Assembly: GCA_016795345.1 (NCBI GenBank)
Contig: JAEUHO010000223.1
Span: forward strand, 1-43,166
Direction of reading: 5' to 3'
Source of the DNA: Planctomycetia bacterium
GTDB lineage: Bacteria; Planctomycetota; PLA2; JAEUHO01
Length of the DNA: 43,166 nt
Shown: positions 1 through 43,166 of the stretch, in pieces
Layout: the number at the start of each line of letters is the position of its first letter
Position numbering within the stretch: position 1 is the stretch's first letter
Made by a program: the position numbers and the translations under genes
Notes under the pieces: model-generated
Seen by the model: only the letters and a program-made list of their open reading frames with translations
Database searches by the model: none
What the model was told of the DNA's origin: nothing

Positions 1-1005
1 AAGAGCGACATCGGCATGCAGGAGATGGGCAACGTCGGGCCCACGGGCGAGCGCCTCCCCGACCCCGACGTGCTCCTCCTCTCGTACACCGGCTGCTTCA
101 CCTTCCTGAAGTGGTTCGAGCTGCTGCGCGAGAAGTACAGGTGCCCGACGGCGATGCTGCACGTGCCCTACCAGGGCGAGGGCGAGATCACGCCGTCGAT
201 GCGCAAGTACGTCGTGGACCAGCTGCGCGACAAGGTGATCCCCGTCCTCGAGCAGGTCAGCGGGCGGAAGTACGACGAGGACCGGCTGCGCGAGAACCTC
301 GTCCGGTCGGCGAAGGCCGAGGACGACCTGGTCGCGGTGCTGCAGTCGGCCAAGCACACGCCGTCGCCCATCGACGCGTGGTTCGGCGGCGTCTACTACA
401 TCGGCCCGATCTTCACGTCGTTCCGCGGGACGCAGGACGCGGTGGACTACTACCGCGAGCTGCGGGCCGAGGTCGAGGAGCGGATCGCGGAGGGCAAGGG
501 CCCCGTCTCGCCCGAGGGCGACGTGACCGAGCGGTACCGCGTCGTGGTCGAGGGGCCGCCCTCGTGGACCCACTTCCGCGAGCTGTGGAAGATGTTCGCC
601 GACGAGGGCGCCGTCGCCGTCGCGTCCACGTACACCAAGGTCGGCGGCGTCTACGACCTCGGCTTCCGCCACGACCCGTCGCGCCCGCTCGAGACGCTGG
701 CCGACTACTGCATGGGCTGCTACACGAACCTGAACCTGCCGTCGCGCGTGGACATGATCGCGAAGTACGTGCAGGAGTACGCCGCCGACGGCTTCCTCAT
801 CAACAGCGTGAAGTCGTGCAAGTCGTTCAGCGCCGGCCAGCTCGTCATCCTGCGCGAGGTCGAGAAGCGCACGGGCAAGCCGGGCGGGTTCGTCGAGAGC
901 GACCTCGTGGACCCGCGCTACTTCTCCGGCGCCAACATCAAGAACCGGCTTGAGTCCTACTTCCAGATGATCGCCCAGAAGCGGGCGGGCAAGGAGGCGT
1001 CGTGA
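1..1005 (+). CDS. Benzoyl-CoA reductase / 2-hydroxyacyl-CoA dehydratase family, B (beta)-type subunit (BcrB/BadE-like). C-terminal part only; the 5' end lies outside the window.
   Basis: The frame is open from base 1. The sequence has an HGD-D family look ([26 protein letters not shown]). It is followed by two BcrA/BcrD-type ATPase genes in the C-B-A-D order. Its stop overlaps the next start (GTGA at 1002-1005). Confidence 0.72.
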
Positions 1006-2333
1006 AGTACGCCGTCGGCATCGACCTCGGCTCCACCACGACGAAGGCCGTCGTCATCGGGACCGAGGGGCAGGTCCTCGGGCACGGCATCACCAACAGC
1101 CGCAGCAACTACGACCTGGCCTGCCAGGTCGCGCTCACCGAGGCCCTCATCCACACCCGCTTCTGCCTCGTCGAGTCGCAGCTCGCGGCCCGGGGCGTCG
1201 AGGGCCCGGCGGCCAAGCGCGTGCTGGCGGAGCTCGAGCTCCGCTTCCGCGAGCAGCAGTACCGCGGGCAGCTGCGCGTCCTCGACGCCGTCACCCGCCG
1301 GATGGCGGCGACGTCGCCGCCGGGGACGCTGGCGTCCCTCGACCGCGTCCTGGCGTCGATGGAGGCCGAGGTCGGCTCGCTCTTCACCCTCGGGGCGACC
1401 CGGAAGAGCGACTTCTTCCGCGACCTCGCCGGCGCGCGGTTCCTCTCGCTCGCCGAGGACGAGGCCCGCCGCTCGGGCGTGCGGTTCGAGGGCATCGTCG
1501 GGCTGTTCGACAAGGCCATCCTCGAGGTCGAGAACACCCCGTGGGACGGGGGCGCGTTCGAGAGCCAGATCGGCAACGCGCTCGCGAGCACGGCGTCCCG
1601 GACGCCGGAGCTCGACGCGGCCGTGCGCCGCGCCACCGACGTCCCCCTCGAGAAGATCGCGGCGGTGGGCACGGGCTACGGGCGGTCGAGGCTCCCGTTC
1701 CCCAAGGAACAGATCCGCTCCGAGATCCTCTGCCACGGGCTCGGCGCCCACGCGATGTTCCCGCTGACGCGGACCGTGCTCGACATCGGCGGCCAGGACA
1801 CGAAGGCCATCCAGGTGGACGAGCGCGGCATCGTGACGTCGTTCCAGATGAACGACCGGTGCGCCGCGGGCTGCGGGCGCTACCTCGGCTACATCGCCGA
1901 CGAGATGAACCTCGGCCTGCACGAGCTGGGCCCCCTGGCGCAGTCCTCGACGCGGTCCGTCCGCATCAACTCGACGTGCACGGTGTTCGCGGGGGCCGAG
2001 CTGCGCGAGCGGCTCTCCCTCGGCGAGAAGCGCGAGGACATCCTCGCCGGCCTGCACCGCGCGATCGTGCTGCGCGCCATGTCGCTGCTGGCCCGGAGCG
2101 GCGGCGTCAAGGACCAGTTCACGTTCACCGGCGGCGTCGCCAAGAACCCCGCCGCGGTGAAGGCCCTCCGGGGCCTGATCACGGAGAACTACGGCGAGCT
2201 GCGCATGAACATCTCGCCCGACTCCATCTACACCGGCGCGCTCGGCGCGGCGCTCTTCGCGCTCCGCGACGCGCAGGGGACCCCGATGCCGGAGCCCGCG
2301 CTCGCCACGAACGGAGGCACCCATGCCCACTGA
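1002..2333 (+). CDS. BcrA/BadF-like ATPase subunit (BcrAD_BadFG / 2-hydroxyglutaryl-CoA dehydratase activator family, long form of about 440 aa)
   Basis: N-terminal [18 protein letters not shown] (ASKHA phosphate-1 motif), [10 protein letters not shown], and [12 protein letters not shown] (cluster-bridging Cys region). The 443-aa length matches the A-type subunit, which carries an insertion. Confidence 0.8.
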
Positions 2334-3198
2334 CCCGACCCTCGCCGCCGCGCGCCACGGCACCGTCCGCACGGTCGGCCTCGACGTCGGCTCGTCCGCC
2401 GTCAAGCTGGTCGTGATGGAGGACGGCCCCGCGGGCCCCAAGCTCCTCGGCCACGTGACCGAGCGCCTGCGGCGCCGCGACCCCACGGCCGTCGCGGAGT
2501 CCGTCTTCCACGACGCGCTCGCGGGCCTCGGCCTCCGCCCGGACGAGCTCGCGTACGTCGCCACGACCGGCGAGGCCGAGGCGGTCGCGTTCCGCACGGG
2601 CCACTTCTACGGCATGACGACCCACGCCCGCGGCGCGCTCTTCCTCGACCCCGAGGCGCGCGCGGCCGTCGACATCGGCGCCCTGCACACCCGCGCGATC
2701 CTGATGGACGAGCGCGGCAAGGTGCTCGGCTACCGCATGACGAGCCAGTGCGCCTCGGGCTCCGGCCAGTTCCTCGAGAACATCTGCCGGTACCTCGGCG
2801 TCACCCTCGAGGAGATCGGCCCGCTCTCCGTCCAGGCCAAGACCCCCGAGAAGTGCTCGTCGATCTGCGCCGTGCTCGCCGAGACCGACGTCATCAACAT
2901 GGTCTCGCGCGGCATCGCGACGGCCGACATCCTGAAGGGCATCCACCAGTCGATGGCCGGGCGCTACCTCCGGCTGCTCGCCTCCGCGGGCCCGGCCGGG
3001 GTCGTCCTCGTCACCGGCGGCCTCTCGGCCGACATCGGCCTCGTCGCCGCGATGCGGGAGGGCACGGGCGAGATCAAGCAGAAGCTCGACATCCGCACGC
3101 ACCCGCACTCCGTGCTCGCCGGCGCCATCGGCGCCGCGCTCTGGGGCGCGTTCCGCGCGCGGAGGATGGCCGCGAAGGCGGTGGGGGGCGCCGCTTGA
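2323..3198 (+). CDS. BcrD/BadG-like ATPase subunit (BcrAD_BadFG family, short form)
   Basis: [25 protein letters not shown] and [13 protein letters not shown] motifs; 291 aa. It overlaps the upstream gene by 11 nt. Confidence 0.8.
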
Positions 3199-3938
3199 GC
3201 GGGCCCCTGCCGGTCCCCGACGGCCTCGACCTCGCGGGCCGCGTCGCGCTCGTCACGGGCGCGGGCGGCGGCATCGGGTCGGCGACGGCCGCGCGCCTCG
3301 CGCGCGCGGGCGCGACCGTGCTCGCGGTGGACCTCCCCGGCCGCGAGGGTCCGCCGGGCACGCGCTCGCTCGCCTGCGACCTCGGCGACGCCGCGGCGAT
3401 CCGCGCGCTCGTCGCCGACGTGGCCGCCGCGCCCGGCCGGCTCGACGTCCTCGTGCACGCCGCGGGCGTCACCGGCGACGCCATGCTCTGGAAGATGGAG
3501 GACGCGGCCTGGGAGCGCGTGCTCCGCGTCAACCTCGACTCCGCGTTCCACCTCCTCAAGGGCTTCGCGCCGCTGCTGCGCGCCGCGGGCGCCGCGTCCG
3601 TCGTGCTCGTCGCGTCCATCAACGGGCAGCGCGGCAAGCTCGGCCAGGCGAACTACGCCGCGAGCAAGGCCGGGCTCATCGCGCTCGGCAAGACCGCGGC
3701 CCTCGAGCTCGGGCGCCACGGCGTCCGCGTGAACTCCGTCGCGCCCGGCTGGATCGACACGCCCATGACCGCGTCGATCCCCGCCGCGTTCAAGCAGCGC
3801 GCGATCGACGAGTCCGCCCTCGGGCGGACCGGCACCCCCGACGACGTCGCGGGCGCCGTCCTCTTCCTCTGCTCGGGCCTGGCGCGGCACGTCACCGGCC
3901 AGGTCCTCCGCGTGGACGGCGGTCAGCTGACCGCCTAG
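3195..3938 (+). CDS. Short-chain dehydrogenase/reductase (FabG/BadH-like)
   Basis: TGAGGGIGSA Rossmann motif and the YAASKAGL (YxxxK) catalytic motif. A TTG start at 3195 overlaps the upstream stop (TTGA). The long upstream extension of track ORF 2748..3938 lies inside the previous gene. Confidence 0.85.
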   Translation: MSGPLPVPDGLDLAGRVALVTGAGGGIGSATAARLARAGATVLAVDLPGREGPPGTRSLACDLGDAAAIRALVADVAAAPGRLDVLVHAAGVTGDAMLWKMEDAAWERVLRVNLDSAFHLLKGFAPLLRAAGAASVVLVASINGQRGKLGQANYAASKAGLIALGKTAALELGRHGVRVNSVAPGWIDTPMTASIPAAFKQRAIDESALGRTGTPDDVAGAVLFLCSGLARHVTGQVLRVDGGQLTA

Positions 3939-3955
3939 GGCGCAAAGGAGACCCC

Positions 3956-4474
3956 ATGGACCCGCTCCCCAACACCACCGTCCGCAGCCTCGAGGCGAAG
4001 GACGTGGACGCCGTGGTCGCGCTCGACGCGCGCATCGTCGGCCGCCGCCGCGACGGCTACCTCCGCCCGAAGCTCGCCGAGGCCCTGAAGGACGTCGGCA
4101 TCCGCGCGTCGCTCGTCGTCGAGCACGACGGCCGCCCCGCGGGCTTCCTCCTCGCCAAGGTCTGGTACGGCGAGTTCGGCGAGCTCGACCCCGTCGCGGT
4201 GCTCGACACCATCGGCGTCGACCCGCTCCTGCGCGCGCACGGCCTCGCGACGGAGATGCTCGACCAGCTCCGCATGAACCTCGCGGCGCTCGGCATCCGC
4301 ACGCTGCGCACCGAGGTGAGCTGGCGCAACCCCGAGCTGCTCACGTTCTTCCACCGCGAGGGCTTCGTGCCCGCGCAGCGGCTCTGCCTCGAGGCCGACC
4401 CCGCGGCGCCCGAGGTCCGGGCGCGCCGCGAGGCGCGGCTCGAGCGCCAGGGCGGCGAGGCGGCGGCCCGCTGA
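3956..4474 (+). CDS. GNAT family N-acetyltransferase
   Basis: 172 aa with GNAT-like motif A (LRAHGLATEML) and a GFxP-type C-terminal end (HREGFVP). AAGGAGA lies just upstream of the ATG. Confidence 0.68.
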   Translation: MDPLPNTTVRSLEAKDVDAVVALDARIVGRRRDGYLRPKLAEALKDVGIRASLVVEHDGRPAGFLLAKVWYGEFGELDPVAVLDTIGVDPLLRAHGLATEMLDQLRMNLAALGIRTLRTEVSWRNPELLTFFHREGFVPAQRLCLEADPAAPEVRARREARLERQGGEAAAR

Positions 4475-4507
4475 AGGCCGCGGCGGGGGGGCGGTCGGGG
4501 GTCCGGG

Positions 4508-4520
4508 ACCGCGAGGCCCG
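4508..4520 (+). repeat. Dispersed motif variant ACCGCGAGGCCCG in the nrdJ leader (an inverted variant lies at 4633-4645)
   Basis: 11/12 match. It is embedded in a longer hairpin, CCGGGACCGCG...CGCGGGTCCCGG. Confidence 0.7.
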
Positions 4521-4553
4521 TGCGCCCGCGCGCCCGCGGGTCCCGGGCCGCCG

Positions 4554-6731
4554 GTGTGCCAAGATGGGCGGATGCCGGCCCGCCGCCCCCGACCCCGCCG
4601 CCGCGCCCGACGCGAGGCCCGCGACCGCGGACCGGGCCTCGCCGTCCCGCGCGTATTCTCCGTCGCCGGCGTCGACCCGTACGCCGCGGTGGCCTGGCGT
4701 CGCCGCAACGCGCGGATCGACGACGCCGAGGGCCGCCCGGTCTTCGAGCAGCGCGGCGTCGAGGCGCCGGCGTCCTGGAGCGACCAGGCCGTCGACCTCG
4801 TCGCGTCGCGGTACTTCGCGGGGCGCCTCGGCACCGCGGCGCGCGAGCGCAGCGTGCGCGCGCTCGTCGCGCGCGTCGTCGGGACCGTCGCGGGCTGGGT
4901 CCGCGCGGGCGGCGTGCTCGCCGGCGCGGGCGACGCCGCGGCGTTCGAGGCCGAGCTCGCGTCGCTGCTGCTGCAGCAGCGGGCGTCGTTCAACTCGCCC
5001 GTGTGGTTCAACGTCGGCGTCGAGCCCCAGCCGCAGTGCAGCGCGTGCTTCATCCTCGGCGTCGAGGACCACCTGCCGTCGATCCTCGAGCTCGCGACCG
5101 TCGAGGGGCGCGTGTTCAGCCGCGGCAGCGGCGCGGGGTCGAACTTCTCGGCCCTCCGAGCGTCGAGCGAGCCCACGCGCACCGGCGGCCTCGCGGCGGG
5201 CCCCGTCGCGTTCCTGCGCGGCCTCGACGCGCTCGCCGGCGCGGTGAAGAGCGGCGGCCGCACCCGTCGCGCGGCCAAGATGGCGATCCTCGACGCCGAC
5301 CACCCCGACGTGCTGGCGTTCGTCGAGAGCAAGGCGATCGAGGAGGCGCGGGCGCGGGCGCTCGCCGCCGCGGGCCTCGACCGGCTCGACGGCGCGCACG
5401 GGCCGTCCGTCGCGTTCCAGAACGAGAACCACTCGGTGCGCCTGCCGGACGCGTTCCTGCGCGCGGTCGCGCGGGACGGCGCGTGGACGCTGCGGCCGCG
5501 CACCGCGGCGGGACGGCCCACGAAGGTCCGCGCGCGCGACCTGCTGCGCGCGGCCGCGCGCGCCGCCCACGACTGCGGCGACCCGGGCGTGCAGTTCGCC
5601 GACACCATCGAGCGCTGGAACCCGGTGCCGGTGACCGGCCCGATCCGTGCCACGAACCCGTGCGCCGAGTTCGTCTTCCTCGACGACACCGCGTGCAACC
5701 TCGCGTCGATCAACGTGCTCGCGTTCCGCGACCCGGTCCGCGGGGTCGACGTGGACCGGCTCGCGGCGGCGGTCCGCGTGCTGACGATCGCGATGGAGAC
5801 GCTCGTCGGGCACGCGTCGTACCCGACGCCGCGGATCGCCGACCGGTCGGCGAGGCTGCGGCCCCTGGGCCTCGGCGTCACGAACCTCGGGGCCCTCCTG
5901 TTGTCCCTCGGCCTGCCCTACGACGGCGACGCGGGCCGCGCGCTCGCCGCGGGCGTGATGGCGCTCGTCGGGGGCGAGGCGACGCGCACGTCCGCGCGGC
6001 TCGCGGCGCGCCTCGGGCCGTTCGACGCGTGGGCCGCGAACCGCGCGCCCGCCCTCGCGGTGCTCGGGCGCCACGTCCGCGCGGCGCACCGCCTCGACCG
6101 GCGGCTCGTCCCCGCGGCGCTGCGGGCCGCCGCCGTCGAGGCGTGGGACGACGCCGCGGCGCGCGCGGCCGCGGACGGCCTGCGGAACGCCCAGGTCACC
6201 GCCATCGCGCCGACCGGGACCATCTCGTTCCTCATGGACTGCGACACGACGGGCGTCGAGCCCGCGCTCGCGCTCCGCCAGGAGAAGTCGCTGACGGAGG
6301 GCGGCGTGCTGCGGCTCGTGCTCCGCTGCCTGCCGGCGGCCCTGGAGGCGCTGGGCTACGACGCGGCGACCGCGGCCGGCGTGCTCGCGCACGTGGACGC
6401 GACCGGCGGGGTGGACGGCGCGCCCGGCCTCGCGCCGGACCACGCCGACGTCTTCCGGACGGCGCTGCCGACCCGTCCCGGCGGCCCCGCGCTCCCGGCG
6501 CGCGCGCACCTCGCCATGATGGCGGCGCTCCAGCCGTTCGTCTCGGGCGCCATCAGCAAGACGGTCAACCTGCCCGCCGACGCCACGGTGGAGGACGTCG
6601 AGGCGACGTTCCTCGAGGCGTGGCGGCTCGGGCTCAAGGCCGTCGCCGTCTACCGCGACCGCAGCAAGGTGACCCAGCCGCTCGCGCCGGCGGCGCCGCC
6701 GGTCTGCACGGCGTCGAGCGGGTGCGACTGA
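4554..6731 (+). CDS. nrdJ: Adenosylcobalamin-dependent (class II) ribonucleotide reductase
   Basis: NSPVWFNVG, CSACFI, GSGAGSNFSALR, KSGGRTRRAAKM, NPCAEFVFLDDTACNLASIN, APTGTISF and ISKTVNLP motifs, plus a C-terminal Cys pair (CTASSGC). The start is either GTG 4554 or ATG 4572. Confidence 0.92.
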   Translation: MCQDGRMPARRPRPRRRARREARDRGPGLAVPRVFSVAGVDPYAAVAWRRRNARIDDAEGRPVFEQRGVEAPASWSDQAVDLVASRYFAGRLGTAARERSVRALVARVVGTVAGWVRAGGVLAGAGDAAAFEAELASLLLQQRASFNSPVWFNVGVEPQPQCSACFILGVEDHLPSILELATVEGRVFSRGSGAGSNFSALRASSEPTRTGGLAAGPVAFLRGLDALAGAVKSGGRTRRAAKMAILDADHPDVLAFVESKAIEEARARALAAAGLDRLDGAHGPSVAFQNENHSVRLPDAFLRAVARDGAWTLRPRTAAGRPTKVRARDLLRAAARAAHDCGDPGVQFADTIERWNPVPVTGPIRATNPCAEFVFLDDTACNLASINVLAFRDPVRGVDVDRLAAAVRVLTIAMETLVGHASYPTPRIADRSARLRPLGLGVTNLGALLLSLGLPYDGDAGRALAAGVMALVGGEATRTSARLAARLGPFDAWAANRAPALAVLGRHVRAAHRLDRRLVPAALRAAAVEAWDDAAARAAADGLRNAQVTAIAPTGTISFLMDCDTTGVEPALALRQEKSLTEGGVLRLVLRCLPAALEALGYDAATAAGVLAHVDATGGVDGAPGLAPDHADVFRTALPTRPGGPALPARAHLAMMAALQPFVSGAISKTVNLPADATVEDVEATFLEAWRLGLKAVAVYRDRSKVTQPLAPAAPPVCTASSGCD

Positions 6732-6828
6732 CGGCTTGACCGGGCCTTCGCGCGGGATTCATCGAACGACAGTGCGGGGCGTCCGGCGCGACCGTGGTAC
6801 GTTCCAAGGCTCCTCCGGAGTCCCGCCC

Positions 6829-8004
6829 GTGGCGTTCCCCCGCGTCCTGCTCGTCACCGCCTCCGCGGGGAACGGGCACACGCGCGCGTCGGCGGCGATC
6901 GCGGCGGCGCTCCGCGCGCGCCATCCGACCATCGACGTGGCCGAGGTGGACGTCATCACGCGCCTGCCGCGGTGGCACGGCCACACCTACAAGGCCGGCT
7001 ACGTCCGCCTCGTCGACCGCCACCCGCTCGTCTGGCGCGCGATCTACGAGGACACGGACCGCCAGGTGACCGCCCTCGGCCACCTGCTGTCGGTGTGGGC
7101 CGGCCGCCGGTTCCTGCGCGAGTCCATCGCGTGGCGCCCGGACCTCGTGGTCTCGACGCAGTTCCTGCCGCCCGAGCTCTTCGCGTGGGCCCACCGGAAG
7201 GGCTGGACGAAGGTGCCGCTCCACACCGTCGTCACCGACCACGACGCGCACCGCATCTGGTGGCAGCCCGAGGTGGAGCAGTACTACGTCGCGAGCGACC
7301 TCGTGCGCGCGCGGCTGTCCTACCGCTTCGCCGTCCCGTTCGACCGCATCCACGTGACGGGCATCCCGATCGACGCCGGGTTCCGCGCGCGCCGCGACCC
7401 CGTCGCGATCCGGGCGCGCCTCGGCCTCGACCCGGCGCGGCCGACGGTCCTCTTCCTGTCGGGCGGGTTCGCGCCCGGGCCCATGGCCGCGTCGATCCTC
7501 GGCATCTGGCAGGACCGCCCGGACGTGCAGGTGGTCGCCGTCTGCGGGCGCAACGTGCGGCTCGCGCGGCGGATCGCCGACCTCCCGCGGCCGGAGGGCG
7601 GCACGCTGCACGTGCTCGGCTTCCGCGACGACGTGCCCGACCTGATGACCGTCGCCGACCTCGTCGTCGGCAAGAGCGGCGGGCTCACGATGTCGGAGTG
7701 CCTCGCGGTGGGGCGGCCGTTCGTCGTGTCGCACGCGATCGCGGGCCAGGAGGAGCGCAACGCGGACGCGCTGCTCACGGGCGGTGGGGGCGTGAAGGCG
7801 CCGACCCCCGAGGAGGTGCGCTGGCACGTCGTGCGCCTGCTCGCGCGCCCGGACGAGCTGCGCGCGATGGCGGCGCGCGCCCGCGCGATGGGGCGACCCG
7901 AGGCGGCGGACCTCGTCGCGGACCGGATCGCCGAGCGGGTCCACCCGACCGTGGCGGTCCCTCTCCCGCCCCACGGCGCGCCCCGCCTCGCCCCGCGCGC
8001 CTGA
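6829..8004 (+). CDS. GT28-family glycosyltransferase (MGDG-synthase/UgtP/MurG-like diacylglycerol glycosyltransferase)
   Basis: N-terminal VLLVTASAGNGHTRAS and C-terminal GKSGGLTMSECLAVGRPFV. I prefer the GTG at 6829, which has GGAG 9 nt upstream. The track ORF starts at TTG 6736. Confidence 0.75.
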   Translation: MAFPRVLLVTASAGNGHTRASAAIAAALRARHPTIDVAEVDVITRLPRWHGHTYKAGYVRLVDRHPLVWRAIYEDTDRQVTALGHLLSVWAGRRFLRESIAWRPDLVVSTQFLPPELFAWAHRKGWTKVPLHTVVTDHDAHRIWWQPEVEQYYVASDLVRARLSYRFAVPFDRIHVTGIPIDAGFRARRDPVAIRARLGLDPARPTVLFLSGGFAPGPMAASILGIWQDRPDVQVVAVCGRNVRLARRIADLPRPEGGTLHVLGFRDDVPDLMTVADLVVGKSGGLTMSECLAVGRPFVVSHAIAGQEERNADALLTGGGGVKAPTPEEVRWHVVRLLARPDELRAMAARARAMGRPEAADLVADRIAERVHPTVAVPLPPHGAPRLAPRA

Positions 8005-8082
8005 CGAGACGAAGGGCTACGACCCCGTTGTCTCGCTGTCGACACCGAGACGAAGGGCTACGACCCCGTTGTCTCGCTGTCG
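8005..8082. repeat. Perfect 37-bp direct repeat x2 (8005-8041 and 8046-8082, 41-bp period); each unit is an imperfect hairpin
   Basis: The unit cgagacgaagggctacgaccccgttgtctcgctgtcg occurs twice, identically. Within each unit, CGAGACGA.GGG / CCC.TTGTCTCG pairs as about 11 bp (one G-T pair, one mismatch) around the loop CTACGAC. The repeat fills the gap between convergent genes. Confidence 0.9.
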
Positions 8083-8098
8083 GCGGAGGTGGGGAGGG

Positions 8099-8431
8099 TC
8101 AGGACGCCGGGGGGGTGCGGCCGACGACGAGGCGCTCGACCGGACGGCCGTGCACGAGGTGCTCCTCGAGGATTTCCGGGACGTCGGCCGGCGTCACCTT
8201 GCCGTACCAGATCCCCTCGGGGTAGACGACCACGGCGGCGCCCATCGCGCACGCGTCGAGGCAACCGGCCTTCTGCGCGCGGATCTCGCCCGCGAGCCCG
8301 CGGGTCTTGAGCGCCACCTTGAAGGCCTCGAGCACCGCGCCGGCCCAGCGGGCGTTGCAGCAGCCGCGGGGGTCGTCGGCGGCGCGTTCGTTCTGGCAGA
8401 CGAAGACGTGGCGTCGGAACGGGAACGGCAT
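8099..8431 (-). CDS. Thioredoxin-like [2Fe-2S] ferredoxin
   Basis: HVFVCQNER...RGCC...GCLDAC...VVVYPEGIWYG pattern. Start taken at the ATG of MPFPFRRHVFVC. Confidence 0.75.
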   Translation of the reverse strand: MPFPFRRHVFVCQNERAADDPRGCCNARWAGAVLEAFKVALKTRGLAGEIRAQKAGCLDACAMGAAVVVYPEGIWYGKVTPADVPEILEEHLVHGRPVERLVVGRTPPAS

Positions 8432-8495
8432 CGGGGGGCTCCGGGGGACCGCGGCGGCCATGGTAGGGTGCGCCGGACGTCCGGAGGCTCGTGAC

Positions 8496-9608
8496 GTGCA
8501 CCGATTCCTCGCCCCGATCGCGGCCGGGCTCGTGGCCGCGGCCGCCGCCGGTCCGGCCCGCGCCGAAGACGCCGTCCGCTATCGCCCCGGCCCCGCCGGG
8601 ACGCCCGCGGGCGCGTGCCTGCCGTGCGCGCCCCGCCCCCTCGACCCGTGCGACCCGCGCTGCGACGTGCGGCGCGGGCCCATCGAGGTGCGCGACATGT
8701 ACGTCCTCGCGCAGCCCCGGCTCACGCTGCCGGCGGTGTCGCCCGACACGCTCGGGTGCGGGCGCTCGTCGGTGCGCGCCCAGTTCCACTGGAGCAACTC
8801 GTTCGGCTGGCGGCAGGACGTCACCGGCGAGAACCCCGGCATCCGCTACTTCCTCGTCGACGGCGAGACCCGGACGGTGGACGTGACGTTCCTGCACGGC
8901 GTCACCGACGACCTCGACCTCGGCGTGCGCGTGCCCTACCACTGGCGCGGGCCCGGCGTCCTCGACGACGTGATCGACGCCTTCCACGGCCTCGTCCCCG
9001 ACCTCCTGCAGGACAACAAGCGGGACGACTTCGAGAACGACCGGTACCGCGTGAACGGCCTCCTCGAGGACGGCTCACCCTTCGACGCCGACGACGCGAC
9101 GGGCGGCGGGCTCGGGAACGTCGAGGGCATCGCGCGCTGGCGGTTCGTGGACGGCGGGCGCGACGGCCTCTCGCTCGCGGCGGTCGCGCGCGTGACGGCG
9201 CCCACGGGCAGCGCGCCCTTCGACACCGACGGCGTCGAGGCGGGCCTGCAGCTCGTCGCCGCCCGACGCCTCTCCGCGCGCTGGGACCTCTTCGGCGGCA
9301 TCGGCGAGACCTGGTACGAGGAGCCGACCTACCAGGGCCTCCGGTACGCCGAGTGGCGGACGACCCTGTTCGTCGCGGCGGAGTGGCGGTTCGCCTCGCG
9401 GGCCAGCCTCCTGCTCCAACTCGACTACACCGGCCCGCTCGCCGCGGACGTCGCGAACTTCGCCCCCGACCTCCTGTACACACAGGTCGGCGTGAAGGTG
9501 GACGTGGCCCCGGGCACGCGCGTCGAGATCGGGTTCACGGAGAACATCGTGAACCAGCAGACCACCGCCGACTTCGGCATGTGGTTCGGCGTCGAGCACC
9601 TCTGGTGA
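8496..9608 (+). CDS. Putative outer-membrane beta-barrel protein (DUF3187-like)
   Basis: A GTG start gives the signal peptide VHRFLAPIAAGLVAAAAAGPARA/ED. The body has alternating beta-strand-like segments, and the C-terminus ends in an aromatic residue (...GVEHLW). The family assignment is from memory only. Confidence 0.55.
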   Translation: MHRFLAPIAAGLVAAAAAGPARAEDAVRYRPGPAGTPAGACLPCAPRPLDPCDPRCDVRRGPIEVRDMYVLAQPRLTLPAVSPDTLGCGRSSVRAQFHWSNSFGWRQDVTGENPGIRYFLVDGETRTVDVTFLHGVTDDLDLGVRVPYHWRGPGVLDDVIDAFHGLVPDLLQDNKRDDFENDRYRVNGLLEDGSPFDADDATGGGLGNVEGIARWRFVDGGRDGLSLAAVARVTAPTGSAPFDTDGVEAGLQLVAARRLSARWDLFGGIGETWYEEPTYQGLRYAEWRTTLFVAAEWRFASRASLLLQLDYTGPLAADVANFAPDLLYTQVGVKVDVAPGTRVEIGFTENIVNQQTTADFGMWFGVEHLW

Positions 9609-9633
9609 CGCGGCCGCGCCGGGGCGGGGCGAC

Positions 9634-10851
9634 GTGAGGCTCCTCGGCCCCGACGGCGCCGTGCGGTGGCTCGCGTACGGCATGAACGTGCACGCCGGCG
9701 GGTCGCCCGAGGTCCTCGAGGAGGCCCTCCGCACCACCGTGGACCCCCTGCGGGAGCGGCTCGACGTGGACGGGCCGTTCGGGCTCGCCGTGCGGCTCGA
9801 CCGCGAGGGCGTCGAGGCGCTGCTCGAGGACGACGAGCGTTGCCGCCTCCTCGGCGACCTCCTGCGCGCGCAGGACCTCGTGCCCTTCACCGGCAACGCG
9901 TTCGTCGCCGGCGCGTTCCACGACGCGGGCACCAAGGCCGCGGTCTACCGCCCGACGTGGGACGACCCCGCGCGCGAGGCCTACACCCTCGGCTTCGCCC
10001 GCGTGCTCGCCGCCTGGTCGGCGCCGGGCGCCGAGGTGTCGCTCTCGACGTCGCCGCTCTCGTTCAAGCCCTTCGGCGACGGACCGGGCCTCGCGTCGGC
10101 GGCGGCTCGCCGCCTGGTCGCCACCGGCGCGGCCCTCGCCGACCTCGCCGACGAGACCGGGGTGAAGGTGCGGCTCGCGCTCGAGCCCGAGCCGCTCTGC
10201 ACGCTCGAGACGACCGACGAGACCGTCGCGTTCTTCACGGGCCCGCTCGCCGCCGCCCTCGAGGCGGCCCCCCGCGCCCGGGCCCACCTCGGCGCCTGCT
10301 ACGACGTCTGCCACCAGGCCGTCGAAGGCGAGGACCCCGAGGCGGGCCTCGCGGCGCTCGCGGCGGCGGGGATCGTCATCGCGAAGGTCCAGCTCTCCTG
10401 CGCGCTGGTCGTGCCCGACCCGTCGTCGCCCGCGCACCGCGCCGCCGTCGCCCGCTTCGACGAGGGCCGCTGGCTCCACCAGGTCGCCGCCGGCGGCGGC
10501 GCCGCGCCCCTGCGCCGCGCCGCCGACCTGCCCGAGGCGCTCGCGGGCCCCGACGCGGCCGCGTGGGCCGCGGCGGGCCCGTGGCGCGTGCACTGCCACG
10601 TCCCCGTCCACCTCGACGCGTTGACGCCGCCGTTGCGGACGACCCAGCCCGTCCTCGCGCGGGCCTTGCGTGCCGCCCTGCGGCCGGGCCTCACGTCGCA
10701 CCTCGAGATCGAGACGTACACGTTCGACGGCCTGCCCGCGGAGGTCCGTGCCGGCGGCCTCGTGGCCTCGCTCGCGCGCGAGTACGCCTGGGTGCTCGCG
10801 CGCCTCCGCGAGGACGGCGTCGTGCCCATGCCCGCCGAGGAGGAACCGTGA
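9634..10851 (+). CDS. Xylose-isomerase-like TIM-barrel protein, EboE-like
   Basis: LAYGMNVHAGGS, NAFVAGAFHDAGTKAAVYRPTWDDP, LEPEP, CYDVCHQAV and HCHVPVH resemble the EboE (metabolite traffic protein) pattern as I recall it. Confidence 0.62.
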   Translation: MRLLGPDGAVRWLAYGMNVHAGGSPEVLEEALRTTVDPLRERLDVDGPFGLAVRLDREGVEALLEDDERCRLLGDLLRAQDLVPFTGNAFVAGAFHDAGTKAAVYRPTWDDPAREAYTLGFARVLAAWSAPGAEVSLSTSPLSFKPFGDGPGLASAAARRLVATGAALADLADETGVKVRLALEPEPLCTLETTDETVAFFTGPLAAALEAAPRARAHLGACYDVCHQAVEGEDPEAGLAALAAAGIVIAKVQLSCALVVPDPSSPAHRAAVARFDEGRWLHQVAAGGGAAPLRRAADLPEALAGPDAAAWAAAGPWRVHCHVPVHLDALTPPLRTTQPVLARALRAALRPGLTSHLEIETYTFDGLPAEVRAGGLVASLAREYAWVLARLREDGVVPMPAEEEP

Positions 10852-11363
10852 GCGCCCGCCCGCCGATCCGCACCGTCCTCGTCGTCGTCTCGGACCGCGC
10901 GGCCGCGGGCACGCGGCCCGACGCGACCGCCGCGCTCCTCCGCCCCGTCCTCGCCGCCCGCGGCTTCGCCCTCGACGAGGTGGTCGTCGTGCCCGACGAG
11001 CGCGCCGAGATCGCCGCCGCGCTGCGCGCGCGGGTGGGGGCGTTCGGGCTCCTCCTCACCACCGGCGGCACCGGCGTCGCCCCGCGCGACGTGACCCCCG
11101 AGGCGACGCGCGACGTGATCGAGAAGGAGGTCCCCGGGCTGACCGAGGAGATCCGCCGGCGCAGCGCGGAGCGCACGCTCAAGGCGCTCGGGAGCCGCGC
11201 CGTCGCCGGCACCGTCGGGACGTCGCTCGTGCTGAACCTGCCCGGGCGGCCGGCGGGGGCGGTGGAGGCGTTCGAGTTCGTCGCGGAGGTCGTCCCGCAC
11301 CTCGTGGACCTGCTCCGGGGGCCCGTCCCGGACGCATCGCACGGGGGGGGACCGGTCGCCTGA
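10848..11363 (+). CDS. Molybdopterin adenylyltransferase / MoaB-MogA family protein
   Basis: LLLTTGGTGVAPRDVTPEAT and LNLPGRPAGA motifs. A GTG start overlaps the upstream stop (GTGA 10848-10851). Confidence 0.85.
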   Translation: MSARPPIRTVLVVVSDRAAAGTRPDATAALLRPVLAARGFALDEVVVVPDERAEIAAALRARVGAFGLLLTTGGTGVAPRDVTPEATRDVIEKEVPGLTEEIRRRSAERTLKALGSRAVAGTVGTSLVLNLPGRPAGAVEAFEFVAEVVPHLVDLLRGPVPDASHGGGPVA

Positions 11364-11370
11364 CCGGGGG

Positions 11371-11382
11371 ACGCGAGGCCCG
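11371..11382 (+). repeat. Dispersed 12-mer ACGCGAGGCCCG (forward copy), upstream of lipoprotein gene
   Basis: Exact match, intergenic. Confidence 0.8.
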
Positions 11383-11425
11383 GCCGCCTCCGCGGCGTAG
11401 GATGCACGGCTCGGAGGTCCCCCCC

Positions 11426-13216
11426 ATGCGCACCCGGCTGCCCGCCGGGCGGGGCGTCATTGCGACGCTCTTCGCCCTGTTCCTCGCCGCTTGCGGCACC
11501 TACAGCACGCACACCGACCCGATCTTCCGGGGCGTGATCGGGCCGGCCGGCGGGACCGTGGCCGCGGGCCCCGTGACCCTCGTGATCGCGCCGGGCGCGC
11601 TGCTCACCGACCTCTCGGTGGTCATCCTCCCGCAGCCCGACCCGCTGCCGATCGACCCGGCCGCCGGCGACGTCGACTACCTGCCGGGACTGCACTGCAT
11701 CGGCCCGGTCGGGCAGGGCCTCGCGCAGCCGTGCGTCGTCCGCATCTGCTACGACCCCGCCGACGTCCCGCCCGGCGCGACCCTCGCCGACCTCGTCCTG
11801 CTCGAGTGGGACGAAGCCGCGCAGCTCATGCGCGTGCGCGCGAGCGCGAACCACGACACGACGACGAACTGCTTCGAGGACACCTTCTACGGCGAGCTGG
11901 GCCACATCGGCGTCGGCGTGCGCACGCTGCAGTTCGACTTCGTCGTCGCGGCCGCGCCGCTCGTCGGCGGCGCGGGCGGCCGCGGCGCGAACGACCTCTT
12001 CCTCTGCGACAGCGGCGGCGGGGCGTCCCCCGTCGTCGTCCCGAACACCGCCGACGCGTTCTCGTACATCGCGTCGGGCGACGGCCGCTACGTGAGCTTC
12101 CTGCGGTCGGACAGCCAGGCCGAGACCAACGCGATCTTCGCCGTGGACGTCCTCGACGGCACCGAGGTGTTCGCGAGCGACCCGGACCTCTCGGTCCTGT
12201 CGCGGGACTCGCTGCACGGGTGGTTCCCCGGCCAGCCGACGAACCTCTTCTACACCCACGAGTTCGCCTCGAAGGGCTTCCAGCACATCCTCGCCGACGC
12301 CGACATCGGCGGCGCGGCCCACGAGAACCTGCGGGACGGCGACTTCGAGGAGTCGCTGATCGATGTCCGGATCTCGCCGGACGGGACCATGGCGATCCTC
12401 CGGTGGGAGGACTTCTTCGAGGGGGGGCAGTTCATCGACGTCGTCTCGACCTCGACCGGCGCGCTGCTCGGCGGCGACCTCCCCGTCCTCCCGAACGGCT
12501 TCCAGAGCCCGATGCCGCGCTGGTTGCCGGACTCGTCGGGGATCACCTTCGTGGACGGCGTCCTGCTGCGGCGGATCGACCGCGACGGCGACAACCTCGC
12601 CACGCTCTGGACCGCGCCCTCGCCGCTCCTCGACGCCGCCGTGGCCGACGGCTTCGTCGCCACGAACCCCGGCGTCGCCCGTGTCGCGTACGTCCGGACC
12701 ACCGGCTTCCAGATCTCGCCGGCCGGCGGGAACCAGTTCCCGACCACCTTCTTCGGCACGGACGTCCTCGCCGGCGGCGCGGCCGTCGAGCAGGACCTCG
12801 GCGGCATCTACGGGCTCGCGGAGCTGGCGTGGCACCCCGACGGCGCCACGGTCTGGTGCCAGCTGACCCAGTTCAGCCAGCTGATCGACGGCGGGTTCGG
12901 CGCCGTCATCGAGCCGCCGCCGTTCGCCTTCGAGTTCCTCGTCGCCTTCGACGCGGCGACCGCCTCCACGAACCGCGTGATCAACGCGCTCTTCGGCGCC
13001 ATGGACGTCGACAAGGTCTCGGGCAGGGTCCTGCTGTGGATGGAGTCGGCCTCGCAGGACGAGCAGTTCCCCGCGTCCGGCGTCTGGCTGCTGGACGCCG
13101 ACGGCACCGGCGGGACGAGCGTCTCGCTCGGCAACCTGGTCCCGATCGAGGCGCCGCGGTTCCTGGTCTCGTGGCGCAGCGGCGTCTGCGGGTCGTTCGG
13201 GTCGCTGGTTCGCTGA
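11426..13216 (+). CDS. Lipoprotein with TolB/PD40-like beta-propeller character
   Basis: Lipobox FLAAC after a basic N-terminus, with GGAGG 8 nt upstream of ATG 11426. PD40-like segments are present (SGDGRYVSFL, ISPDGTMAIL, WHPDGATVW). The function is unknown. Confidence 0.6.
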   Translation: MRTRLPAGRGVIATLFALFLAACGTYSTHTDPIFRGVIGPAGGTVAAGPVTLVIAPGALLTDLSVVILPQPDPLPIDPAAGDVDYLPGLHCIGPVGQGLAQPCVVRICYDPADVPPGATLADLVLLEWDEAAQLMRVRASANHDTTTNCFEDTFYGELGHIGVGVRTLQFDFVVAAAPLVGGAGGRGANDLFLCDSGGGASPVVVPNTADAFSYIASGDGRYVSFLRSDSQAETNAIFAVDVLDGTEVFASDPDLSVLSRDSLHGWFPGQPTNLFYTHEFASKGFQHILADADIGGAAHENLRDGDFEESLIDVRISPDGTMAILRWEDFFEGGQFIDVVSTSTGALLGGDLPVLPNGFQSPMPRWLPDSSGITFVDGVLLRRIDRDGDNLATLWTAPSPLLDAAVADGFVATNPGVARVAYVRTTGFQISPAGGNQFPTTFFGTDVLAGGAAVEQDLGGIYGLAELAWHPDGATVWCQLTQFSQLIDGGFGAVIEPPPFAFEFLVAFDAATASTNRVINALFGAMDVDKVSGRVLLWMESASQDEQFPASGVWLLDADGTGGTSVSLGNLVPIEAPRFLVSWRSGVCGSFGSLVR

Positions 13217-13246
13217 CCCGGCGTCCCTCGCGGGAGCGGGCCGGCG

Positions 13247-13810
13247 TCAGCGGACGCCGGCGTAGTACGTGCAGGCGGCGGCCAGCGTGGGCTGGATCCA
13301 CGGATCGACCTCGTCCACCTTGCCGGTGATCCGGAGGGTGACGAGGCCCGCGGCGGCGATCAGCACCACGAACGACTGCACGTGCTCGAAGAGCAGCGTG
13401 CTCGCGTCCGTCGGCGGCCGGACCTGGGCGAGGAACCAGCGGACGAGCACGCCGATCGCGAACGCCCCGACCACGATCACGAGGGGCTGCTGGCTCTCGG
13501 TGAGGCGGTGGTCCTTGAACCACAGCCAGGCCCCGTAGGAGATGGCCACGAGGAACAGGAATCGGACCGTGCCGGTCGGGAGGCCCAGCGGCGGCCTCGG
13601 CTTGGTGCCGTCGGCGGCGCTCCCGCTCACCACGACGTGGTCGCGCGACGCGCGGGAGGCGAAGTACGCCGCGGCGCAGACGAGCAGCGCGGCCCCGAGC
13701 CACGACGCGATCCCGCCGTCGGCCCGGAGGTCGAGGACGGCCCGCGCGGCGAGGGCGAGGAGCGTGAGGGCGCGGATGCTGCCGACGGGCAGGCCGAGGG
13801 GGCGCGGCAT
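13247..13810 (-). CDS. Integral membrane protein, unknown function (internal duplication RPLGLPxGxxR..L)
   Basis: ATG at 13810 with GGAGA upstream. There are about 5 hydrophobic helices. The N-terminal motif MPRPLGLPVGSIRAL recurs as KPRPPLGLPTGTVRFL. Confidence 0.6.
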   Translation of the reverse strand: MPRPLGLPVGSIRALTLLALAARAVLDLRADGGIASWLGAALLVCAAAYFASRASRDHVVVSGSAADGTKPRPPLGLPTGTVRFLFLVAISYGAWLWFKDHRLTESQQPLVIVVGAFAIGVLVRWFLAQVRPPTDASTLLFEHVQSFVVLIAAAGLVTLRITGKVDEVDPWIQPTLAAACTYYAGVR

Positions 13811-13959
13811 GGGCTTCTCCGTGGAGGCCCGGATCGTAGCGGCCCCGGCGGGGGCCGCCGACCGCCGGTCCGGCCCCGGCGGCGCGGGGGGGGCGGCGGG
13901 CAGCGACCGGCGTTGTGCTATCCGGCCGGCCCGGGCCCCGCTACCTTGACGTGCTGCCC

Positions 13960-16900
13960 ATGGACGCACCCGCCTACCGTCCGACGCACCCGGTCCGCTT
14001 CGTGACGGCGGCCGCGCTGTTCGACGGCCACGACGCCGCGATCAACGTCATCCGCCGCCTGCTGCAGGACAGCGGCGCCGAGGTGATCCACCTCGGCCAC
14101 AACCGCAGCGTCCTCGAGATCGTGCAGACCGCCGTGGACGAGGACGCGCAGGGCATCGCCATCTCGTCGTACCAGGGCGGGCACGTCGAGTTCTTCAAGT
14201 ACGCGAAGGACCTCCTGAAGGAGCTCGGCGCCGACCACGTCAAGCTGTTCGGCGGCGGCGGCGGCGTGATCGTCCCGGCCGAGATCGAGGACCTCGAGCG
14301 GTACGGCGTCGAGAAGATCTTCAGCCCCGAGGACGGCCGCCGGCTCGGCCTCCAGGGGATGATCGACCATATGATGCGGGCGGCCGACTTCGAGCCGCCC
14401 CGGCTCGTCCGCGGCGGCGGGGTCCCGCGCCTCGCGCCGACGGACCGGCGGCTCCTCGCGTCCGCCATCACCACCTCGGAGCGCGCGGGCTTCGCCGACA
14501 CCGAGCTCGGCCGGGCCGTCCGCGCCGCCGCGGACGAGCTGCCCCGCGACCGCCGCTCGGTCGTCGTCGGCGTGACCGGCACGGGCGGCGCCGGCAAGTC
14601 GTCGCTCTGCGACGAGCTCGTGCTGCGGTTCCTCGAGGGGACGGCCCCGGAGGCCGGCGGCCGCGGCGGCGCGACGGTGGCCGTGCTGTCGGTCGACCCG
14701 TCGCGGCGGCGCACGGGCGGCGCGCTCCTCGGCGACCGCATCCGCATGAACTCGATCCCGCACCCGCGGGCCTACATGCGCAGCCTCGCGACCCGCGGCG
14801 CGAAGGGCGAGCTGGCCGCCGCGACGCGCGACGCCATCCGGCTCTGCCGCCTCGCGGGCTTCGACTGGATCTTCGTCGAGACCTCCGGGACCGGGCAGGG
14901 CGACACCGAGATCGTGGACCTCTGCGACGTCTCGGTCTACGTGATGACGCCCGAGTACGGCGCGGCGTCGCAGCTCGAGAAGATCGGCATGCTCGACTTC
15001 GCCGACTTCGTCGCCGTCAACAAGGCGGAGCGCCGGGGCGCCGACGACGCGCTGCGCGACGTGCGCAAGCAGGTCCGCCGCAACCGCCGCCTCTTCGACG
15101 GGCCCGACGAGGCCCTCGGGGTGTTCGGCACCGTCGCGAGCCGCTTCTGCGACGCGGGCGTGGACGCGCTGTTCGAGGCCCTCGTGGCGAAGGTCGCCGC
15201 GAAGACCGGGCGCAGCGTCCCCGTCCGCCTGCCGTCCGAGGCCACGGACCCCCGCGCGCCCCACGCCTCGACGATCATCCCGCACGACCGGACCGGGTAC
15301 CTCGGCGAGATCTCGCGCACCGTGCGCGCTCACAAGGCGTGGGTGGACGAGCAGGTGCGCTACGTCCGCGACGTCGGGCACCTCGAGGGGGCCCGCGCCC
15401 TCGTCGCGCGGGAGGGCGCCGCCGCGGGCGCGCTCGACGCCGTCGAGCAGGCCCTCGCCCGCGCGCGGGCCCGCGTCGACGCCAAGGCCCGCGCCGCCCT
15501 CGACGCCTGGCCGGCCCGCAAGGCCGCGTACCTCGCGGACGCGCTCTCGTACGGGGTCCGCGACCGCGCCGTCGAGCTGCCGACGTTCACCCGGAGCCTC
15601 GCGGGCACGCGCATCCCCAAGGTGGCGCTCCCGACGTCCGACGAGCCCGGCGAGGTGCTGCGGTTCCTGCTGCTCGAGAACCTGCCCGGCCAGTTCCCGT
15701 ACACCGCGGGCGTCTTCCCGTTCAAGCGGACCGACGAGGACCCGAAGCGCCAGTTCGCGGGCGAGGGCCCGCCCGACCGCACCAACAAGCGCTTCCACTA
15801 CCTCTGCCGCGGCGAGGCCAGCAAGCGCCTCTCGACGGCGTTCGACTCCGTGACGCTCTACGGCGAGGACCCCGCCGAGCGGCCCGACATCTGGGGCAAG
15901 ATCGGCGAGAGCGGCGTCTCCATCTGCACCCTCGAGGACATGGCGCGCCTCTACGCCGGCTTCGACCTGTGCGACGCGAACACGTCGGTCTCGATGACGA
16001 TCAACGGGCCCGCGCCCATCCTGCTCGCCATGTACATGAACACGGCGTTCGACCAGCAGGTGGACGCCTTCCGGGCGCAGCACGGGCGCATCCCCGACCC
16101 GAAGGAGCACGCCGAGCTCCTCGAGCGGACCGTCCGGACCGTCCGCGGGACGGTGCAGGCCGACATCCTCAAGGAGGACCAGGCCCAGAACACCTGCATC
16201 TTCTCGACGGCGTTCGCGCTGCGGATGATGGGCGACATCCAGCAGTGGTTCATCGACCACGAGGTCCGCAACTACTACAGCGTCTCGATCTCGGGCTACC
16301 ACATCGCGGAGGCGGGCGCGAACCCGGTCACGCAGCTCGCGTTGACCCTCGCCAACGGCTTCACCTACGTCGAGTACTACCTCGCGCGCGGGATGAAGGT
16401 GGACGACTTCGCGCCGAACCTGTCGTTCTTCTTCAGCAACGGCCTCGACCCCGAGTACACGGTGATCGGGCGCGTCGCCCGCCGCATCTGGGCCGTCGCC
16501 ATGCGCGACCGGTACGGCGCCAACGACCGCAGCCAGAAGCTCAAGTACCACGTGCAGACGTCGGGCCGGTCCCTCCACGCGCAGGAGATCCAGTTCAACG
16601 ACATCCGCACCACCCTGCAGGCGCTGCTGGCCCTGCAGGACCACTGCAACTCGCTGCACACGAACGCCTACGACGAGGCCATCACGACGCCGACGGCGGA
16701 GAGCGTGCGCCGCGCCATGGCGGTCCAGCTGATCTGCACCAAGGAGTACGGCTGGCTCCGCGCCGAGAACGCCCTCCAGGGCTCGTACTTCGTGGACCGG
16801 CTGACCGACGCGGTGGAGGAGGCGGTCCTCGACGAGTTCCGCCGCCTCGACGAGCGGGGCGGGGTGCTCGGCGCCATGGAGACGCAGTACCAGCGCGGGC

Positions 16901-17247
16901 GCATCCAGGAGGAGAGCCTCCTGTACGAGCGCATGAAGCACGACGGCTCGCTGCCCATCGTGGGCGTGAACACGTTCCTGCCGGAGCAGGCCGACGGCGC
17001 CGTGCCCCGCCAGATCGACCTCTCGCGCGCCACGCTCGAGGAGAAGCGGCTGCAGCTCGACCGGCTGCGCGACTTCCAGGGCCGGCACGCCGCGGCGACG
17101 CCCGGCGCGCTCGAGCGCCTGAAGCGGGTCGCGCGGTCCGGCGGCAACGTCTTCGCCGAGCTGCTCGCGACCGTCCGCGTGGCGTCGCTCGGGCAGATCA
17201 GCCACGCGCTCTACGAGGTCGGCGGGAAGTACCGCCGGAACATGTAG
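13960..17247 (+). CDS. icmF: Fused isobutyryl-CoA mutase (B12-binding domain + MeaB-type G-protein + mutase catalytic domain)
   Basis: N-terminal B12 domain (DGHDAAINVI, GGGGVIVP), P-loop GVTGTGGAGKSS with VNKAERRG (NKxD), and mutase core (FPYTAGVFPFKR, TINGPAPILLAMY, HIAEAGANP). About 1095 aa from ATG 13960. Confidence 0.93.
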   Translation: MDAPAYRPTHPVRFVTAAALFDGHDAAINVIRRLLQDSGAEVIHLGHNRSVLEIVQTAVDEDAQGIAISSYQGGHVEFFKYAKDLLKELGADHVKLFGGGGGVIVPAEIEDLERYGVEKIFSPEDGRRLGLQGMIDHMMRAADFEPPRLVRGGGVPRLAPTDRRLLASAITTSERAGFADTELGRAVRAAADELPRDRRSVVVGVTGTGGAGKSSLCDELVLRFLEGTAPEAGGRGGATVAVLSVDPSRRRTGGALLGDRIRMNSIPHPRAYMRSLATRGAKGELAAATRDAIRLCRLAGFDWIFVETSGTGQGDTEIVDLCDVSVYVMTPEYGAASQLEKIGMLDFADFVAVNKAERRGADDALRDVRKQVRRNRRLFDGPDEALGVFGTVASRFCDAGVDALFEALVAKVAAKTGRSVPVRLPSEATDPRAPHASTIIPHDRTGYLGEISRTVRAHKAWVDEQVRYVRDVGHLEGARALVAREGAAAGALDAVEQALARARARVDAKARAALDAWPARKAAYLADALSYGVRDRAVELPTFTRSLAGTRIPKVALPTSDEPGEVLRFLLLENLPGQFPYTAGVFPFKRTDEDPKRQFAGEGPPDRTNKRFHYLCRGEASKRLSTAFDSVTLYGEDPAERPDIWGKIGESGVSICTLEDMARLYAGFDLCDANTSVSMTINGPAPILLAMYMNTAFDQQVDAFRAQHGRIPDPKEHAELLERTVRTVRGTVQADILKEDQAQNTCIFSTAFALRMMGDIQQWFIDHEVRNYYSVSISGYHIAEAGANPVTQLALTLANGFTYVEYYLARGMKVDDFAPNLSFFFSNGLDPEYTVIGRVARRIWAVAMRDRYGANDRSQKLKYHVQTSGRSLHAQEIQFNDIRTTLQALLALQDHCNSLHTNAYDEAITTPTAESVRRAMAVQLICTKEYGWLRAENALQGSYFVDRLTDAVEEAVLDEFRRLDERGGVLGAMETQYQRGRIQEESLLYERMKHDGSLPIVGVNTFLPEQADGAVPRQIDLSRATLEEKRLQLDRLRDFQGRHAAATPGALERLKRVARSGGNVFAELLATVRVASLGQISHALYEVGGKYRRNM

Positions 17248-17265
17248 GCCCGCGCCGCGCGGGGC

Positions 17266-18066
17266 TCACGCCGTCGCGACGGCCGGGGCCCGCGCCGCGG
17301 CGGACCGGGCCTCGCGTCCCGTGGCCCGGACGAGCTCCAGCCGCCCGTCGGCGTGCTCGACGAGGGCGGAGCACGAGTCCACCCAGTCGCCGTCGTTCAG
17401 GTAGAGCGTGCCGTCCACCATCCGCATCGCGGGGACGTGCACGTGGCCGCAGACGACGCCGTCGGCCCCGCGGCGGCGCGCGAACGCCGTGGCGAGCCGC
17501 TCGAAGTCGCCGAGCGCGGCGATGGCGCCGTTGGCGCGGCCCCGGACGTACGTGGCGAGCGAGGCGTACGGCCGGCCGAGGCACCGGCGCACGAGGCGCC
17601 ACGCGGTGGGGATCCCGAGGCCCCGCAGGAGGCCGAGGAAGCCGTGGGCGAGGGGCACGAGCCAGCGGTGCTTCGTCACCACCGGGTCGAACGCGTCGCC
17701 GTGGACCACGAGCAGGCGGCGGCCGTCGGCGGTCTCGTGCATGGCCTCGAGGGTCACCTCGACGCCGCCGAACGCGTGGCCCGCGTAGCCGCGCGCGAAC
17801 TCGTCGTGGTTGCCCGGGACGTAGACGACCCGGGTGCCCTTGCGCGCCTTGCGCAGGAGCTTCTGGAGCACGTCGTTGTGGGCCTGCGGCCACCACCAGG
17901 TGCGGCGGAGCACCCAGCCGTCCACGAGGTCGCCCACGACGTACAGGGTGTCGGCGTCGTGGCGGCGCAGGAAGTCGAGGAGCTCCTCCGCGCGCGCCGC
18001 GTGGGTGCCGAGGTGGACGTCCGAGATCCAGATCGTCCGGTAGCGGGTGGGGGCGGGGTCGTCCAT
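17266..18066 (-). CDS. UDP-2,3-diacylglucosamine diphosphatase-like metallophosphoesterase (LpxH family)
   Basis: ISDVHLG, GDLVDGW, GNHDEF, HGDAFD and GHVHVP motifs. Start taken at the ATG of MDDPAPTRYRTIWISDVHLG. Confidence 0.75.
   Translation of the reverse strand: MDDPAPTRYRTIWISDVHLGTHAARAEELLDFLRRHDADTLYVVGDLVDGWVLRRTWWWPQAHNDVLQKLLRKARKGTRVVYVPGNHDEFARGYAGHAFGGVEVTLEAMHETADGRRLLVVHGDAFDPVVTKHRWLVPLAHGFLGLLRGLGIPTAWRLVRRCLGRPYASLATYVRGRANGAIAALGDFERLATAFARRRGADGVVCGHVHVPAMRMVDGTLYLNDGDWVDSCSALVEHADGRLELVRATGREARSAAARAPAVATA
17306..17317 (-). repeat. Dispersed 12-mer (reverse copy) at the 3' end of the LpxH-like gene, next to the icmF stop
   Basis: Exact match. Confidence 0.8.
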
Positions 18067-18217
18067 CTGCCCCGACCATCGGCGCGCCGTGCAAAGACTC
18101 CCCACGGGGCGCGCAAAGCCGGGGCCGCGACGGCCGCCGGGCCTCGCCGTCCCCCGAATTGGCCGCGCCCTCACGCCGGCTTGACGCGTCGGGTCGATGG
18201 TGCGGGTGGAGGTGAAC

Positions 18218-18346
18218 ATGACCCGTCTGGCCGTCCGGTCCGTCCGCCGCGCCGTCCGTCGTGCCGCCCTCGGGGTGACCCTCGGGGTCGGCCTCGTCTA
18301 CGCGGCGGTCCTCGTCTGCTGCCTGCCGCGGGAGCGCGCGGCGTGA
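18218..18346 (+). CDS. Hypothetical small single-pass membrane protein (42 aa)
   Basis: GGAGG lies 6 nt upstream of the ATG. Third codon positions are almost all G/C. The sequence has a basic N-terminus followed by one hydrophobic helix (MTRLAVRSVRRAVRRAALGVTLGVGLVYAAVLVCCLPRERAA). It is below the ORF-track size cut-off. Confidence 0.3.
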   Translation: MTRLAVRSVRRAVRRAALGVTLGVGLVYAAVLVCCLPRERAA

Positions 18347-18540
18347 CCCGGCCCCGCCCGCCCGTCGTGCGTCGCGCCGCCGTGGTGGCGACGTGGGCCG
18401 CGGTCGCGGTGGCGGCGGTGGCCGCCGTCCGGGCCGCCGCCGACCGCGCGGCCCGGCCGCCGACCCGCTGCGCGTCCGAGCTGGTCTTCCGCGGGGCGCC
18501 GCCCTCGCCGCCGGTCCTCTCGGCTCGGTCCGGCCGGTAG
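18343..18540 (+). CDS. Hypothetical small membrane protein (65 aa), possibly translationally coupled to the previous small ORF
   Basis: A GTG overlaps the previous stop (GTGA). One hydrophobic helix (VVATWAAVAVAAVAAV) and high GC3. There is no homology evidence. Confidence 0.2.
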   Translation: MTRPRPPVVRRAAVVATWAAVAVAAVAAVRAAADRAARPPTRCASELVFRGAPPSPPVLSARSGR

Positions 18541-18597
18541 GGGGCGCCTCCGCGGCCCGCCGCTACCCTCGCCTCCGCGGTCGTCGCGGAGGACCCC

Positions 18598-21264
18598 ATG
18601 AACGAGCACGGCGAGCACGTGGGCTGCGGTCGGTGTGCGGCGGGCGCGGGCGCGGGTGCGCGCGAGCCCTTCGCGTTCCCGGGGACGTCCCGGAAGTACG
18701 CGCGCGACCGCGTCGTGGACGTGCGTCACGTGCGGCTCGACGTTGCCGTGGACCCCGCGCAGCGGAAGATCGCCGGCACGGCCCGCCACACCGTCGCGGC
18801 CATCGCCGACGGCACCGAGCGGCTCGTCCTCGACGCGGCGGAGCTGACGGTCACCGGCGTCACCGACGGCGACGGCAAGGCCCTCGCGTTCGAGCACGTG
18901 GACGGCGCCCTGACGATCCGCCTCGCCCGCCGGCTGTCCGCCGGGCAGGAGACCGACGTCGTCGTCGCGTACCACGGGGCCCCGCGCCGCGGGCTCTACT
19001 TCATCGCCCCCGACGAGGCGTACCCGGACAAGCCGGTGCAGGCGTGGACGCAGGGCCAGGACGAGGACGCGCGGTTCTGGTTCCCGTGCTTCGACTACCC
19101 GAACGAGAAGGCGTCCGTCGAGGTCGTCGTCACGTCGCCGTCGAAGTACACGACGTTGTCCAACGGCGCGCTGGTGGCGAAGACGCCGGGCCCGCGCGGG
19201 ACCACGACGTGGCACTGGCGGCTGGCCATCCCGCAGGTCTCGTACCTCGTGACGCTCGTCGTCGGCGAGTTCGACGAGGTGCCCCTCGGCGGCGACGCGA
19301 AGGTCCCGCTCTACGCCCTCGTCCCCGTCGGCCAGGGGAAGGACGCCGCGCGCTGCCTCGGGCGCACGGCCGAGATGATGAAGGTGTTCTCCGAGCGGTT
19401 CGGCGTCGCGTACCCGTACGAGAAGTACGCCCAGGCCGTCGTCGCCGACTTCATCTTCGGCGGCATGGAGAACACGACCGCCACGACGCTGACGGAGTAC
19501 GCGCTGTACGACGAGCGGGCGGCCCTCGACTACGACGCCGACGACCTGATCGCGCACGAGCTGGCCCACCAGTGGTGGGGCGACCTCCTGACCTGCCGCG
19601 ACTGGAGCCACGGCTGGCTCAACGAGGGCTTCGCGACGTGGTGCGAGACGGTGTTCCGCGAGCACCACCTCGGCGCCGACGAGGCGACCTGGCACGCGCT
19701 CGACGCGTGGAAGGCCTACCTGTCGGAGGACGGCGGCGAGTACCGCCGGCCCATCGTGTGCAAGGACTACGAGGAGCCGATCGACGTGTTCGACCGGCAC
19801 CTCTACCAGAAGGGCTCGTGGGTCCTGCGCTTCCTGCGCGCGGAGCTCGGCGAGGACGGCTTCTGGGCGTCCATCCGCCACTACGCCCGCTCCAACCAGG
19901 GCAAACACGTCGTCACGGACGACCTCCGCCGCGCGGTCGAGGAGACGACGGGCCGCAACATCGAGGGCTTCCTCGACCAGTGGGTCCACGGCGCCGGGCA
20001 CCCGGAGCTGAAGGCCTCGTGGTCGTGGGACGAGGCCTACCGCGTCGTGACGGTGCGCGTGGAGCAGACGCAGAAGGAGGACGCCTCGACCGCCGGCGCC
20101 TTCAAGGGCACGCTCGTCGTCGAGCTGGCCGCCGGCGACCGCGTGGAGCGGCGCCGCCTCGCGGTGACCGAGCGCGTGCACGCGTTCCACCTGCCGTGGG
20201 ACGCGCGCCCCGACGTGGTGCGGTTCGACCCCGACGCCGTGTGGCCCGCCGCGTGGACCCTCGACGTCGGCCTCGACGCGCACCGCAAGGCCCTCGCCTC
20301 CGACCCGACCATCGCGTGCCGCGCCCGCGCGGCCGCGGCGCTCGCCAAGGACGGCAGCCTCGAGACGGTCGCGGCGCTCGCGCGCGCCGTGCGCGGCGAC
20401 AAGTTCTGGGGCGTCGCCGCCGAGGCCGCCGCGGCGCTGGGCGAGATCCGCACCCCGTCGGCGCGCGAGGCCCTGCTCGCGGCGCTGCCGGAGGTGAAGC
20501 ACCCGAAGGCCCGGCGCGCGGTGGTCCGCGCGCTCGGCGCCTTCCGCGGCGACGAGGCCGCCGCCGACGCGCTCAAGGCCGTGCTCGCGAAGGGCGACGC
20601 CTCGCTCTTCGTCGAGGCCGAGGCCGCGGAGGCCCTCGGCCGCACGCGGGTCCCGTCCGCGCGCGCCGCGCTGGAGAAGGCGCTCGCGACGAAGGGCTCG
20701 TGGGCCGAGTCGATCCGCGCGGGCTGCGTGCGGGGCCTCGGCAACCTCGGGAGCCCCGACGTCCTCCCGGCGCTGTTCGAGCGGTTCGCGTGGGGGCAAC
20801 ACGCCCGCGTGCGCACCGCGGCGGCGATCGGGCTCGCGCAGGTGGGCGCGCGGATGGTCCAGCACGACGACGTCCGCGAGCGGCTCGAGGCGGGCATCGA
20901 CGACCGGGACTTCCGCGTCCAGATGGCCGCGATCGCGGCCCTGCGGCTGCTCGGCGACGAGCGCTCGGCGCCGGCGCTCGCGCGCGGCGCGGAGCAGGCG
21001 ACGGACGGCCGCGTGAAGCGCGCGTGCCGGGCCGCGATGCTGCGGATCGGCAAGCGGGCGGAGCGCACGACCGAGGTCGCGCGGCTCGCCGACGCCGTCG
21101 AGACGCTGCGGCGCGAGGTCGCGGGCCTGCACGACAAGCTGCGCAAGCTCGAGGGCGGGAAGCCCGCGGCGGCCCCGGCGAAGGCGAACGCGAAGGCGAA
21201 GGCGGCGCCCGCCGCGAAGCCGCGGCCCGCGCCCAAGGCGCCCGTGAGGAAGAAGCGCCGTTGA
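18598..21264 (+). CDS. M1-family aminopeptidase (PepN-like) with C-terminal HEAT-repeat region and a Lys/Ala/Pro-rich basic tail
   Basis: GGMENTT exopeptidase motif, and HELAHQWWGD...WLNEGFATW zinc site. The C-terminal part has repeated HEAT-like helices (ARAAAALA, ARRAVVRALG, VRTAAAIGL). The tail is KPAAAPAKANAKAKAAPAAKPRPAPKAPVRKKRR. Confidence 0.9.
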   Translation: MNEHGEHVGCGRCAAGAGAGAREPFAFPGTSRKYARDRVVDVRHVRLDVAVDPAQRKIAGTARHTVAAIADGTERLVLDAAELTVTGVTDGDGKALAFEHVDGALTIRLARRLSAGQETDVVVAYHGAPRRGLYFIAPDEAYPDKPVQAWTQGQDEDARFWFPCFDYPNEKASVEVVVTSPSKYTTLSNGALVAKTPGPRGTTTWHWRLAIPQVSYLVTLVVGEFDEVPLGGDAKVPLYALVPVGQGKDAARCLGRTAEMMKVFSERFGVAYPYEKYAQAVVADFIFGGMENTTATTLTEYALYDERAALDYDADDLIAHELAHQWWGDLLTCRDWSHGWLNEGFATWCETVFREHHLGADEATWHALDAWKAYLSEDGGEYRRPIVCKDYEEPIDVFDRHLYQKGSWVLRFLRAELGEDGFWASIRHYARSNQGKHVVTDDLRRAVEETTGRNIEGFLDQWVHGAGHPELKASWSWDEAYRVVTVRVEQTQKEDASTAGAFKGTLVVELAAGDRVERRRLAVTERVHAFHLPWDARPDVVRFDPDAVWPAAWTLDVGLDAHRKALASDPTIACRARAAAALAKDGSLETVAALARAVRGDKFWGVAAEAAAALGEIRTPSAREALLAALPEVKHPKARRAVVRALGAFRGDEAAADALKAVLAKGDASLFVEAEAAEALGRTRVPSARAALEKALATKGSWAESIRAGCVRGLGNLGSPDVLPALFERFAWGQHARVRTAAAIGLAQVGARMVQHDDVRERLEAGIDDRDFRVQMAAIAALRLLGDERSAPALARGAEQATDGRVKRACRAAMLRIGKRAERTTEVARLADAVETLRREVAGLHDKLRKLEGGKPAAAPAKANAKAKAAPAAKPRPAPKAPVRKKRR

Positions 21265-21268
21265 TCCC

Positions 21269-22183
21269 GTGAGCGCCGCCGCGCCCCCGCCGCCGCCGAC
21301 CGACCGCCGGGCCGTCCGGGCGGCGACGGCGAGCGTGCTGACCGCGTCGGCGCTCGGCGGGATCAAGCTCGTCGCGGCGATCCTCACGGGCTCGCTGGCC
21401 CTCGCGGCGTCGTTCGTCGACTCGCTGATGGACGTGTTCGCGTCGTCGGTGAACCTGCTCGCGGTCCGCATCGGCGGCATCCCCGCCGACGACGACCACC
21501 GCTTCGGCCACGGCAAGGCCGAGAGCCTGGCCGGGATGTTCCAGGGCGCCGTCGTCGGGTTCTCGGGCGTGTACCTCGTGGTCGAGAGCGTGCGGCGGCT
21601 CTACGAGGGGGGGCGGCCCGAGCACGAGCTGGTGGGCCTCGCGACCATGGCGGTCTCGACCGTGGCGAGCCTCTGGATCACGTGGCTGCTCAAGCGCACG
21701 GCCAAGGCCACCGGCTCCGTCGCGCTCGCGGCCGACAGCCTCCACTACGCGTCGGACGTGTGGATGAACGGCGGCGTGTTCTTCGCCGTCGGCGCGGTCT
21801 CGCTGACCGGGCAGGCCTGGATCGACCCGGCCACCGGCCTGTTCGTCGCCTTCCTCGTGCTCCGGAGCTCGTGGGGCGTGCTGCGCGCGTCCGTCGACGA
21901 GCTCATGGACCGCGACCTCGGGCCCGACACCGCGGCGCAGGTCGAGGCGGCGGTGCGCCGCGACGTGCCGGAGGTGCGCGCCGTCACCGAGCTGCGCACG
22001 CGCCGGGCGGGCCGCCGCCGGTTCGTCGAGCTCACCGTCGCGTTCGACCGCGCGTTGTCGTTCGCGGCGGCCCACCGGCTCTCCGAGCGCGCCCGCGCCG
22101 CGGTGAAGGCGGCGGTGCCCGATGCCGAGGTCTCGGTCCACGCCGACCCGCACCCGACGCTGCCCGACGACCATCCGGCGTGA
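21269..22183 (+). CDS. Cation diffusion facilitator (CDF) family metal efflux transporter
   Basis: SLALAASFVDSLMDV, HRFGHGKAE and LHYASDVWMN, plus a C-terminal cytoplasmic domain (VRAVTELRTRRAGRRRFVEL). GTG start. Confidence 0.9.
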   Translation: MSAAAPPPPPTDRRAVRAATASVLTASALGGIKLVAAILTGSLALAASFVDSLMDVFASSVNLLAVRIGGIPADDDHRFGHGKAESLAGMFQGAVVGFSGVYLVVESVRRLYEGGRPEHELVGLATMAVSTVASLWITWLLKRTAKATGSVALAADSLHYASDVWMNGGVFFAVGAVSLTGQAWIDPATGLFVAFLVLRSSWGVLRASVDELMDRDLGPDTAAQVEAAVRRDVPEVRAVTELRTRRAGRRRFVELTVAFDRALSFAAAHRLSERARAAVKAAVPDAEVSVHADPHPTLPDDHPA

Positions 22184-22210
22184 CCGGGCCCGTCGGCGCG
22201 TCCCGGCCGG

Positions 22211-22984
22211 TCAGCGCAGCCCGGTCAACGAGCGCCCGCCGTCGACGAGGTGGTGGACGCCCGTGACCCACCGCGACTTGTCCGACGCGAGGAACAGCAC
22301 CGCGTCCACCACGTCCGACGTCGCCCCGACGAACCCCAGCGGGTGCGTCTGCTTGCTCCGCTCGAGGAACGCGTCGTAGTCCGGCACCGCGTTCCCCGCC
22401 TTGTGCAGGTTCGTCACGACGACGCCCGGGTTGACCGAGTTGACGCGCACGCCGAACGGCGCCCACTCGAGCGCCAGGCACTCCGTGAGCTTGTCGAGCG
22501 CCGCCTTCGCGGCCACGTACGGCGCGAGGTTCGCGTAGGGCCGCACGCCCGCGACGCTGCCGATGTTCACGACGTTGGCGCCCGGCCGCCCCTTGAGGTG
22601 GGGGATCGCCGCGCGGCAGAAGAAGAACGGCCCCTTCACGTCGGTGTCGAAGATCCGGTCCCACGCCTCGGTCGTCGTCGTCTCGAGCGGCCCCGAGCCG
22701 ATCACGCCGGCGTTGTTCACCAGCACGTTCAGGCCGCCGAGCTCCTCGACGGTGCGCCGCACGGCCTCGGCCGCGTGCGCCTCGTGCCGCTGGTCGCCCG
22801 CGATCGTGATCACCCTGCCGCCGAGCGCGCGCACGTCGGCCGCCGTCTCGTCGAGCAGCGCCGCGCGCCGGCCCGTGATCGCCACCGCCGCGCCGGCGCG
22901 CGCGAACGCGACCGCCAGCTCCCGGCCGATGCCCGACGTCGCACCCGTGACCAACGCGACCCTGCCGGCGAACGAGACCTGCAT
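22211..22984 (-). CDS. Short-chain dehydrogenase/reductase
   Basis: TGATSGIGRE, NNAG and YVAAKAAL motifs; 257 aa. Confidence 0.9.
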   Translation of the reverse strand: MQVSFAGRVALVTGATSGIGRELAVAFARAGAAVAITGRRAALLDETAADVRALGGRVITIAGDQRHEAHAAEAVRRTVEELGGLNVLVNNAGVIGSGPLETTTTEAWDRIFDTDVKGPFFFCRAAIPHLKGRPGANVVNIGSVAGVRPYANLAPYVAAKAALDKLTECLALEWAPFGVRVNSVNPGVVVTNLHKAGNAVPDYDAFLERSKQTHPLGFVGATSDVVDAVLFLASDKSRWVTGVHHLVDGGRSLTGLR

Positions 22985-23032
22985 GGGGGACCTCCGGCCC
23001 CGATTCTCGCCCCGCCGCCGCCCCGCGACGAC

Positions 23033-23845
23033 CTACGCCGCGGGTGGCCGCAGGCCGAGCGCGCGGTCGAGCCGCCGCAGGTCGTCGGGGAGCGGCGCCT
23101 CGATCACGACGGGCGCCCCGCCGACGGGGTGCGGGACCACCAGCCGCCGGGCGTGCAGCGCCGGGCGGTCGATCCGGGCCGACCCGAGGCCCGCCGGCCC
23201 GCCGTACTTGGCGTCCCCGAGCAGCGGGAACCCCGCGGCGGCGCACTGGGCGCGGATCTGGTGCGTCGCGCCCGTGTGCAGCGCGATCCGCAGCCGCGCG
23301 GCCTCGGGCGTCCGCGCCTCGACCTCGAAGTCGAGCCGGGCCTCGCGTCCCCCGTCGTCGGGCCCGTCGCCGTCGCCGTCCGCGTCGTTCCCGCCGCCCC
23401 CGTCGCGCGCGCCGACGATCCGCGAGACGCGCCGCGCGTCGTCGCGCACGAGCGTCCCGCGCAGCGCGCCCGCGTCGGCCGCCGGGCCTCGCGTCACCCA
23501 CGCGAGGTACGTCTTCTCGACCCCGCTCCGGCCGCGGAACGCCTCCGACAGCCTCGACGCGGCCTTGCTCGACTTCGCGACCACGAGCGCGCCCGACACG
23601 TTGCGGTCGAGCCGGTGCACGACGCCCACGAACGCGCGGCCCGGCTTGCCCTCGACGTCGCGGCGGTAGTCGCCGAGCAACTCGACCAGCGAGAGGACGC
23701 CCTCGGGGCCCGGCTGCGAGAGGACGCCCGGGGCCTTCGCGACCCCGAGCAGCAGGTGGTCCTCGACGACGACCACGACGCCGGCCGCGGCGAGGCGTCG
23801 GCGCGCGGCGGCGAGGGCCGCCGGGTCGACGGTCGGCGCGGTCAC
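23033..23845 (-). CDS. RluA-family pseudouridine synthase (without the N-terminal S4 domain) carrying an acidic/Gly-rich insertion
   Basis: HRLDRNVSGALVVAK catalytic-Asp motif, KTYLAWV and HQIRAQ. A GTG start at 23845 overlaps the stop of the upstream gene. The upstream extension of the track ORF lies in the next gene's region. Confidence 0.85.
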   Translation of the reverse strand: MTAPTVDPAALAAARRRLAAAGVVVVVEDHLLLGVAKAPGVLSQPGPEGVLSLVELLGDYRRDVEGKPGRAFVGVVHRLDRNVSGALVVAKSSKAASRLSEAFRGRSGVEKTYLAWVTRGPAADAGALRGTLVRDDARRVSRIVGARDGGGGNDADGDGDGPDDGGREARLDFEVEARTPEAARLRIALHTGATHQIRAQCAAAGFPLLGDAKYGGPAGLGSARIDRPALHARRLVVPHPVGGAPVVIEAPLPDDLRRLDRALGLRPPAA

Positions 23846-24141
23846 GGGACGACGCGCTCGATCCAGTCCGCGAGGTCGGTGTCGCGGGCGGTGACCCCGC
23901 CCGCCTCGGCGGTCGTCAGCGCGAGCCGCACCGTGCCGTGCCGCACGTCGATCTCGGGATGGTGGCGCGACGCCTCGGCCAGGAGGGCGACGCGGCCCAC
24001 GAAGGCGATGGCGAGCGCGAAGCTCCCGCACTCGACGACCCGCTCCAGGTGCCGCTGGTCGGGGGTGAGGCGCCAGTTGACCAGGCGGTCGAGGGCCTCG
24101 GTCGCTTCGTCGGACGACAGGATCCGCGACGTCGTGCGCAT
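23842..24141 (-). CDS. Pterin-4-alpha-carbinolamine dehydratase (PCD/DCoH family)
   Basis: The pattern W....D...L.R...F..F..A..F...VA.LAE...HHPEI.....V.L.L.T, about 99 aa. ATG at 24141 with GGAG 4 nt upstream. Confidence 0.8.
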   Translation of the reverse strand: MRTTSRILSSDEATEALDRLVNWRLTPDQRHLERVVECGSFALAIAFVGRVALLAEASRHHPEIDVRHGTVRLALTTAEAGGVTARDTDLADWIERVVP

Positions 24142-24164
24142 GTGCTCCAAGGTACCCTTCGGGG

Positions 24165-24602
24165 GTGTCGGCCCGCGTCCCCACGACCCTCGAGATCCTA
24201 CCGCGCCTCCGGATCCCGGGGAGCGAGATCGTCCTCACCTACGCCGCGTCGAGCGGCCCGGGCGGCCAGAACGTCAACAAGGTCGCGAGCAAGGCGGTCC
24301 TCCGGTGGAGCGCGCGGGACTCCGTCGCGCTCCGGCCGGACGACCGCGCGCTGATCCTCGGCCGCCTCGCCTCCCGGCTCACGACGGAGGGCGAGCTGGT
24401 CCTCGCGTGCGACCGCCACCGCGACCAGGGGCAGAACGTCGAGGAGGTCCTCGAGCGGCTGAAGGACGTGCTGCGGGCGGCGCTGCACCGCGAGGCGCCG
24501 CGGAAGAAGACCCGCCCGACGCGGGGCTCGAAGGAACGCCGGATCGCCGGCAAGCGGCGGCGGTCGGACGTCAAGCGCGGCCGGCGCGACGCCGGGGAGT
24601 GA
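24165..24602 (+). CDS. arfB: Alternative ribosome-rescue factor ArfB (peptidyl-tRNA hydrolase, GGQ domain + basic tail)
   Basis: SSGPGGQNVNKVASKAVLRW, and a basic C-terminal tail (RKKTRPTRGSKERRIAGKRRRSDVKRGRR). Confidence 0.9.
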   Translation: MSARVPTTLEILPRLRIPGSEIVLTYAASSGPGGQNVNKVASKAVLRWSARDSVALRPDDRALILGRLASRLTTEGELVLACDRHRDQGQNVEEVLERLKDVLRAALHREAPRKKTRPTRGSKERRIAGKRRRSDVKRGRRDAGE

Positions 24603-24713
24603 CGCCGGGGAGCGATGTCGGGGCGGGGGCCTCGGCGCCTCGCCGCCGCGCACCCCCCGCAGCCCGACGGCCGGGCGCGTAAGATCGCGCGACGCTCCCC
24701 CGGAAGCCCCCCG

Positions 24714-27239
24714 ATGCGCCGTGCTCCGCTGCTCGCCCTGGCCGCCGCCCTGACCCTCCTCGCCGTCGCCGGCCGCCCGGTCGCCGGGGACGACGTCCCC
24801 AGGATCCGGTCGGTCACGCCGGGGTCGGCGTTCCGCGGCGGGACCGTGGACATCGTGATCGAGGGGCAGAACCTCCACCCGTACGACGAGCTCAAGTGCA
24901 GCCGCAGCGACGTCTCCGTGTCGCTCCAGCCGGGGCCGACGCCGTCGAAACTGGTGCTGCGCCTGGTGATCCCCGACACGACCCCGGCCGGGCCGCTCAC
25001 CCTCACGATCCGCACGAAGTCCGGCGTCGTGAAGACCGAGAAGTTCGCGGTGAAGTTGCGGGCGCCCGCCGTGACGAAGGTGACCCCCGCGCAGCTCGTG
25101 CGCGGGGCCGAGTACGACCTCCGCCTCGAGGGCACCTACCTCGCGTTCCCGGGCGAGGAGCCGCGGGTGACCGCCGAGGCCCCGATGGTCGCGAAGCTCA
25201 CGGGCCGGCCGTCGGAGCGGGCCATGAGCGTGCGGCTCACCGTCCCCGCCGAGACGCCCGTGGGCTCGCGCGCCGTGACGATCGAGACGTCGGACGGCAA
25301 GTTCACGCTGAACGTGACGGTCCTGTACGCCGTCCCGGCGGTGACCGCGCTGACGCCCGCCGCGACGCCCCGCGGCGCGACGACCGAGGTCGTCGTCGCC
25401 GGGAAACACCTCTCCGGGGCCAAGGACGTCCGGCTCGCGGTCGACGACCCGGGCGTCGTCGTCGCCGCGGCGGGCGCGCCCACCGCCGCCGCCGTGCCCC
25501 TCAAGATCGAGGTGAAGCCCGACGCCGCGCCGGGCCCGCGGGTCCTCGTGGTCCGCACGCCGGACGGCTGGGTGACGCGCCCGTTCGAGGTCACGACGCC
25601 CGCGCCCGCCCTGACGGCGCTGAAGCCCGCGGGCGTGGCCCGCGGCGCCGCGACGAACGTCGCGCCCACGGTCGAGCGGGCGCCGGGCGACTACCAGCTC
25701 CGCGTCCTCCCGGCCGACCCGGCGATCACCGTCGAGCGCCAGCCGTCGGGGGCGTGGTCCGTCGCCGCCGCCGCCTCCGCGGCGCCCGGGCCGCGCACCG
25801 TCGTCCTCGACCACGTGTTCGGCGCGGCGGTGGGCACGTTCACCGTGTCGCTGCGCTCGCCCACCGTCGTCGGGTTCACGCCGAGCGAGCTCGCGCCGGG
25901 CGCGGAGGCCGACGTCGCGTTCGAGGGCCAGTGGCTCGACGGCGCCGAGATCGGCCTCGCGTCCGACGACCCGTCCGTCGCGGTGACCCCGAAGGCGCCG
26001 GGCGTGGTGCACGTGAAGGTGTCCGCCGACGCGAGGCCCGGTCCGCGGCCGATCGTCGTCCGCACGGCCGACGGCGCCGCCGTCGTCGCGTTCGGGATCA
26101 AGGGCGCCGGCGCGTCGGGGCCCTCGGTGACGTCGGTGCTGCCGGGGCGCGTGCCCCGCGGCGCGCCGACCGAGGTCGTGCTCGCCGGCGTGAACCTGCG
26201 CTCCGCCGGCGACCAGGCGCCGACGGTGACCGCGACCCTCGGCGGCGTCGCGATCCCCGCGTCGGTGGTGGCGTCGAACGCGGCGTCCGTGAAGGTCCGC
26301 CTCGAGGCGCCGGCCGACGCGCCCGCGGGCGGGTGTGTGATCGTGGTGCGCACGTCCGACGGCGCCGCCGCGGGCGTCACGACCGTCGCGCCGGCCATCC
26401 CGACCATCGCCGGCGCCACCGCGACGCCCTCGTCGCGCCCCGGCGACCTCGTCGTCGTCGTGACCGGCACGGACCTCGTCGGGCCCGGCGGGGCCGCCCC
26501 GACGGTCGTCCTCGCGAAGGCCGACGGCAGCGACCCCTGGCCCGCGGTGGTGTCCGCGGCGGCCCCGACGAAGCTGACCGTCGCGGTCCCGGTGACGGCG
26601 GCCGCCGTGCCGGGGCCCCGCGTCCTCGTCGTCACGACGAGCGAGGGCGGCGCCGCGGTGCCCGTCGCCGTGCCCGCCGCCGTCCCGGAGATCACGGCGC
26701 TCGACCCGGTCACCGTCGGCATCCCCGCGAACCTCGTGGTGACCGTCACGGGCCGCAACCTCCTCGGCCCGGCGGGCGCGAAGCCCGTCGTCGTCGTGAC
26801 CCGCCTCGGCGCGCCCGCGACGATCCGCAGCGACCTGCTCGAGGCCACCGCCACCTCGCTCAAGGTGCGGGTGATCACCCCCCCGGGCACGCCCGCGGGC
26901 ACCCACGTCCTCACCGCGAAGACCGCCGACGGCACCGCCGCGGGCCTGTTCGAGATCGTGAACGCCCCGATGCCGACGATCACCGGCCTCGCCCCGGCCG
27001 CCGGCCCCCGGCTCGCGACGGTGACCGTCGCCCTCGAGGGCACCGGCCTCCTCGGGTTGTCGGGCGTCGCGTTCTCCGGCGAGGGCGTGACCGCCGCGAT
27101 CCAGCCCGGGGCCACCGACACGAAGGTGATGCTGCGCGTGACCGTCGCGAAGGACGCGGCCCCCGGCGCGCGGACCGTCACCGTGACGGCGCCGGGCGGG
27201 ACCGCCACGGGCGGCAAGCTCGTCTTCGTCGTGGAGTGA
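24714..27239 (+). CDS. Secreted/surface protein built from about 9-10 tandem Ig-like (IPT/TIG-type) domains
   Basis: Signal peptide MRRAPLLALAAALTLLAVAGRPVAG. Modules of about 85 aa recur, each beginning P.(I/V)T.(L/V).P...(P)RG and containing AAPGPR.(L/V)VV(R)T(P/S)DG. Confidence 0.7.
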   Translation: MRRAPLLALAAALTLLAVAGRPVAGDDVPRIRSVTPGSAFRGGTVDIVIEGQNLHPYDELKCSRSDVSVSLQPGPTPSKLVLRLVIPDTTPAGPLTLTIRTKSGVVKTEKFAVKLRAPAVTKVTPAQLVRGAEYDLRLEGTYLAFPGEEPRVTAEAPMVAKLTGRPSERAMSVRLTVPAETPVGSRAVTIETSDGKFTLNVTVLYAVPAVTALTPAATPRGATTEVVVAGKHLSGAKDVRLAVDDPGVVVAAAGAPTAAAVPLKIEVKPDAAPGPRVLVVRTPDGWVTRPFEVTTPAPALTALKPAGVARGAATNVAPTVERAPGDYQLRVLPADPAITVERQPSGAWSVAAAASAAPGPRTVVLDHVFGAAVGTFTVSLRSPTVVGFTPSELAPGAEADVAFEGQWLDGAEIGLASDDPSVAVTPKAPGVVHVKVSADARPGPRPIVVRTADGAAVVAFGIKGAGASGPSVTSVLPGRVPRGAPTEVVLAGVNLRSAGDQAPTVTATLGGVAIPASVVASNAASVKVRLEAPADAPAGGCVIVVRTSDGAAAGVTTVAPAIPTIAGATATPSSRPGDLVVVVTGTDLVGPGGAAPTVVLAKADGSDPWPAVVSAAAPTKLTVAVPVTAAAVPGPRVLVVTTSEGGAAVPVAVPAAVPEITALDPVTVGIPANLVVTVTGRNLLGPAGAKPVVVVTRLGAPATIRSDLLEATATSLKVRVITPPGTPAGTHVLTAKTADGTAAGLFEIVNAPMPTITGLAPAAGPRLATVTVALEGTGLLGLSGVAFSGEGVTAAIQPGATDTKVMLRVTVAKDAAPGARTVTVTAPGGTATGGKLVFVVE

Positions 27240-27309
27240 GCCGGATCCGCGCCGCTGTCCCGGTCCGGTGGAACGTGGGTACCATCCTCCGGGGTCCCCG
27301 GAGCCAGTC

Positions 27310-28236
27310 GTGACCGATCCTCGCCGTCCCGCGCGCGCCGCGTCCCGTCTCGGGGCCGCGACCCTCTTCGCCGTCCTGGCCGCCTGCGGCGGCGGCGGTG
27401 GGGGCGGCGGCGGCGGGACGACCGAGGCGCGCGACCTCGCGAGCGTCACCCCGGACGGCGCGTCGGCCGCCGTGAACTCCGGCGCCGGCGACTTCGCGGC
27501 GGACTACCTGCGGCGGACCAACTTCACCTCCCTGCTCGTCGAGGTGGACTACCCCGTCGGCCGGCCGCCGAGCCCGGGCGTGCTCCAGCTCCTCGAGGAC
27601 CGCCTCGCCGAGCGGTGCGACAAACCCGACGGCGTCCACATCCTGCTCGACGACGCCATCCCCCTCGTCGAGTTCCCGGCGTCGGTCAACGTCGTCGACC
27701 TCGACGACCTCGAGGCGGCGCACCGCGACAACTTCGCGGACCTCCCGACGCGCGAGGCCGTCCTCTACATCCTGTACGTGAAGGGGCAGAGCGACCTCGG
27801 CGGCGCCGGGACGCAGGTCCTCGGGCTCACCTACCACGGCAGCAGCGTGGCGCTGTTCGTCGACGCGGCGCAGAGCAGCGGCTTCGGCGTCACGACCGCG
27901 GAGGTCGAGGGCACGGGCCTCGTCCACGAGGCGGGGCACTGCCTCGGCCTGACGGGCTCCACCGTGCCGATGCTGGTGGACCACCGCGACGAGCTCCACG
28001 GCTACCACGACGTCGACGAGGCCTCGGTGATGTACTGGATCGTGTCGGTGCCGAACGTGGCGCCGAACCTCGGCGACCCCGACTTCGCCCAGTTCGACGC
28101 GAACTCCGTGGCCGACCTCGAGGCCTTCGGCGGGCTGGGCCCGCTCCCCGCGTTCGTGGGCACGCCGCGGGTCACGTCGCCGGACGACCTCTTCCCGGTG
28201 GCCACCTGCCGCACGTGCCGCCAGCACCGGCGCTGA
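27310..28236 (+). CDS. Lipoprotein, putative metzincin-like zinc metalloprotease
   Basis: The GTG start gives the lipobox VLAAC followed by a poly-Gly linker. VHEAGHCLGL matches HExxHxxG, with a possible Met-turn in SVMYW. The third His of the canonical metzincin motif is not present, so activity and family are uncertain. Confidence 0.55.
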   Translation: MTDPRRPARAASRLGAATLFAVLAACGGGGGGGGGGTTEARDLASVTPDGASAAVNSGAGDFAADYLRRTNFTSLLVEVDYPVGRPPSPGVLQLLEDRLAERCDKPDGVHILLDDAIPLVEFPASVNVVDLDDLEAAHRDNFADLPTREAVLYILYVKGQSDLGGAGTQVLGLTYHGSSVALFVDAAQSSGFGVTTAEVEGTGLVHEAGHCLGLTGSTVPMLVDHRDELHGYHDVDEASVMYWIVSVPNVAPNLGDPDFAQFDANSVADLEAFGGLGPLPAFVGTPRVTSPDDLFPVATCRTCRQHRR

Positions 28237-28335
28237 CCCCGTCCGGCGGGGGCGCACCCCGCCGCGACCCCCGGTGCGCCCGCAGGGGACCGGACTCCCG
28301 CGGGCGGGTACGCTCCGCGGTTCCCCGCCCCCGAC

Positions 28336-28347
28336 CGGGCCTCGCGT
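28336..28347 (-). repeat. Dispersed 12-mer (reverse copy CGGGCCTCGCGT), in the ettA leader; part of a local hairpin
   Basis: Exact match. CTCGCG-tcc-CGCGAG pairs locally. Confidence 0.8.
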
Positions 28348-28384
28348 CCCGCGAGCCCCTTCCCCCGGACCCCGAAGCGTCGCC

Positions 28385-30088
28385 ATGGCCGAGAAGCCCG
28401 TCCCGCGCAGGTCGATCTACGCCGTCGAGCACCTGACCAAGCTCATCCAGGGCCACGAGATCCTGAAGGACCTGTCCTTCTCGATCTACGAGGACGCGAA
28501 GGTCGGCATCGTCGGCGAGAACGGCTCGGGCAAGTCCACGTTGCTGCGGATCCTCGCCCGCGAGGACACCGACCACGACGGCGTCGTCCGGCCGTTCCCG
28601 AACACGACGTACGGCTACCTGCCCCAGGAGCCCAACCTCGACCCGACCAAGACGGTCCTCGGCAACGTCGAGCTCGGCGCGAAGGCCGTGCGCGACCTGC
28701 TGGCCGAGTTCGACCGCCTGTCGAACAAGCTCGCCGAGGACCTCTCGCCCGACGAGATGCAGGCCGTGCTCGACAAGCAGGCCGCGGTGCAGGAGCAGAT
28801 CGAGCGCAAGGACGGCTGGGAGCTCGACCACCACATCGAGCTGGCCATGGAGGCCCTCGACTGCCCGCCGCCGGACGCCGACGTGACGAAGCTGTCGGGC
28901 GGCGAGCGGCGCCGCGTCGCGCTCTGCCGGCTGCTCATGCAGCACCCCGACCTGCTGCTCCTCGACGAGCCCACGAACCACCTCGACGCGTCCACGACGG
29001 AGTGGCTCGAGCACTTCCTCACGAACTACCACGGCGCGTGGCTCCTCGTGACGCACGACCGGTGGTTCCTCGAGCACTCGACGAACCAGATGGTCGAGCT
29101 CGACCGCGGCCGCATCTTCGTGTTCGAGGGGGCGTACTCCGCGTTCCTCGACGCGAAGCGCCGCCGCCTCGAGCACGAGCAGGCCACCGAGTCGGCCCGG
29201 CAGCGGATCCTCTCGCGCGAGCTCGAGTGGATCCAGTCCACGCCGAGCGCGCGCACGGTGAAGAACAAGGCCCGCATCGCGCGGTTCCACGACCTCGAGG
29301 CGCAGGAGCTCGAGGCGCGCAAGGGCACGGCCGACCTCCGCCTCCCGACGGGCCCGCGCCTCGGCGACAAGGTGATCACGCTGAAGGGCGTCTCGAAGGG
29401 GTACGGCGAGCGGCTGCTCATCGACCGCCTCGACCTCGAGATCCCCCCCGGCGGCATCGTGGGCGTGGTCGGCCCGAACGGCATGGGCAAGACGACGCTC
29501 CTGCGCATGATCACCGGGCAGGAGCAGCCCAACGCCGGCACCATCGAGATCGGCAAGAACACGGTGTTCTGCTACGTGGAGCAGAACCGCGAGACGCTGA
29601 ACCCCGACAAGAAGGTCTACGACGAGGTCGCCGAGGGCGGCGACGTCATCAAGGTCGGGCGCGAGGAGATCCACGTCCGCGCGTACCTGTCGCGGTTCCT
29701 GTTCAAGGGCCCCGACCAGAGCAAGCTCGTGGGCCAGCTTTCGGGCGGCGAGCGCAACCGCCTGCTGCTCGCGAAGATGCTCAAGAAGGGCGGCAACGTC
29801 CTCATCCTCGACGAGCCGACCAACGACCTCGACCTCGAGACGCTGCGCGTGCTCGAGGAGGCCCTGGTGCACTTCCCCGGCTGCGCGATCGTCGTGACCC
29901 ACGACCGCTACTTCCTCGACCGCGTCGCGACGCACATCATCGCGTTCGAGGGCGACGGGAAGGTGACGTACACCGAGGGGACGTACGAGTACTACCACCA
30001 GAAGAAGGCCGAGCGCGACGCCGCCGCGGGCGCCGAGGCGGCCTCCAAGAAGGGCAAGTACAAGAAGATGGCCCGGCCGGGGGCGTAG
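28385..30088 (+). CDS. ettA: Energy-dependent translational throttle protein EttA (ABC-F ATPase)
   Basis: Two ABC cassettes (GENGSGKST / LSGGERRRVAL / LLLLDEPTNHLD, and GPNGMGKTT / LSGGERNRLLL / VLILDEPTNDLD). About 567 aa with a typical EttA N-terminus (IYAVEHLTK). Confidence 0.92.
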   Translation: MAEKPVPRRSIYAVEHLTKLIQGHEILKDLSFSIYEDAKVGIVGENGSGKSTLLRILAREDTDHDGVVRPFPNTTYGYLPQEPNLDPTKTVLGNVELGAKAVRDLLAEFDRLSNKLAEDLSPDEMQAVLDKQAAVQEQIERKDGWELDHHIELAMEALDCPPPDADVTKLSGGERRRVALCRLLMQHPDLLLLDEPTNHLDASTTEWLEHFLTNYHGAWLLVTHDRWFLEHSTNQMVELDRGRIFVFEGAYSAFLDAKRRRLEHEQATESARQRILSRELEWIQSTPSARTVKNKARIARFHDLEAQELEARKGTADLRLPTGPRLGDKVITLKGVSKGYGERLLIDRLDLEIPPGGIVGVVGPNGMGKTTLLRMITGQEQPNAGTIEIGKNTVFCYVEQNRETLNPDKKVYDEVAEGGDVIKVGREEIHVRAYLSRFLFKGPDQSKLVGQLSGGERNRLLLAKMLKKGGNVLILDEPTNDLDLETLRVLEEALVHFPGCAIVVTHDRYFLDRVATHIIAFEGDGKVTYTEGTYEYYHQKKAERDAAAGAEAASKKGKYKKMARPGA

Positions 30089-30110
30089 CCGCGCGATCCC
30101 GTCGAGGGGT

Positions 30111-30122
30111 ACGCGAGGCCCG
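30111..30122 (+). repeat. Dispersed 12-mer ACGCGAGGCCCG (forward copy), upstream of the 30151 gene
   Basis: Exact match, intergenic. Confidence 0.8.
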
Positions 30123-30150
30123 TCCGCCGGCGTGGGCGCGGGAGGTCCCG

Positions 30151-31707
30151 GTGCGCGCGTTCCCGACCCTCGTGCTGCTCGCCGTCGTCGTCGGCGCGTT
30201 CGGTCCGACGGGCCGGGCGCGCGCCGAGGACGCGCCGGTCGCGCCCGCCCCGCCGGCGCCGGAGGCCCCGCCGGACCCGGAGGCCCCGTCGGCGCCGGAG
30301 GCCCCGCCGGCGCCGCCGTCGGAGGCGGCGCCGACGAAGCTGCCCGCGCCCGCGTGGCGCGACGTCGCGGGCCTCGAGCGGCGGCTGGTCGCCGCGGTGG
30401 CCGCCGTCGAGGTGGCGTGCGGCGCGCCGTTCGAGACGCCGCCGACGGTGCGGGTCTCGACGGCGGCGGAGGTGACGGACGTGCTCCTCGCCCTCGAGGA
30501 GCGGCTGGGCCTCGAGCCGCGTTCGGAGCGCGCGGCGGTCCGCAACGTCGCCCGCGCGATGTTCGCGTTCACGGACTACGCGAACGGCACGATCCACGTC
30601 GTCCCGGACAACGTCGAGCGCATGGCCGCCGAGCGCCGCGCCCCCGAGCTGGTCTCGGCCGACGTGCTGCAGGTCGTGCTCGTCCACGAGGCGGTCCACG
30701 CCCTGGACTGGGCGCGGTGGGGGTGGATCGCCCACCGCAAGACGCTGAAGGGCGGCGACGCCCTGCAGGCGTTCTCCGCCGTCGCGGAGGGGCACGCGCA
30801 GCTGGTCGCCGAGGACGTCGCGACCGCGCAGGGCCGCCGGGCCGCGTTCGCCGCGATGACGCAGGCGATCGTCGCGATGCCCGACGGGCTCAGCCCCGCG
30901 GCGCGGGCCATGGCGCAGGCGGCGGTGGCCGAGGCTGCGTTCGGGTACGTCGTCGGCCACCGGTTCCTCCGCGCCGTGCGCGAGGCCAAGGGGGCCGCGG
31001 GCGTGGACGCCGTGCTGCGCGCGCCGCCGACCGAGACGCGGGTCATCGAGGACCCGCGCCGGTACCTCGGGCTCGTGCCGGCCGACGCCGGCGCCGTCGT
31101 GGACCTCGACGCGGTGATGCAGGTGTTCGAGCCCCTGGTCGCCGACCCGCGCTGGCGCACCCAGCGCGACCGCGCGCGCCACGCCGCGCTCGCGAGCCAG
31201 GGCGCGCGGCTCCCGGAGGCGCGCCGCGCGAACTTCCTGGCCGGGTACGAGGACGGGCGCCTCGTCGCCGCGGGGCTCGCACGCGGCGCGCAGGTGCTCG
31301 TGATCGTGCTCCGCTTCGCGACCCCGGACGACGCGGCGGCGTTCGTGCGCGACGACCGCGACCTCGGCAAGATCGGCGAGGACGAGGCGACGAAGTCCGG
31401 GTTGAGCGTCGAGGTGTCGGCGTACCTCGACGGCGCCGGCACCGACGGCGCGCTCCCGGGGTATCGGTACGCGAAGAAGCTCACGTACGGCGGCCGCGAG
31501 ACGCTGCTCGTCGGCGGCGACACGCAGGCGGGGGCCTGCGTCGCGTCCGTCATCGCGATCAACGCGCCGTGGATCACGAAGGAGGCCCTCGCCACGGTCG
31601 CCGACCGGTTCGCGCTCTTCGTGCGCGACCCCGCGGCGGCGCGCGCGCTGCCGCCGATGCCCGTCGTCGCCGTCCCGCCCGCCGACGAGCCCGCGCCCGG
31701 GAAGTGA
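30151..31707 (+). CDS. Secreted protein with a Pro-rich linker and an HExxH motif (peptidase-MA-like, function unknown)
   Basis: GGAGG lies 5 nt upstream of GTG 30151. Signal peptide VRAFPTLVLLAVVVGAFGPTGRARA/ED, then an (A/E)P-rich stretch, then VLVHEAVHALDW. Confidence 0.5.
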   Translation: MRAFPTLVLLAVVVGAFGPTGRARAEDAPVAPAPPAPEAPPDPEAPSAPEAPPAPPSEAAPTKLPAPAWRDVAGLERRLVAAVAAVEVACGAPFETPPTVRVSTAAEVTDVLLALEERLGLEPRSERAAVRNVARAMFAFTDYANGTIHVVPDNVERMAAERRAPELVSADVLQVVLVHEAVHALDWARWGWIAHRKTLKGGDALQAFSAVAEGHAQLVAEDVATAQGRRAAFAAMTQAIVAMPDGLSPAARAMAQAAVAEAAFGYVVGHRFLRAVREAKGAAGVDAVLRAPPTETRVIEDPRRYLGLVPADAGAVVDLDAVMQVFEPLVADPRWRTQRDRARHAALASQGARLPEARRANFLAGYEDGRLVAAGLARGAQVLVIVLRFATPDDAAAFVRDDRDLGKIGEDEATKSGLSVEVSAYLDGAGTDGALPGYRYAKKLTYGGRETLLVGGDTQAGACVASVIAINAPWITKEALATVADRFALFVRDPAAARALPPMPVVAVPPADEPAPGK

Positions 31708-31814
31708 TCGGCCGGCGCGACGGCGTGCGGGCGCCGGCCCCCCGGGTCCGCAGGCGCGCGACGCGCTCGCGCCCGCCGTGGGGCGCGGCACCTCCCCGGG
31801 GCTATCCTCCTCCC

Positions 31815-32711
31815 ATGGGACCCGCGGTGGACGACGCGCCGGACGATCCGCCCCTCCTGCGCAGCCTCGACCGCCTCTCGGCGAGGCCGTGGCTGCTGCT
31901 TGCGACGTGCGCGGGCCTGATGGCCCTGATCGCGATCGCGGACATCGTCACGGGCGACGAGGTGCTCCTGTTCGTGTTCCAGCTGCTCCCGGTGGGGCTG
32001 CTGGCCTGGGGCGCGGGCACGTACGCCGGGCTCGCCGGGGCCGTCGTCGCGTCGGGCACCGTCCTCGTGTCGTACGTCGCGCTCTCCGGCGGCTTCCGGA
32101 CCATCCACGTCTGGCACGCGGCGGTGACGCTGGTCAGCACGGCCGCGTTCGCGTGGGCGGTCGCGCGCGTGCGCGCCGACCGCCTCCGGATCGCGCGGAT
32201 GCTCGAGACCGAGCGACGGCTCTCGCGCGAGGACGCGCTCACGACCCTCGCGTCGGCCCGGGCCTTCCACGAGCGGCTCGCCCTCGAGATCGACCGCATG
32301 CGGCGGTCCGCGAAGCCCCTGAGCCTCCTCTACCTCGACCTCGACGACTTCAAGCACATCAACGACGAACGCGGCCACCTCGCGGGCGACGAGCTCCTCG
32401 TGCGCGTCGGCCGCCTGCTGCTCGCCGGGGTCCGGAAGGTGGACCTCTGCGCGCGCCTCGGTGGCGACGAGTTCGCGGTGCTGATGCCCGAGACCGGCGC
32501 CGACGACGCGCTCGTGGTCGCGGAGCGCCTGCGCGACGCGATGCTCAAGTCGTTCCGCGACGGCGGCGCGTCGGTCGGGATGAGCGGCGGGCTCGGCACG
32601 TTCACGGTCGCCCCGGTGGACGCGCACGTCCCGCTCAACCAGGCGGACCAGCTGATGTACGAGGCGAAGCGGGGCGGCAAGAACCGGATCGTGGCCCGCA
32701 CGTTCCCCTGA
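31815..32711 (+). CDS. Membrane-anchored diguanylate cyclase (GGDEF domain)
   Basis: About 4 N-terminal TM helices, then LLYLDLDDFKHINDERGH, RLGGDEFAVLM and ADQLMYEAKRGGKN. Confidence 0.9.
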   Translation: MGPAVDDAPDDPPLLRSLDRLSARPWLLLATCAGLMALIAIADIVTGDEVLLFVFQLLPVGLLAWGAGTYAGLAGAVVASGTVLVSYVALSGGFRTIHVWHAAVTLVSTAAFAWAVARVRADRLRIARMLETERRLSREDALTTLASARAFHERLALEIDRMRRSAKPLSLLYLDLDDFKHINDERGHLAGDELLVRVGRLLLAGVRKVDLCARLGGDEFAVLMPETGADDALVVAERLRDAMLKSFRDGGASVGMSGGLGTFTVAPVDAHVPLNQADQLMYEAKRGGKNRIVARTFP

Positions 32712-32850
32712 CGGGCCCGCCCCCGGGCCGTGCCCGCCCCGCGCGGGGCCGGGACGCGCCGCGCGCGGGGCAGGGGGGGCGCCGGCCCGAGAAGCATGGC
32801 GACCGGCCCGGGCGCCCGCCGTACCCTCGTCGGCTCGCCCGGAGGTCGCC

Positions 32851-34452
32851 ATGCCGGATCGCGCCGCGAAGAAGGTCGTCACCGCCTGGACCGAGCGCCT
32901 CGAGCCGCTCCACCGCGAGTCGTCCCTCGCCTGGTGGGCGTCGAACACCGAGGCCTCCGCCGCGAACACCACGCGCTTCCGCGCGGCGCTCACCGCCGTC
33001 GAGGAGGCCAGCGAGGACGCCGACGGCTTCGCCCGCCTCGAGCGCAGCCTCGCCGAGCCGCTCGCCGACGCGGCCACCCGCCGCAGCCTCGAGGTCCTCC
33101 GCCGCGACCTGCTGCCGTTCCAGGGCCCGCGCGACGTGCGCCTCCAGCTGGTCGACCTGCGCGCCTCGGTCAACGAGCGCTTCTCGTCGGTCCGCGGCAC
33201 CGTGCGCGGCAAGTCCCTCGGCGACAACGAGATCGTGGACGTCCTCAAGCGCAGCGACGACGTGGCCCTGCGCGAGGAGACGTGGAAGGCCAGCAAGCAG
33301 GTCGGCGCCGCCGTCGCCGACGACGTCCGCCGCCTCGCCCGGCTCCGCAACCAGGTCGCGCGCGCCCTCGGCCATCCCGACCACTACACCTTCGCGCTCC
33401 GCCAGCAGGACGTGGACCCCGCGTGGCTCGACGCGTTCCTCACGCGCCTCGACGAGGCGACCGCCGCGCCGTTCGCCGCGTACAAGGCCGCGCTCGACGC
33501 GCGCCTCGCGCGCCGCTTCCGCGTGGACCCGTCGGCCCTGCGCCCCTGGCACTACGAGGACCCCTTCTTCCAGGAGGCGCCCGAGACGGGCCGCCCGTCC
33601 TTCGACCGCCTCTTCGCCGGCCGCGACCTCGTCGACCTCACGGTCCGCACCTACGACGCGCTCGGCCTCGACGTCCGGCCCGCCGTCGAGCGCAGCGACC
33701 TCCTGCCGCGCGCGGGCAAGTGCCAGCACGCCTTCTGCACGCACATCGACCGGCGCGGCGACGTCCGCGTGCTCTGCAACAACGTCCCCAACGAGCGCTG
33801 GACGGGGACGATGCTCCACGAGTTCGGCCACGCGATCTACGACCTCGAGATCGACCGCGGCCTGCCGTGGGTCCTGCGCCGCCCGCCGCACATGAGCAGC
33901 ACCGAGGCCATCGCGATGCTCTTCGGGCGCCTCTCGAAGGACGCGGCGTGGCTCGTGCCCGTGCTCGGCCTCGCGCCGTCCGAGGCGAAGGACGTCGCCG
34001 CCGCGGCCGGCCCCGCGTTCGCCGAGGGCATGCTCGTCTTCACGCGCTGGGTGATGGTGATGGCGCGCTTCGAGCGCGCGCTCTACGCCGACCCCGAGCA
34101 GGACCTCGACACGCTCTGGTGGGACCTCGTCGAGCGCTACCAGCGCGTCCGACGCCCCGACGGCCGCAAGGCCCCCGACTGGGCCGCGAAGATCCACATC
34201 GCCACCGCGCCGGTCTACTACCACAGCTACCTCATGGGCGAGTGCACGGCGTCGCAGCTGCTCCACCACGTCCGCACGACGACGGGCCAGGGCCTCGTCG
34301 GCAACCGCGCGGCCGGCACGTTCCTGCGCGACGTCTTCTTCCGCCCGGGCTCCACCCGCAGCTGGAACGACCACCTCGCCGCGGCGACCGGGAAGCCCCT
34401 CGAACCGACCGCCTTCCTCGCGGACATCGCCGCCGCCTCTGCCTCCGCCTGA
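32851..34452 (+). CDS. Gluzincin metallopeptidase, ACE(M2)/M3-like
   Basis: HEFGHAIY followed by ...STEAIAMLFG (third ligand Glu). The N-terminal SLAWWASNTEAS resembles M2-type proteins. GGAGG upstream of the ATG. I cannot resolve the exact family without a search. Confidence 0.75.
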   Translation: MPDRAAKKVVTAWTERLEPLHRESSLAWWASNTEASAANTTRFRAALTAVEEASEDADGFARLERSLAEPLADAATRRSLEVLRRDLLPFQGPRDVRLQLVDLRASVNERFSSVRGTVRGKSLGDNEIVDVLKRSDDVALREETWKASKQVGAAVADDVRRLARLRNQVARALGHPDHYTFALRQQDVDPAWLDAFLTRLDEATAAPFAAYKAALDARLARRFRVDPSALRPWHYEDPFFQEAPETGRPSFDRLFAGRDLVDLTVRTYDALGLDVRPAVERSDLLPRAGKCQHAFCTHIDRRGDVRVLCNNVPNERWTGTMLHEFGHAIYDLEIDRGLPWVLRRPPHMSSTEAIAMLFGRLSKDAAWLVPVLGLAPSEAKDVAAAAGPAFAEGMLVFTRWVMVMARFERALYADPEQDLDTLWWDLVERYQRVRRPDGRKAPDWAAKIHIATAPVYYHSYLMGECTASQLLHHVRTTTGQGLVGNRAAGTFLRDVFFRPGSTRSWNDHLAAATGKPLEPTAFLADIAAASASA

Positions 34453-34501
34453 CGCCGCGCCGCCCGGCTCCGTTCCCCGGGCTCCCCATCCCCTTCCCGG
34501 G

Positions 34502-34577
34502 ACCGCGGGGCCCGCTCGCTCGCACGCGAGGCCCGCTCGGGGGCACGCGAGGCCCGTAGGTCGATACGCGAGGCCCG
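34502..34577 (+). repeat. Tandem array (21-22-bp period): one degenerate plus three exact copies of ACGCGAGGCCCG
   Basis: Exact 12-mers at 34524-34535, 34545-34556 and 34566-34577, and a degenerate ACCGCGGGGCCCG at 34502-34514. An inverted copy CGGGCCTCGCGT lies at 34657-34668. Confidence 0.9.
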
Positions 34578-34656
34578 CTCGTGCGCGCCGTTCGCGTCGC
34601 CGCCGTCGGTCGGCGCGTCGGACGGCGCGTCGGACGGGGACCGACATGGCGGCGAC

Positions 34657-34668
34657 CGGGCCTCGCGT
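34657..34668 (-). repeat. Dispersed 12-mer (reverse copy), partner of the tandem array
   Basis: Exact match. About 30 nt including the flanks (ggcgaccgggcctcgcgtYggcggacRggg) is shared with the copy at 42745-42774. Confidence 0.8.
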
Positions 34669-34765
34669 CGGCGGACGGGGGACGCGGTCCCGGGGCTTCG
34701 GGCGCGCGCGACGGGAAGGCCACGGGGGGCCACGTCGTCGGAGGAAAGGGAGTACCCTGTCCGAC

Positions 34766-37255
34766 ATGGGCCTTCGCGCGGGGACCTGGCTGGCGGGCGG
34801 GATCGCGGCGCTCGTCGCGGGCGTGTTCGTCGCCGCGTTGCGGCCGGCCGACGAGGCCGTCGTGCCGGACGACGACGGGCTCGAGGCCGCGGTCGTCCCC
34901 GTCCCGGTGACGCTCGACGGGCGGCGGCCCGGGGCCGCCGCGCCCACGCCGGCGGCGACGGACGCGGGGGACCCGCGCGAGCGGCCGGGGTCGGTGCGGA
35001 TGCGTGTCGTCCGCGCGCCCGACGACGCGCCGGTGCCCGGGATCCCGGTGTTCCTGCGCCGCGACGTGGCGCCGCGCGGGCCGTTCCACCTGCTCGCGTG
35101 GACCGACGAACGGGGCCTCGTCGCGTTCCCCGAGGTGTGGCCCGGGACGGGCCTGCGGCTGCGCGTGCAGGCGGGCGCGGGGCCGCGGGTGGAGCGCGAC
35201 GACGTCGTCGTGCGCGCGGGCGAGGCCACGGATCTCGGCGACGTGCGGCTGGACCCGCTCGGCCTCGTGGACGCGCTCGTCGTGGACGAGGTGGGGAAGC
35301 CGATCGAGGACGCGCGCGTCGTCGCGACGCTCGACCCGGAGACGATCGCGTCGCTCGACACCGACGCGTTCCCGCTGCCCCCCGACCCGCCGTCGCCGGT
35401 GGCGGCCGGGCGCAGCGACAACCACGGGCGCGTGCGCCTCGAGGGCGTGCCGCCGGGCATCGTGGCCCTGCGTGCGACGAAGCCGCCGCTCCGCGGGGCG
35501 ACGGACCGCGTGCGGGTGCCGGCCGCCGGGGCCGACTCGGCGGTCGTGACGATCGTGCTGCGGCCGGGCGCGCTCGCGGGGCTCGCCGTGTCCGCCGACG
35601 GGCGGCCGGTCGCCGACCTGCCGGTGCGGTTCGGCGAGCAGCGGCTCGACGACTTCTTCGTGCGCGGGACCGCGATCACCGACGCGGAAGGGTTCGCGAT
35701 CCTCGGCGGCTTCGCCCGCCACGTGCGGTTCGACGCGGAGTTCGACGTGCCCGGGCGCGGCACGTTCTCGGTGGTCGGGCTCGGCGTCGGAGGCGCGGAG
35801 CGCGTGACGCTCGGGGCCGCCGGGCGGTACGCCGTCCGCGTCGTGGACGAGACGGGACGCCCGGTGGCCGGCGCCCGGGTCGGGGCCCGTTCGACGGCGA
35901 CCCGCGCGCCGCTGATCGCGCCGGCGGCGCGCGAGGGGACCCGCCGCGAGCGGCGGCGCTCGGCGCCGCCCGCGGTCGAGGTCGTCGGCGTCACCGGCTC
36001 CGACGGGCGCGTGACGCTCGACACCGGCGGACCGCCGAGCGGGCTCTGGGCGGTGCACCCCGACTACCTCGCGTACGGCGACGCGCCCGGGCTGCAGGGG
36101 GACACCGTGCCGCCGCCGCCGTCGGACGATCGTGCGGCGCCGCGCATCGTGCTCCTGCGGGGCGTCCGCGTCACCGGGCACGTCACCGACCCGAAGGGCG
36201 CGCGAGCGCCCGGCGCGATCGTCCGGGCCGTCGGCGACGCCGGCCGCGACCTGGGGTCGACCCGCACCGACGAGAAGGGCGAGTTCGTGCTCCCAGCGGT
36301 CGTCCCGGAGCGGGTGCGCTGGATCACCGCGTCACGGGAGCTGCCCACGCTGTTCGGTTGGTGCCGCCTCCCGCGGGGCCACCGGCCGCACGCCCTGACG
36401 TCGGTGCACGTCGCGCTCGCCGAGCCCGCGCGGGTGCGTGGTCGCGTGACGGATGCGCGCGGGGCCCGGGTCGAGGGCGCCCGGGTGTCGATCGTCGGCA
36501 CCCTGACCACGACGTGGACCGACGCGCGCGGCGAGTTCGTCCTCGGGCCGCTGCTCACCGTCGGTCAGGAGCTGCCGCCCTCGATGGTCGTCGAGGCCAC
36601 CAGCGTCGGGCAGGGCGTGGCGCGCGTCGTCCAGCGGTGGCCTCGACCCGGCGCCGAGCCCAAGTGGCTCGAGTTGTCGGTCGGCGAGACGAAGGACGTC
36701 GAAGGGTACGTGCAGGACGCCGATCGGAGGTCGATCCCGTTCCCGATCGTCGAGCTCATCGACGTCGCCGAGCCGACGGAGGCCGTCGCGAGGCGGATCG
36801 TCTCCGCGGACGAGTTCGGCCGGTTCGTCGTGCGGGACGTGTTGCCGGGCACGTACCAGGTGCGCGCCCGCGCACGGGGACTCGACGGCTTCGCCGACGG
36901 CACGGTGGAGGTCCGCGCGGACCCGCGCTCTGAGCCCAAGGTGGCTCCGGTGACCGTGCGGCCCGCGCCCACGATCCGCGGCACCGTCGTCCTCGCGAGC
37001 GACGGGATGCCGGTCGCGGACGCGAGGGTCGTCCTGACGGCCCGGGTTCAGTCCGCCGCCGGTCGGACGGTCCAGGTCCTGCGCGACTCCACCCAGTCGG
37101 ATGCCCAGGGCCGATTCACGTTCTCGGCGCCCGGCCTGATCGGCGGCATCCTCACGGCGACGTCGATCCGCGGCGACGGGCGGAACGCCGAGCTCAAGGC
37201 GTACGGGTCGATCGACGGCGACGACACGGACCACGTCGAGCTCGGGCTCCGCTGA
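34766..37255 (+). CDS. Membrane-anchored protein with multiple carboxypeptidase-regulatory-like (CarboxypepD_reg / PEGA-type) beta-sandwich repeats
   Basis: N-terminal TM (WLAGGIAALVAGVFVAAL), then recurring modules such as VRGRVTDARGARVEGARVSIVG, VTGHVTDPKGARAPGAIVRAV and IRGTVVLASDGMPVADARVVLTA. An alternative in-frame ATG lies at 34646. Confidence 0.65.
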   Translation: MGLRAGTWLAGGIAALVAGVFVAALRPADEAVVPDDDGLEAAVVPVPVTLDGRRPGAAAPTPAATDAGDPRERPGSVRMRVVRAPDDAPVPGIPVFLRRDVAPRGPFHLLAWTDERGLVAFPEVWPGTGLRLRVQAGAGPRVERDDVVVRAGEATDLGDVRLDPLGLVDALVVDEVGKPIEDARVVATLDPETIASLDTDAFPLPPDPPSPVAAGRSDNHGRVRLEGVPPGIVALRATKPPLRGATDRVRVPAAGADSAVVTIVLRPGALAGLAVSADGRPVADLPVRFGEQRLDDFFVRGTAITDAEGFAILGGFARHVRFDAEFDVPGRGTFSVVGLGVGGAERVTLGAAGRYAVRVVDETGRPVAGARVGARSTATRAPLIAPAAREGTRRERRRSAPPAVEVVGVTGSDGRVTLDTGGPPSGLWAVHPDYLAYGDAPGLQGDTVPPPPSDDRAAPRIVLLRGVRVTGHVTDPKGARAPGAIVRAVGDAGRDLGSTRTDEKGEFVLPAVVPERVRWITASRELPTLFGWCRLPRGHRPHALTSVHVALAEPARVRGRVTDARGARVEGARVSIVGTLTTTWTDARGEFVLGPLLTVGQELPPSMVVEATSVGQGVARVVQRWPRPGAEPKWLELSVGETKDVEGYVQDADRRSIPFPIVELIDVAEPTEAVARRIVSADEFGRFVVRDVLPGTYQVRARARGLDGFADGTVEVRADPRSEPKVAPVTVRPAPTIRGTVVLASDGMPVADARVVLTARVQSAAGRTVQVLRDSTQSDAQGRFTFSAPGLIGGILTATSIRGDGRNAELKAYGSIDGDDTDHVELGLR

Positions 37256-37317
37256 CGCGAGGCCCGCCGGCCCGCGGAACGCACGAGCCGCGCACCTGGC
37301 GGCCAGCGGGCCTCGCG
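37256..37317. terminator. Long GC-rich hairpin (12-bp perfect stem made of an inverted pair of the dispersed motif) filling the gap between convergent genes; candidate bidirectional terminator
   Basis: CGCGAGGCCCGC (37256-37267) pairs with GCGGGCCTCGCG (37306-37317), with a 4-bp extension after one mismatch. There is no U-tract. Confidence 0.45.
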
Positions 37318-37320
37318 GTC

Positions 37321-39366
37321 CTACGCGGGGCGGGCGTCCGTCGGCCCGAGCACGACCACGACGTCGGACGCGGCCAGCGGCCGGCCGTCGGGCGGGCACG
37401 GCGCGCGGCCGCCGTCGTCCGTCGGCCGCAGCACGACGAGCGGCGTCTCGAAGCGCGCGCGACGCCAGGCCTCGACGTCGAGCGGGCGGCCGATCCAGTC
37501 GCCGGGCACGGCGATCTCGGCGACGCGCCAGCCGGGCGGGAGGTCGACGTAGCTCGGCGCGCCCTGCGTGCGGGCGGTGAGCCGCGCGGGCCGCGAGGGC
37601 TCGACGAGCACCTCGTGGCGGAGCATCGCGAGGATGTCGCGCCGCGAGAGCGAGCCGACGAAGCGGCGGTCGTCGGCGGTCGCGACGACGGGCAGCTCGT
37701 CGAGCTCGCTGTCCTGGAAGCGCGCGAGGACGCGGCCGATGGCCTCGTCCTCGGCGGCGGGCGGCGTGGGCGCGGCGACGTCGAGCGCGATCACGGGGGC
37801 GCCCTCGCCGCGGTTGGCGAAGGCGCTCTTGACGTCGTGGAGGCGCGCGACGCCGACGTAGTGGCCCTCGTTGCCGACGACGTAGACGGCGTCGGAGCGC
37901 GTGTTGAGGAAGACGTCGATGACCTCGTCGAGGGACGCGGTCGCCGGGAGCGTGGGGGCTTTCGCGCGGACGAGGTCGCGGACGTAGGTGCGCAGGAGCG
38001 CCGCCTCCTCGATGCCCTCGGGGAGGCGGACGCCGCGACGCTTGAGGCGCGCGGTGTAGAGGCTGTCGGCGTGGATCACGCGCGCGAAGAGCGTGGCGGT
38101 GACCGCGCCGAGCATGAGGGGCGCGATCAGCGGCGGGTCGTGGGTGATCTCGAAGAGGATGAGGATCGACATGAGCGGGGCGTGCGTCGTCGCGGCGAGC
38201 ACGCTGCCCATGCCGATGAGGGCGTAGACGCCCGGGTCGACGCCGGGCATGACGCGCGCGAGCGCGCCGCCGAACGCCGCGCCGAGGGCCGCGCCGACGA
38301 AGAGGGTCGGGGTGAACACGCCGCCGCTGATGCCGCCGGCGCCGGTGATCGCCGACGCCGCGATCTTGGCGACGATCAGGAAGAGGAGCGTGGGGACCGC
38401 GTGGGCGGCGGGCAGGATGCGCTCGCTCACGGCGTCGTAGCCGTTGCCCCAGACCTCGGGCAGCCAGATGCCGAGCGCGCCGACGAGGAGGCCCGCGAGG
38501 ACGGCGCGGGCGCCGCGCGGGAGCTTGAGGCGCGCGAAGCCGTCCTCGCCCCACGTGAGCGCGTGGAGGAACAGCCAGCCGACGAGCGCGGAGAGGATGC
38601 CGAGCGCGAAGATCGGCAGGGCCTCCCACGGCGAGCCGACGGAGAGCTGGGGCACGACGTAGACCGGCGCGCTGCCGACGACCGCGCGGACGGTGAGGGT
38701 GCTCGTGACGCTCGCGACCATGACCGGCGCGAACTGCTCCATCACGAACGAGCCGAGGATGATCTCCATGACGAACATGGCCGCGCCGATGGGGGCGTTG
38801 TAGGCGCCGGCCATGCCCGCGGCCGCGCCGCAGGCGACGAGCACGGCGAGGTCGCGCGGCGAGAGCCGCGTGAAGCGGCCCACGGTGGACGCGATGGCCG
38901 AGCCGATCTGGATGATCGGGCCCTCGCGGCCGGTGGAGCCGCCGGAGCCGATCACCGCCGCCGTCGCGACGCTGCGCGCGAGCACGTCCGGCAGCCGCAC
39001 GTCGCCGCGGCGGAGCGACACCGACTCCATGATGTCGGCGATGCCATAGGAGCCGCGCCGCCGGAAGACGACGTAGAGCAGCAGGGCGGCGATCGCGGCG
39101 CCGAGCGCGGGGAGCACGAGCGCCTGCCACCACGAGAGGCGCTCGGCGGAGGCGAGGAGCCCGCCGGGCCCGACGTCGAAGAGGGCGAAGAAGGCGTACC
39201 GCGCGAGGTCGGTCAGCTTCTGGAAGCCGATGCCCGCGAGGCCGCAGGTGACGCCGATGAGCCCCGCGTAGAAGAAGACGCGGAGCTGCGACCCGAGCGC
39301 GCCGGCGCGGTCGGGGTCGAGGCCCGGCAGGAGGCCGGCGAGCGGTCGGAGGGGGGGCGTCCCCAT
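37321..39366 (-). CDS. ClC-family chloride channel/antiporter with C-terminal CBS pair and TrkA-C-like domain
   Basis: GSGGSTGREGP, GGISGGVFTPTLFVGAALG and GMAGAYNAPIGAAMFV. The C-terminal part has CBS-like segments and a terminal RCK-C-like beta domain. Confidence 0.92.
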   Translation of the reverse strand: MGTPPLRPLAGLLPGLDPDRAGALGSQLRVFFYAGLIGVTCGLAGIGFQKLTDLARYAFFALFDVGPGGLLASAERLSWWQALVLPALGAAIAALLLYVVFRRRGSYGIADIMESVSLRRGDVRLPDVLARSVATAAVIGSGGSTGREGPIIQIGSAIASTVGRFTRLSPRDLAVLVACGAAAGMAGAYNAPIGAAMFVMEIILGSFVMEQFAPVMVASVTSTLTVRAVVGSAPVYVVPQLSVGSPWEALPIFALGILSALVGWLFLHALTWGEDGFARLKLPRGARAVLAGLLVGALGIWLPEVWGNGYDAVSERILPAAHAVPTLLFLIVAKIAASAITGAGGISGGVFTPTLFVGAALGAAFGGALARVMPGVDPGVYALIGMGSVLAATTHAPLMSILILFEITHDPPLIAPLMLGAVTATLFARVIHADSLYTARLKRRGVRLPEGIEEAALLRTYVRDLVRAKAPTLPATASLDEVIDVFLNTRSDAVYVVGNEGHYVGVARLHDVKSAFANRGEGAPVIALDVAAPTPPAAEDEAIGRVLARFQDSELDELPVVATADDRRFVGSLSRRDILAMLRHEVLVEPSRPARLTARTQGAPSYVDLPPGWRVAEIAVPGDWIGRPLDVEAWRRARFETPLVVLRPTDDGGRAPCPPDGRPLAASDVVVVLGPTDARPA

Positions 39367-39464
39367 GGCGGGGATGCTACGCCCCCGGTCGCGGCGCGGG
39401 AACCTCGGTCCCCCGCCCCTCGGGCTGGGAAGCCGGCGCCGGTCGGGTACGTTCCTCCCGCGCC

Positions 39465-40064
39465 ATGGACGCCCGACTCTTCCTCGCCGCCCTCCGAGAC
39501 GTCCGACCGGACGTCCGCCATCGGTACGCCGACGGCATCCGCGCCGGGGAGAAGGGCGGGCAGCCGGTCCCGGGCATCTGGCGGCTGTTCGCGTTCAAGC
39601 CGGCGCTGGCCGACCGGCTCGGGCCGCTCGCCCAGGAGATCCTGCGCGGGCCGTCGCCGCTCACGCCCGGGTTCCGCGAGCTGATCGCGGCCTTCGTCTC
39701 GTCGCGGAACCACTGCCTGTTCTGAACGTCGGCCCACGCCGCGGTCGCGGCGTTCCTCCTGAAGGACGAGCCCCTGGTGGCGGCGGTGTGCCGCGACCTC
39801 GCCACGGCGCCGGTCTCCGAGCCGGAGCGCGCGCTCCTCCGGTACGTCGAGAAGCTGACGCTCGCGCCCGCCACGTGCTGCCAGGCCGACGTCGACGGGC
39901 TGAAGGCGCACGGATGGGACGACGAGGCGGTGTTCGACGCCGTGACGGTGACGGCCCTGTTCTCGTTCTTCAACCGCTGGATCGACGGCAACGGCGTCGC
40001 CGACACGCCGCCGGGCTTCTACGCCGAGCGGCTGAAGGCCATGGGCGACTTCAAGTACGCGTGA
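39465..40064 (+). CDS. AhpD/carboxymuconolactone-decarboxylase (CMD) family 'peroxidase-related' protein with an in-frame TGA (39723-39725), read here as selenocysteine (CxxU)
   Basis: Track ORFs 39465..39725 and 39777..40064 are in the same frame and are separated only by one TGA. The joined 199-aa protein reads ...RELIAAFVSSRNHCLF[TGA]TSAHAAV..., which is the family CxxC..H redox motif with the second Cys position encoded by TGA. GC3 stays high across the junction. A SECIS-like hairpin follows. Confidence 0.6.
39736..39753 (+). promoter_or_regulatory. Candidate bacterial SECIS hairpin
   Basis: ACGCCGC-GGTC-GCGGCGT, a perfect 7-bp stem starting 10 nt after the TGA. The apical loop GGUC begins at nt 21 counted from the U of UGA. 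As I recall, the E. coli fdhF SECIS apical loop is also GGUC at about the same distance. Confidence 0.45.
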
Positions 40065-40089
40065 GCGGTCGCGGCGGTACCCTCACGGG

Positions 40090-40938
40090 ATGCGCGGCCA
40101 CGACCGGGAGTCCACGAGCGGCGTGCCCTTCCCGGGCCGGCCGCTGCCCCGCGAGCAGTGGACGCGCACCCGCGTGCCGCTGGGCGCCAAGGGCGCGCGG
40201 TTCGACTGGGTGGCGGCGTTCGGCCGCGAGGCCCCGCGCGTGCTGGACCTCGGGTGCGGCAACGGCCGCTACCTCGTGGCCTCGGCGCTCGTCCGGCGCG
40301 ACCTCGACCATCTCGGCGTCGAGCTGGTGCCGCCCGCGGTGAAGCTGGGCTCGCTGCGGGCGGGCCAGCGCGGGCTGACGAACTGCAGGCTCGCCTGGGG
40401 CGACGCGAGCGAGTTCGTGCTCGAGCGCTGCCCGACCGCGTCGGTCGCCGAGGTGCACCTCTACCACCCGCAGCCCTACTACGAGGCCGACAAGGTTGTG
40501 CGTCGCCAGCTGACGCCCGCGATCCTCGCCGCGATCCACCGCGTGCTCGTGCCGGGCGGCCTGTTCGTCTTCCAGACGGACAACCCGGCGTACGCGGCCT
40601 ACGCGCGGGCCGTCGTCCCGAGCCTGTTCGCGTGGACCGAACGCGCCGACCCCTGGCCCGACGCGCCCGCCGGCCGCACCCTGCGCGAGATCACCGCGCG
40701 GAAGCTCGGCCTCGCGATCGTCCGGGCGGAGGCCTGCCGGCTCGACCTCGCGCCCGACGAGGTGGCCCGGCGGGTCGCGACGCTGCCCGAGCCCGTGTTC
40801 GACGCGAACCGGCCCGCGTTCCGCGAGGGGGGGGCGCGCCGCAAACGCTCCCGACGCGGCGGGCGCCGTCGCGGGGGCGGGCCCGGCGGGCCGCCTCGCG
40901 ACGCCGGGCGCCGCGCGGGGCCGCCGAAAGGACCGTGA
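40090..40938 (+). CDS. TrmB-family tRNA (guanine-N7)-methyltransferase-like SAM methyltransferase with an Arg/Gly-rich C-terminal tail
   Basis: VLDLGCGNGRYL SAM motif, HLYHPQPYY....RRQL (equivalent to the TrmB FPDPW..K..HKRR region) and FVFQTDN. The tail is RRKRSRRGGRRRGGGPGG. Confidence 0.7.
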   Translation: MRGHDRESTSGVPFPGRPLPREQWTRTRVPLGAKGARFDWVAAFGREAPRVLDLGCGNGRYLVASALVRRDLDHLGVELVPPAVKLGSLRAGQRGLTNCRLAWGDASEFVLERCPTASVAEVHLYHPQPYYEADKVVRRQLTPAILAAIHRVLVPGGLFVFQTDNPAYAAYARAVVPSLFAWTERADPWPDAPAGRTLREITARKLGLAIVRAEACRLDLAPDEVARRVATLPEPVFDANRPAFREGGARRKRSRRGGRRRGGGPGGPPRDAGRRAGPPKGP

Positions 40939-41009
40939 CCGGCGGGGGGGCTCGCGCGAGGGAAGAGGGCGCCTCGGGATCGGCCCGCGGCCGCCCCTGG
41001 AGCTTCCCC

Positions 41010-41579
41010 ATGTCCCGATTCTCGCGGTCGGCCCTCGCCGCCGTCCTGTCCGTGGCGGCGGTCGCCGCCTCCGTCCCCTCCGTCGCGCGCGCGGGTGACC
41101 CCGCCGCGCCCGCCGCGCCCGCGGCCACCGTGTCGCCGCGCCTCGCCGCCGTCGAGGGCGAGGTGCGCGCGGTCGAGCACCTCCTGACGCTCCTGCGCCG
41201 CACGCGCAACGACCTGCGCGCCGGTCGCGAGGAGACCGCGCTCACCGCCGAGGCCGCGTCCGCGCGCGAGGCCGCCCTGCGCGCGGTGCGCGACGTCCTG
41301 CGCTACGAGGGCGCGCGGACGAAGGCCACCGCGGCGCTCGGGGCCGCGCTCGAGGCGAAGGACGACGCGAAGGCGACGGAGGCCCGGGCCGCGCTCGACG
41401 CCGCCGACCGCAAGCTCGCCGACGTGTGGGCCAAACTCGAGTCGGACGCCGCCGCGCGCAAGGACGCCGAGAAGGCCGATGCGGCGGGCAAGGGCGTGAA
41501 GGCCCCCGACGCGGAGAAGCCCGCGCGGCGCGCGGACAAGAACTCCTCGATGGGGGCCTCCGAGGCCGACGAGGACTGA
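41010..41579 (+). CDS. Secreted Ala/Glu/Lys-rich coiled-coil protein, unknown function
   Basis: Signal peptide MSRFSRSALAAVLSVAAVAASVPSVARA/GD, followed by helical low-complexity sequence. Confidence 0.5.
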   Translation: MSRFSRSALAAVLSVAAVAASVPSVARAGDPAAPAAPAATVSPRLAAVEGEVRAVEHLLTLLRRTRNDLRAGREETALTAEAASAREAALRAVRDVLRYEGARTKATAALGAALEAKDDAKATEARAALDAADRKLADVWAKLESDAAARKDAEKADAAGKGVKAPDAEKPARRADKNSSMGASEADED

Positions 41580-41642
41580 CGTCCGTCGTCCGTGGCCCGA
41601 CGGTCGGGGCGGCGGCGTTTCCGAGGACGGGGCGGCGGAGGC

Positions 41643-42491
41643 CTACTTGCCTTCGCCGTCCGTCCCGCCGGGGGCGCCGTCGTCCATCGGCGCGGGCTCC
41701 GGCGTCGCGGGCTTGGCGGCCTCGTCCTTCTTGGGCGTCGTGCCGCTCGCCGCGTCTTCCTTCTCCTTCGCCTGCGTCTCCTCGAGCGCCTTCGCGCTCG
41801 CCTTGACGCCCTGCGCGATCACGACCTGCGCCGCCGCGGCGGGCAGCAGGAAGCTCTTCGTCCAGCGCGGGCCGTCCGACACGCCCTGCTGCTGGATCAT
41901 CACGCCGGCGAACTTGCCCGCGCCGGTGAACAGCGGGCTCGCGAGCGCCCACGCGCCGGAGGGCAGCCACATGTCGCGCGGCTTCTTCACCTGCCCGACG
42001 ATCTTCACGGTGCCGTAGTACGGCGCGTAGTCGAAGCCGTCCTCGAGGCGGGAGACGCCGAACAGCTCGTCGCCGACCTTCACCTCGCCGGCGTCGGCGG
42101 GGTTGACGGGCGCGATCGCGCGTCCGGTCGTGTCCTTGATGCGGAAGAACGCGAGCCCCAGCCGGCTGTCGAACGCGCCGAGGATCGCGTCGTACTCCTT
42201 CTCGTCGCCGGGGAACACGACGCGCGCGCTCACGAGGGCGACCTTCGCGCCGCCGCGCGTGTTGCCGAGCCCGGTGGTCATCACGACGCCGCTCGGGTCC
42301 ACGAGGGTCCCCATCCGCTCGGAGGCGTTCTCGAACTCGCCGATCTTCGTCACCAGCTTCAGCACCACGACGGAGGCCGCCTTGGTGTCGAGTTGCTGGG
42401 CGTAGGCCGGGTCGTCGGCATGGACCGACGTCGGGCAGGCGAGGGGGCCGGCGAGCAGCGCGGCGGCGAGAGCGAGGGGGGCGAAGCGCAT
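41643..42491 (-). CDS. Secreted protein, distant trypsin/HtrA-like fold guess, acidic/Lys-rich C-terminal tail
   Basis: ATG at 42491 with AGGAG upstream, and signal peptide MRFAPLALAAALLAGPLA. Segments loosely recall S1C proteases (GTLVDPSGVVMTT, LGLAFFRI, GDELFGVS), but I cannot identify a His-Asp-Ser triad. Confidence 0.45.
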   Translation of the reverse strand: MRFAPLALAAALLAGPLACPTSVHADDPAYAQQLDTKAASVVVLKLVTKIGEFENASERMGTLVDPSGVVMTTGLGNTRGGAKVALVSARVVFPGDEKEYDAILGAFDSRLGLAFFRIKDTTGRAIAPVNPADAGEVKVGDELFGVSRLEDGFDYAPYYGTVKIVGQVKKPRDMWLPSGAWALASPLFTGAGKFAGVMIQQQGVSDGPRWTKSFLLPAAAAQVVIAQGVKASAKALEETQAKEKEDAASGTTPKKDEAAKPATPEPAPMDDGAPGGTDGEGK

Positions 42492-42609
42492 CCGGGGGTA
42501 CTCCTGGTCCTGCAGCCTACGCCACCCCGCGGTGATGGGGGTGGGCCCCTCCTTCTCGGCCGTCGGCCCCCCGGACGTGAGGCGGCCGCCGCCGGAGTGG
42601 GGGACGGGG

Positions 42610-42630
42610 CGGGCCTCGACCCGAGGCCCG
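42610..42630. repeat. Perfect palindrome CGGGCCTCG-acc-CGAGGCCCG (inverted pair of the dispersed motif core)
   Basis: 9-bp stem with a 3-nt loop. It lies between the tRNA-like copy 1 and the start of the 41643..42491 gene. Confidence 0.85.
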
Positions 42631-42663
42631 GTCGGGGAGGGGGGCTCCACCGGCCGAGGCGCC

Positions 42664-42744
42664 GCGGCCTTCGTGGTTGCGGGGGCGGGAGTCGAACCCG
42701 CGCGGACCGTCGGTGGGGCCGGCGGTCTTGAAGGCCGGTTGGAC
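42664..42744 (-). repeat. tRNA-like 3' segment, copy 1 (T-arm + acceptor 3' strand + CCA; RNA part 42674-42744); no matching 5' acceptor strand immediately upstream
   Basis: The minus strand reads GUCCAACCGGCCUUCAAGACCGCCGGCCCCACCGACGGUCCGC-GCGGG-UUCGACU-CCCGC-CCCCGCA-A-CCA. It is identical over 81 bp to 43086-43166. Confidence 0.7.
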
Positions 42745-42750
42745 GGCGAC

Positions 42751-42762
42751 CGGGCCTCGCGT
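42751..42762 (-). repeat. Dispersed 12-mer (reverse copy) abutting the upstream edge of tRNA-like copy 1
   Basis: Exact match. Together with 42622-42633 it forms a 12-bp inverted repeat (cgaggcccggtc / gaccgggcctcg) bracketing copy 1. Confidence 0.8.
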
Positions 42763-43012
42763 TGGCGGACAGGGCCCGCGATCTCGCCCTCCGGCTCCGC
42801 GCGACGCGCCGTTCTCTAAGGAGGGGCCATGTGGCCCCCTGCGGGCGGCGCTGCGCGCCGTCCTCGGGGGACGTCGCTCGCTGCGCTCGCTCCTACCCCG
42901 CGCTGTTCTGTGAGGGGGCCAAGCCCCCTCACCGGGCTCGCTGCGCTCGCCCTCCTCCCCCTTCGGCGCCTGCGGGTGCTTCGCACCCTGGTCGCCTACC
43001 ACCCCTCCCGGT

Positions 43013-43032
43013 CGCGGGTCGACTCCCGCCCC
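43013..43032 (+). repeat. Degenerate inverted copy of the same T-arm/acceptor segment (opposite strand)
   Basis: The plus strand cgcgggtcgactcccgcccc matches the minus-strand element cgcgggttcgactcccgcccc with a 1-nt deletion. The flanks also resemble it (ccacc..cggtc). Confidence 0.6.
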
Positions 43033-43064
43033 AGTTCCCCGGACCACGGACGCTCTAGAAATGG

Positions 43065-43095
43065 CGAAGGCCGCTGCTTGTGGCAGCGGCCTTCG
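43065..43095 (-). terminator. Intrinsic-terminator-like hairpin immediately 3' of tRNA-like copy 2
   Basis: Perfect 13-bp stem CGAAGGCCGCTGC / GCAGCGGCCTTCG with a 5-nt loop. On the minus strand it is followed by CCAUUUCUAG, the most AT-rich spot in the region. Confidence 0.55.
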
Positions 43096-43166
43096 TGGTT
43101 GCGGGGGCGGGAGTCGAACCCGCGCGGACCGTCGGTGGGGCCGGCGGTCTTGAAGGCCGGTTGGAC
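43086..43166 (-). tRNA. tRNA-like gene, copy 2, truncated by the window edge (3' part only visible, CCA at 43096-43098). Possible class II tRNA; the loop CUUCAAG would give anticodon UCA (tRNA-Sec-like), but the anticodon stem is non-canonical
   Basis: GGTTCGACTCC T-arm, a 7-nt acceptor strand, discriminator A, encoded CCA, and a terminator hairpin directly downstream. CUUCAAG lies at the distance from the 3' end expected for a long-variable-arm tRNA. The 5' half lies outside the window. Confidence 0.4.

Follow-up and report, generated by a model that had tools for sequence, protein, structure and literature searches.

The locus at positions 39465-40064 of a contig from a Planctomycetia MAG raises the question of whether two short neighbouring ORFs, which are deposited in the databases as MBL9087060.1 and MBL9087061.1 and are both labelled 'peroxidase', are two genes, the remains of one gene, or a single intact gene in which an in-frame TGA is decoded as selenocysteine (Sec). 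The window, by which we mean the whole stretch of DNA that was analysed, is 43,166 nt long and is the complete contig; the host MAG has a GC content of 75%. An earlier note on this DNA had proposed that the two ORFs are a mis-split CxxU selenoprotein of the AhpD/CMD family with a SECIS-like hairpin, and had pointed to a tRNA-like element farther downstream.

A single reading frame interrupted by one TGA

Translation of 39465-40064 agreed with the earlier description of two ORFs in one frame separated by nothing but a TGA. The ORFs 39465..39725 (86 aa, ATG start) and 39777..40064 (95 aa, GTG start) share a frame, and the sole internal stop is the TGA at 39723-39725. The joined gene (39465..40064, + strand) contains 199 sense codons when the UGA is counted as Sec at codon 87, and it ends with a terminal TGA at 40062-40064. 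The sequence around the internal TGA reads ...FVSSRNHCLF*TSAHAAVAAFLL..., and the proposed Sec87 (39723..39725, + strand) would occupy the second position of a C84-L-F-U87 redox motif. Between the TGA and the annotated GTG lie 17 codons that belong to neither database ORF (39726..39776, + strand). The codon read-out gave G or C at the third position in 17 of 17, as had been noted, and 16 of the 17 residues are the same as in a 68%-identical homologue from another Planctomycetota MAG (L052). This unannotated stretch is coding, forms part of the catalytic helix and also carries the putative SECIS described below.

Reassignment of the stop codon was ruled out, as most genes here terminate at TGA: it is the stop codon of 23 of the 28 other high-GC3 ORFs in the window, and there is therefore no global change of the code. 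The remaining high-GC3 read-throughs in the window proved to be only adjacent genes in the same frame or antisense overlaps, and the window therefore holds no second selenoprotein candidate.

The neighbours of the joined gene are a divergent gene for a CBS-domain ClC channel and a gene for a TrmB-type methyltransferase. No peroxiredoxin or AhpC gene was found in the window, so it is family resemblance that points to an enzymatic role for the protein.

The joined protein belongs to the AhpD-like family

The joined translation, scored with U written as C, reached 104.1 bits against the TIGR01926 profile (NCBIfam 'peroxidase-related enzyme', cut-off 81.8), the match covering residues 34-172 of the protein and positions 28-167 of the 178 in the profile. 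Pfam CMD also matched. Membership of the AhpD/CMD 'peroxidase-related' group, which the earlier note had asserted, was thus confirmed, and the joined frame, the HMM, the alignment and the structural model described below all describe a single AhpD-like protein of 199 residues. 'Peroxidase' is nonetheless a family label for this protein and not a demonstrated activity. Scores against two families that are annotated as (seleno)proteins were far under their cut-offs (36.5 bits versus 175 for NF041238, AhpD_rel_CFYUT (seleno)protein, and 24.3 bits versus 310 for NF053654, YciW-related (seleno)protein), so the window protein is a member of neither.

The protein database contained 522 homologues, mostly of about 200 aa and 45-55% identical to the window protein. 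When 27 full-length homologues were aligned, the TGA column coincided with the second Cys of the motif N-x-C-x-F-C-x-x-S-H, which is where the second Cys of a CxxC..H motif had been predicted to fall, and at least 90% of the 27 have Cys in this column. Residues E72, N82, H91, A93, A95 and L98 are invariant in the same alignment, and C84 and C87 are nearly so. As H91, A93, A95 and L98 are among the invariant residues, conservation is not interrupted where the two database ORFs leave a gap; the codon for His91 itself comes after the TGA but before the GTG annotated as the start of the second ORF. The active-site segment E72-x11-C84-x-x-U87-x3-H91 (39678..39737, + strand), which was recognised by pattern match and by its alignment columns, has the AhpD-type proton-relay signature.

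A profile made from the family alignment and compared with solved structures matched 2pfx, 6k40, 3c1l, 2oyo and 2prr with E values from 1e-24 to 1e-29. AF2 predicts a single, all-helical domain for the joined protein (pLDDT 88, pTM 0.86), and a Foldseek search with this model returned 2pfx, 3c1l, 2prr, 6k40 and 2oyo (TM 0.67-0.77, E about 1e-8 to 1e-7), with weak matches to 1knc and 1gu9 (TM 0.3-0.5). The ORF break falls inside the catalytic helix-turn-helix, and so the two halves are not independent domains. The debrominase Bmp8 also belongs to the wider family, according to the profile and Foldseek matches.

Conservation of the TGA in close relatives

The TGA and both half-proteins are present on eight other contigs with about 99% nucleotide identity, which come from different samples and sources. 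A TGA that is common to eight assemblies of different samples rules out a sequencing error at this position. A look-up of the 335-aa ORF at 41643-42650 (- strand) gave no exact record.

Four more distant relatives with 91-93% nucleotide identity to the window (L236, GCA_046350655.1; L237, GCA_964268455.1; L238; L239) were located through cluster members of the N-terminal half. L236, L237 and L239 were syntenic with the window by blastn, L238 having been left out of that alignment, and in all four the gene has kept its TGA, its frame and its full length. The dN/dS values calculated against these four relatives were 0.04-0.06 before the TGA and 0.09-0.14 across the 112 codons that follow it, which shows that the part downstream of the TGA is translated and under constraint. 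The first 48 nt on the 3' side of the TGA are identical in the relatives, against a dS of 0.17-0.35 elsewhere in the gene. The start of the second ORF varies among close relatives, giving second ORFs of either 92 or 95 aa. Comparison with the 68%-identical L052 gene yielded dN/dS values of 0.35-0.54, which are poorly informative since a GC3 near 0.99 depresses dS.

TGA forms in other phyla

A degenerate DNA pattern encoding E-L-I-A-A-x5-N-x3-[FY]-TGA-x3-H was scanned against one genome per species. The pattern has one match in the window and none in 100 shuffles, and the species-level scan found at least 120 loci, while we estimate from the base frequencies that chance alone would produce about one. 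Among the further matches listed, the motif C-x-[FY]-U is present in 121 of 121, and an open frame of 107-125 codons follows the TGA in nearly all. These TGA forms come from at least six phyla, and include members of the Acidobacteriota, Gemmatimonadota, Planctomycetota, Myxococcota (Corallococcus), Desulfobacterota, Proteobacteria, Chloroflexota and others. The closest to the window protein among the matches listed is the L052 protein already mentioned, which likewise reads ...NHCLFUTSAHAAVAAFLLKD... and whose gene is adjoined by a divergent long ORF (678 aa versus 681 in the window) that is ClC-like by size alone. TGA forms and Cys forms are interleaved when ranked by their similarity to the window protein. 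The pattern also recovered other subgroups (the CFYUT type and the L009 type), with different hairpins at a similar distance from the TGA.

A hairpin downstream of the TGA under selection at synonymous sites

The perfect hairpin that had been reported 10 nt past the TGA is indeed there: ACGCCGC-GGUC-GCGGCGU occupies 39736-39753 (+ strand; +14..+31) and folds at -12.5 kcal/mol when taken alone. It would correspond to the upper stem-loop of a SECIS, with a 7-bp stem (ACGCCGC/GCGGCGU) and a GGUC apical loop at 39743-39746, and it is encoded by the codons His91-Ala-Ala-Val-Ala-Ala-Phe97. The peptide A-A-V-A-A is specified by GCN GCN GUN GCN GCN, which by itself fixes four of the six core stem pairs. 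As an argument in its own right the perfect hairpin did not hold up, since such hairpins arise in 8-27% of synonymous recodings: when codons were resampled according to the genome's own usage, a 7-bp stem appeared in 27% of cases and a stem together with a GGUC or AGUU loop in 8%. The fold of the 68 nt after the UGA had a z-score of -1.2, and its MFE structure was another, long-range hairpin. From the window genome by itself the hairpin is therefore not significant, and single-sequence folding is uninformative in a genome of 75% GC. An Rfam search of the window gave no match to a bacterial SECIS.

The comparison of TGA forms with Cys forms was decisive. Among the matches listed, 77 TGA forms have the peptide HAAVAA and a hairpin whose register is that of the window copy, and their consensus is CGCCGC-[GGUC|AGUU]-GCGGCG. 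The codons used along this segment are CAC in 73 of the 77, GCC in 76, GCG or GCA in 61 and 16, GUC or GUU in 60 and 16, GCG in 76 and GCG in 66. As a control set we took Cys forms with the same HAAVAA peptide from metagenomes (107 loci, 86 of them unique), and in these all four bases are used at the corresponding third positions. Both wobble stem pairs are formed in 88% of the 77 TGA forms versus 9% of the 86 Cys forms (Fisher p = 3e-26), and the third-position entropy of the six hairpin codons is 0.1-0.8 bit in the TGA forms versus 0.9-1.95 bit in the Cys forms, whereas the codons flanking the hairpin are equally variable in both.

The changes that do occur in the TGA forms preserve the structure. 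In an alignment of 74 sequences 98.1% of the cells are paired, and changes on both sides were found at all three of the pairs that are not set by the protein (C-G/U-A/U-G; C-G/U-A; G-C/A-U). The loop is GGUC (60 sequences) or AGUU (16 sequences), with an invariant GU and with positions 1 and 4 covarying as G..C or A..U. On the strength of this consensus, the entropy at synonymous sites and the compensatory changes, we identify the hairpin at 39736-39753 as a predicted SECIS that is under selection, because its synonymous sites are frozen and compensatory in the TGA forms and free in the Cys forms.

The tRNA-like element and the Sec machinery

The earlier note had also drawn attention to a tRNA-like element with a UCA-containing loop. 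Such an element does exist at 42678-42760 (- strand), about 3 kb downstream of the gene, and consists of a T-arm, an acceptor 3' strand with CCA and the UCA-containing loop. However, any suggestion that it could be selC had to be abandoned. ARAGORN with default settings and Rfam at gathering thresholds found no tRNA, tRNA-Sec or curated RNA family in the window; at an 80% threshold ARAGORN drew a 'tRNA-SeC' at 42678-42760 with two acceptor mismatches, and the score of the element against Rfam RF01852 (tRNA-Sec) was 14.6 bits, below the gathering score of 47. An 84-nt direct repeat is present at 42661-42744 and 43083-43166; the element is one of its two copies, and the contig stops within the other. 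In L236 and L237 the repeat sequence recurs in tandem units of about 420 nt that end at a genuine tRNA-Met(CAT), which has a C1xA72 end and an ...CCCCCGCAACCA tail and is of the initiator type by our reading of its sequence. We also considered the 3' end of a tmRNA (18-nt T-arm match, E = 6e-4), which was rejected because the acceptor, by our reading, is without G3:U70 and the tail is that of the initiator tRNA-Met of the relatives. The element is thus a pseudo-copy derived from the 3' end of that initiator-type tRNA-Met and not selC, and so it lends no support to the selenoprotein claim.

No selA, selB, selD or tRNA-Sec was found in the 43-kb contig by Pfam searches of 25 ORFs, ARAGORN and Rfam, and no sel genes were found in the 20-kb syntenic loci of the relatives. 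Likewise, none of the 120 TGA-form loci listed has a tRNA-Sec within its 8-kb flanks, so selC is not linked to the TGA forms, and its position is uninformative about the presence of the machinery. Several Planctomycetes have complete sets of genes for Sec insertion (PMC4807772), and from this literature together with the SECIS signature we infer that the organism is probably able to decode Sec.

Alternative explanations and the proposed reading

Could the locus simply be a pseudogene, that is, an AhpD-like gene in which the catalytic Cys codon has mutated from TGC to the nonsense codon TGA and the part downstream is decaying? A single base change is enough to turn TGC into TGA, the public annotation consists of two short 'peroxidase' proteins, and the contig shows no Sec machinery. 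However, the TGA is fixed in 12 other assemblies, some of them about 8% divergent, without a frameshift or a second stop in any, and the low dN/dS after the TGA (0.09-0.14) is not that of a decaying sequence. Neither would decay account for the 121 independent TGA forms listed, which have the TGA in the same column and intact downstream ORFs, nor for hairpin synonymous sites that are frozen in the TGA forms only. We consider a pseudogene very improbable. Even less credit can be given to the idea that the locus encodes two genes or a split protein, with an N-terminal peptide of 86 residues and a C-terminal peptide of 95 residues that perhaps reassemble non-covalently. This is what gene callers predict in all public sources, and a GTG start is present at 39777, but the 17 codons that would be lost encode invariant residues including the catalytic His91, and the internal start is not conserved, as the 92-aa and 95-aa second ORFs demonstrate. 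Moreover, the model of the joined sequence is a single compact domain whose catalytic helix-turn-helix contains the break, and homologues of the Cys form consist of one chain of about 200 aa.

A stable hairpin on the 3' side of a stop codon can stimulate read-through in general, and the UGA might then be recoded but not as Sec, either by a near-cognate Trp or Cys or by SelB with Cys-tRNA(Sec), the hairpin being only a stimulator of read-through. This general property of post-stop hairpins, the missing direct evidence of selenium in the protein and the fact that no Sec machinery was seen in the contig are in its favour. Against it, the hairpin has the features of a SelB-dependent SECIS, namely its distance from the UGA, the invariant GU and a 4-nt loop that is the same in E. 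coli fdhF; selenoproteins have been documented in this family, and the UGA replaces a redox-active Cys, forming a classic Sec/Cys pair. The chance that this explanation is correct seems small to us, if a little greater than that of the two preceding ones.

We therefore return to the selenoprotein. The region 39465-40064 is very probably one gene for a Sec-containing AhpD-like thiol/selenol oxidoreductase in which UGA-87 specifies Sec, because the HMM match, the Cys column, the fixation of the TGA, the selection on the gene, the at least 121 TGA forms, the hairpin and the published family all favour this reading. The original proposal of a mis-split CxxU selenoprotein with a SECIS is in this way supported, by the Cys column, by purifying selection after the TGA and by a hairpin that is frozen in the TGA forms only. 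As a bacterial SECIS, the hairpin at 39736-39753 would bind SelB carrying Sec-tRNA(Sec), and with SelB bound there UGA-87 would be decoded as selenocysteine and not as a stop. The product would be a 199-residue all-helical protein of the CMD/AhpD fold with the active site E72...C84-L-F-U87...H91. Its selenol, in place of the second Cys of CxxC, might cycle with Cys84 between the selenol/thiol and the selenenylsulfide states, and the enzyme might serve as a direct reductant of hydroperoxides or might return a partner, for instance a peroxiredoxin, to its reduced state. The gene structure, the selection and the SECIS signature come from the results above; that SelB inserts Sec in this organism, how the redox reaction runs and what the natural substrate is are inferred.

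Comparison with known systems

The statement that AhpD-like CxxU selenoproteins had been reported before proved correct. The AhpD-like (COG2128, CxxU) selenoprotein family was described in 2005 from the Sargasso Sea metagenome, with 27 sequences (Zhang, Fomenko & Gladyshev; PMC1088965), was the fourth most abundant selenoprotein family in the GOS data with 299 sequences (Zhang & Gladyshev 2008; PMC2398784), which places AhpD-like CxxU proteins among the most abundant metagenomic selenoprotein families, and is listed in a table of a 2026 review as 'AhpD-like protein, TIGR01926, CxxU' (PMC13188914). The window copy shares with this family (COG2128/TIGR01926) the HMM, the CxxU motif with Sec in second place and, right after the UGA, a SECIS hairpin with a small G-containing apical loop, and in both cases Cys homologues are widespread. 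Nothing substantive differs; the window copy is found in a 75%-GC MAG and was deposited as two ORFs. The window gene is thus an unrecognised member of a selenoprotein family that was known already, and it leaves the knowledge of selenoproteins unchanged. With the family published since 2005, the result is an annotation fix and not a discovery.

The active site can be compared with those of M. tuberculosis AhpD (Glu118/Cys130/Cys133/His137) and P. aeruginosa PA0269 (Glu36/Cys48/Cys51/His55) (PMC3141380). The window protein has the same CMD/AhpD helical fold as M. tuberculosis AhpD (Rv2429) and PA0269 and the same spacing of Glu-x11-Cys-x-x-Cys-x3-His, with the proposed Sec at the equivalent of Cys133 of the M. 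tuberculosis enzyme. The third relay residue, His132 in the M. tuberculosis enzyme and Tyr50 in PA0269, is Phe86 in the window protein. It represents a different subfamily from these two proteins (TM 0.3-0.5 to 1knc/1gu9 versus about 0.7 to 2pfx/6k40), and it has no ahpC neighbour. NF041238 ('hypothetical protein 1' of the Sargasso Sea) and NF053654 have, like the window protein, a CMD-type domain with CxxU, and the TGA pattern picked up members of this type as well (L011, L025 and L031 among them). Unlike the window copy, these groups have a longer N-terminal extension and the hairpin GCUGCUC-CGUGA-GAGCAGC.

The likeness of loop and distance to the E. coli fdhF SECIS, which the earlier note had pointed out, stood up to comparison. 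The fdhF stem-loop begins 11 nt past the UGA and contains the essential G23 and U24 (PMC8659212). Both elements are in-ORF stem-loops that start 10-11 nt after the UGA (10 nt in the window, 11 nt in fdhF) and have a GGUC loop with the GU that is recognised by SelB (PMC8659212). The GU of the window hairpin is at nt 22-23 counted from the U of the UGA, so that the loop is one nucleotide closer than in fdhF, and in contrast to fdhF the window stem is a perfect, G+C-rich stem of 7 bp without an equivalent of the bulged U17 and without the extended lower helix.

The construction of the putative SECIS on an A-A-V-A-A codon palindrome leads us to a tentative idea, to which we would give somewhat less than an even chance. 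Perhaps the family is pre-adapted for switching from Cys to Sec. If so, the switch would need one TGC-to-TGA change and a few synonymous changes (three wobble positions and two bases flanking the loop), and this would explain why TGA forms are numerous, occur in at least six phyla and are interleaved with Cys forms. We did not find the idea stated in the selenoprotein literature cited here, in which no dedicated search for this point was made.

For annotation, the consequence is that MBL9087060.1 and MBL9087061.1 should be joined to give one probable selenoprotein, as should the corresponding pairs in at least 12 related assemblies, and that this Planctomycetia lineage can be marked as a probable user of selenocysteine. 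A simple degenerate DNA pattern was enough to recover at least 120 unannotated TGA forms from one-genome-per-species data, and the TGA forms together with their matched Cys forms provide an unusually clean natural control for SECIS selection at synonymous sites.

Recoding hairpins of the AhpD-like TGA forms

Following a degenerate-pattern scan for AhpD-like TGA forms, the SECIS types were compared over the 48 nt 3' of each TGA in loci L009-L128. Among the matches listed, there are three subfamilies, each with its own SECIS type. The main group, which has the same hairpin register as the window, carries CGCCGC-[GGUC/AGUU]-GCGGCG, the CFYUT group carries GCUGCUC-CGUGA-GAGCAGC, and the Desulfobacterota-type group (L009, L026 and L122) carries GUGCCAUGG..CCAUGGCAC. 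Loop positions 1 and 4 of the main group covary, being G..C in 60 of the matches listed and A..U in 16. Judged from these sequences, the two positions behave as if they were a closing pair around GU. A Planctomycetota MAG (L039, WSZJ01000062.1) has two tandem AhpD-like paralogues with TGA, at 6439 and 7046, separated by about 600 nt, and both have CxxU and their own hairpin.

Pseudo-tRNA repeat at the contig end

The earlier note had described a tRNA-like element with a UCA-containing loop downstream of the probable selenoprotein gene, and this element proved to be part of an 84-nt direct repeat on the minus strand (42661-42744 and 43083-43166), the copies of which are 99% identical and 422 nt apart. 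Within the repeat lies a pseudo-copy of the T-arm, acceptor strand and CCA that make up the 3' part of an initiator-type tRNA-Met, with a terminator-like hairpin after it. The second copy is interrupted by the end of the contig. Arrays of the same units were found in two close relatives, at 13812-15590 in L236 (GCA_046350655.1) and at about 13740-14763 in L237 (GCA_964268455.1). These relatives have at least three units of about 420 nt, plus a 303-nt sub-period, and the array is terminated by an intact tRNA-Met(CAT). The repeat could have originated as serial integration scars or by unequal crossing-over. Immediately ahead of the L236 array, on a 733-kb contig, there is a 42-nt poly-G run (13714-13755), which probably arose as an artefact of sequencing or assembly.

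Other genes in the window

A mechanical read-through scan of the window picked out a small RF-1-domain (ArfB-like) gene with a TGA stop (24165-24602, +) and the next gene in the same frame, 12 nt beyond it (24615-27239, +), and the pair gave no sign of being anything but two adjoining genes. Three high-GC3 ORFs, of 848 aa (10670-13216, +), 240 aa (13247-13969, -) and 322 aa (27268-28236, +), had no Pfam match at E <= 1e-4.

An 1110-aa ORF (13915-17247, +) combines B12-binding, MeaB GTPase and methylmalonyl-CoA-mutase domains, an IcmF-type fusion of mutase and chaperone. At 16-3198 (+), a gene for HGD-D, the D-component of 2-hydroxyacyl-CoA dehydratase, precedes two genes for BcrAD/BadFG-type ATPases. 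This arrangement points to a module of the radical dehydratase or benzoyl-CoA-reductase-like kind, usually a sign of anaerobic life.

Follow-up and report, generated by a model that had tools for sequence, protein, structure and literature searches.

What is the 3′ end of a tRNA doing twice, 422 bp apart, at the edge of a planctomycete contig? The window (the whole 43,166-nt stretch of DNA analysed here) ends in such a duplication, and the copies might be tRNA genes, the footprint of an integration event or something else. A repeat search of the window found an 84-nt direct repeat with one mismatch (42661-42744 / 43083-43166). The perfect core of 81 nt (42664-42744 / 43086-43166; start-to-start spacing 422) agrees with what the initial annotation of this DNA had noted, and a perfect repeat of this length cannot be a product of chance. 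Read on the minus strand, both copies end in GGTCCGCGCGGGTTCGACTCCCGCCCCCGCAACCA, and the tRNA anatomy that had been seen in them is real: copy 1 comprises a T-arm (42701-42685), an acceptor 3′ strand (42684-42678), the discriminator A73 and CCA (42676-42674), and copy 2 has the same parts at +422.

In this study we find that the repeats in the window are the last two copies of a 300-420-bp repeat and not tRNA genes. On balance, we consider them to form the far end of a tandem array whose start lies within an initiator tRNA-Met gene beyond position 43166, on the minus strand. The end of the window falls within the repeat, hence the source assembly was probably interrupted there, and the source genome has at least two units.

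The repeated segments are not tRNA genes

The ARAGORN and Rfam searches that the initial annotation had proposed returned no tRNA, tRNA-Sec or tmRNA gene in the window (ARAGORN: 0 tRNA or tmRNA genes; Rfam at gathering thresholds: 0 matches). The heptamer CUUCAAG (42733-42727, minus strand) had been read as the anticodon loop of a tRNA-Sec. The units of relatives have CUCCGAAAC, GUCCGAAAC, GUCCGAAAG and GGCCGCACC instead (L001, L006, L017 and L004), and the Rfam tRNA-Sec model reaches 14.6 bits against a threshold of 47. The tmRNA model of Rfam matches only 18 nt of the T-arm (model positions 346-363; 14.9 bits against 47), and position 70 in the 3′ strand CCCCGCA is G and not U, leaving no G3:U70 pair. 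Copy 2 had been suspected to be a tRNA running past the edge; however, over the 47 nt that precede its T-arm it does not differ from copy 1, and this stretch includes the pseudo-copy junction CCACCGACGGTCCGCGCGGG (43138-43119) where the true tRNA reads CTCATAACCTGGAGGTCGCGGG, hence copy 2 is not the true tRNA. An interrupted tRNA with the 5′ half CGCGGGG had been considered as well. The heptamer is indeed present at 42896-42902 on the minus strand, but it is part of a ~117-nt module that the 303-bp units do not have and that another species has in reverse orientation.

A functional tRNA-like gene, be it a tRNA-Sec, a one- or two-piece tmRNA or a tRNA interrupted by an insert, would account for the canonical T-arm, acceptor strand, A73 and CCA, and the minimum free energy (MFE) structure of 42674-42910 does pair CGCGGGG, 222 nt upstream, with the 3′ end. 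Given the empty ARAGORN result, the sub-threshold Rfam scores, the missing G3:U70 pair, the unconserved UCA loop, the position of CGCGGGG in an optional module, which homologous units lack or have in reverse, and pseudo-copies that are unlike the true tRNA everywhere 5′ of GGTC, this reading is already refuted by the comparison with relatives and we regard it as next to impossible. Other candidates were rejected too: for a group I intron or other interruption of a tRNA the insert would be ~150 nt, there is no Rfam intron match and the '5′ half' lies in the optional module; for a retron, a ribozyme-bearing tandem repeat or a tRNA-primed retroelement there is no reverse transcriptase and no ribozyme match.

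The tRNA-Sec, the intact second copy and the interrupted tRNA of the original interpretation did not hold up; what survived are the initiator tRNA 3′ end and the suspicion that the repeat is longer than 81 bp. The real tRNA-Met(CAU) of relatives, with C1xA72 and A11:U24, has an identical 28-nt 3′ end, and GCGGGTTCGACTCCCGCCCCCGCAACCA is the same in the true tRNA and the pseudo-copies; the period of the repeat is that of a 303/420-bp tandem unit. In viral contigs, the 28-nt tRNA end matches only phage-borne tRNA-Met genes, which have no bearing on the repeat.

Anatomy of the repeat unit

The features of the array end are listed in the direction of the minus strand, with DP and IP denoting direct and inverted pseudo-copies of the tRNA end.

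43096..43130, minus strand: second DP (repeat search), part of the next upstream unit, which is itself cut at 43166
42674..43095, minus strand: complete repeat unit of the 420-type, 422 bp (spacing 422), from just past the CCA of copy 2 to the CCA of copy 1
43065..43095, minus strand: copy of a terminator hairpin, 13-bp stem, loop ACAAG, then CCATTTC (arms 100% complementary)
43010..43032, minus strand: IP, GGGGCGGGAGTCGA-CCCGCGACC (repeat search and sequence comparison)
42991..43009, minus strand: G-rich block GGGAGGGGTGGTAGGCGAC, which with the IP pairs to 42709-42726, just upstream of the DP
42974..42988, minus strand: hairpin GGGTGC-GAA-GCACCC, with a compensatory change of U-A to C-G in L001_u1 and L004 (pair 112-120)
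42841..42959, minus strand: GC-rich insertion module of ~117-119 nt, which separates 420-bp from 303-bp units (alignment)
42818..42840, minus strand: hairpin hp1, AGGGGGCC-ACAT-GGCCCCTCCTT, its 5′ arm split by the module (alignment, consensus fold)
42709..42817, minus strand: right half of the body, with a GGCGCGTCGCGCGG box, a ACGCGAGGCCCG box (42762-42751), CUUCAAG and the junction CCACCGAC
42674..42708, minus strand: terminal DP, the last 35 nt of the initiator tRNA gene and right-hand boundary of the array
42492-42673, minus strand: conserved leader of the protease gene (alignment)
41643..42491, minus strand: secreted trypsin-like protease gene, the synteny anchor for all related loci

The terminal DP reads GGTC(CGC)GCGGG-TTCGACT-CCCGC-CCCCGCA-A-CCA, and past it the alignment turns into the unique, conserved leader of the protease gene. 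The IP is the reverse complement of tRNA GGTCGCGGGT(T)CGACTCCCGCCCC with a 1-nt deletion. An inverted degenerate copy had been noted here before, and 17 nt of it (43016-43032) are 94% complementary to both direct copies. Both IP and DP begin their tRNA homology at the same base (GGTC). The 13-bp hairpin that had been described after copy 2 is likewise real (43065-43077 / 43083-43095, 100% complementary), and the alignment shows it to be a positional orthologue of the terminator found after the true tRNA-fMet at filled as well as empty loci. Hence, with every further unit, the tRNA 3′ end and its terminator have been duplicated as one. Together, the IP, the G-rich block and the segment upstream of the DP form an imperfect inverted repeat or closing helix of ~35-40 nt, which RNAalifold places at columns 65-99 / 254-295 and which is also found in the MFE structure of the window unit.

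A unit has two parts, the dead tRNA end with its terminator hairpin and an element of ~235 nt that is non-coding and rich in hairpins; the outer halves of the inverted repeats that bound this element are an inverted and a direct copy of the tRNA variable-loop/T-arm segment. Six-frame translation of the units gave no conserved ORF, with open frames at chance level for 75% GC. An SD-like AAGGAGG with ATG was rejected as a gene start, as it lies in a hairpin loop, is lost or replaced by GTG/ACG in other lineages, and its frame is broken by indels.

Aligned end to end, the window unit is 88-91% identical to the 420-bp units of L001 and L006 and, the module aside, it also aligns with the 303-bp units of L001, L017, L018 and L004. 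The module contains two GCGAGCGCAGCGAGC boxes, a hairpin GTGAGGGGGCTTGGCCCCCTCAC and the CGCGGGG formerly taken for a tRNA 5′ end; it is missing from L001 units u1 and u2, L017 and L004, reversed in L018, L019 and L020, and was found nowhere else in the 43-kb window. The right half is the most variable block (48-85% identity to other lineages): within it, the GGCGCGTCGCGCGG box is conserved and CUUCAAG is not.

Related loci with filled and empty sites

Related Planctomycetota MAGs share one layout, in which a LuxR-type gene is followed by tRNA-Met(CAU), a terminator, one to seven units of 303 or 420 bp and the secreted protease. Arrays are present in JAXMAB01, GCA_964268455.1, GCA_020851795.1 and the ERZ27246970 bin. 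The best example is L001, where the protease is 90% identical to that of the window and a true tRNA-Met(CAT) lies at 7429-7503. According to TRF its array consists of 2.5 tandem units of 303 bp and 4.4 of 420 bp, every unit ends in GGTCCGCGCGGGTTCGACTCCCGCCCCCGCAACCA, and the array stops just upstream of the protease leader, as it does in the window. The number of units varies: L017 has one, L018 has two and the conspecific L019 one fewer, L006 has one and a partial unit, and the sequence of L003 is cut within its last unit. On contigs L001, L006, L017, L018 and L033 the whole array is seen with unique flanks on both sides, and the same unit or array was assembled independently in at least six other datasets (public metagenomes and MAGs).

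The initial annotation had suggested looking for an empty site in relatives, and two were found. In L021 and L029 (protease 52-53% identical) the order is tRNA-fMet, terminator, ~110 nt and protease; in L028 (protease 70% identical) an intact unit was not found. It had also held that an integration scar would be contradicted by relatives that carry the same arrangement with no intact tRNA nearby. A true tRNA-Met(CAT) is present at the head of the array in L001, L006, L017 and L018.

Neighbouring units are homogenised, with 81 nt perfectly identical in the window and L001 u2-u6 being 92-97% identical. Unit variants do not follow their hosts, as the spacer type of the window matches L001 and not the closer relative L006. 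We rejected this incongruence as a sign of horizontal transfer because sorting of variant units within arrays explains it equally well.

A sister copy behind tRNA-Asp

A sister element is located behind tRNA-Asp(GTC) in L033, L030 and L004. Block by block, the identity of its body is 73-88% (80% over the whole unit), and it shares the junction, while its ends are those of the local tRNA: the DP ends in the 3′ end of tRNA-Asp, and the IP has the tRNA-Asp T-loop variant (ACTCGAA vs. AGTCGA). The IP, which is nearly invariant at tRNA-fMet loci (window, L001, L006, L017, L018), differs at its outer end in the tRNA-Asp copy of L004. The two tRNAs share exactly AGGTCGCGGGTTCGA, a 15-nt core. An intact tRNA-Asp is found at the head in L030 and L033, the tRNA-Asp version of the 3′-end direct repeat in L033, and L030 has one period fewer than L033. 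Downstream lies the end of a convergent gene. Truncated terminal units retain the IP end at both loci, extending from the IP through hp1 at tRNA-Asp and from the IP core through part of the module in L006. In an nhmmer profile search of 355 kb of sequence, copies were found only behind tRNA-fMet and tRNA-Asp. A G-U pair in the T-stem of L004 was considered as a sign of a recombinant joint and rejected, as the true tRNA-Asp has the same G-U.

Conservation and predicted fold

In the alignment of units, 94.7% of the cells are paired in the consensus structure. Pairs that changed on both sides number 11, compared to 3.1 ± 1.4 in shuffles (0/500) and 0-5 in slid controls, and these compensatory changes preserve four hairpins and the long IP/DP helix. 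In the terminator stem, for example, pair 4-28 occurs as CG, AU and GC, and hp1 has the compensatory variants GGCGACATCGCC (L001 u2) and GGGGTGTCATCACCCC (L018 u2). The unit folds with a z-score of −4.5 and the segment DP-terminator-IP with one of −7.8. The blocks are unevenly conserved: the IP and the G-rich block are 88-96% identical in all lineages and the spacer 32-73%, and the blocks hold 88-96% even between lineages whose spacers are just 32-36% identical.

The strand of function does not emerge from these data, as independent consensus folds of sense and antisense are equally stable and favour neither. G-U cells outnumber A-C cells 39:3 in the sense structure, a ratio that is circular because the structure was predicted on that strand. 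A scan of the L001 array for promoter and terminator consensus sequences gave 0 sites, which is uninformative for a planctomycete of 75% GC. Rfam families were not matched in the units or in the loci of relatives beyond the true tRNA; weak ar35 and miRNA matches correspond to the terminator hairpin. A tRNA-like cloverleaf made of IP and DP was also rejected: it can be drawn for L018 (7-bp acceptor), but acceptor pairing shrinks to 4-5 bp in other units of the fMet type, and at tRNA-Asp there is none.

Origin and nature of the element

The reading we lean towards is a small non-autonomous element that is associated with tRNA 3′ ends and has been amplified by unequal recombination between the tRNA-end repeats. 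Such an element might be, or might once have been, non-autonomous mobile DNA, like an integrase-less att-flanked remnant (CIME) or a MITE. It could home to tRNA genes sharing AGGTCGCGGGTTCGA by site-specific recombination at the T-loop, carried out by a recombinase encoded elsewhere that would act in trans on GGTCGCGGGTTCGA-containing sites. After the first unit, direct copies of the tRNA 3′ end ~300 bp apart could drive unequal crossing-over or replication slippage, which would expand, contract and homogenise the array; the perfect 81-nt identity of neighbouring copies may be due to such homogenisation.

The trans-acting recombinase is hypothetical, since no integrase, transposase or reverse transcriptase was found in the 43-kb window, where a Pfam scan of the ORFs gave housekeeping families only (the initial annotation had seen no integrase either), or among the called genes flanking L001, L017 and L018 (no recombinase in L017 and L018 by Pfam). 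As in an att scar, there is an intact tRNA at one end (in relatives), a direct repeat of its 3′ end at the other and an empty site; an integrase in or beside the insert is missing. Like CIMEs, the units are att-flanked by tRNA-end repeats and have no integration or transfer genes and no conserved ORF. The terminal inverted repeats (IP/DP, imperfect, ~35-40 nt) are those of a MITE; a target-site duplication and many dispersed copies are not found, the flanks read in the window, L001, L017 and L018 being free of a direct repeat. No parent ICE, IME or phage was detected, viral contigs giving 0 matches for the DP junction and 0 for the body motif.

Some observations speak against mobility. A native-looking terminator stands between the true tRNA and the element; in classical integration it would be expected after the distal repeat, unless attP had captured the terminator, and the alignment has no clear terminator-equivalent hairpin after the last DP. 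There is also no reason why the core should be present in inverted form in a classical integrative element. Just two loci are known, and the same site across 63-97% protease identity could reflect vertical inheritance and loss.

The uneven conservation of the blocks and the compensatory changes are as compatible with a function in RNA as with one in DNA. It is rather unlikely that the units are genes for a structured non-coding RNA and the array a multicopy RNA operon. In one version, the unit would be transcribed, alone or by read-through from the tRNA, with processing at the tRNA-like 3′ end, where T-arm, acceptor and CCA would mimic an enzyme substrate; in another, a ~100-nt RNA from IP to hp1, the 5′ part of which is antisense to the 3′ half of the adjacent tRNA, would modulate folding or maturation. 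The compensatory changes in the four hairpins and the IP/DP helix, the unit's z-score and the two terminator-like hairpins per unit in the direction of the tRNA would suit an RNA, as would the near invariance of IP and G-rich block though the flanking protein is only 63-97% identical, the way in which the IP follows the local T-loop at tRNA-Asp, and the IP end kept in truncated units. However, there is no Rfam match and no promoter-like site (in the scan already called uninformative), the equal stability of sense and antisense folds identifies no RNA strand, and the 5′ acceptor strand of the cloverleaf is short in most fMet-type units and lacking at tRNA-Asp. A near-perfect helix of 35 bp is atypical for a functional small RNA, and covariation in a palindrome also arises in DNA elements that are recognised as hairpins. 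A neutral segmental duplication is less probable still. Here, illegitimate recombination would have duplicated the stretch from the tRNA variable loop to ~270 bp downstream once, followed by unequal crossing-over, with ordinary intergenic DNA as the body and an accidental inverted copy. The terminator copies, which are native sequence, the differing copy numbers of close relatives and the homogenised units agree with it. Such a duplication, however, gives whole units only, and the arrays that are fully seen at tRNA-fMet (window, L001, L003, L017) end with an extra partial copy, the DP; hence the single-unit state already had two direct tRNA-end repeats. Nor does it predict a homologous body with locus-specific ends behind a second, unrelated tRNA gene, tRNA homology that starts at the same base in DP and IP, or compensatory changes and blocks conserved far beyond the spacer.

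We consider very improbable an inverton, in which IP and DP would be recombinase sites that flip the ~190-310-bp body and thereby control the secreted protease downstream. The 35-40-nt inverted repeats do enclose a short non-coding stretch, ~180 nt ahead of the gene for a secreted protein, and a single core is present three times, in the tRNA T-arm, the IP and the DP. Yet the body has one orientation in every assembly examined (window, L001, L006, L017, L018, L004/L033), indels of 1 and 3 nt make the repeats imperfect, the neighbourhood has no invertase gene, and at tRNA-Asp there is nothing downstream to regulate, as a convergent gene ends there. The second copy stops precisely where the window does, after 81-84 nt of identity, as typically happens when a de Bruijn contig breaks in a repeat, and this might suggest a spurious terminal duplication by the assembler; given the independent assemblies from at least six other datasets, some with contigs across the entire array, an artefact is extremely unlikely, the copy number in the source aside.

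Returning to the small non-autonomous element, it might be possible, if doubtful, that it represents a previously undescribed family of small, non-coding, palindrome-bounded sequences located just downstream of tRNAs with AGGTCGCGGGTTCGA. The ends of its members would be a direct and an inverted copy of the host tRNA 3′ end, and they would amplify into arrays, either as tRNA-templated non-autonomous mobile DNA or as cis-antisense or tRNA-mimic RNA acting on the maturation of the adjacent (initiator) tRNA.

In annotation, repeated tRNA 3′ fragments of this kind are readily mistaken for genes of a tRNA, pseudo-tRNA or tRNA-Sec, and short-read assemblies break at them; in this clade, the majority of public contigs stop within a few hundred bases of the array. 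If our reading is true, the footprint of recombination at a tRNA site can persist and amplify as a cargo-free structured unit of less than a kilobase, and the unit would be a minimal 'att-only' element, smaller than the CIMEs described. The inverted T-arm copy that tracks the neighbouring tRNA at two loci points to a constraint, which might be pairing with the 3′ half of the tRNA or a second recombinase site. This constraint adjoins the initiator tRNA gene, which through its dosage and maturation bears on all translation initiation. If the units were merely a decaying scar amplified by unequal crossing-over, they would be an ordinary curiosity.

Comparison with known systems

In tmRNA and other tRNA-like RNAs, such as the Y-RNA-like YrlA and viral 3′ tRNA-like structures, a T-arm/acceptor end is joined to a large non-tRNA domain. 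With these RNAs our unit shares the canonical T-arm and acceptor 3′ strand ending in ACCA next to such a domain, and a four-way junction could in principle be made of IP and DP; it differs in that no family model matches it and in lacking G3:U70, a tag reading frame and a conserved 5′ acceptor strand. The resemblance is an automatic consequence of a unit that has a tRNA fragment and its inverted copy. MITEs and palindromic elements (Correia, REP/BIME-type) are non-coding and hairpin-rich, ~100-400 bp long and bounded by inverted repeats, with their enzymes encoded elsewhere. Small size, lack of coding capacity, inverted-repeat bounds and hairpins are common to both, whereas our units have no target-site duplication, are not dispersed (355 kb searched), copy the neighbouring tRNA in their termini and stand in tandem with a fixed spacer.

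Integrons build cassette arrays with IntI at attC sites that have RYYYAAC...GTTRRRY boxes. Tandem short units, an imperfect palindrome of ~110-125 nt at the end of each and one fixed anchor site are found here too, and the palindrome folds as single-stranded DNA with bulged bases (z = −7.8). However, the boxes here are GTTCGAC...GTCGA(A)C, of opposite polarity and with a wrong fourth base, an IntI is lacking, and the 'cassettes' are all alike and free of ORFs. With both attC boxes and IntI missing, an integron cassette array was rejected.

Close as well are tRNA-gene fragments that serve as attR sites, CIMEs and tandem islands integrated at the T-loop (PMC9897764, PMC5704250, PMC3146451). With attR fragments and CIME accretions our arrays have in common an intact tRNA at one end, direct repeats of the tRNA 3′ part as bounds of the units, tandem units at one tRNA, an empty site in relatives and units with no recombinase inside (PMC9897764; PMC5704250). 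CIMEs and islands are kilobases long and carry cargo genes, and accretions join different elements, whereas here a non-coding unit of 303-420 bp is reiterated up to seven times (PMC9897764; PMC5704250). In contrast to CIMEs, each unit also repeats an inverted core copy and the tRNA's own terminator, and a parent ICE, IME or phage is not known. The ssrA islands of Dehalococcoides are 10-30 kb long and all different, with a repeat of 20 bp; many encode the serine recombinase DsiB, and some units with no integration module of their own have been proposed to be cis-mobilizable (PMC3146451). Unlike our units they have no inverted copy, but they share with them a series of 3′-end direct repeats downstream of an intact tRNA-like gene and an inferred crossover in the T-loop (PMC3146451).

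The repeat in the window

The window is a segment of bacterial chromosome with 75% GC and housekeeping genes, among them those for class II ribonucleotide reductase, a fused MeaB-mutase, M1 and M3 peptidases, a CLC channel and TrmB. The mutase is a single ORF of 1110 aa (13915-17247, +) with B12-binding, MeaB GTPase and methylmalonyl-CoA-mutase domains, an ordinary fused IcmF-type architecture. No integrase, transposase or reverse transcriptase was found in the window. Near its end, upstream of a protease gene and on the same strand, lies a direct repeat of 84 nt that is perfect over 81 nt and has a single mismatch, its copies being spaced 422 bp start to start:

41643-42491, minus strand: secreted trypsin-like protease gene
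42492-42640, minus strand: protease leader
42661-42744: copy 1
42841-42959, minus strand: ∼117-nt GC-hairpin module
42896-42902: CGCGGGG heptamer, within this module
43016-43032: inverted 17-nt copy of the T-arm/acceptor, 94% complementary
43065-43077 / 43083-43095: 13-bp perfect hairpin directly after copy 2, from the repeat search
43083-43166: copy 2, terminating exactly at the window's final base

On the minus strand both copies read ...CCACCGAC-GGTCCGC-GCGGG-TTCGACT-CCCGC-CCCCGCA-A-CCA, a canonical T-arm followed by the acceptor 3' strand, discriminator A and CCA. The initial annotation had described this tRNA 3' segment, its direct repetition, the hairpin and the degenerate inverted third copy correctly. 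Its suggestions of a tRNA-Sec or an interrupted tRNA did not hold. ARAGORN predicts no tRNA or tmRNA gene across the whole window and Rfam gives no match at gathering thresholds; at permissive thresholds the tmRNA model matches the 18-nt T-arm only (14.9 bits versus 47) and the tRNA-Sec model reaches 14.6 versus 47. Position 70 is a G, so that the G3:U70 pair of tmRNA and alanine tRNA is absent. A tRNA, tRNA-Sec or tmRNA gene is thereby ruled out. The CUUCAAG that had been read as a UCA anticodon loop sits in the variable right half of a repeat unit and is not conserved. The heptamer proposed as a 5' half is real, but it belongs to the ∼117-nt module, which is absent from some related units (L001 units 1 and 2, L017, L004) and reversed in others (L018, L019, L020); this excludes it as a tRNA half. 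The tRNA-like segments are firmly identified as dead 3' fragments.

Tandem arrays behind an initiator tRNA

With the protease as anchor, syntenic loci were found in several Planctomycetota MAGs and metagenome contigs.

Related loci: protease identity to the window; contents following the LuxR/GerE-type gene
L006: 97%; tRNA, one 420-bp unit and a partial unit
L001: 90%; tRNA-Met(CAT) at 7429-7503, then 2.5 x 303 bp and 4.4 x 420 bp tandem units
L003: 89%; short contig, begins within the last unit
L017: 73%; tRNA and a single ∼300-bp unit
L028: 70%; tRNA and terminator, no intact unit
L018: 63%; tRNA and two units (one fewer in its conspecific L019)
L021, L029: 52-53%; tRNA, terminator, ∼110 nt, protease (empty site)

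The L001 tRNA (CGCGGGGTGGAGAAGTGGTATCTCGTCAGGCTCATAACCTGGAGGTCGCGGGTTCGACTCCCGCCCCCGCAACCA) has a C1xA72 mismatch and an A11:U24 pair, which are established initiator features. Every unit of the L001 array ends in GGTCCGCGCGGGTTCGACTCCCGCCCCCGCAACCA, and the array stops just upstream of the leader of the protease gene. These loci firmly establish that the window repeat marks the end of a tandem array that has its anchor in an initiator tRNA gene. Equally firm is the finding that copy number varies between close relatives and that more distant ones are empty, L021 and L029 providing the empty site for which the initial annotation had proposed to look. The window holds the final 1.2 units of such an array. 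Copy 1 is the terminal pseudo-copy; what lies beyond it aligns with the leader, a unique sequence, that precedes the protease in the relatives. In copy 2 the pseudo-copy junction (CCACCGACGGTCCGCGCGGG) is present and the anticodon arm of the tRNA is missing, so that at least one further unit, and then the true tRNA, should lie beyond 43166.

Several of the related contigs come from short-read assembly, in which repeats may be collapsed. Long G/C homopolymer runs occur in L001 (9200-9370, corrupting a stretch within one unit), L014 (40-135), L015 (1990-2030) and L016 (40-90), and the L015 contig is a perfect palindrome carrying two inverted protease genes; all of these are artefacts of public assemblies at or near the repeat region. 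In L017 (8957-9340) an unrelated segment of ∼260 bp, repeated 1.5 times, directly follows the pseudo-tRNA end of the single unit. Both copies begin at CCCCCGCAACCGGCCGGGGCC, so that a tRNA-end fragment also bounds a different duplication there. L028 shows about five short tandem repeats of GGGCCATTTRG behind the tRNA terminator (95-165).

Anatomy of a unit

The order of elements, from alignments A1 and A2, is as follows:

1. direct pseudo-copy of the tRNA, from variable-loop GGTC through CCA
2. copy of the terminator hairpin, then CCATTTC
3. spacer of ∼25 nt, poorly conserved (32-73% identity)
4. inverted pseudo-copy GGGGCGGGAGTCGA-CCCGCGACC, then G-rich block GGGWGGGGTGGTAGGCGAC
5. hairpins GGGTGC-GAA-GCACCC and GGAGGGGCC-ACAT-GGCCCCTCC
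6. more variable right half, including GGCGCGTCGCGCGG and ACGCGAGGCCCG
7. junction to the following direct pseudo-copy

A 3-nt insertion (CGC) is common to every pseudo-copy and missing in the true tRNA. In empty-site genomes, the hairpin that follows the tRNA is the positional orthologue of this terminator (alignment A4). The inverted pseudo-copy and G-rich block are 88-96% identical across all lineages and complementary to the junction and direct pseudo-copy over ∼35-40 nt, which delimits an element of ∼235 nt with long imperfect inverted repeats at its ends. What distinguishes 420-bp from 303-bp units is the ∼117-nt module, situated in the 5' arm of the second hairpin. It contains two GCGAGCGCAGCGAGC boxes and the hairpins GAGGGGGC-TTG-GCCCCCTC, CGTCC-CCCGA-GGACG and GGCGC-GCA-GCGCC. 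In another species it has the opposite orientation (L018 9386-9440 and 9780-9920, L019, L020) and in one case splits the acceptor portion of a pseudo-tRNA copy. Seen at this locus only, the module resembles an independent small insertion element.

The spacer between terminator and inverted pseudo-copy (window 43033-43064; L006 3497-3526; ∼25-30 nt) is of two unrelated types, one shared by the window and L001, the other by L006 and L017. The types do not track relatedness of the flanking protease (L006, 97%); units could have been exchanged between lineages, or variant units sorted within arrays.

The 12-mer ACGCGAGGCCCG, present once per unit, is strongly over-represented in the window, with 25 matches at up to one mismatch (15 of them exact) against 3.7 ± 1.7 expected and none of 100 shuffles reaching 25. 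Examples are 4610, 11371, 26029, 30111, 34524/34545/34566 and 37255 (+) and 10096, 17317, 23348, 23494, 28347, 34668 and 42762 (-). Many copies appear intergenic, three stand in tandem at 21-nt spacing (34524-34577), and L030 and L035 likewise contain many; the 12-mer may represent a motif that occurs genome-wide in this clade, either regulatory or REP-like. The ∼110-nt leader ahead of the protease start (...TCCGGGGGGCCGACGGCCGAGAAGGAGGGGCCCACCCCCA.CAC.GC.GGGTGGCGTAGGCTGCAGGACCAGGAG...ATG; also L001 9880-10001, L003 190-290, L006 4100-4211), is almost invariant where the protease is 89-97% identical and recognisable at 73-78%. Its GCGTAGG(C/A)TGC recurs upstream of another ORF (∼11396). It has no Rfam match and may be a promoter or 5'-UTR element.

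A second locus behind tRNA-Asp

A metagenome scan for the direct pseudo-copy junction turned up a related unit on another contig, L004. Longer versions of this locus, L030 and L033, place it immediately behind a true tRNA-Asp(GTC) gene; judging from shared samples, this is the genome of the 78%-identity relative. The order is tRNA-Asp, 61-nt spacer, inverted pseudo-copy, body, direct pseudo-copy, spacer, inverted pseudo-copy and a body that breaks off in the second hairpin; one period fewer is present in L030 than in L033. The body is 73-88% identical to the window by block (80% for the whole unit) and the junction with its CGC insertion is the same, while the direct pseudo-copy ends in the tRNA-Asp 3' end (GTCCCGTCGCTCCCGCCA) and the inverted one has the tRNA-Asp T-loop variant (ACTCGAA, not AGTCGA). 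The stretch common to tRNA-fMet and tRNA-Asp is exactly AGGTCGCGGGTTCGA, constant at both loci, and from it the tRNA homology of both pseudo-copies begins. A homologous element behind a second tRNA, with ends matching that tRNA, is thus firmly documented. A unit profile search of 355 kb of sequence gave no further copies.

Structure and origin of the unit

Seven units representing five lineages share a consensus fold of 86 pairs, in which 94.7% of cells are paired. Both sides have changed in 11 pairs, compared with 3.1 ± 1.4 in column shuffles (0/500 reach 11) and 0-5 in slid controls. The window unit folds with z = -4.5, and direct pseudo-copy, terminator and inverted pseudo-copy folded as single-stranded DNA give z = -7.8. 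No reading frame is conserved across units. The unit might instead make a functional RNA, which would either act in cis as an antisense of the tRNA 3' half or mimic a tRNA end for the purpose of processing. Such a role would agree with the covariation and with the unevenness of conservation between blocks, but it finds no support from strand, promoter or family matches. The consensus folds of the sense and antisense strands do not differ in stability, so that constraint on an RNA of either strand is not told apart from constraint on DNA hairpins.

As the straightforward mechanism, the direct tRNA-end repeats would recombine unequally or undergo slippage, and the array would grow and shrink accordingly. 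This would explain why the terminator is repeated with each unit, why neighbouring units are homogenised (81 nt perfect in the window; 92-97% among L001 units 2-6) and why L018 and L019, like L033 and L030, differ by one period. The first unit might have arisen when a site-specific recombination event took place at the T-loop, a route described for islands that occupy tRNA and ssrA genes and for the integrase-less remnants of such islands (PMC9897764, PMC5704250, PMC3146451). Four points suggest such an origin: the boundary of tRNA homology is sharp and shared, a 15-nt core is common to both target tRNAs, the sequence 3' of TTCGA is locus-specific, and an empty site exists. However, a nearby recombinase gene is lacking, the native terminator separates tRNA and element instead of following the last repeat, an inverted core copy that tracks the local tRNA is retained, and only two loci are known, all of which argues against classical integration. 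The integration scar considered in the initial annotation fits the tRNA 3'-end repeats and the empty site; the missing recombinase and the inverted core copy speak against it, as does the position of the terminator unless the attP of the element had captured it.

Two other classes fail: a MITE, as there is no target-site duplication and the element is not dispersed, and an integron attC site, as the box polarity is wrong and IntI is absent. The nearest known systems are attR-type tRNA fragments, CIME accretions and the ssrA island arrays of Dehalococcoides. Unlike these, the array described here consists of one sub-kilobase, cargo-free unit that is reiterated, with an inverted core copy present and the terminator repeated along with it.
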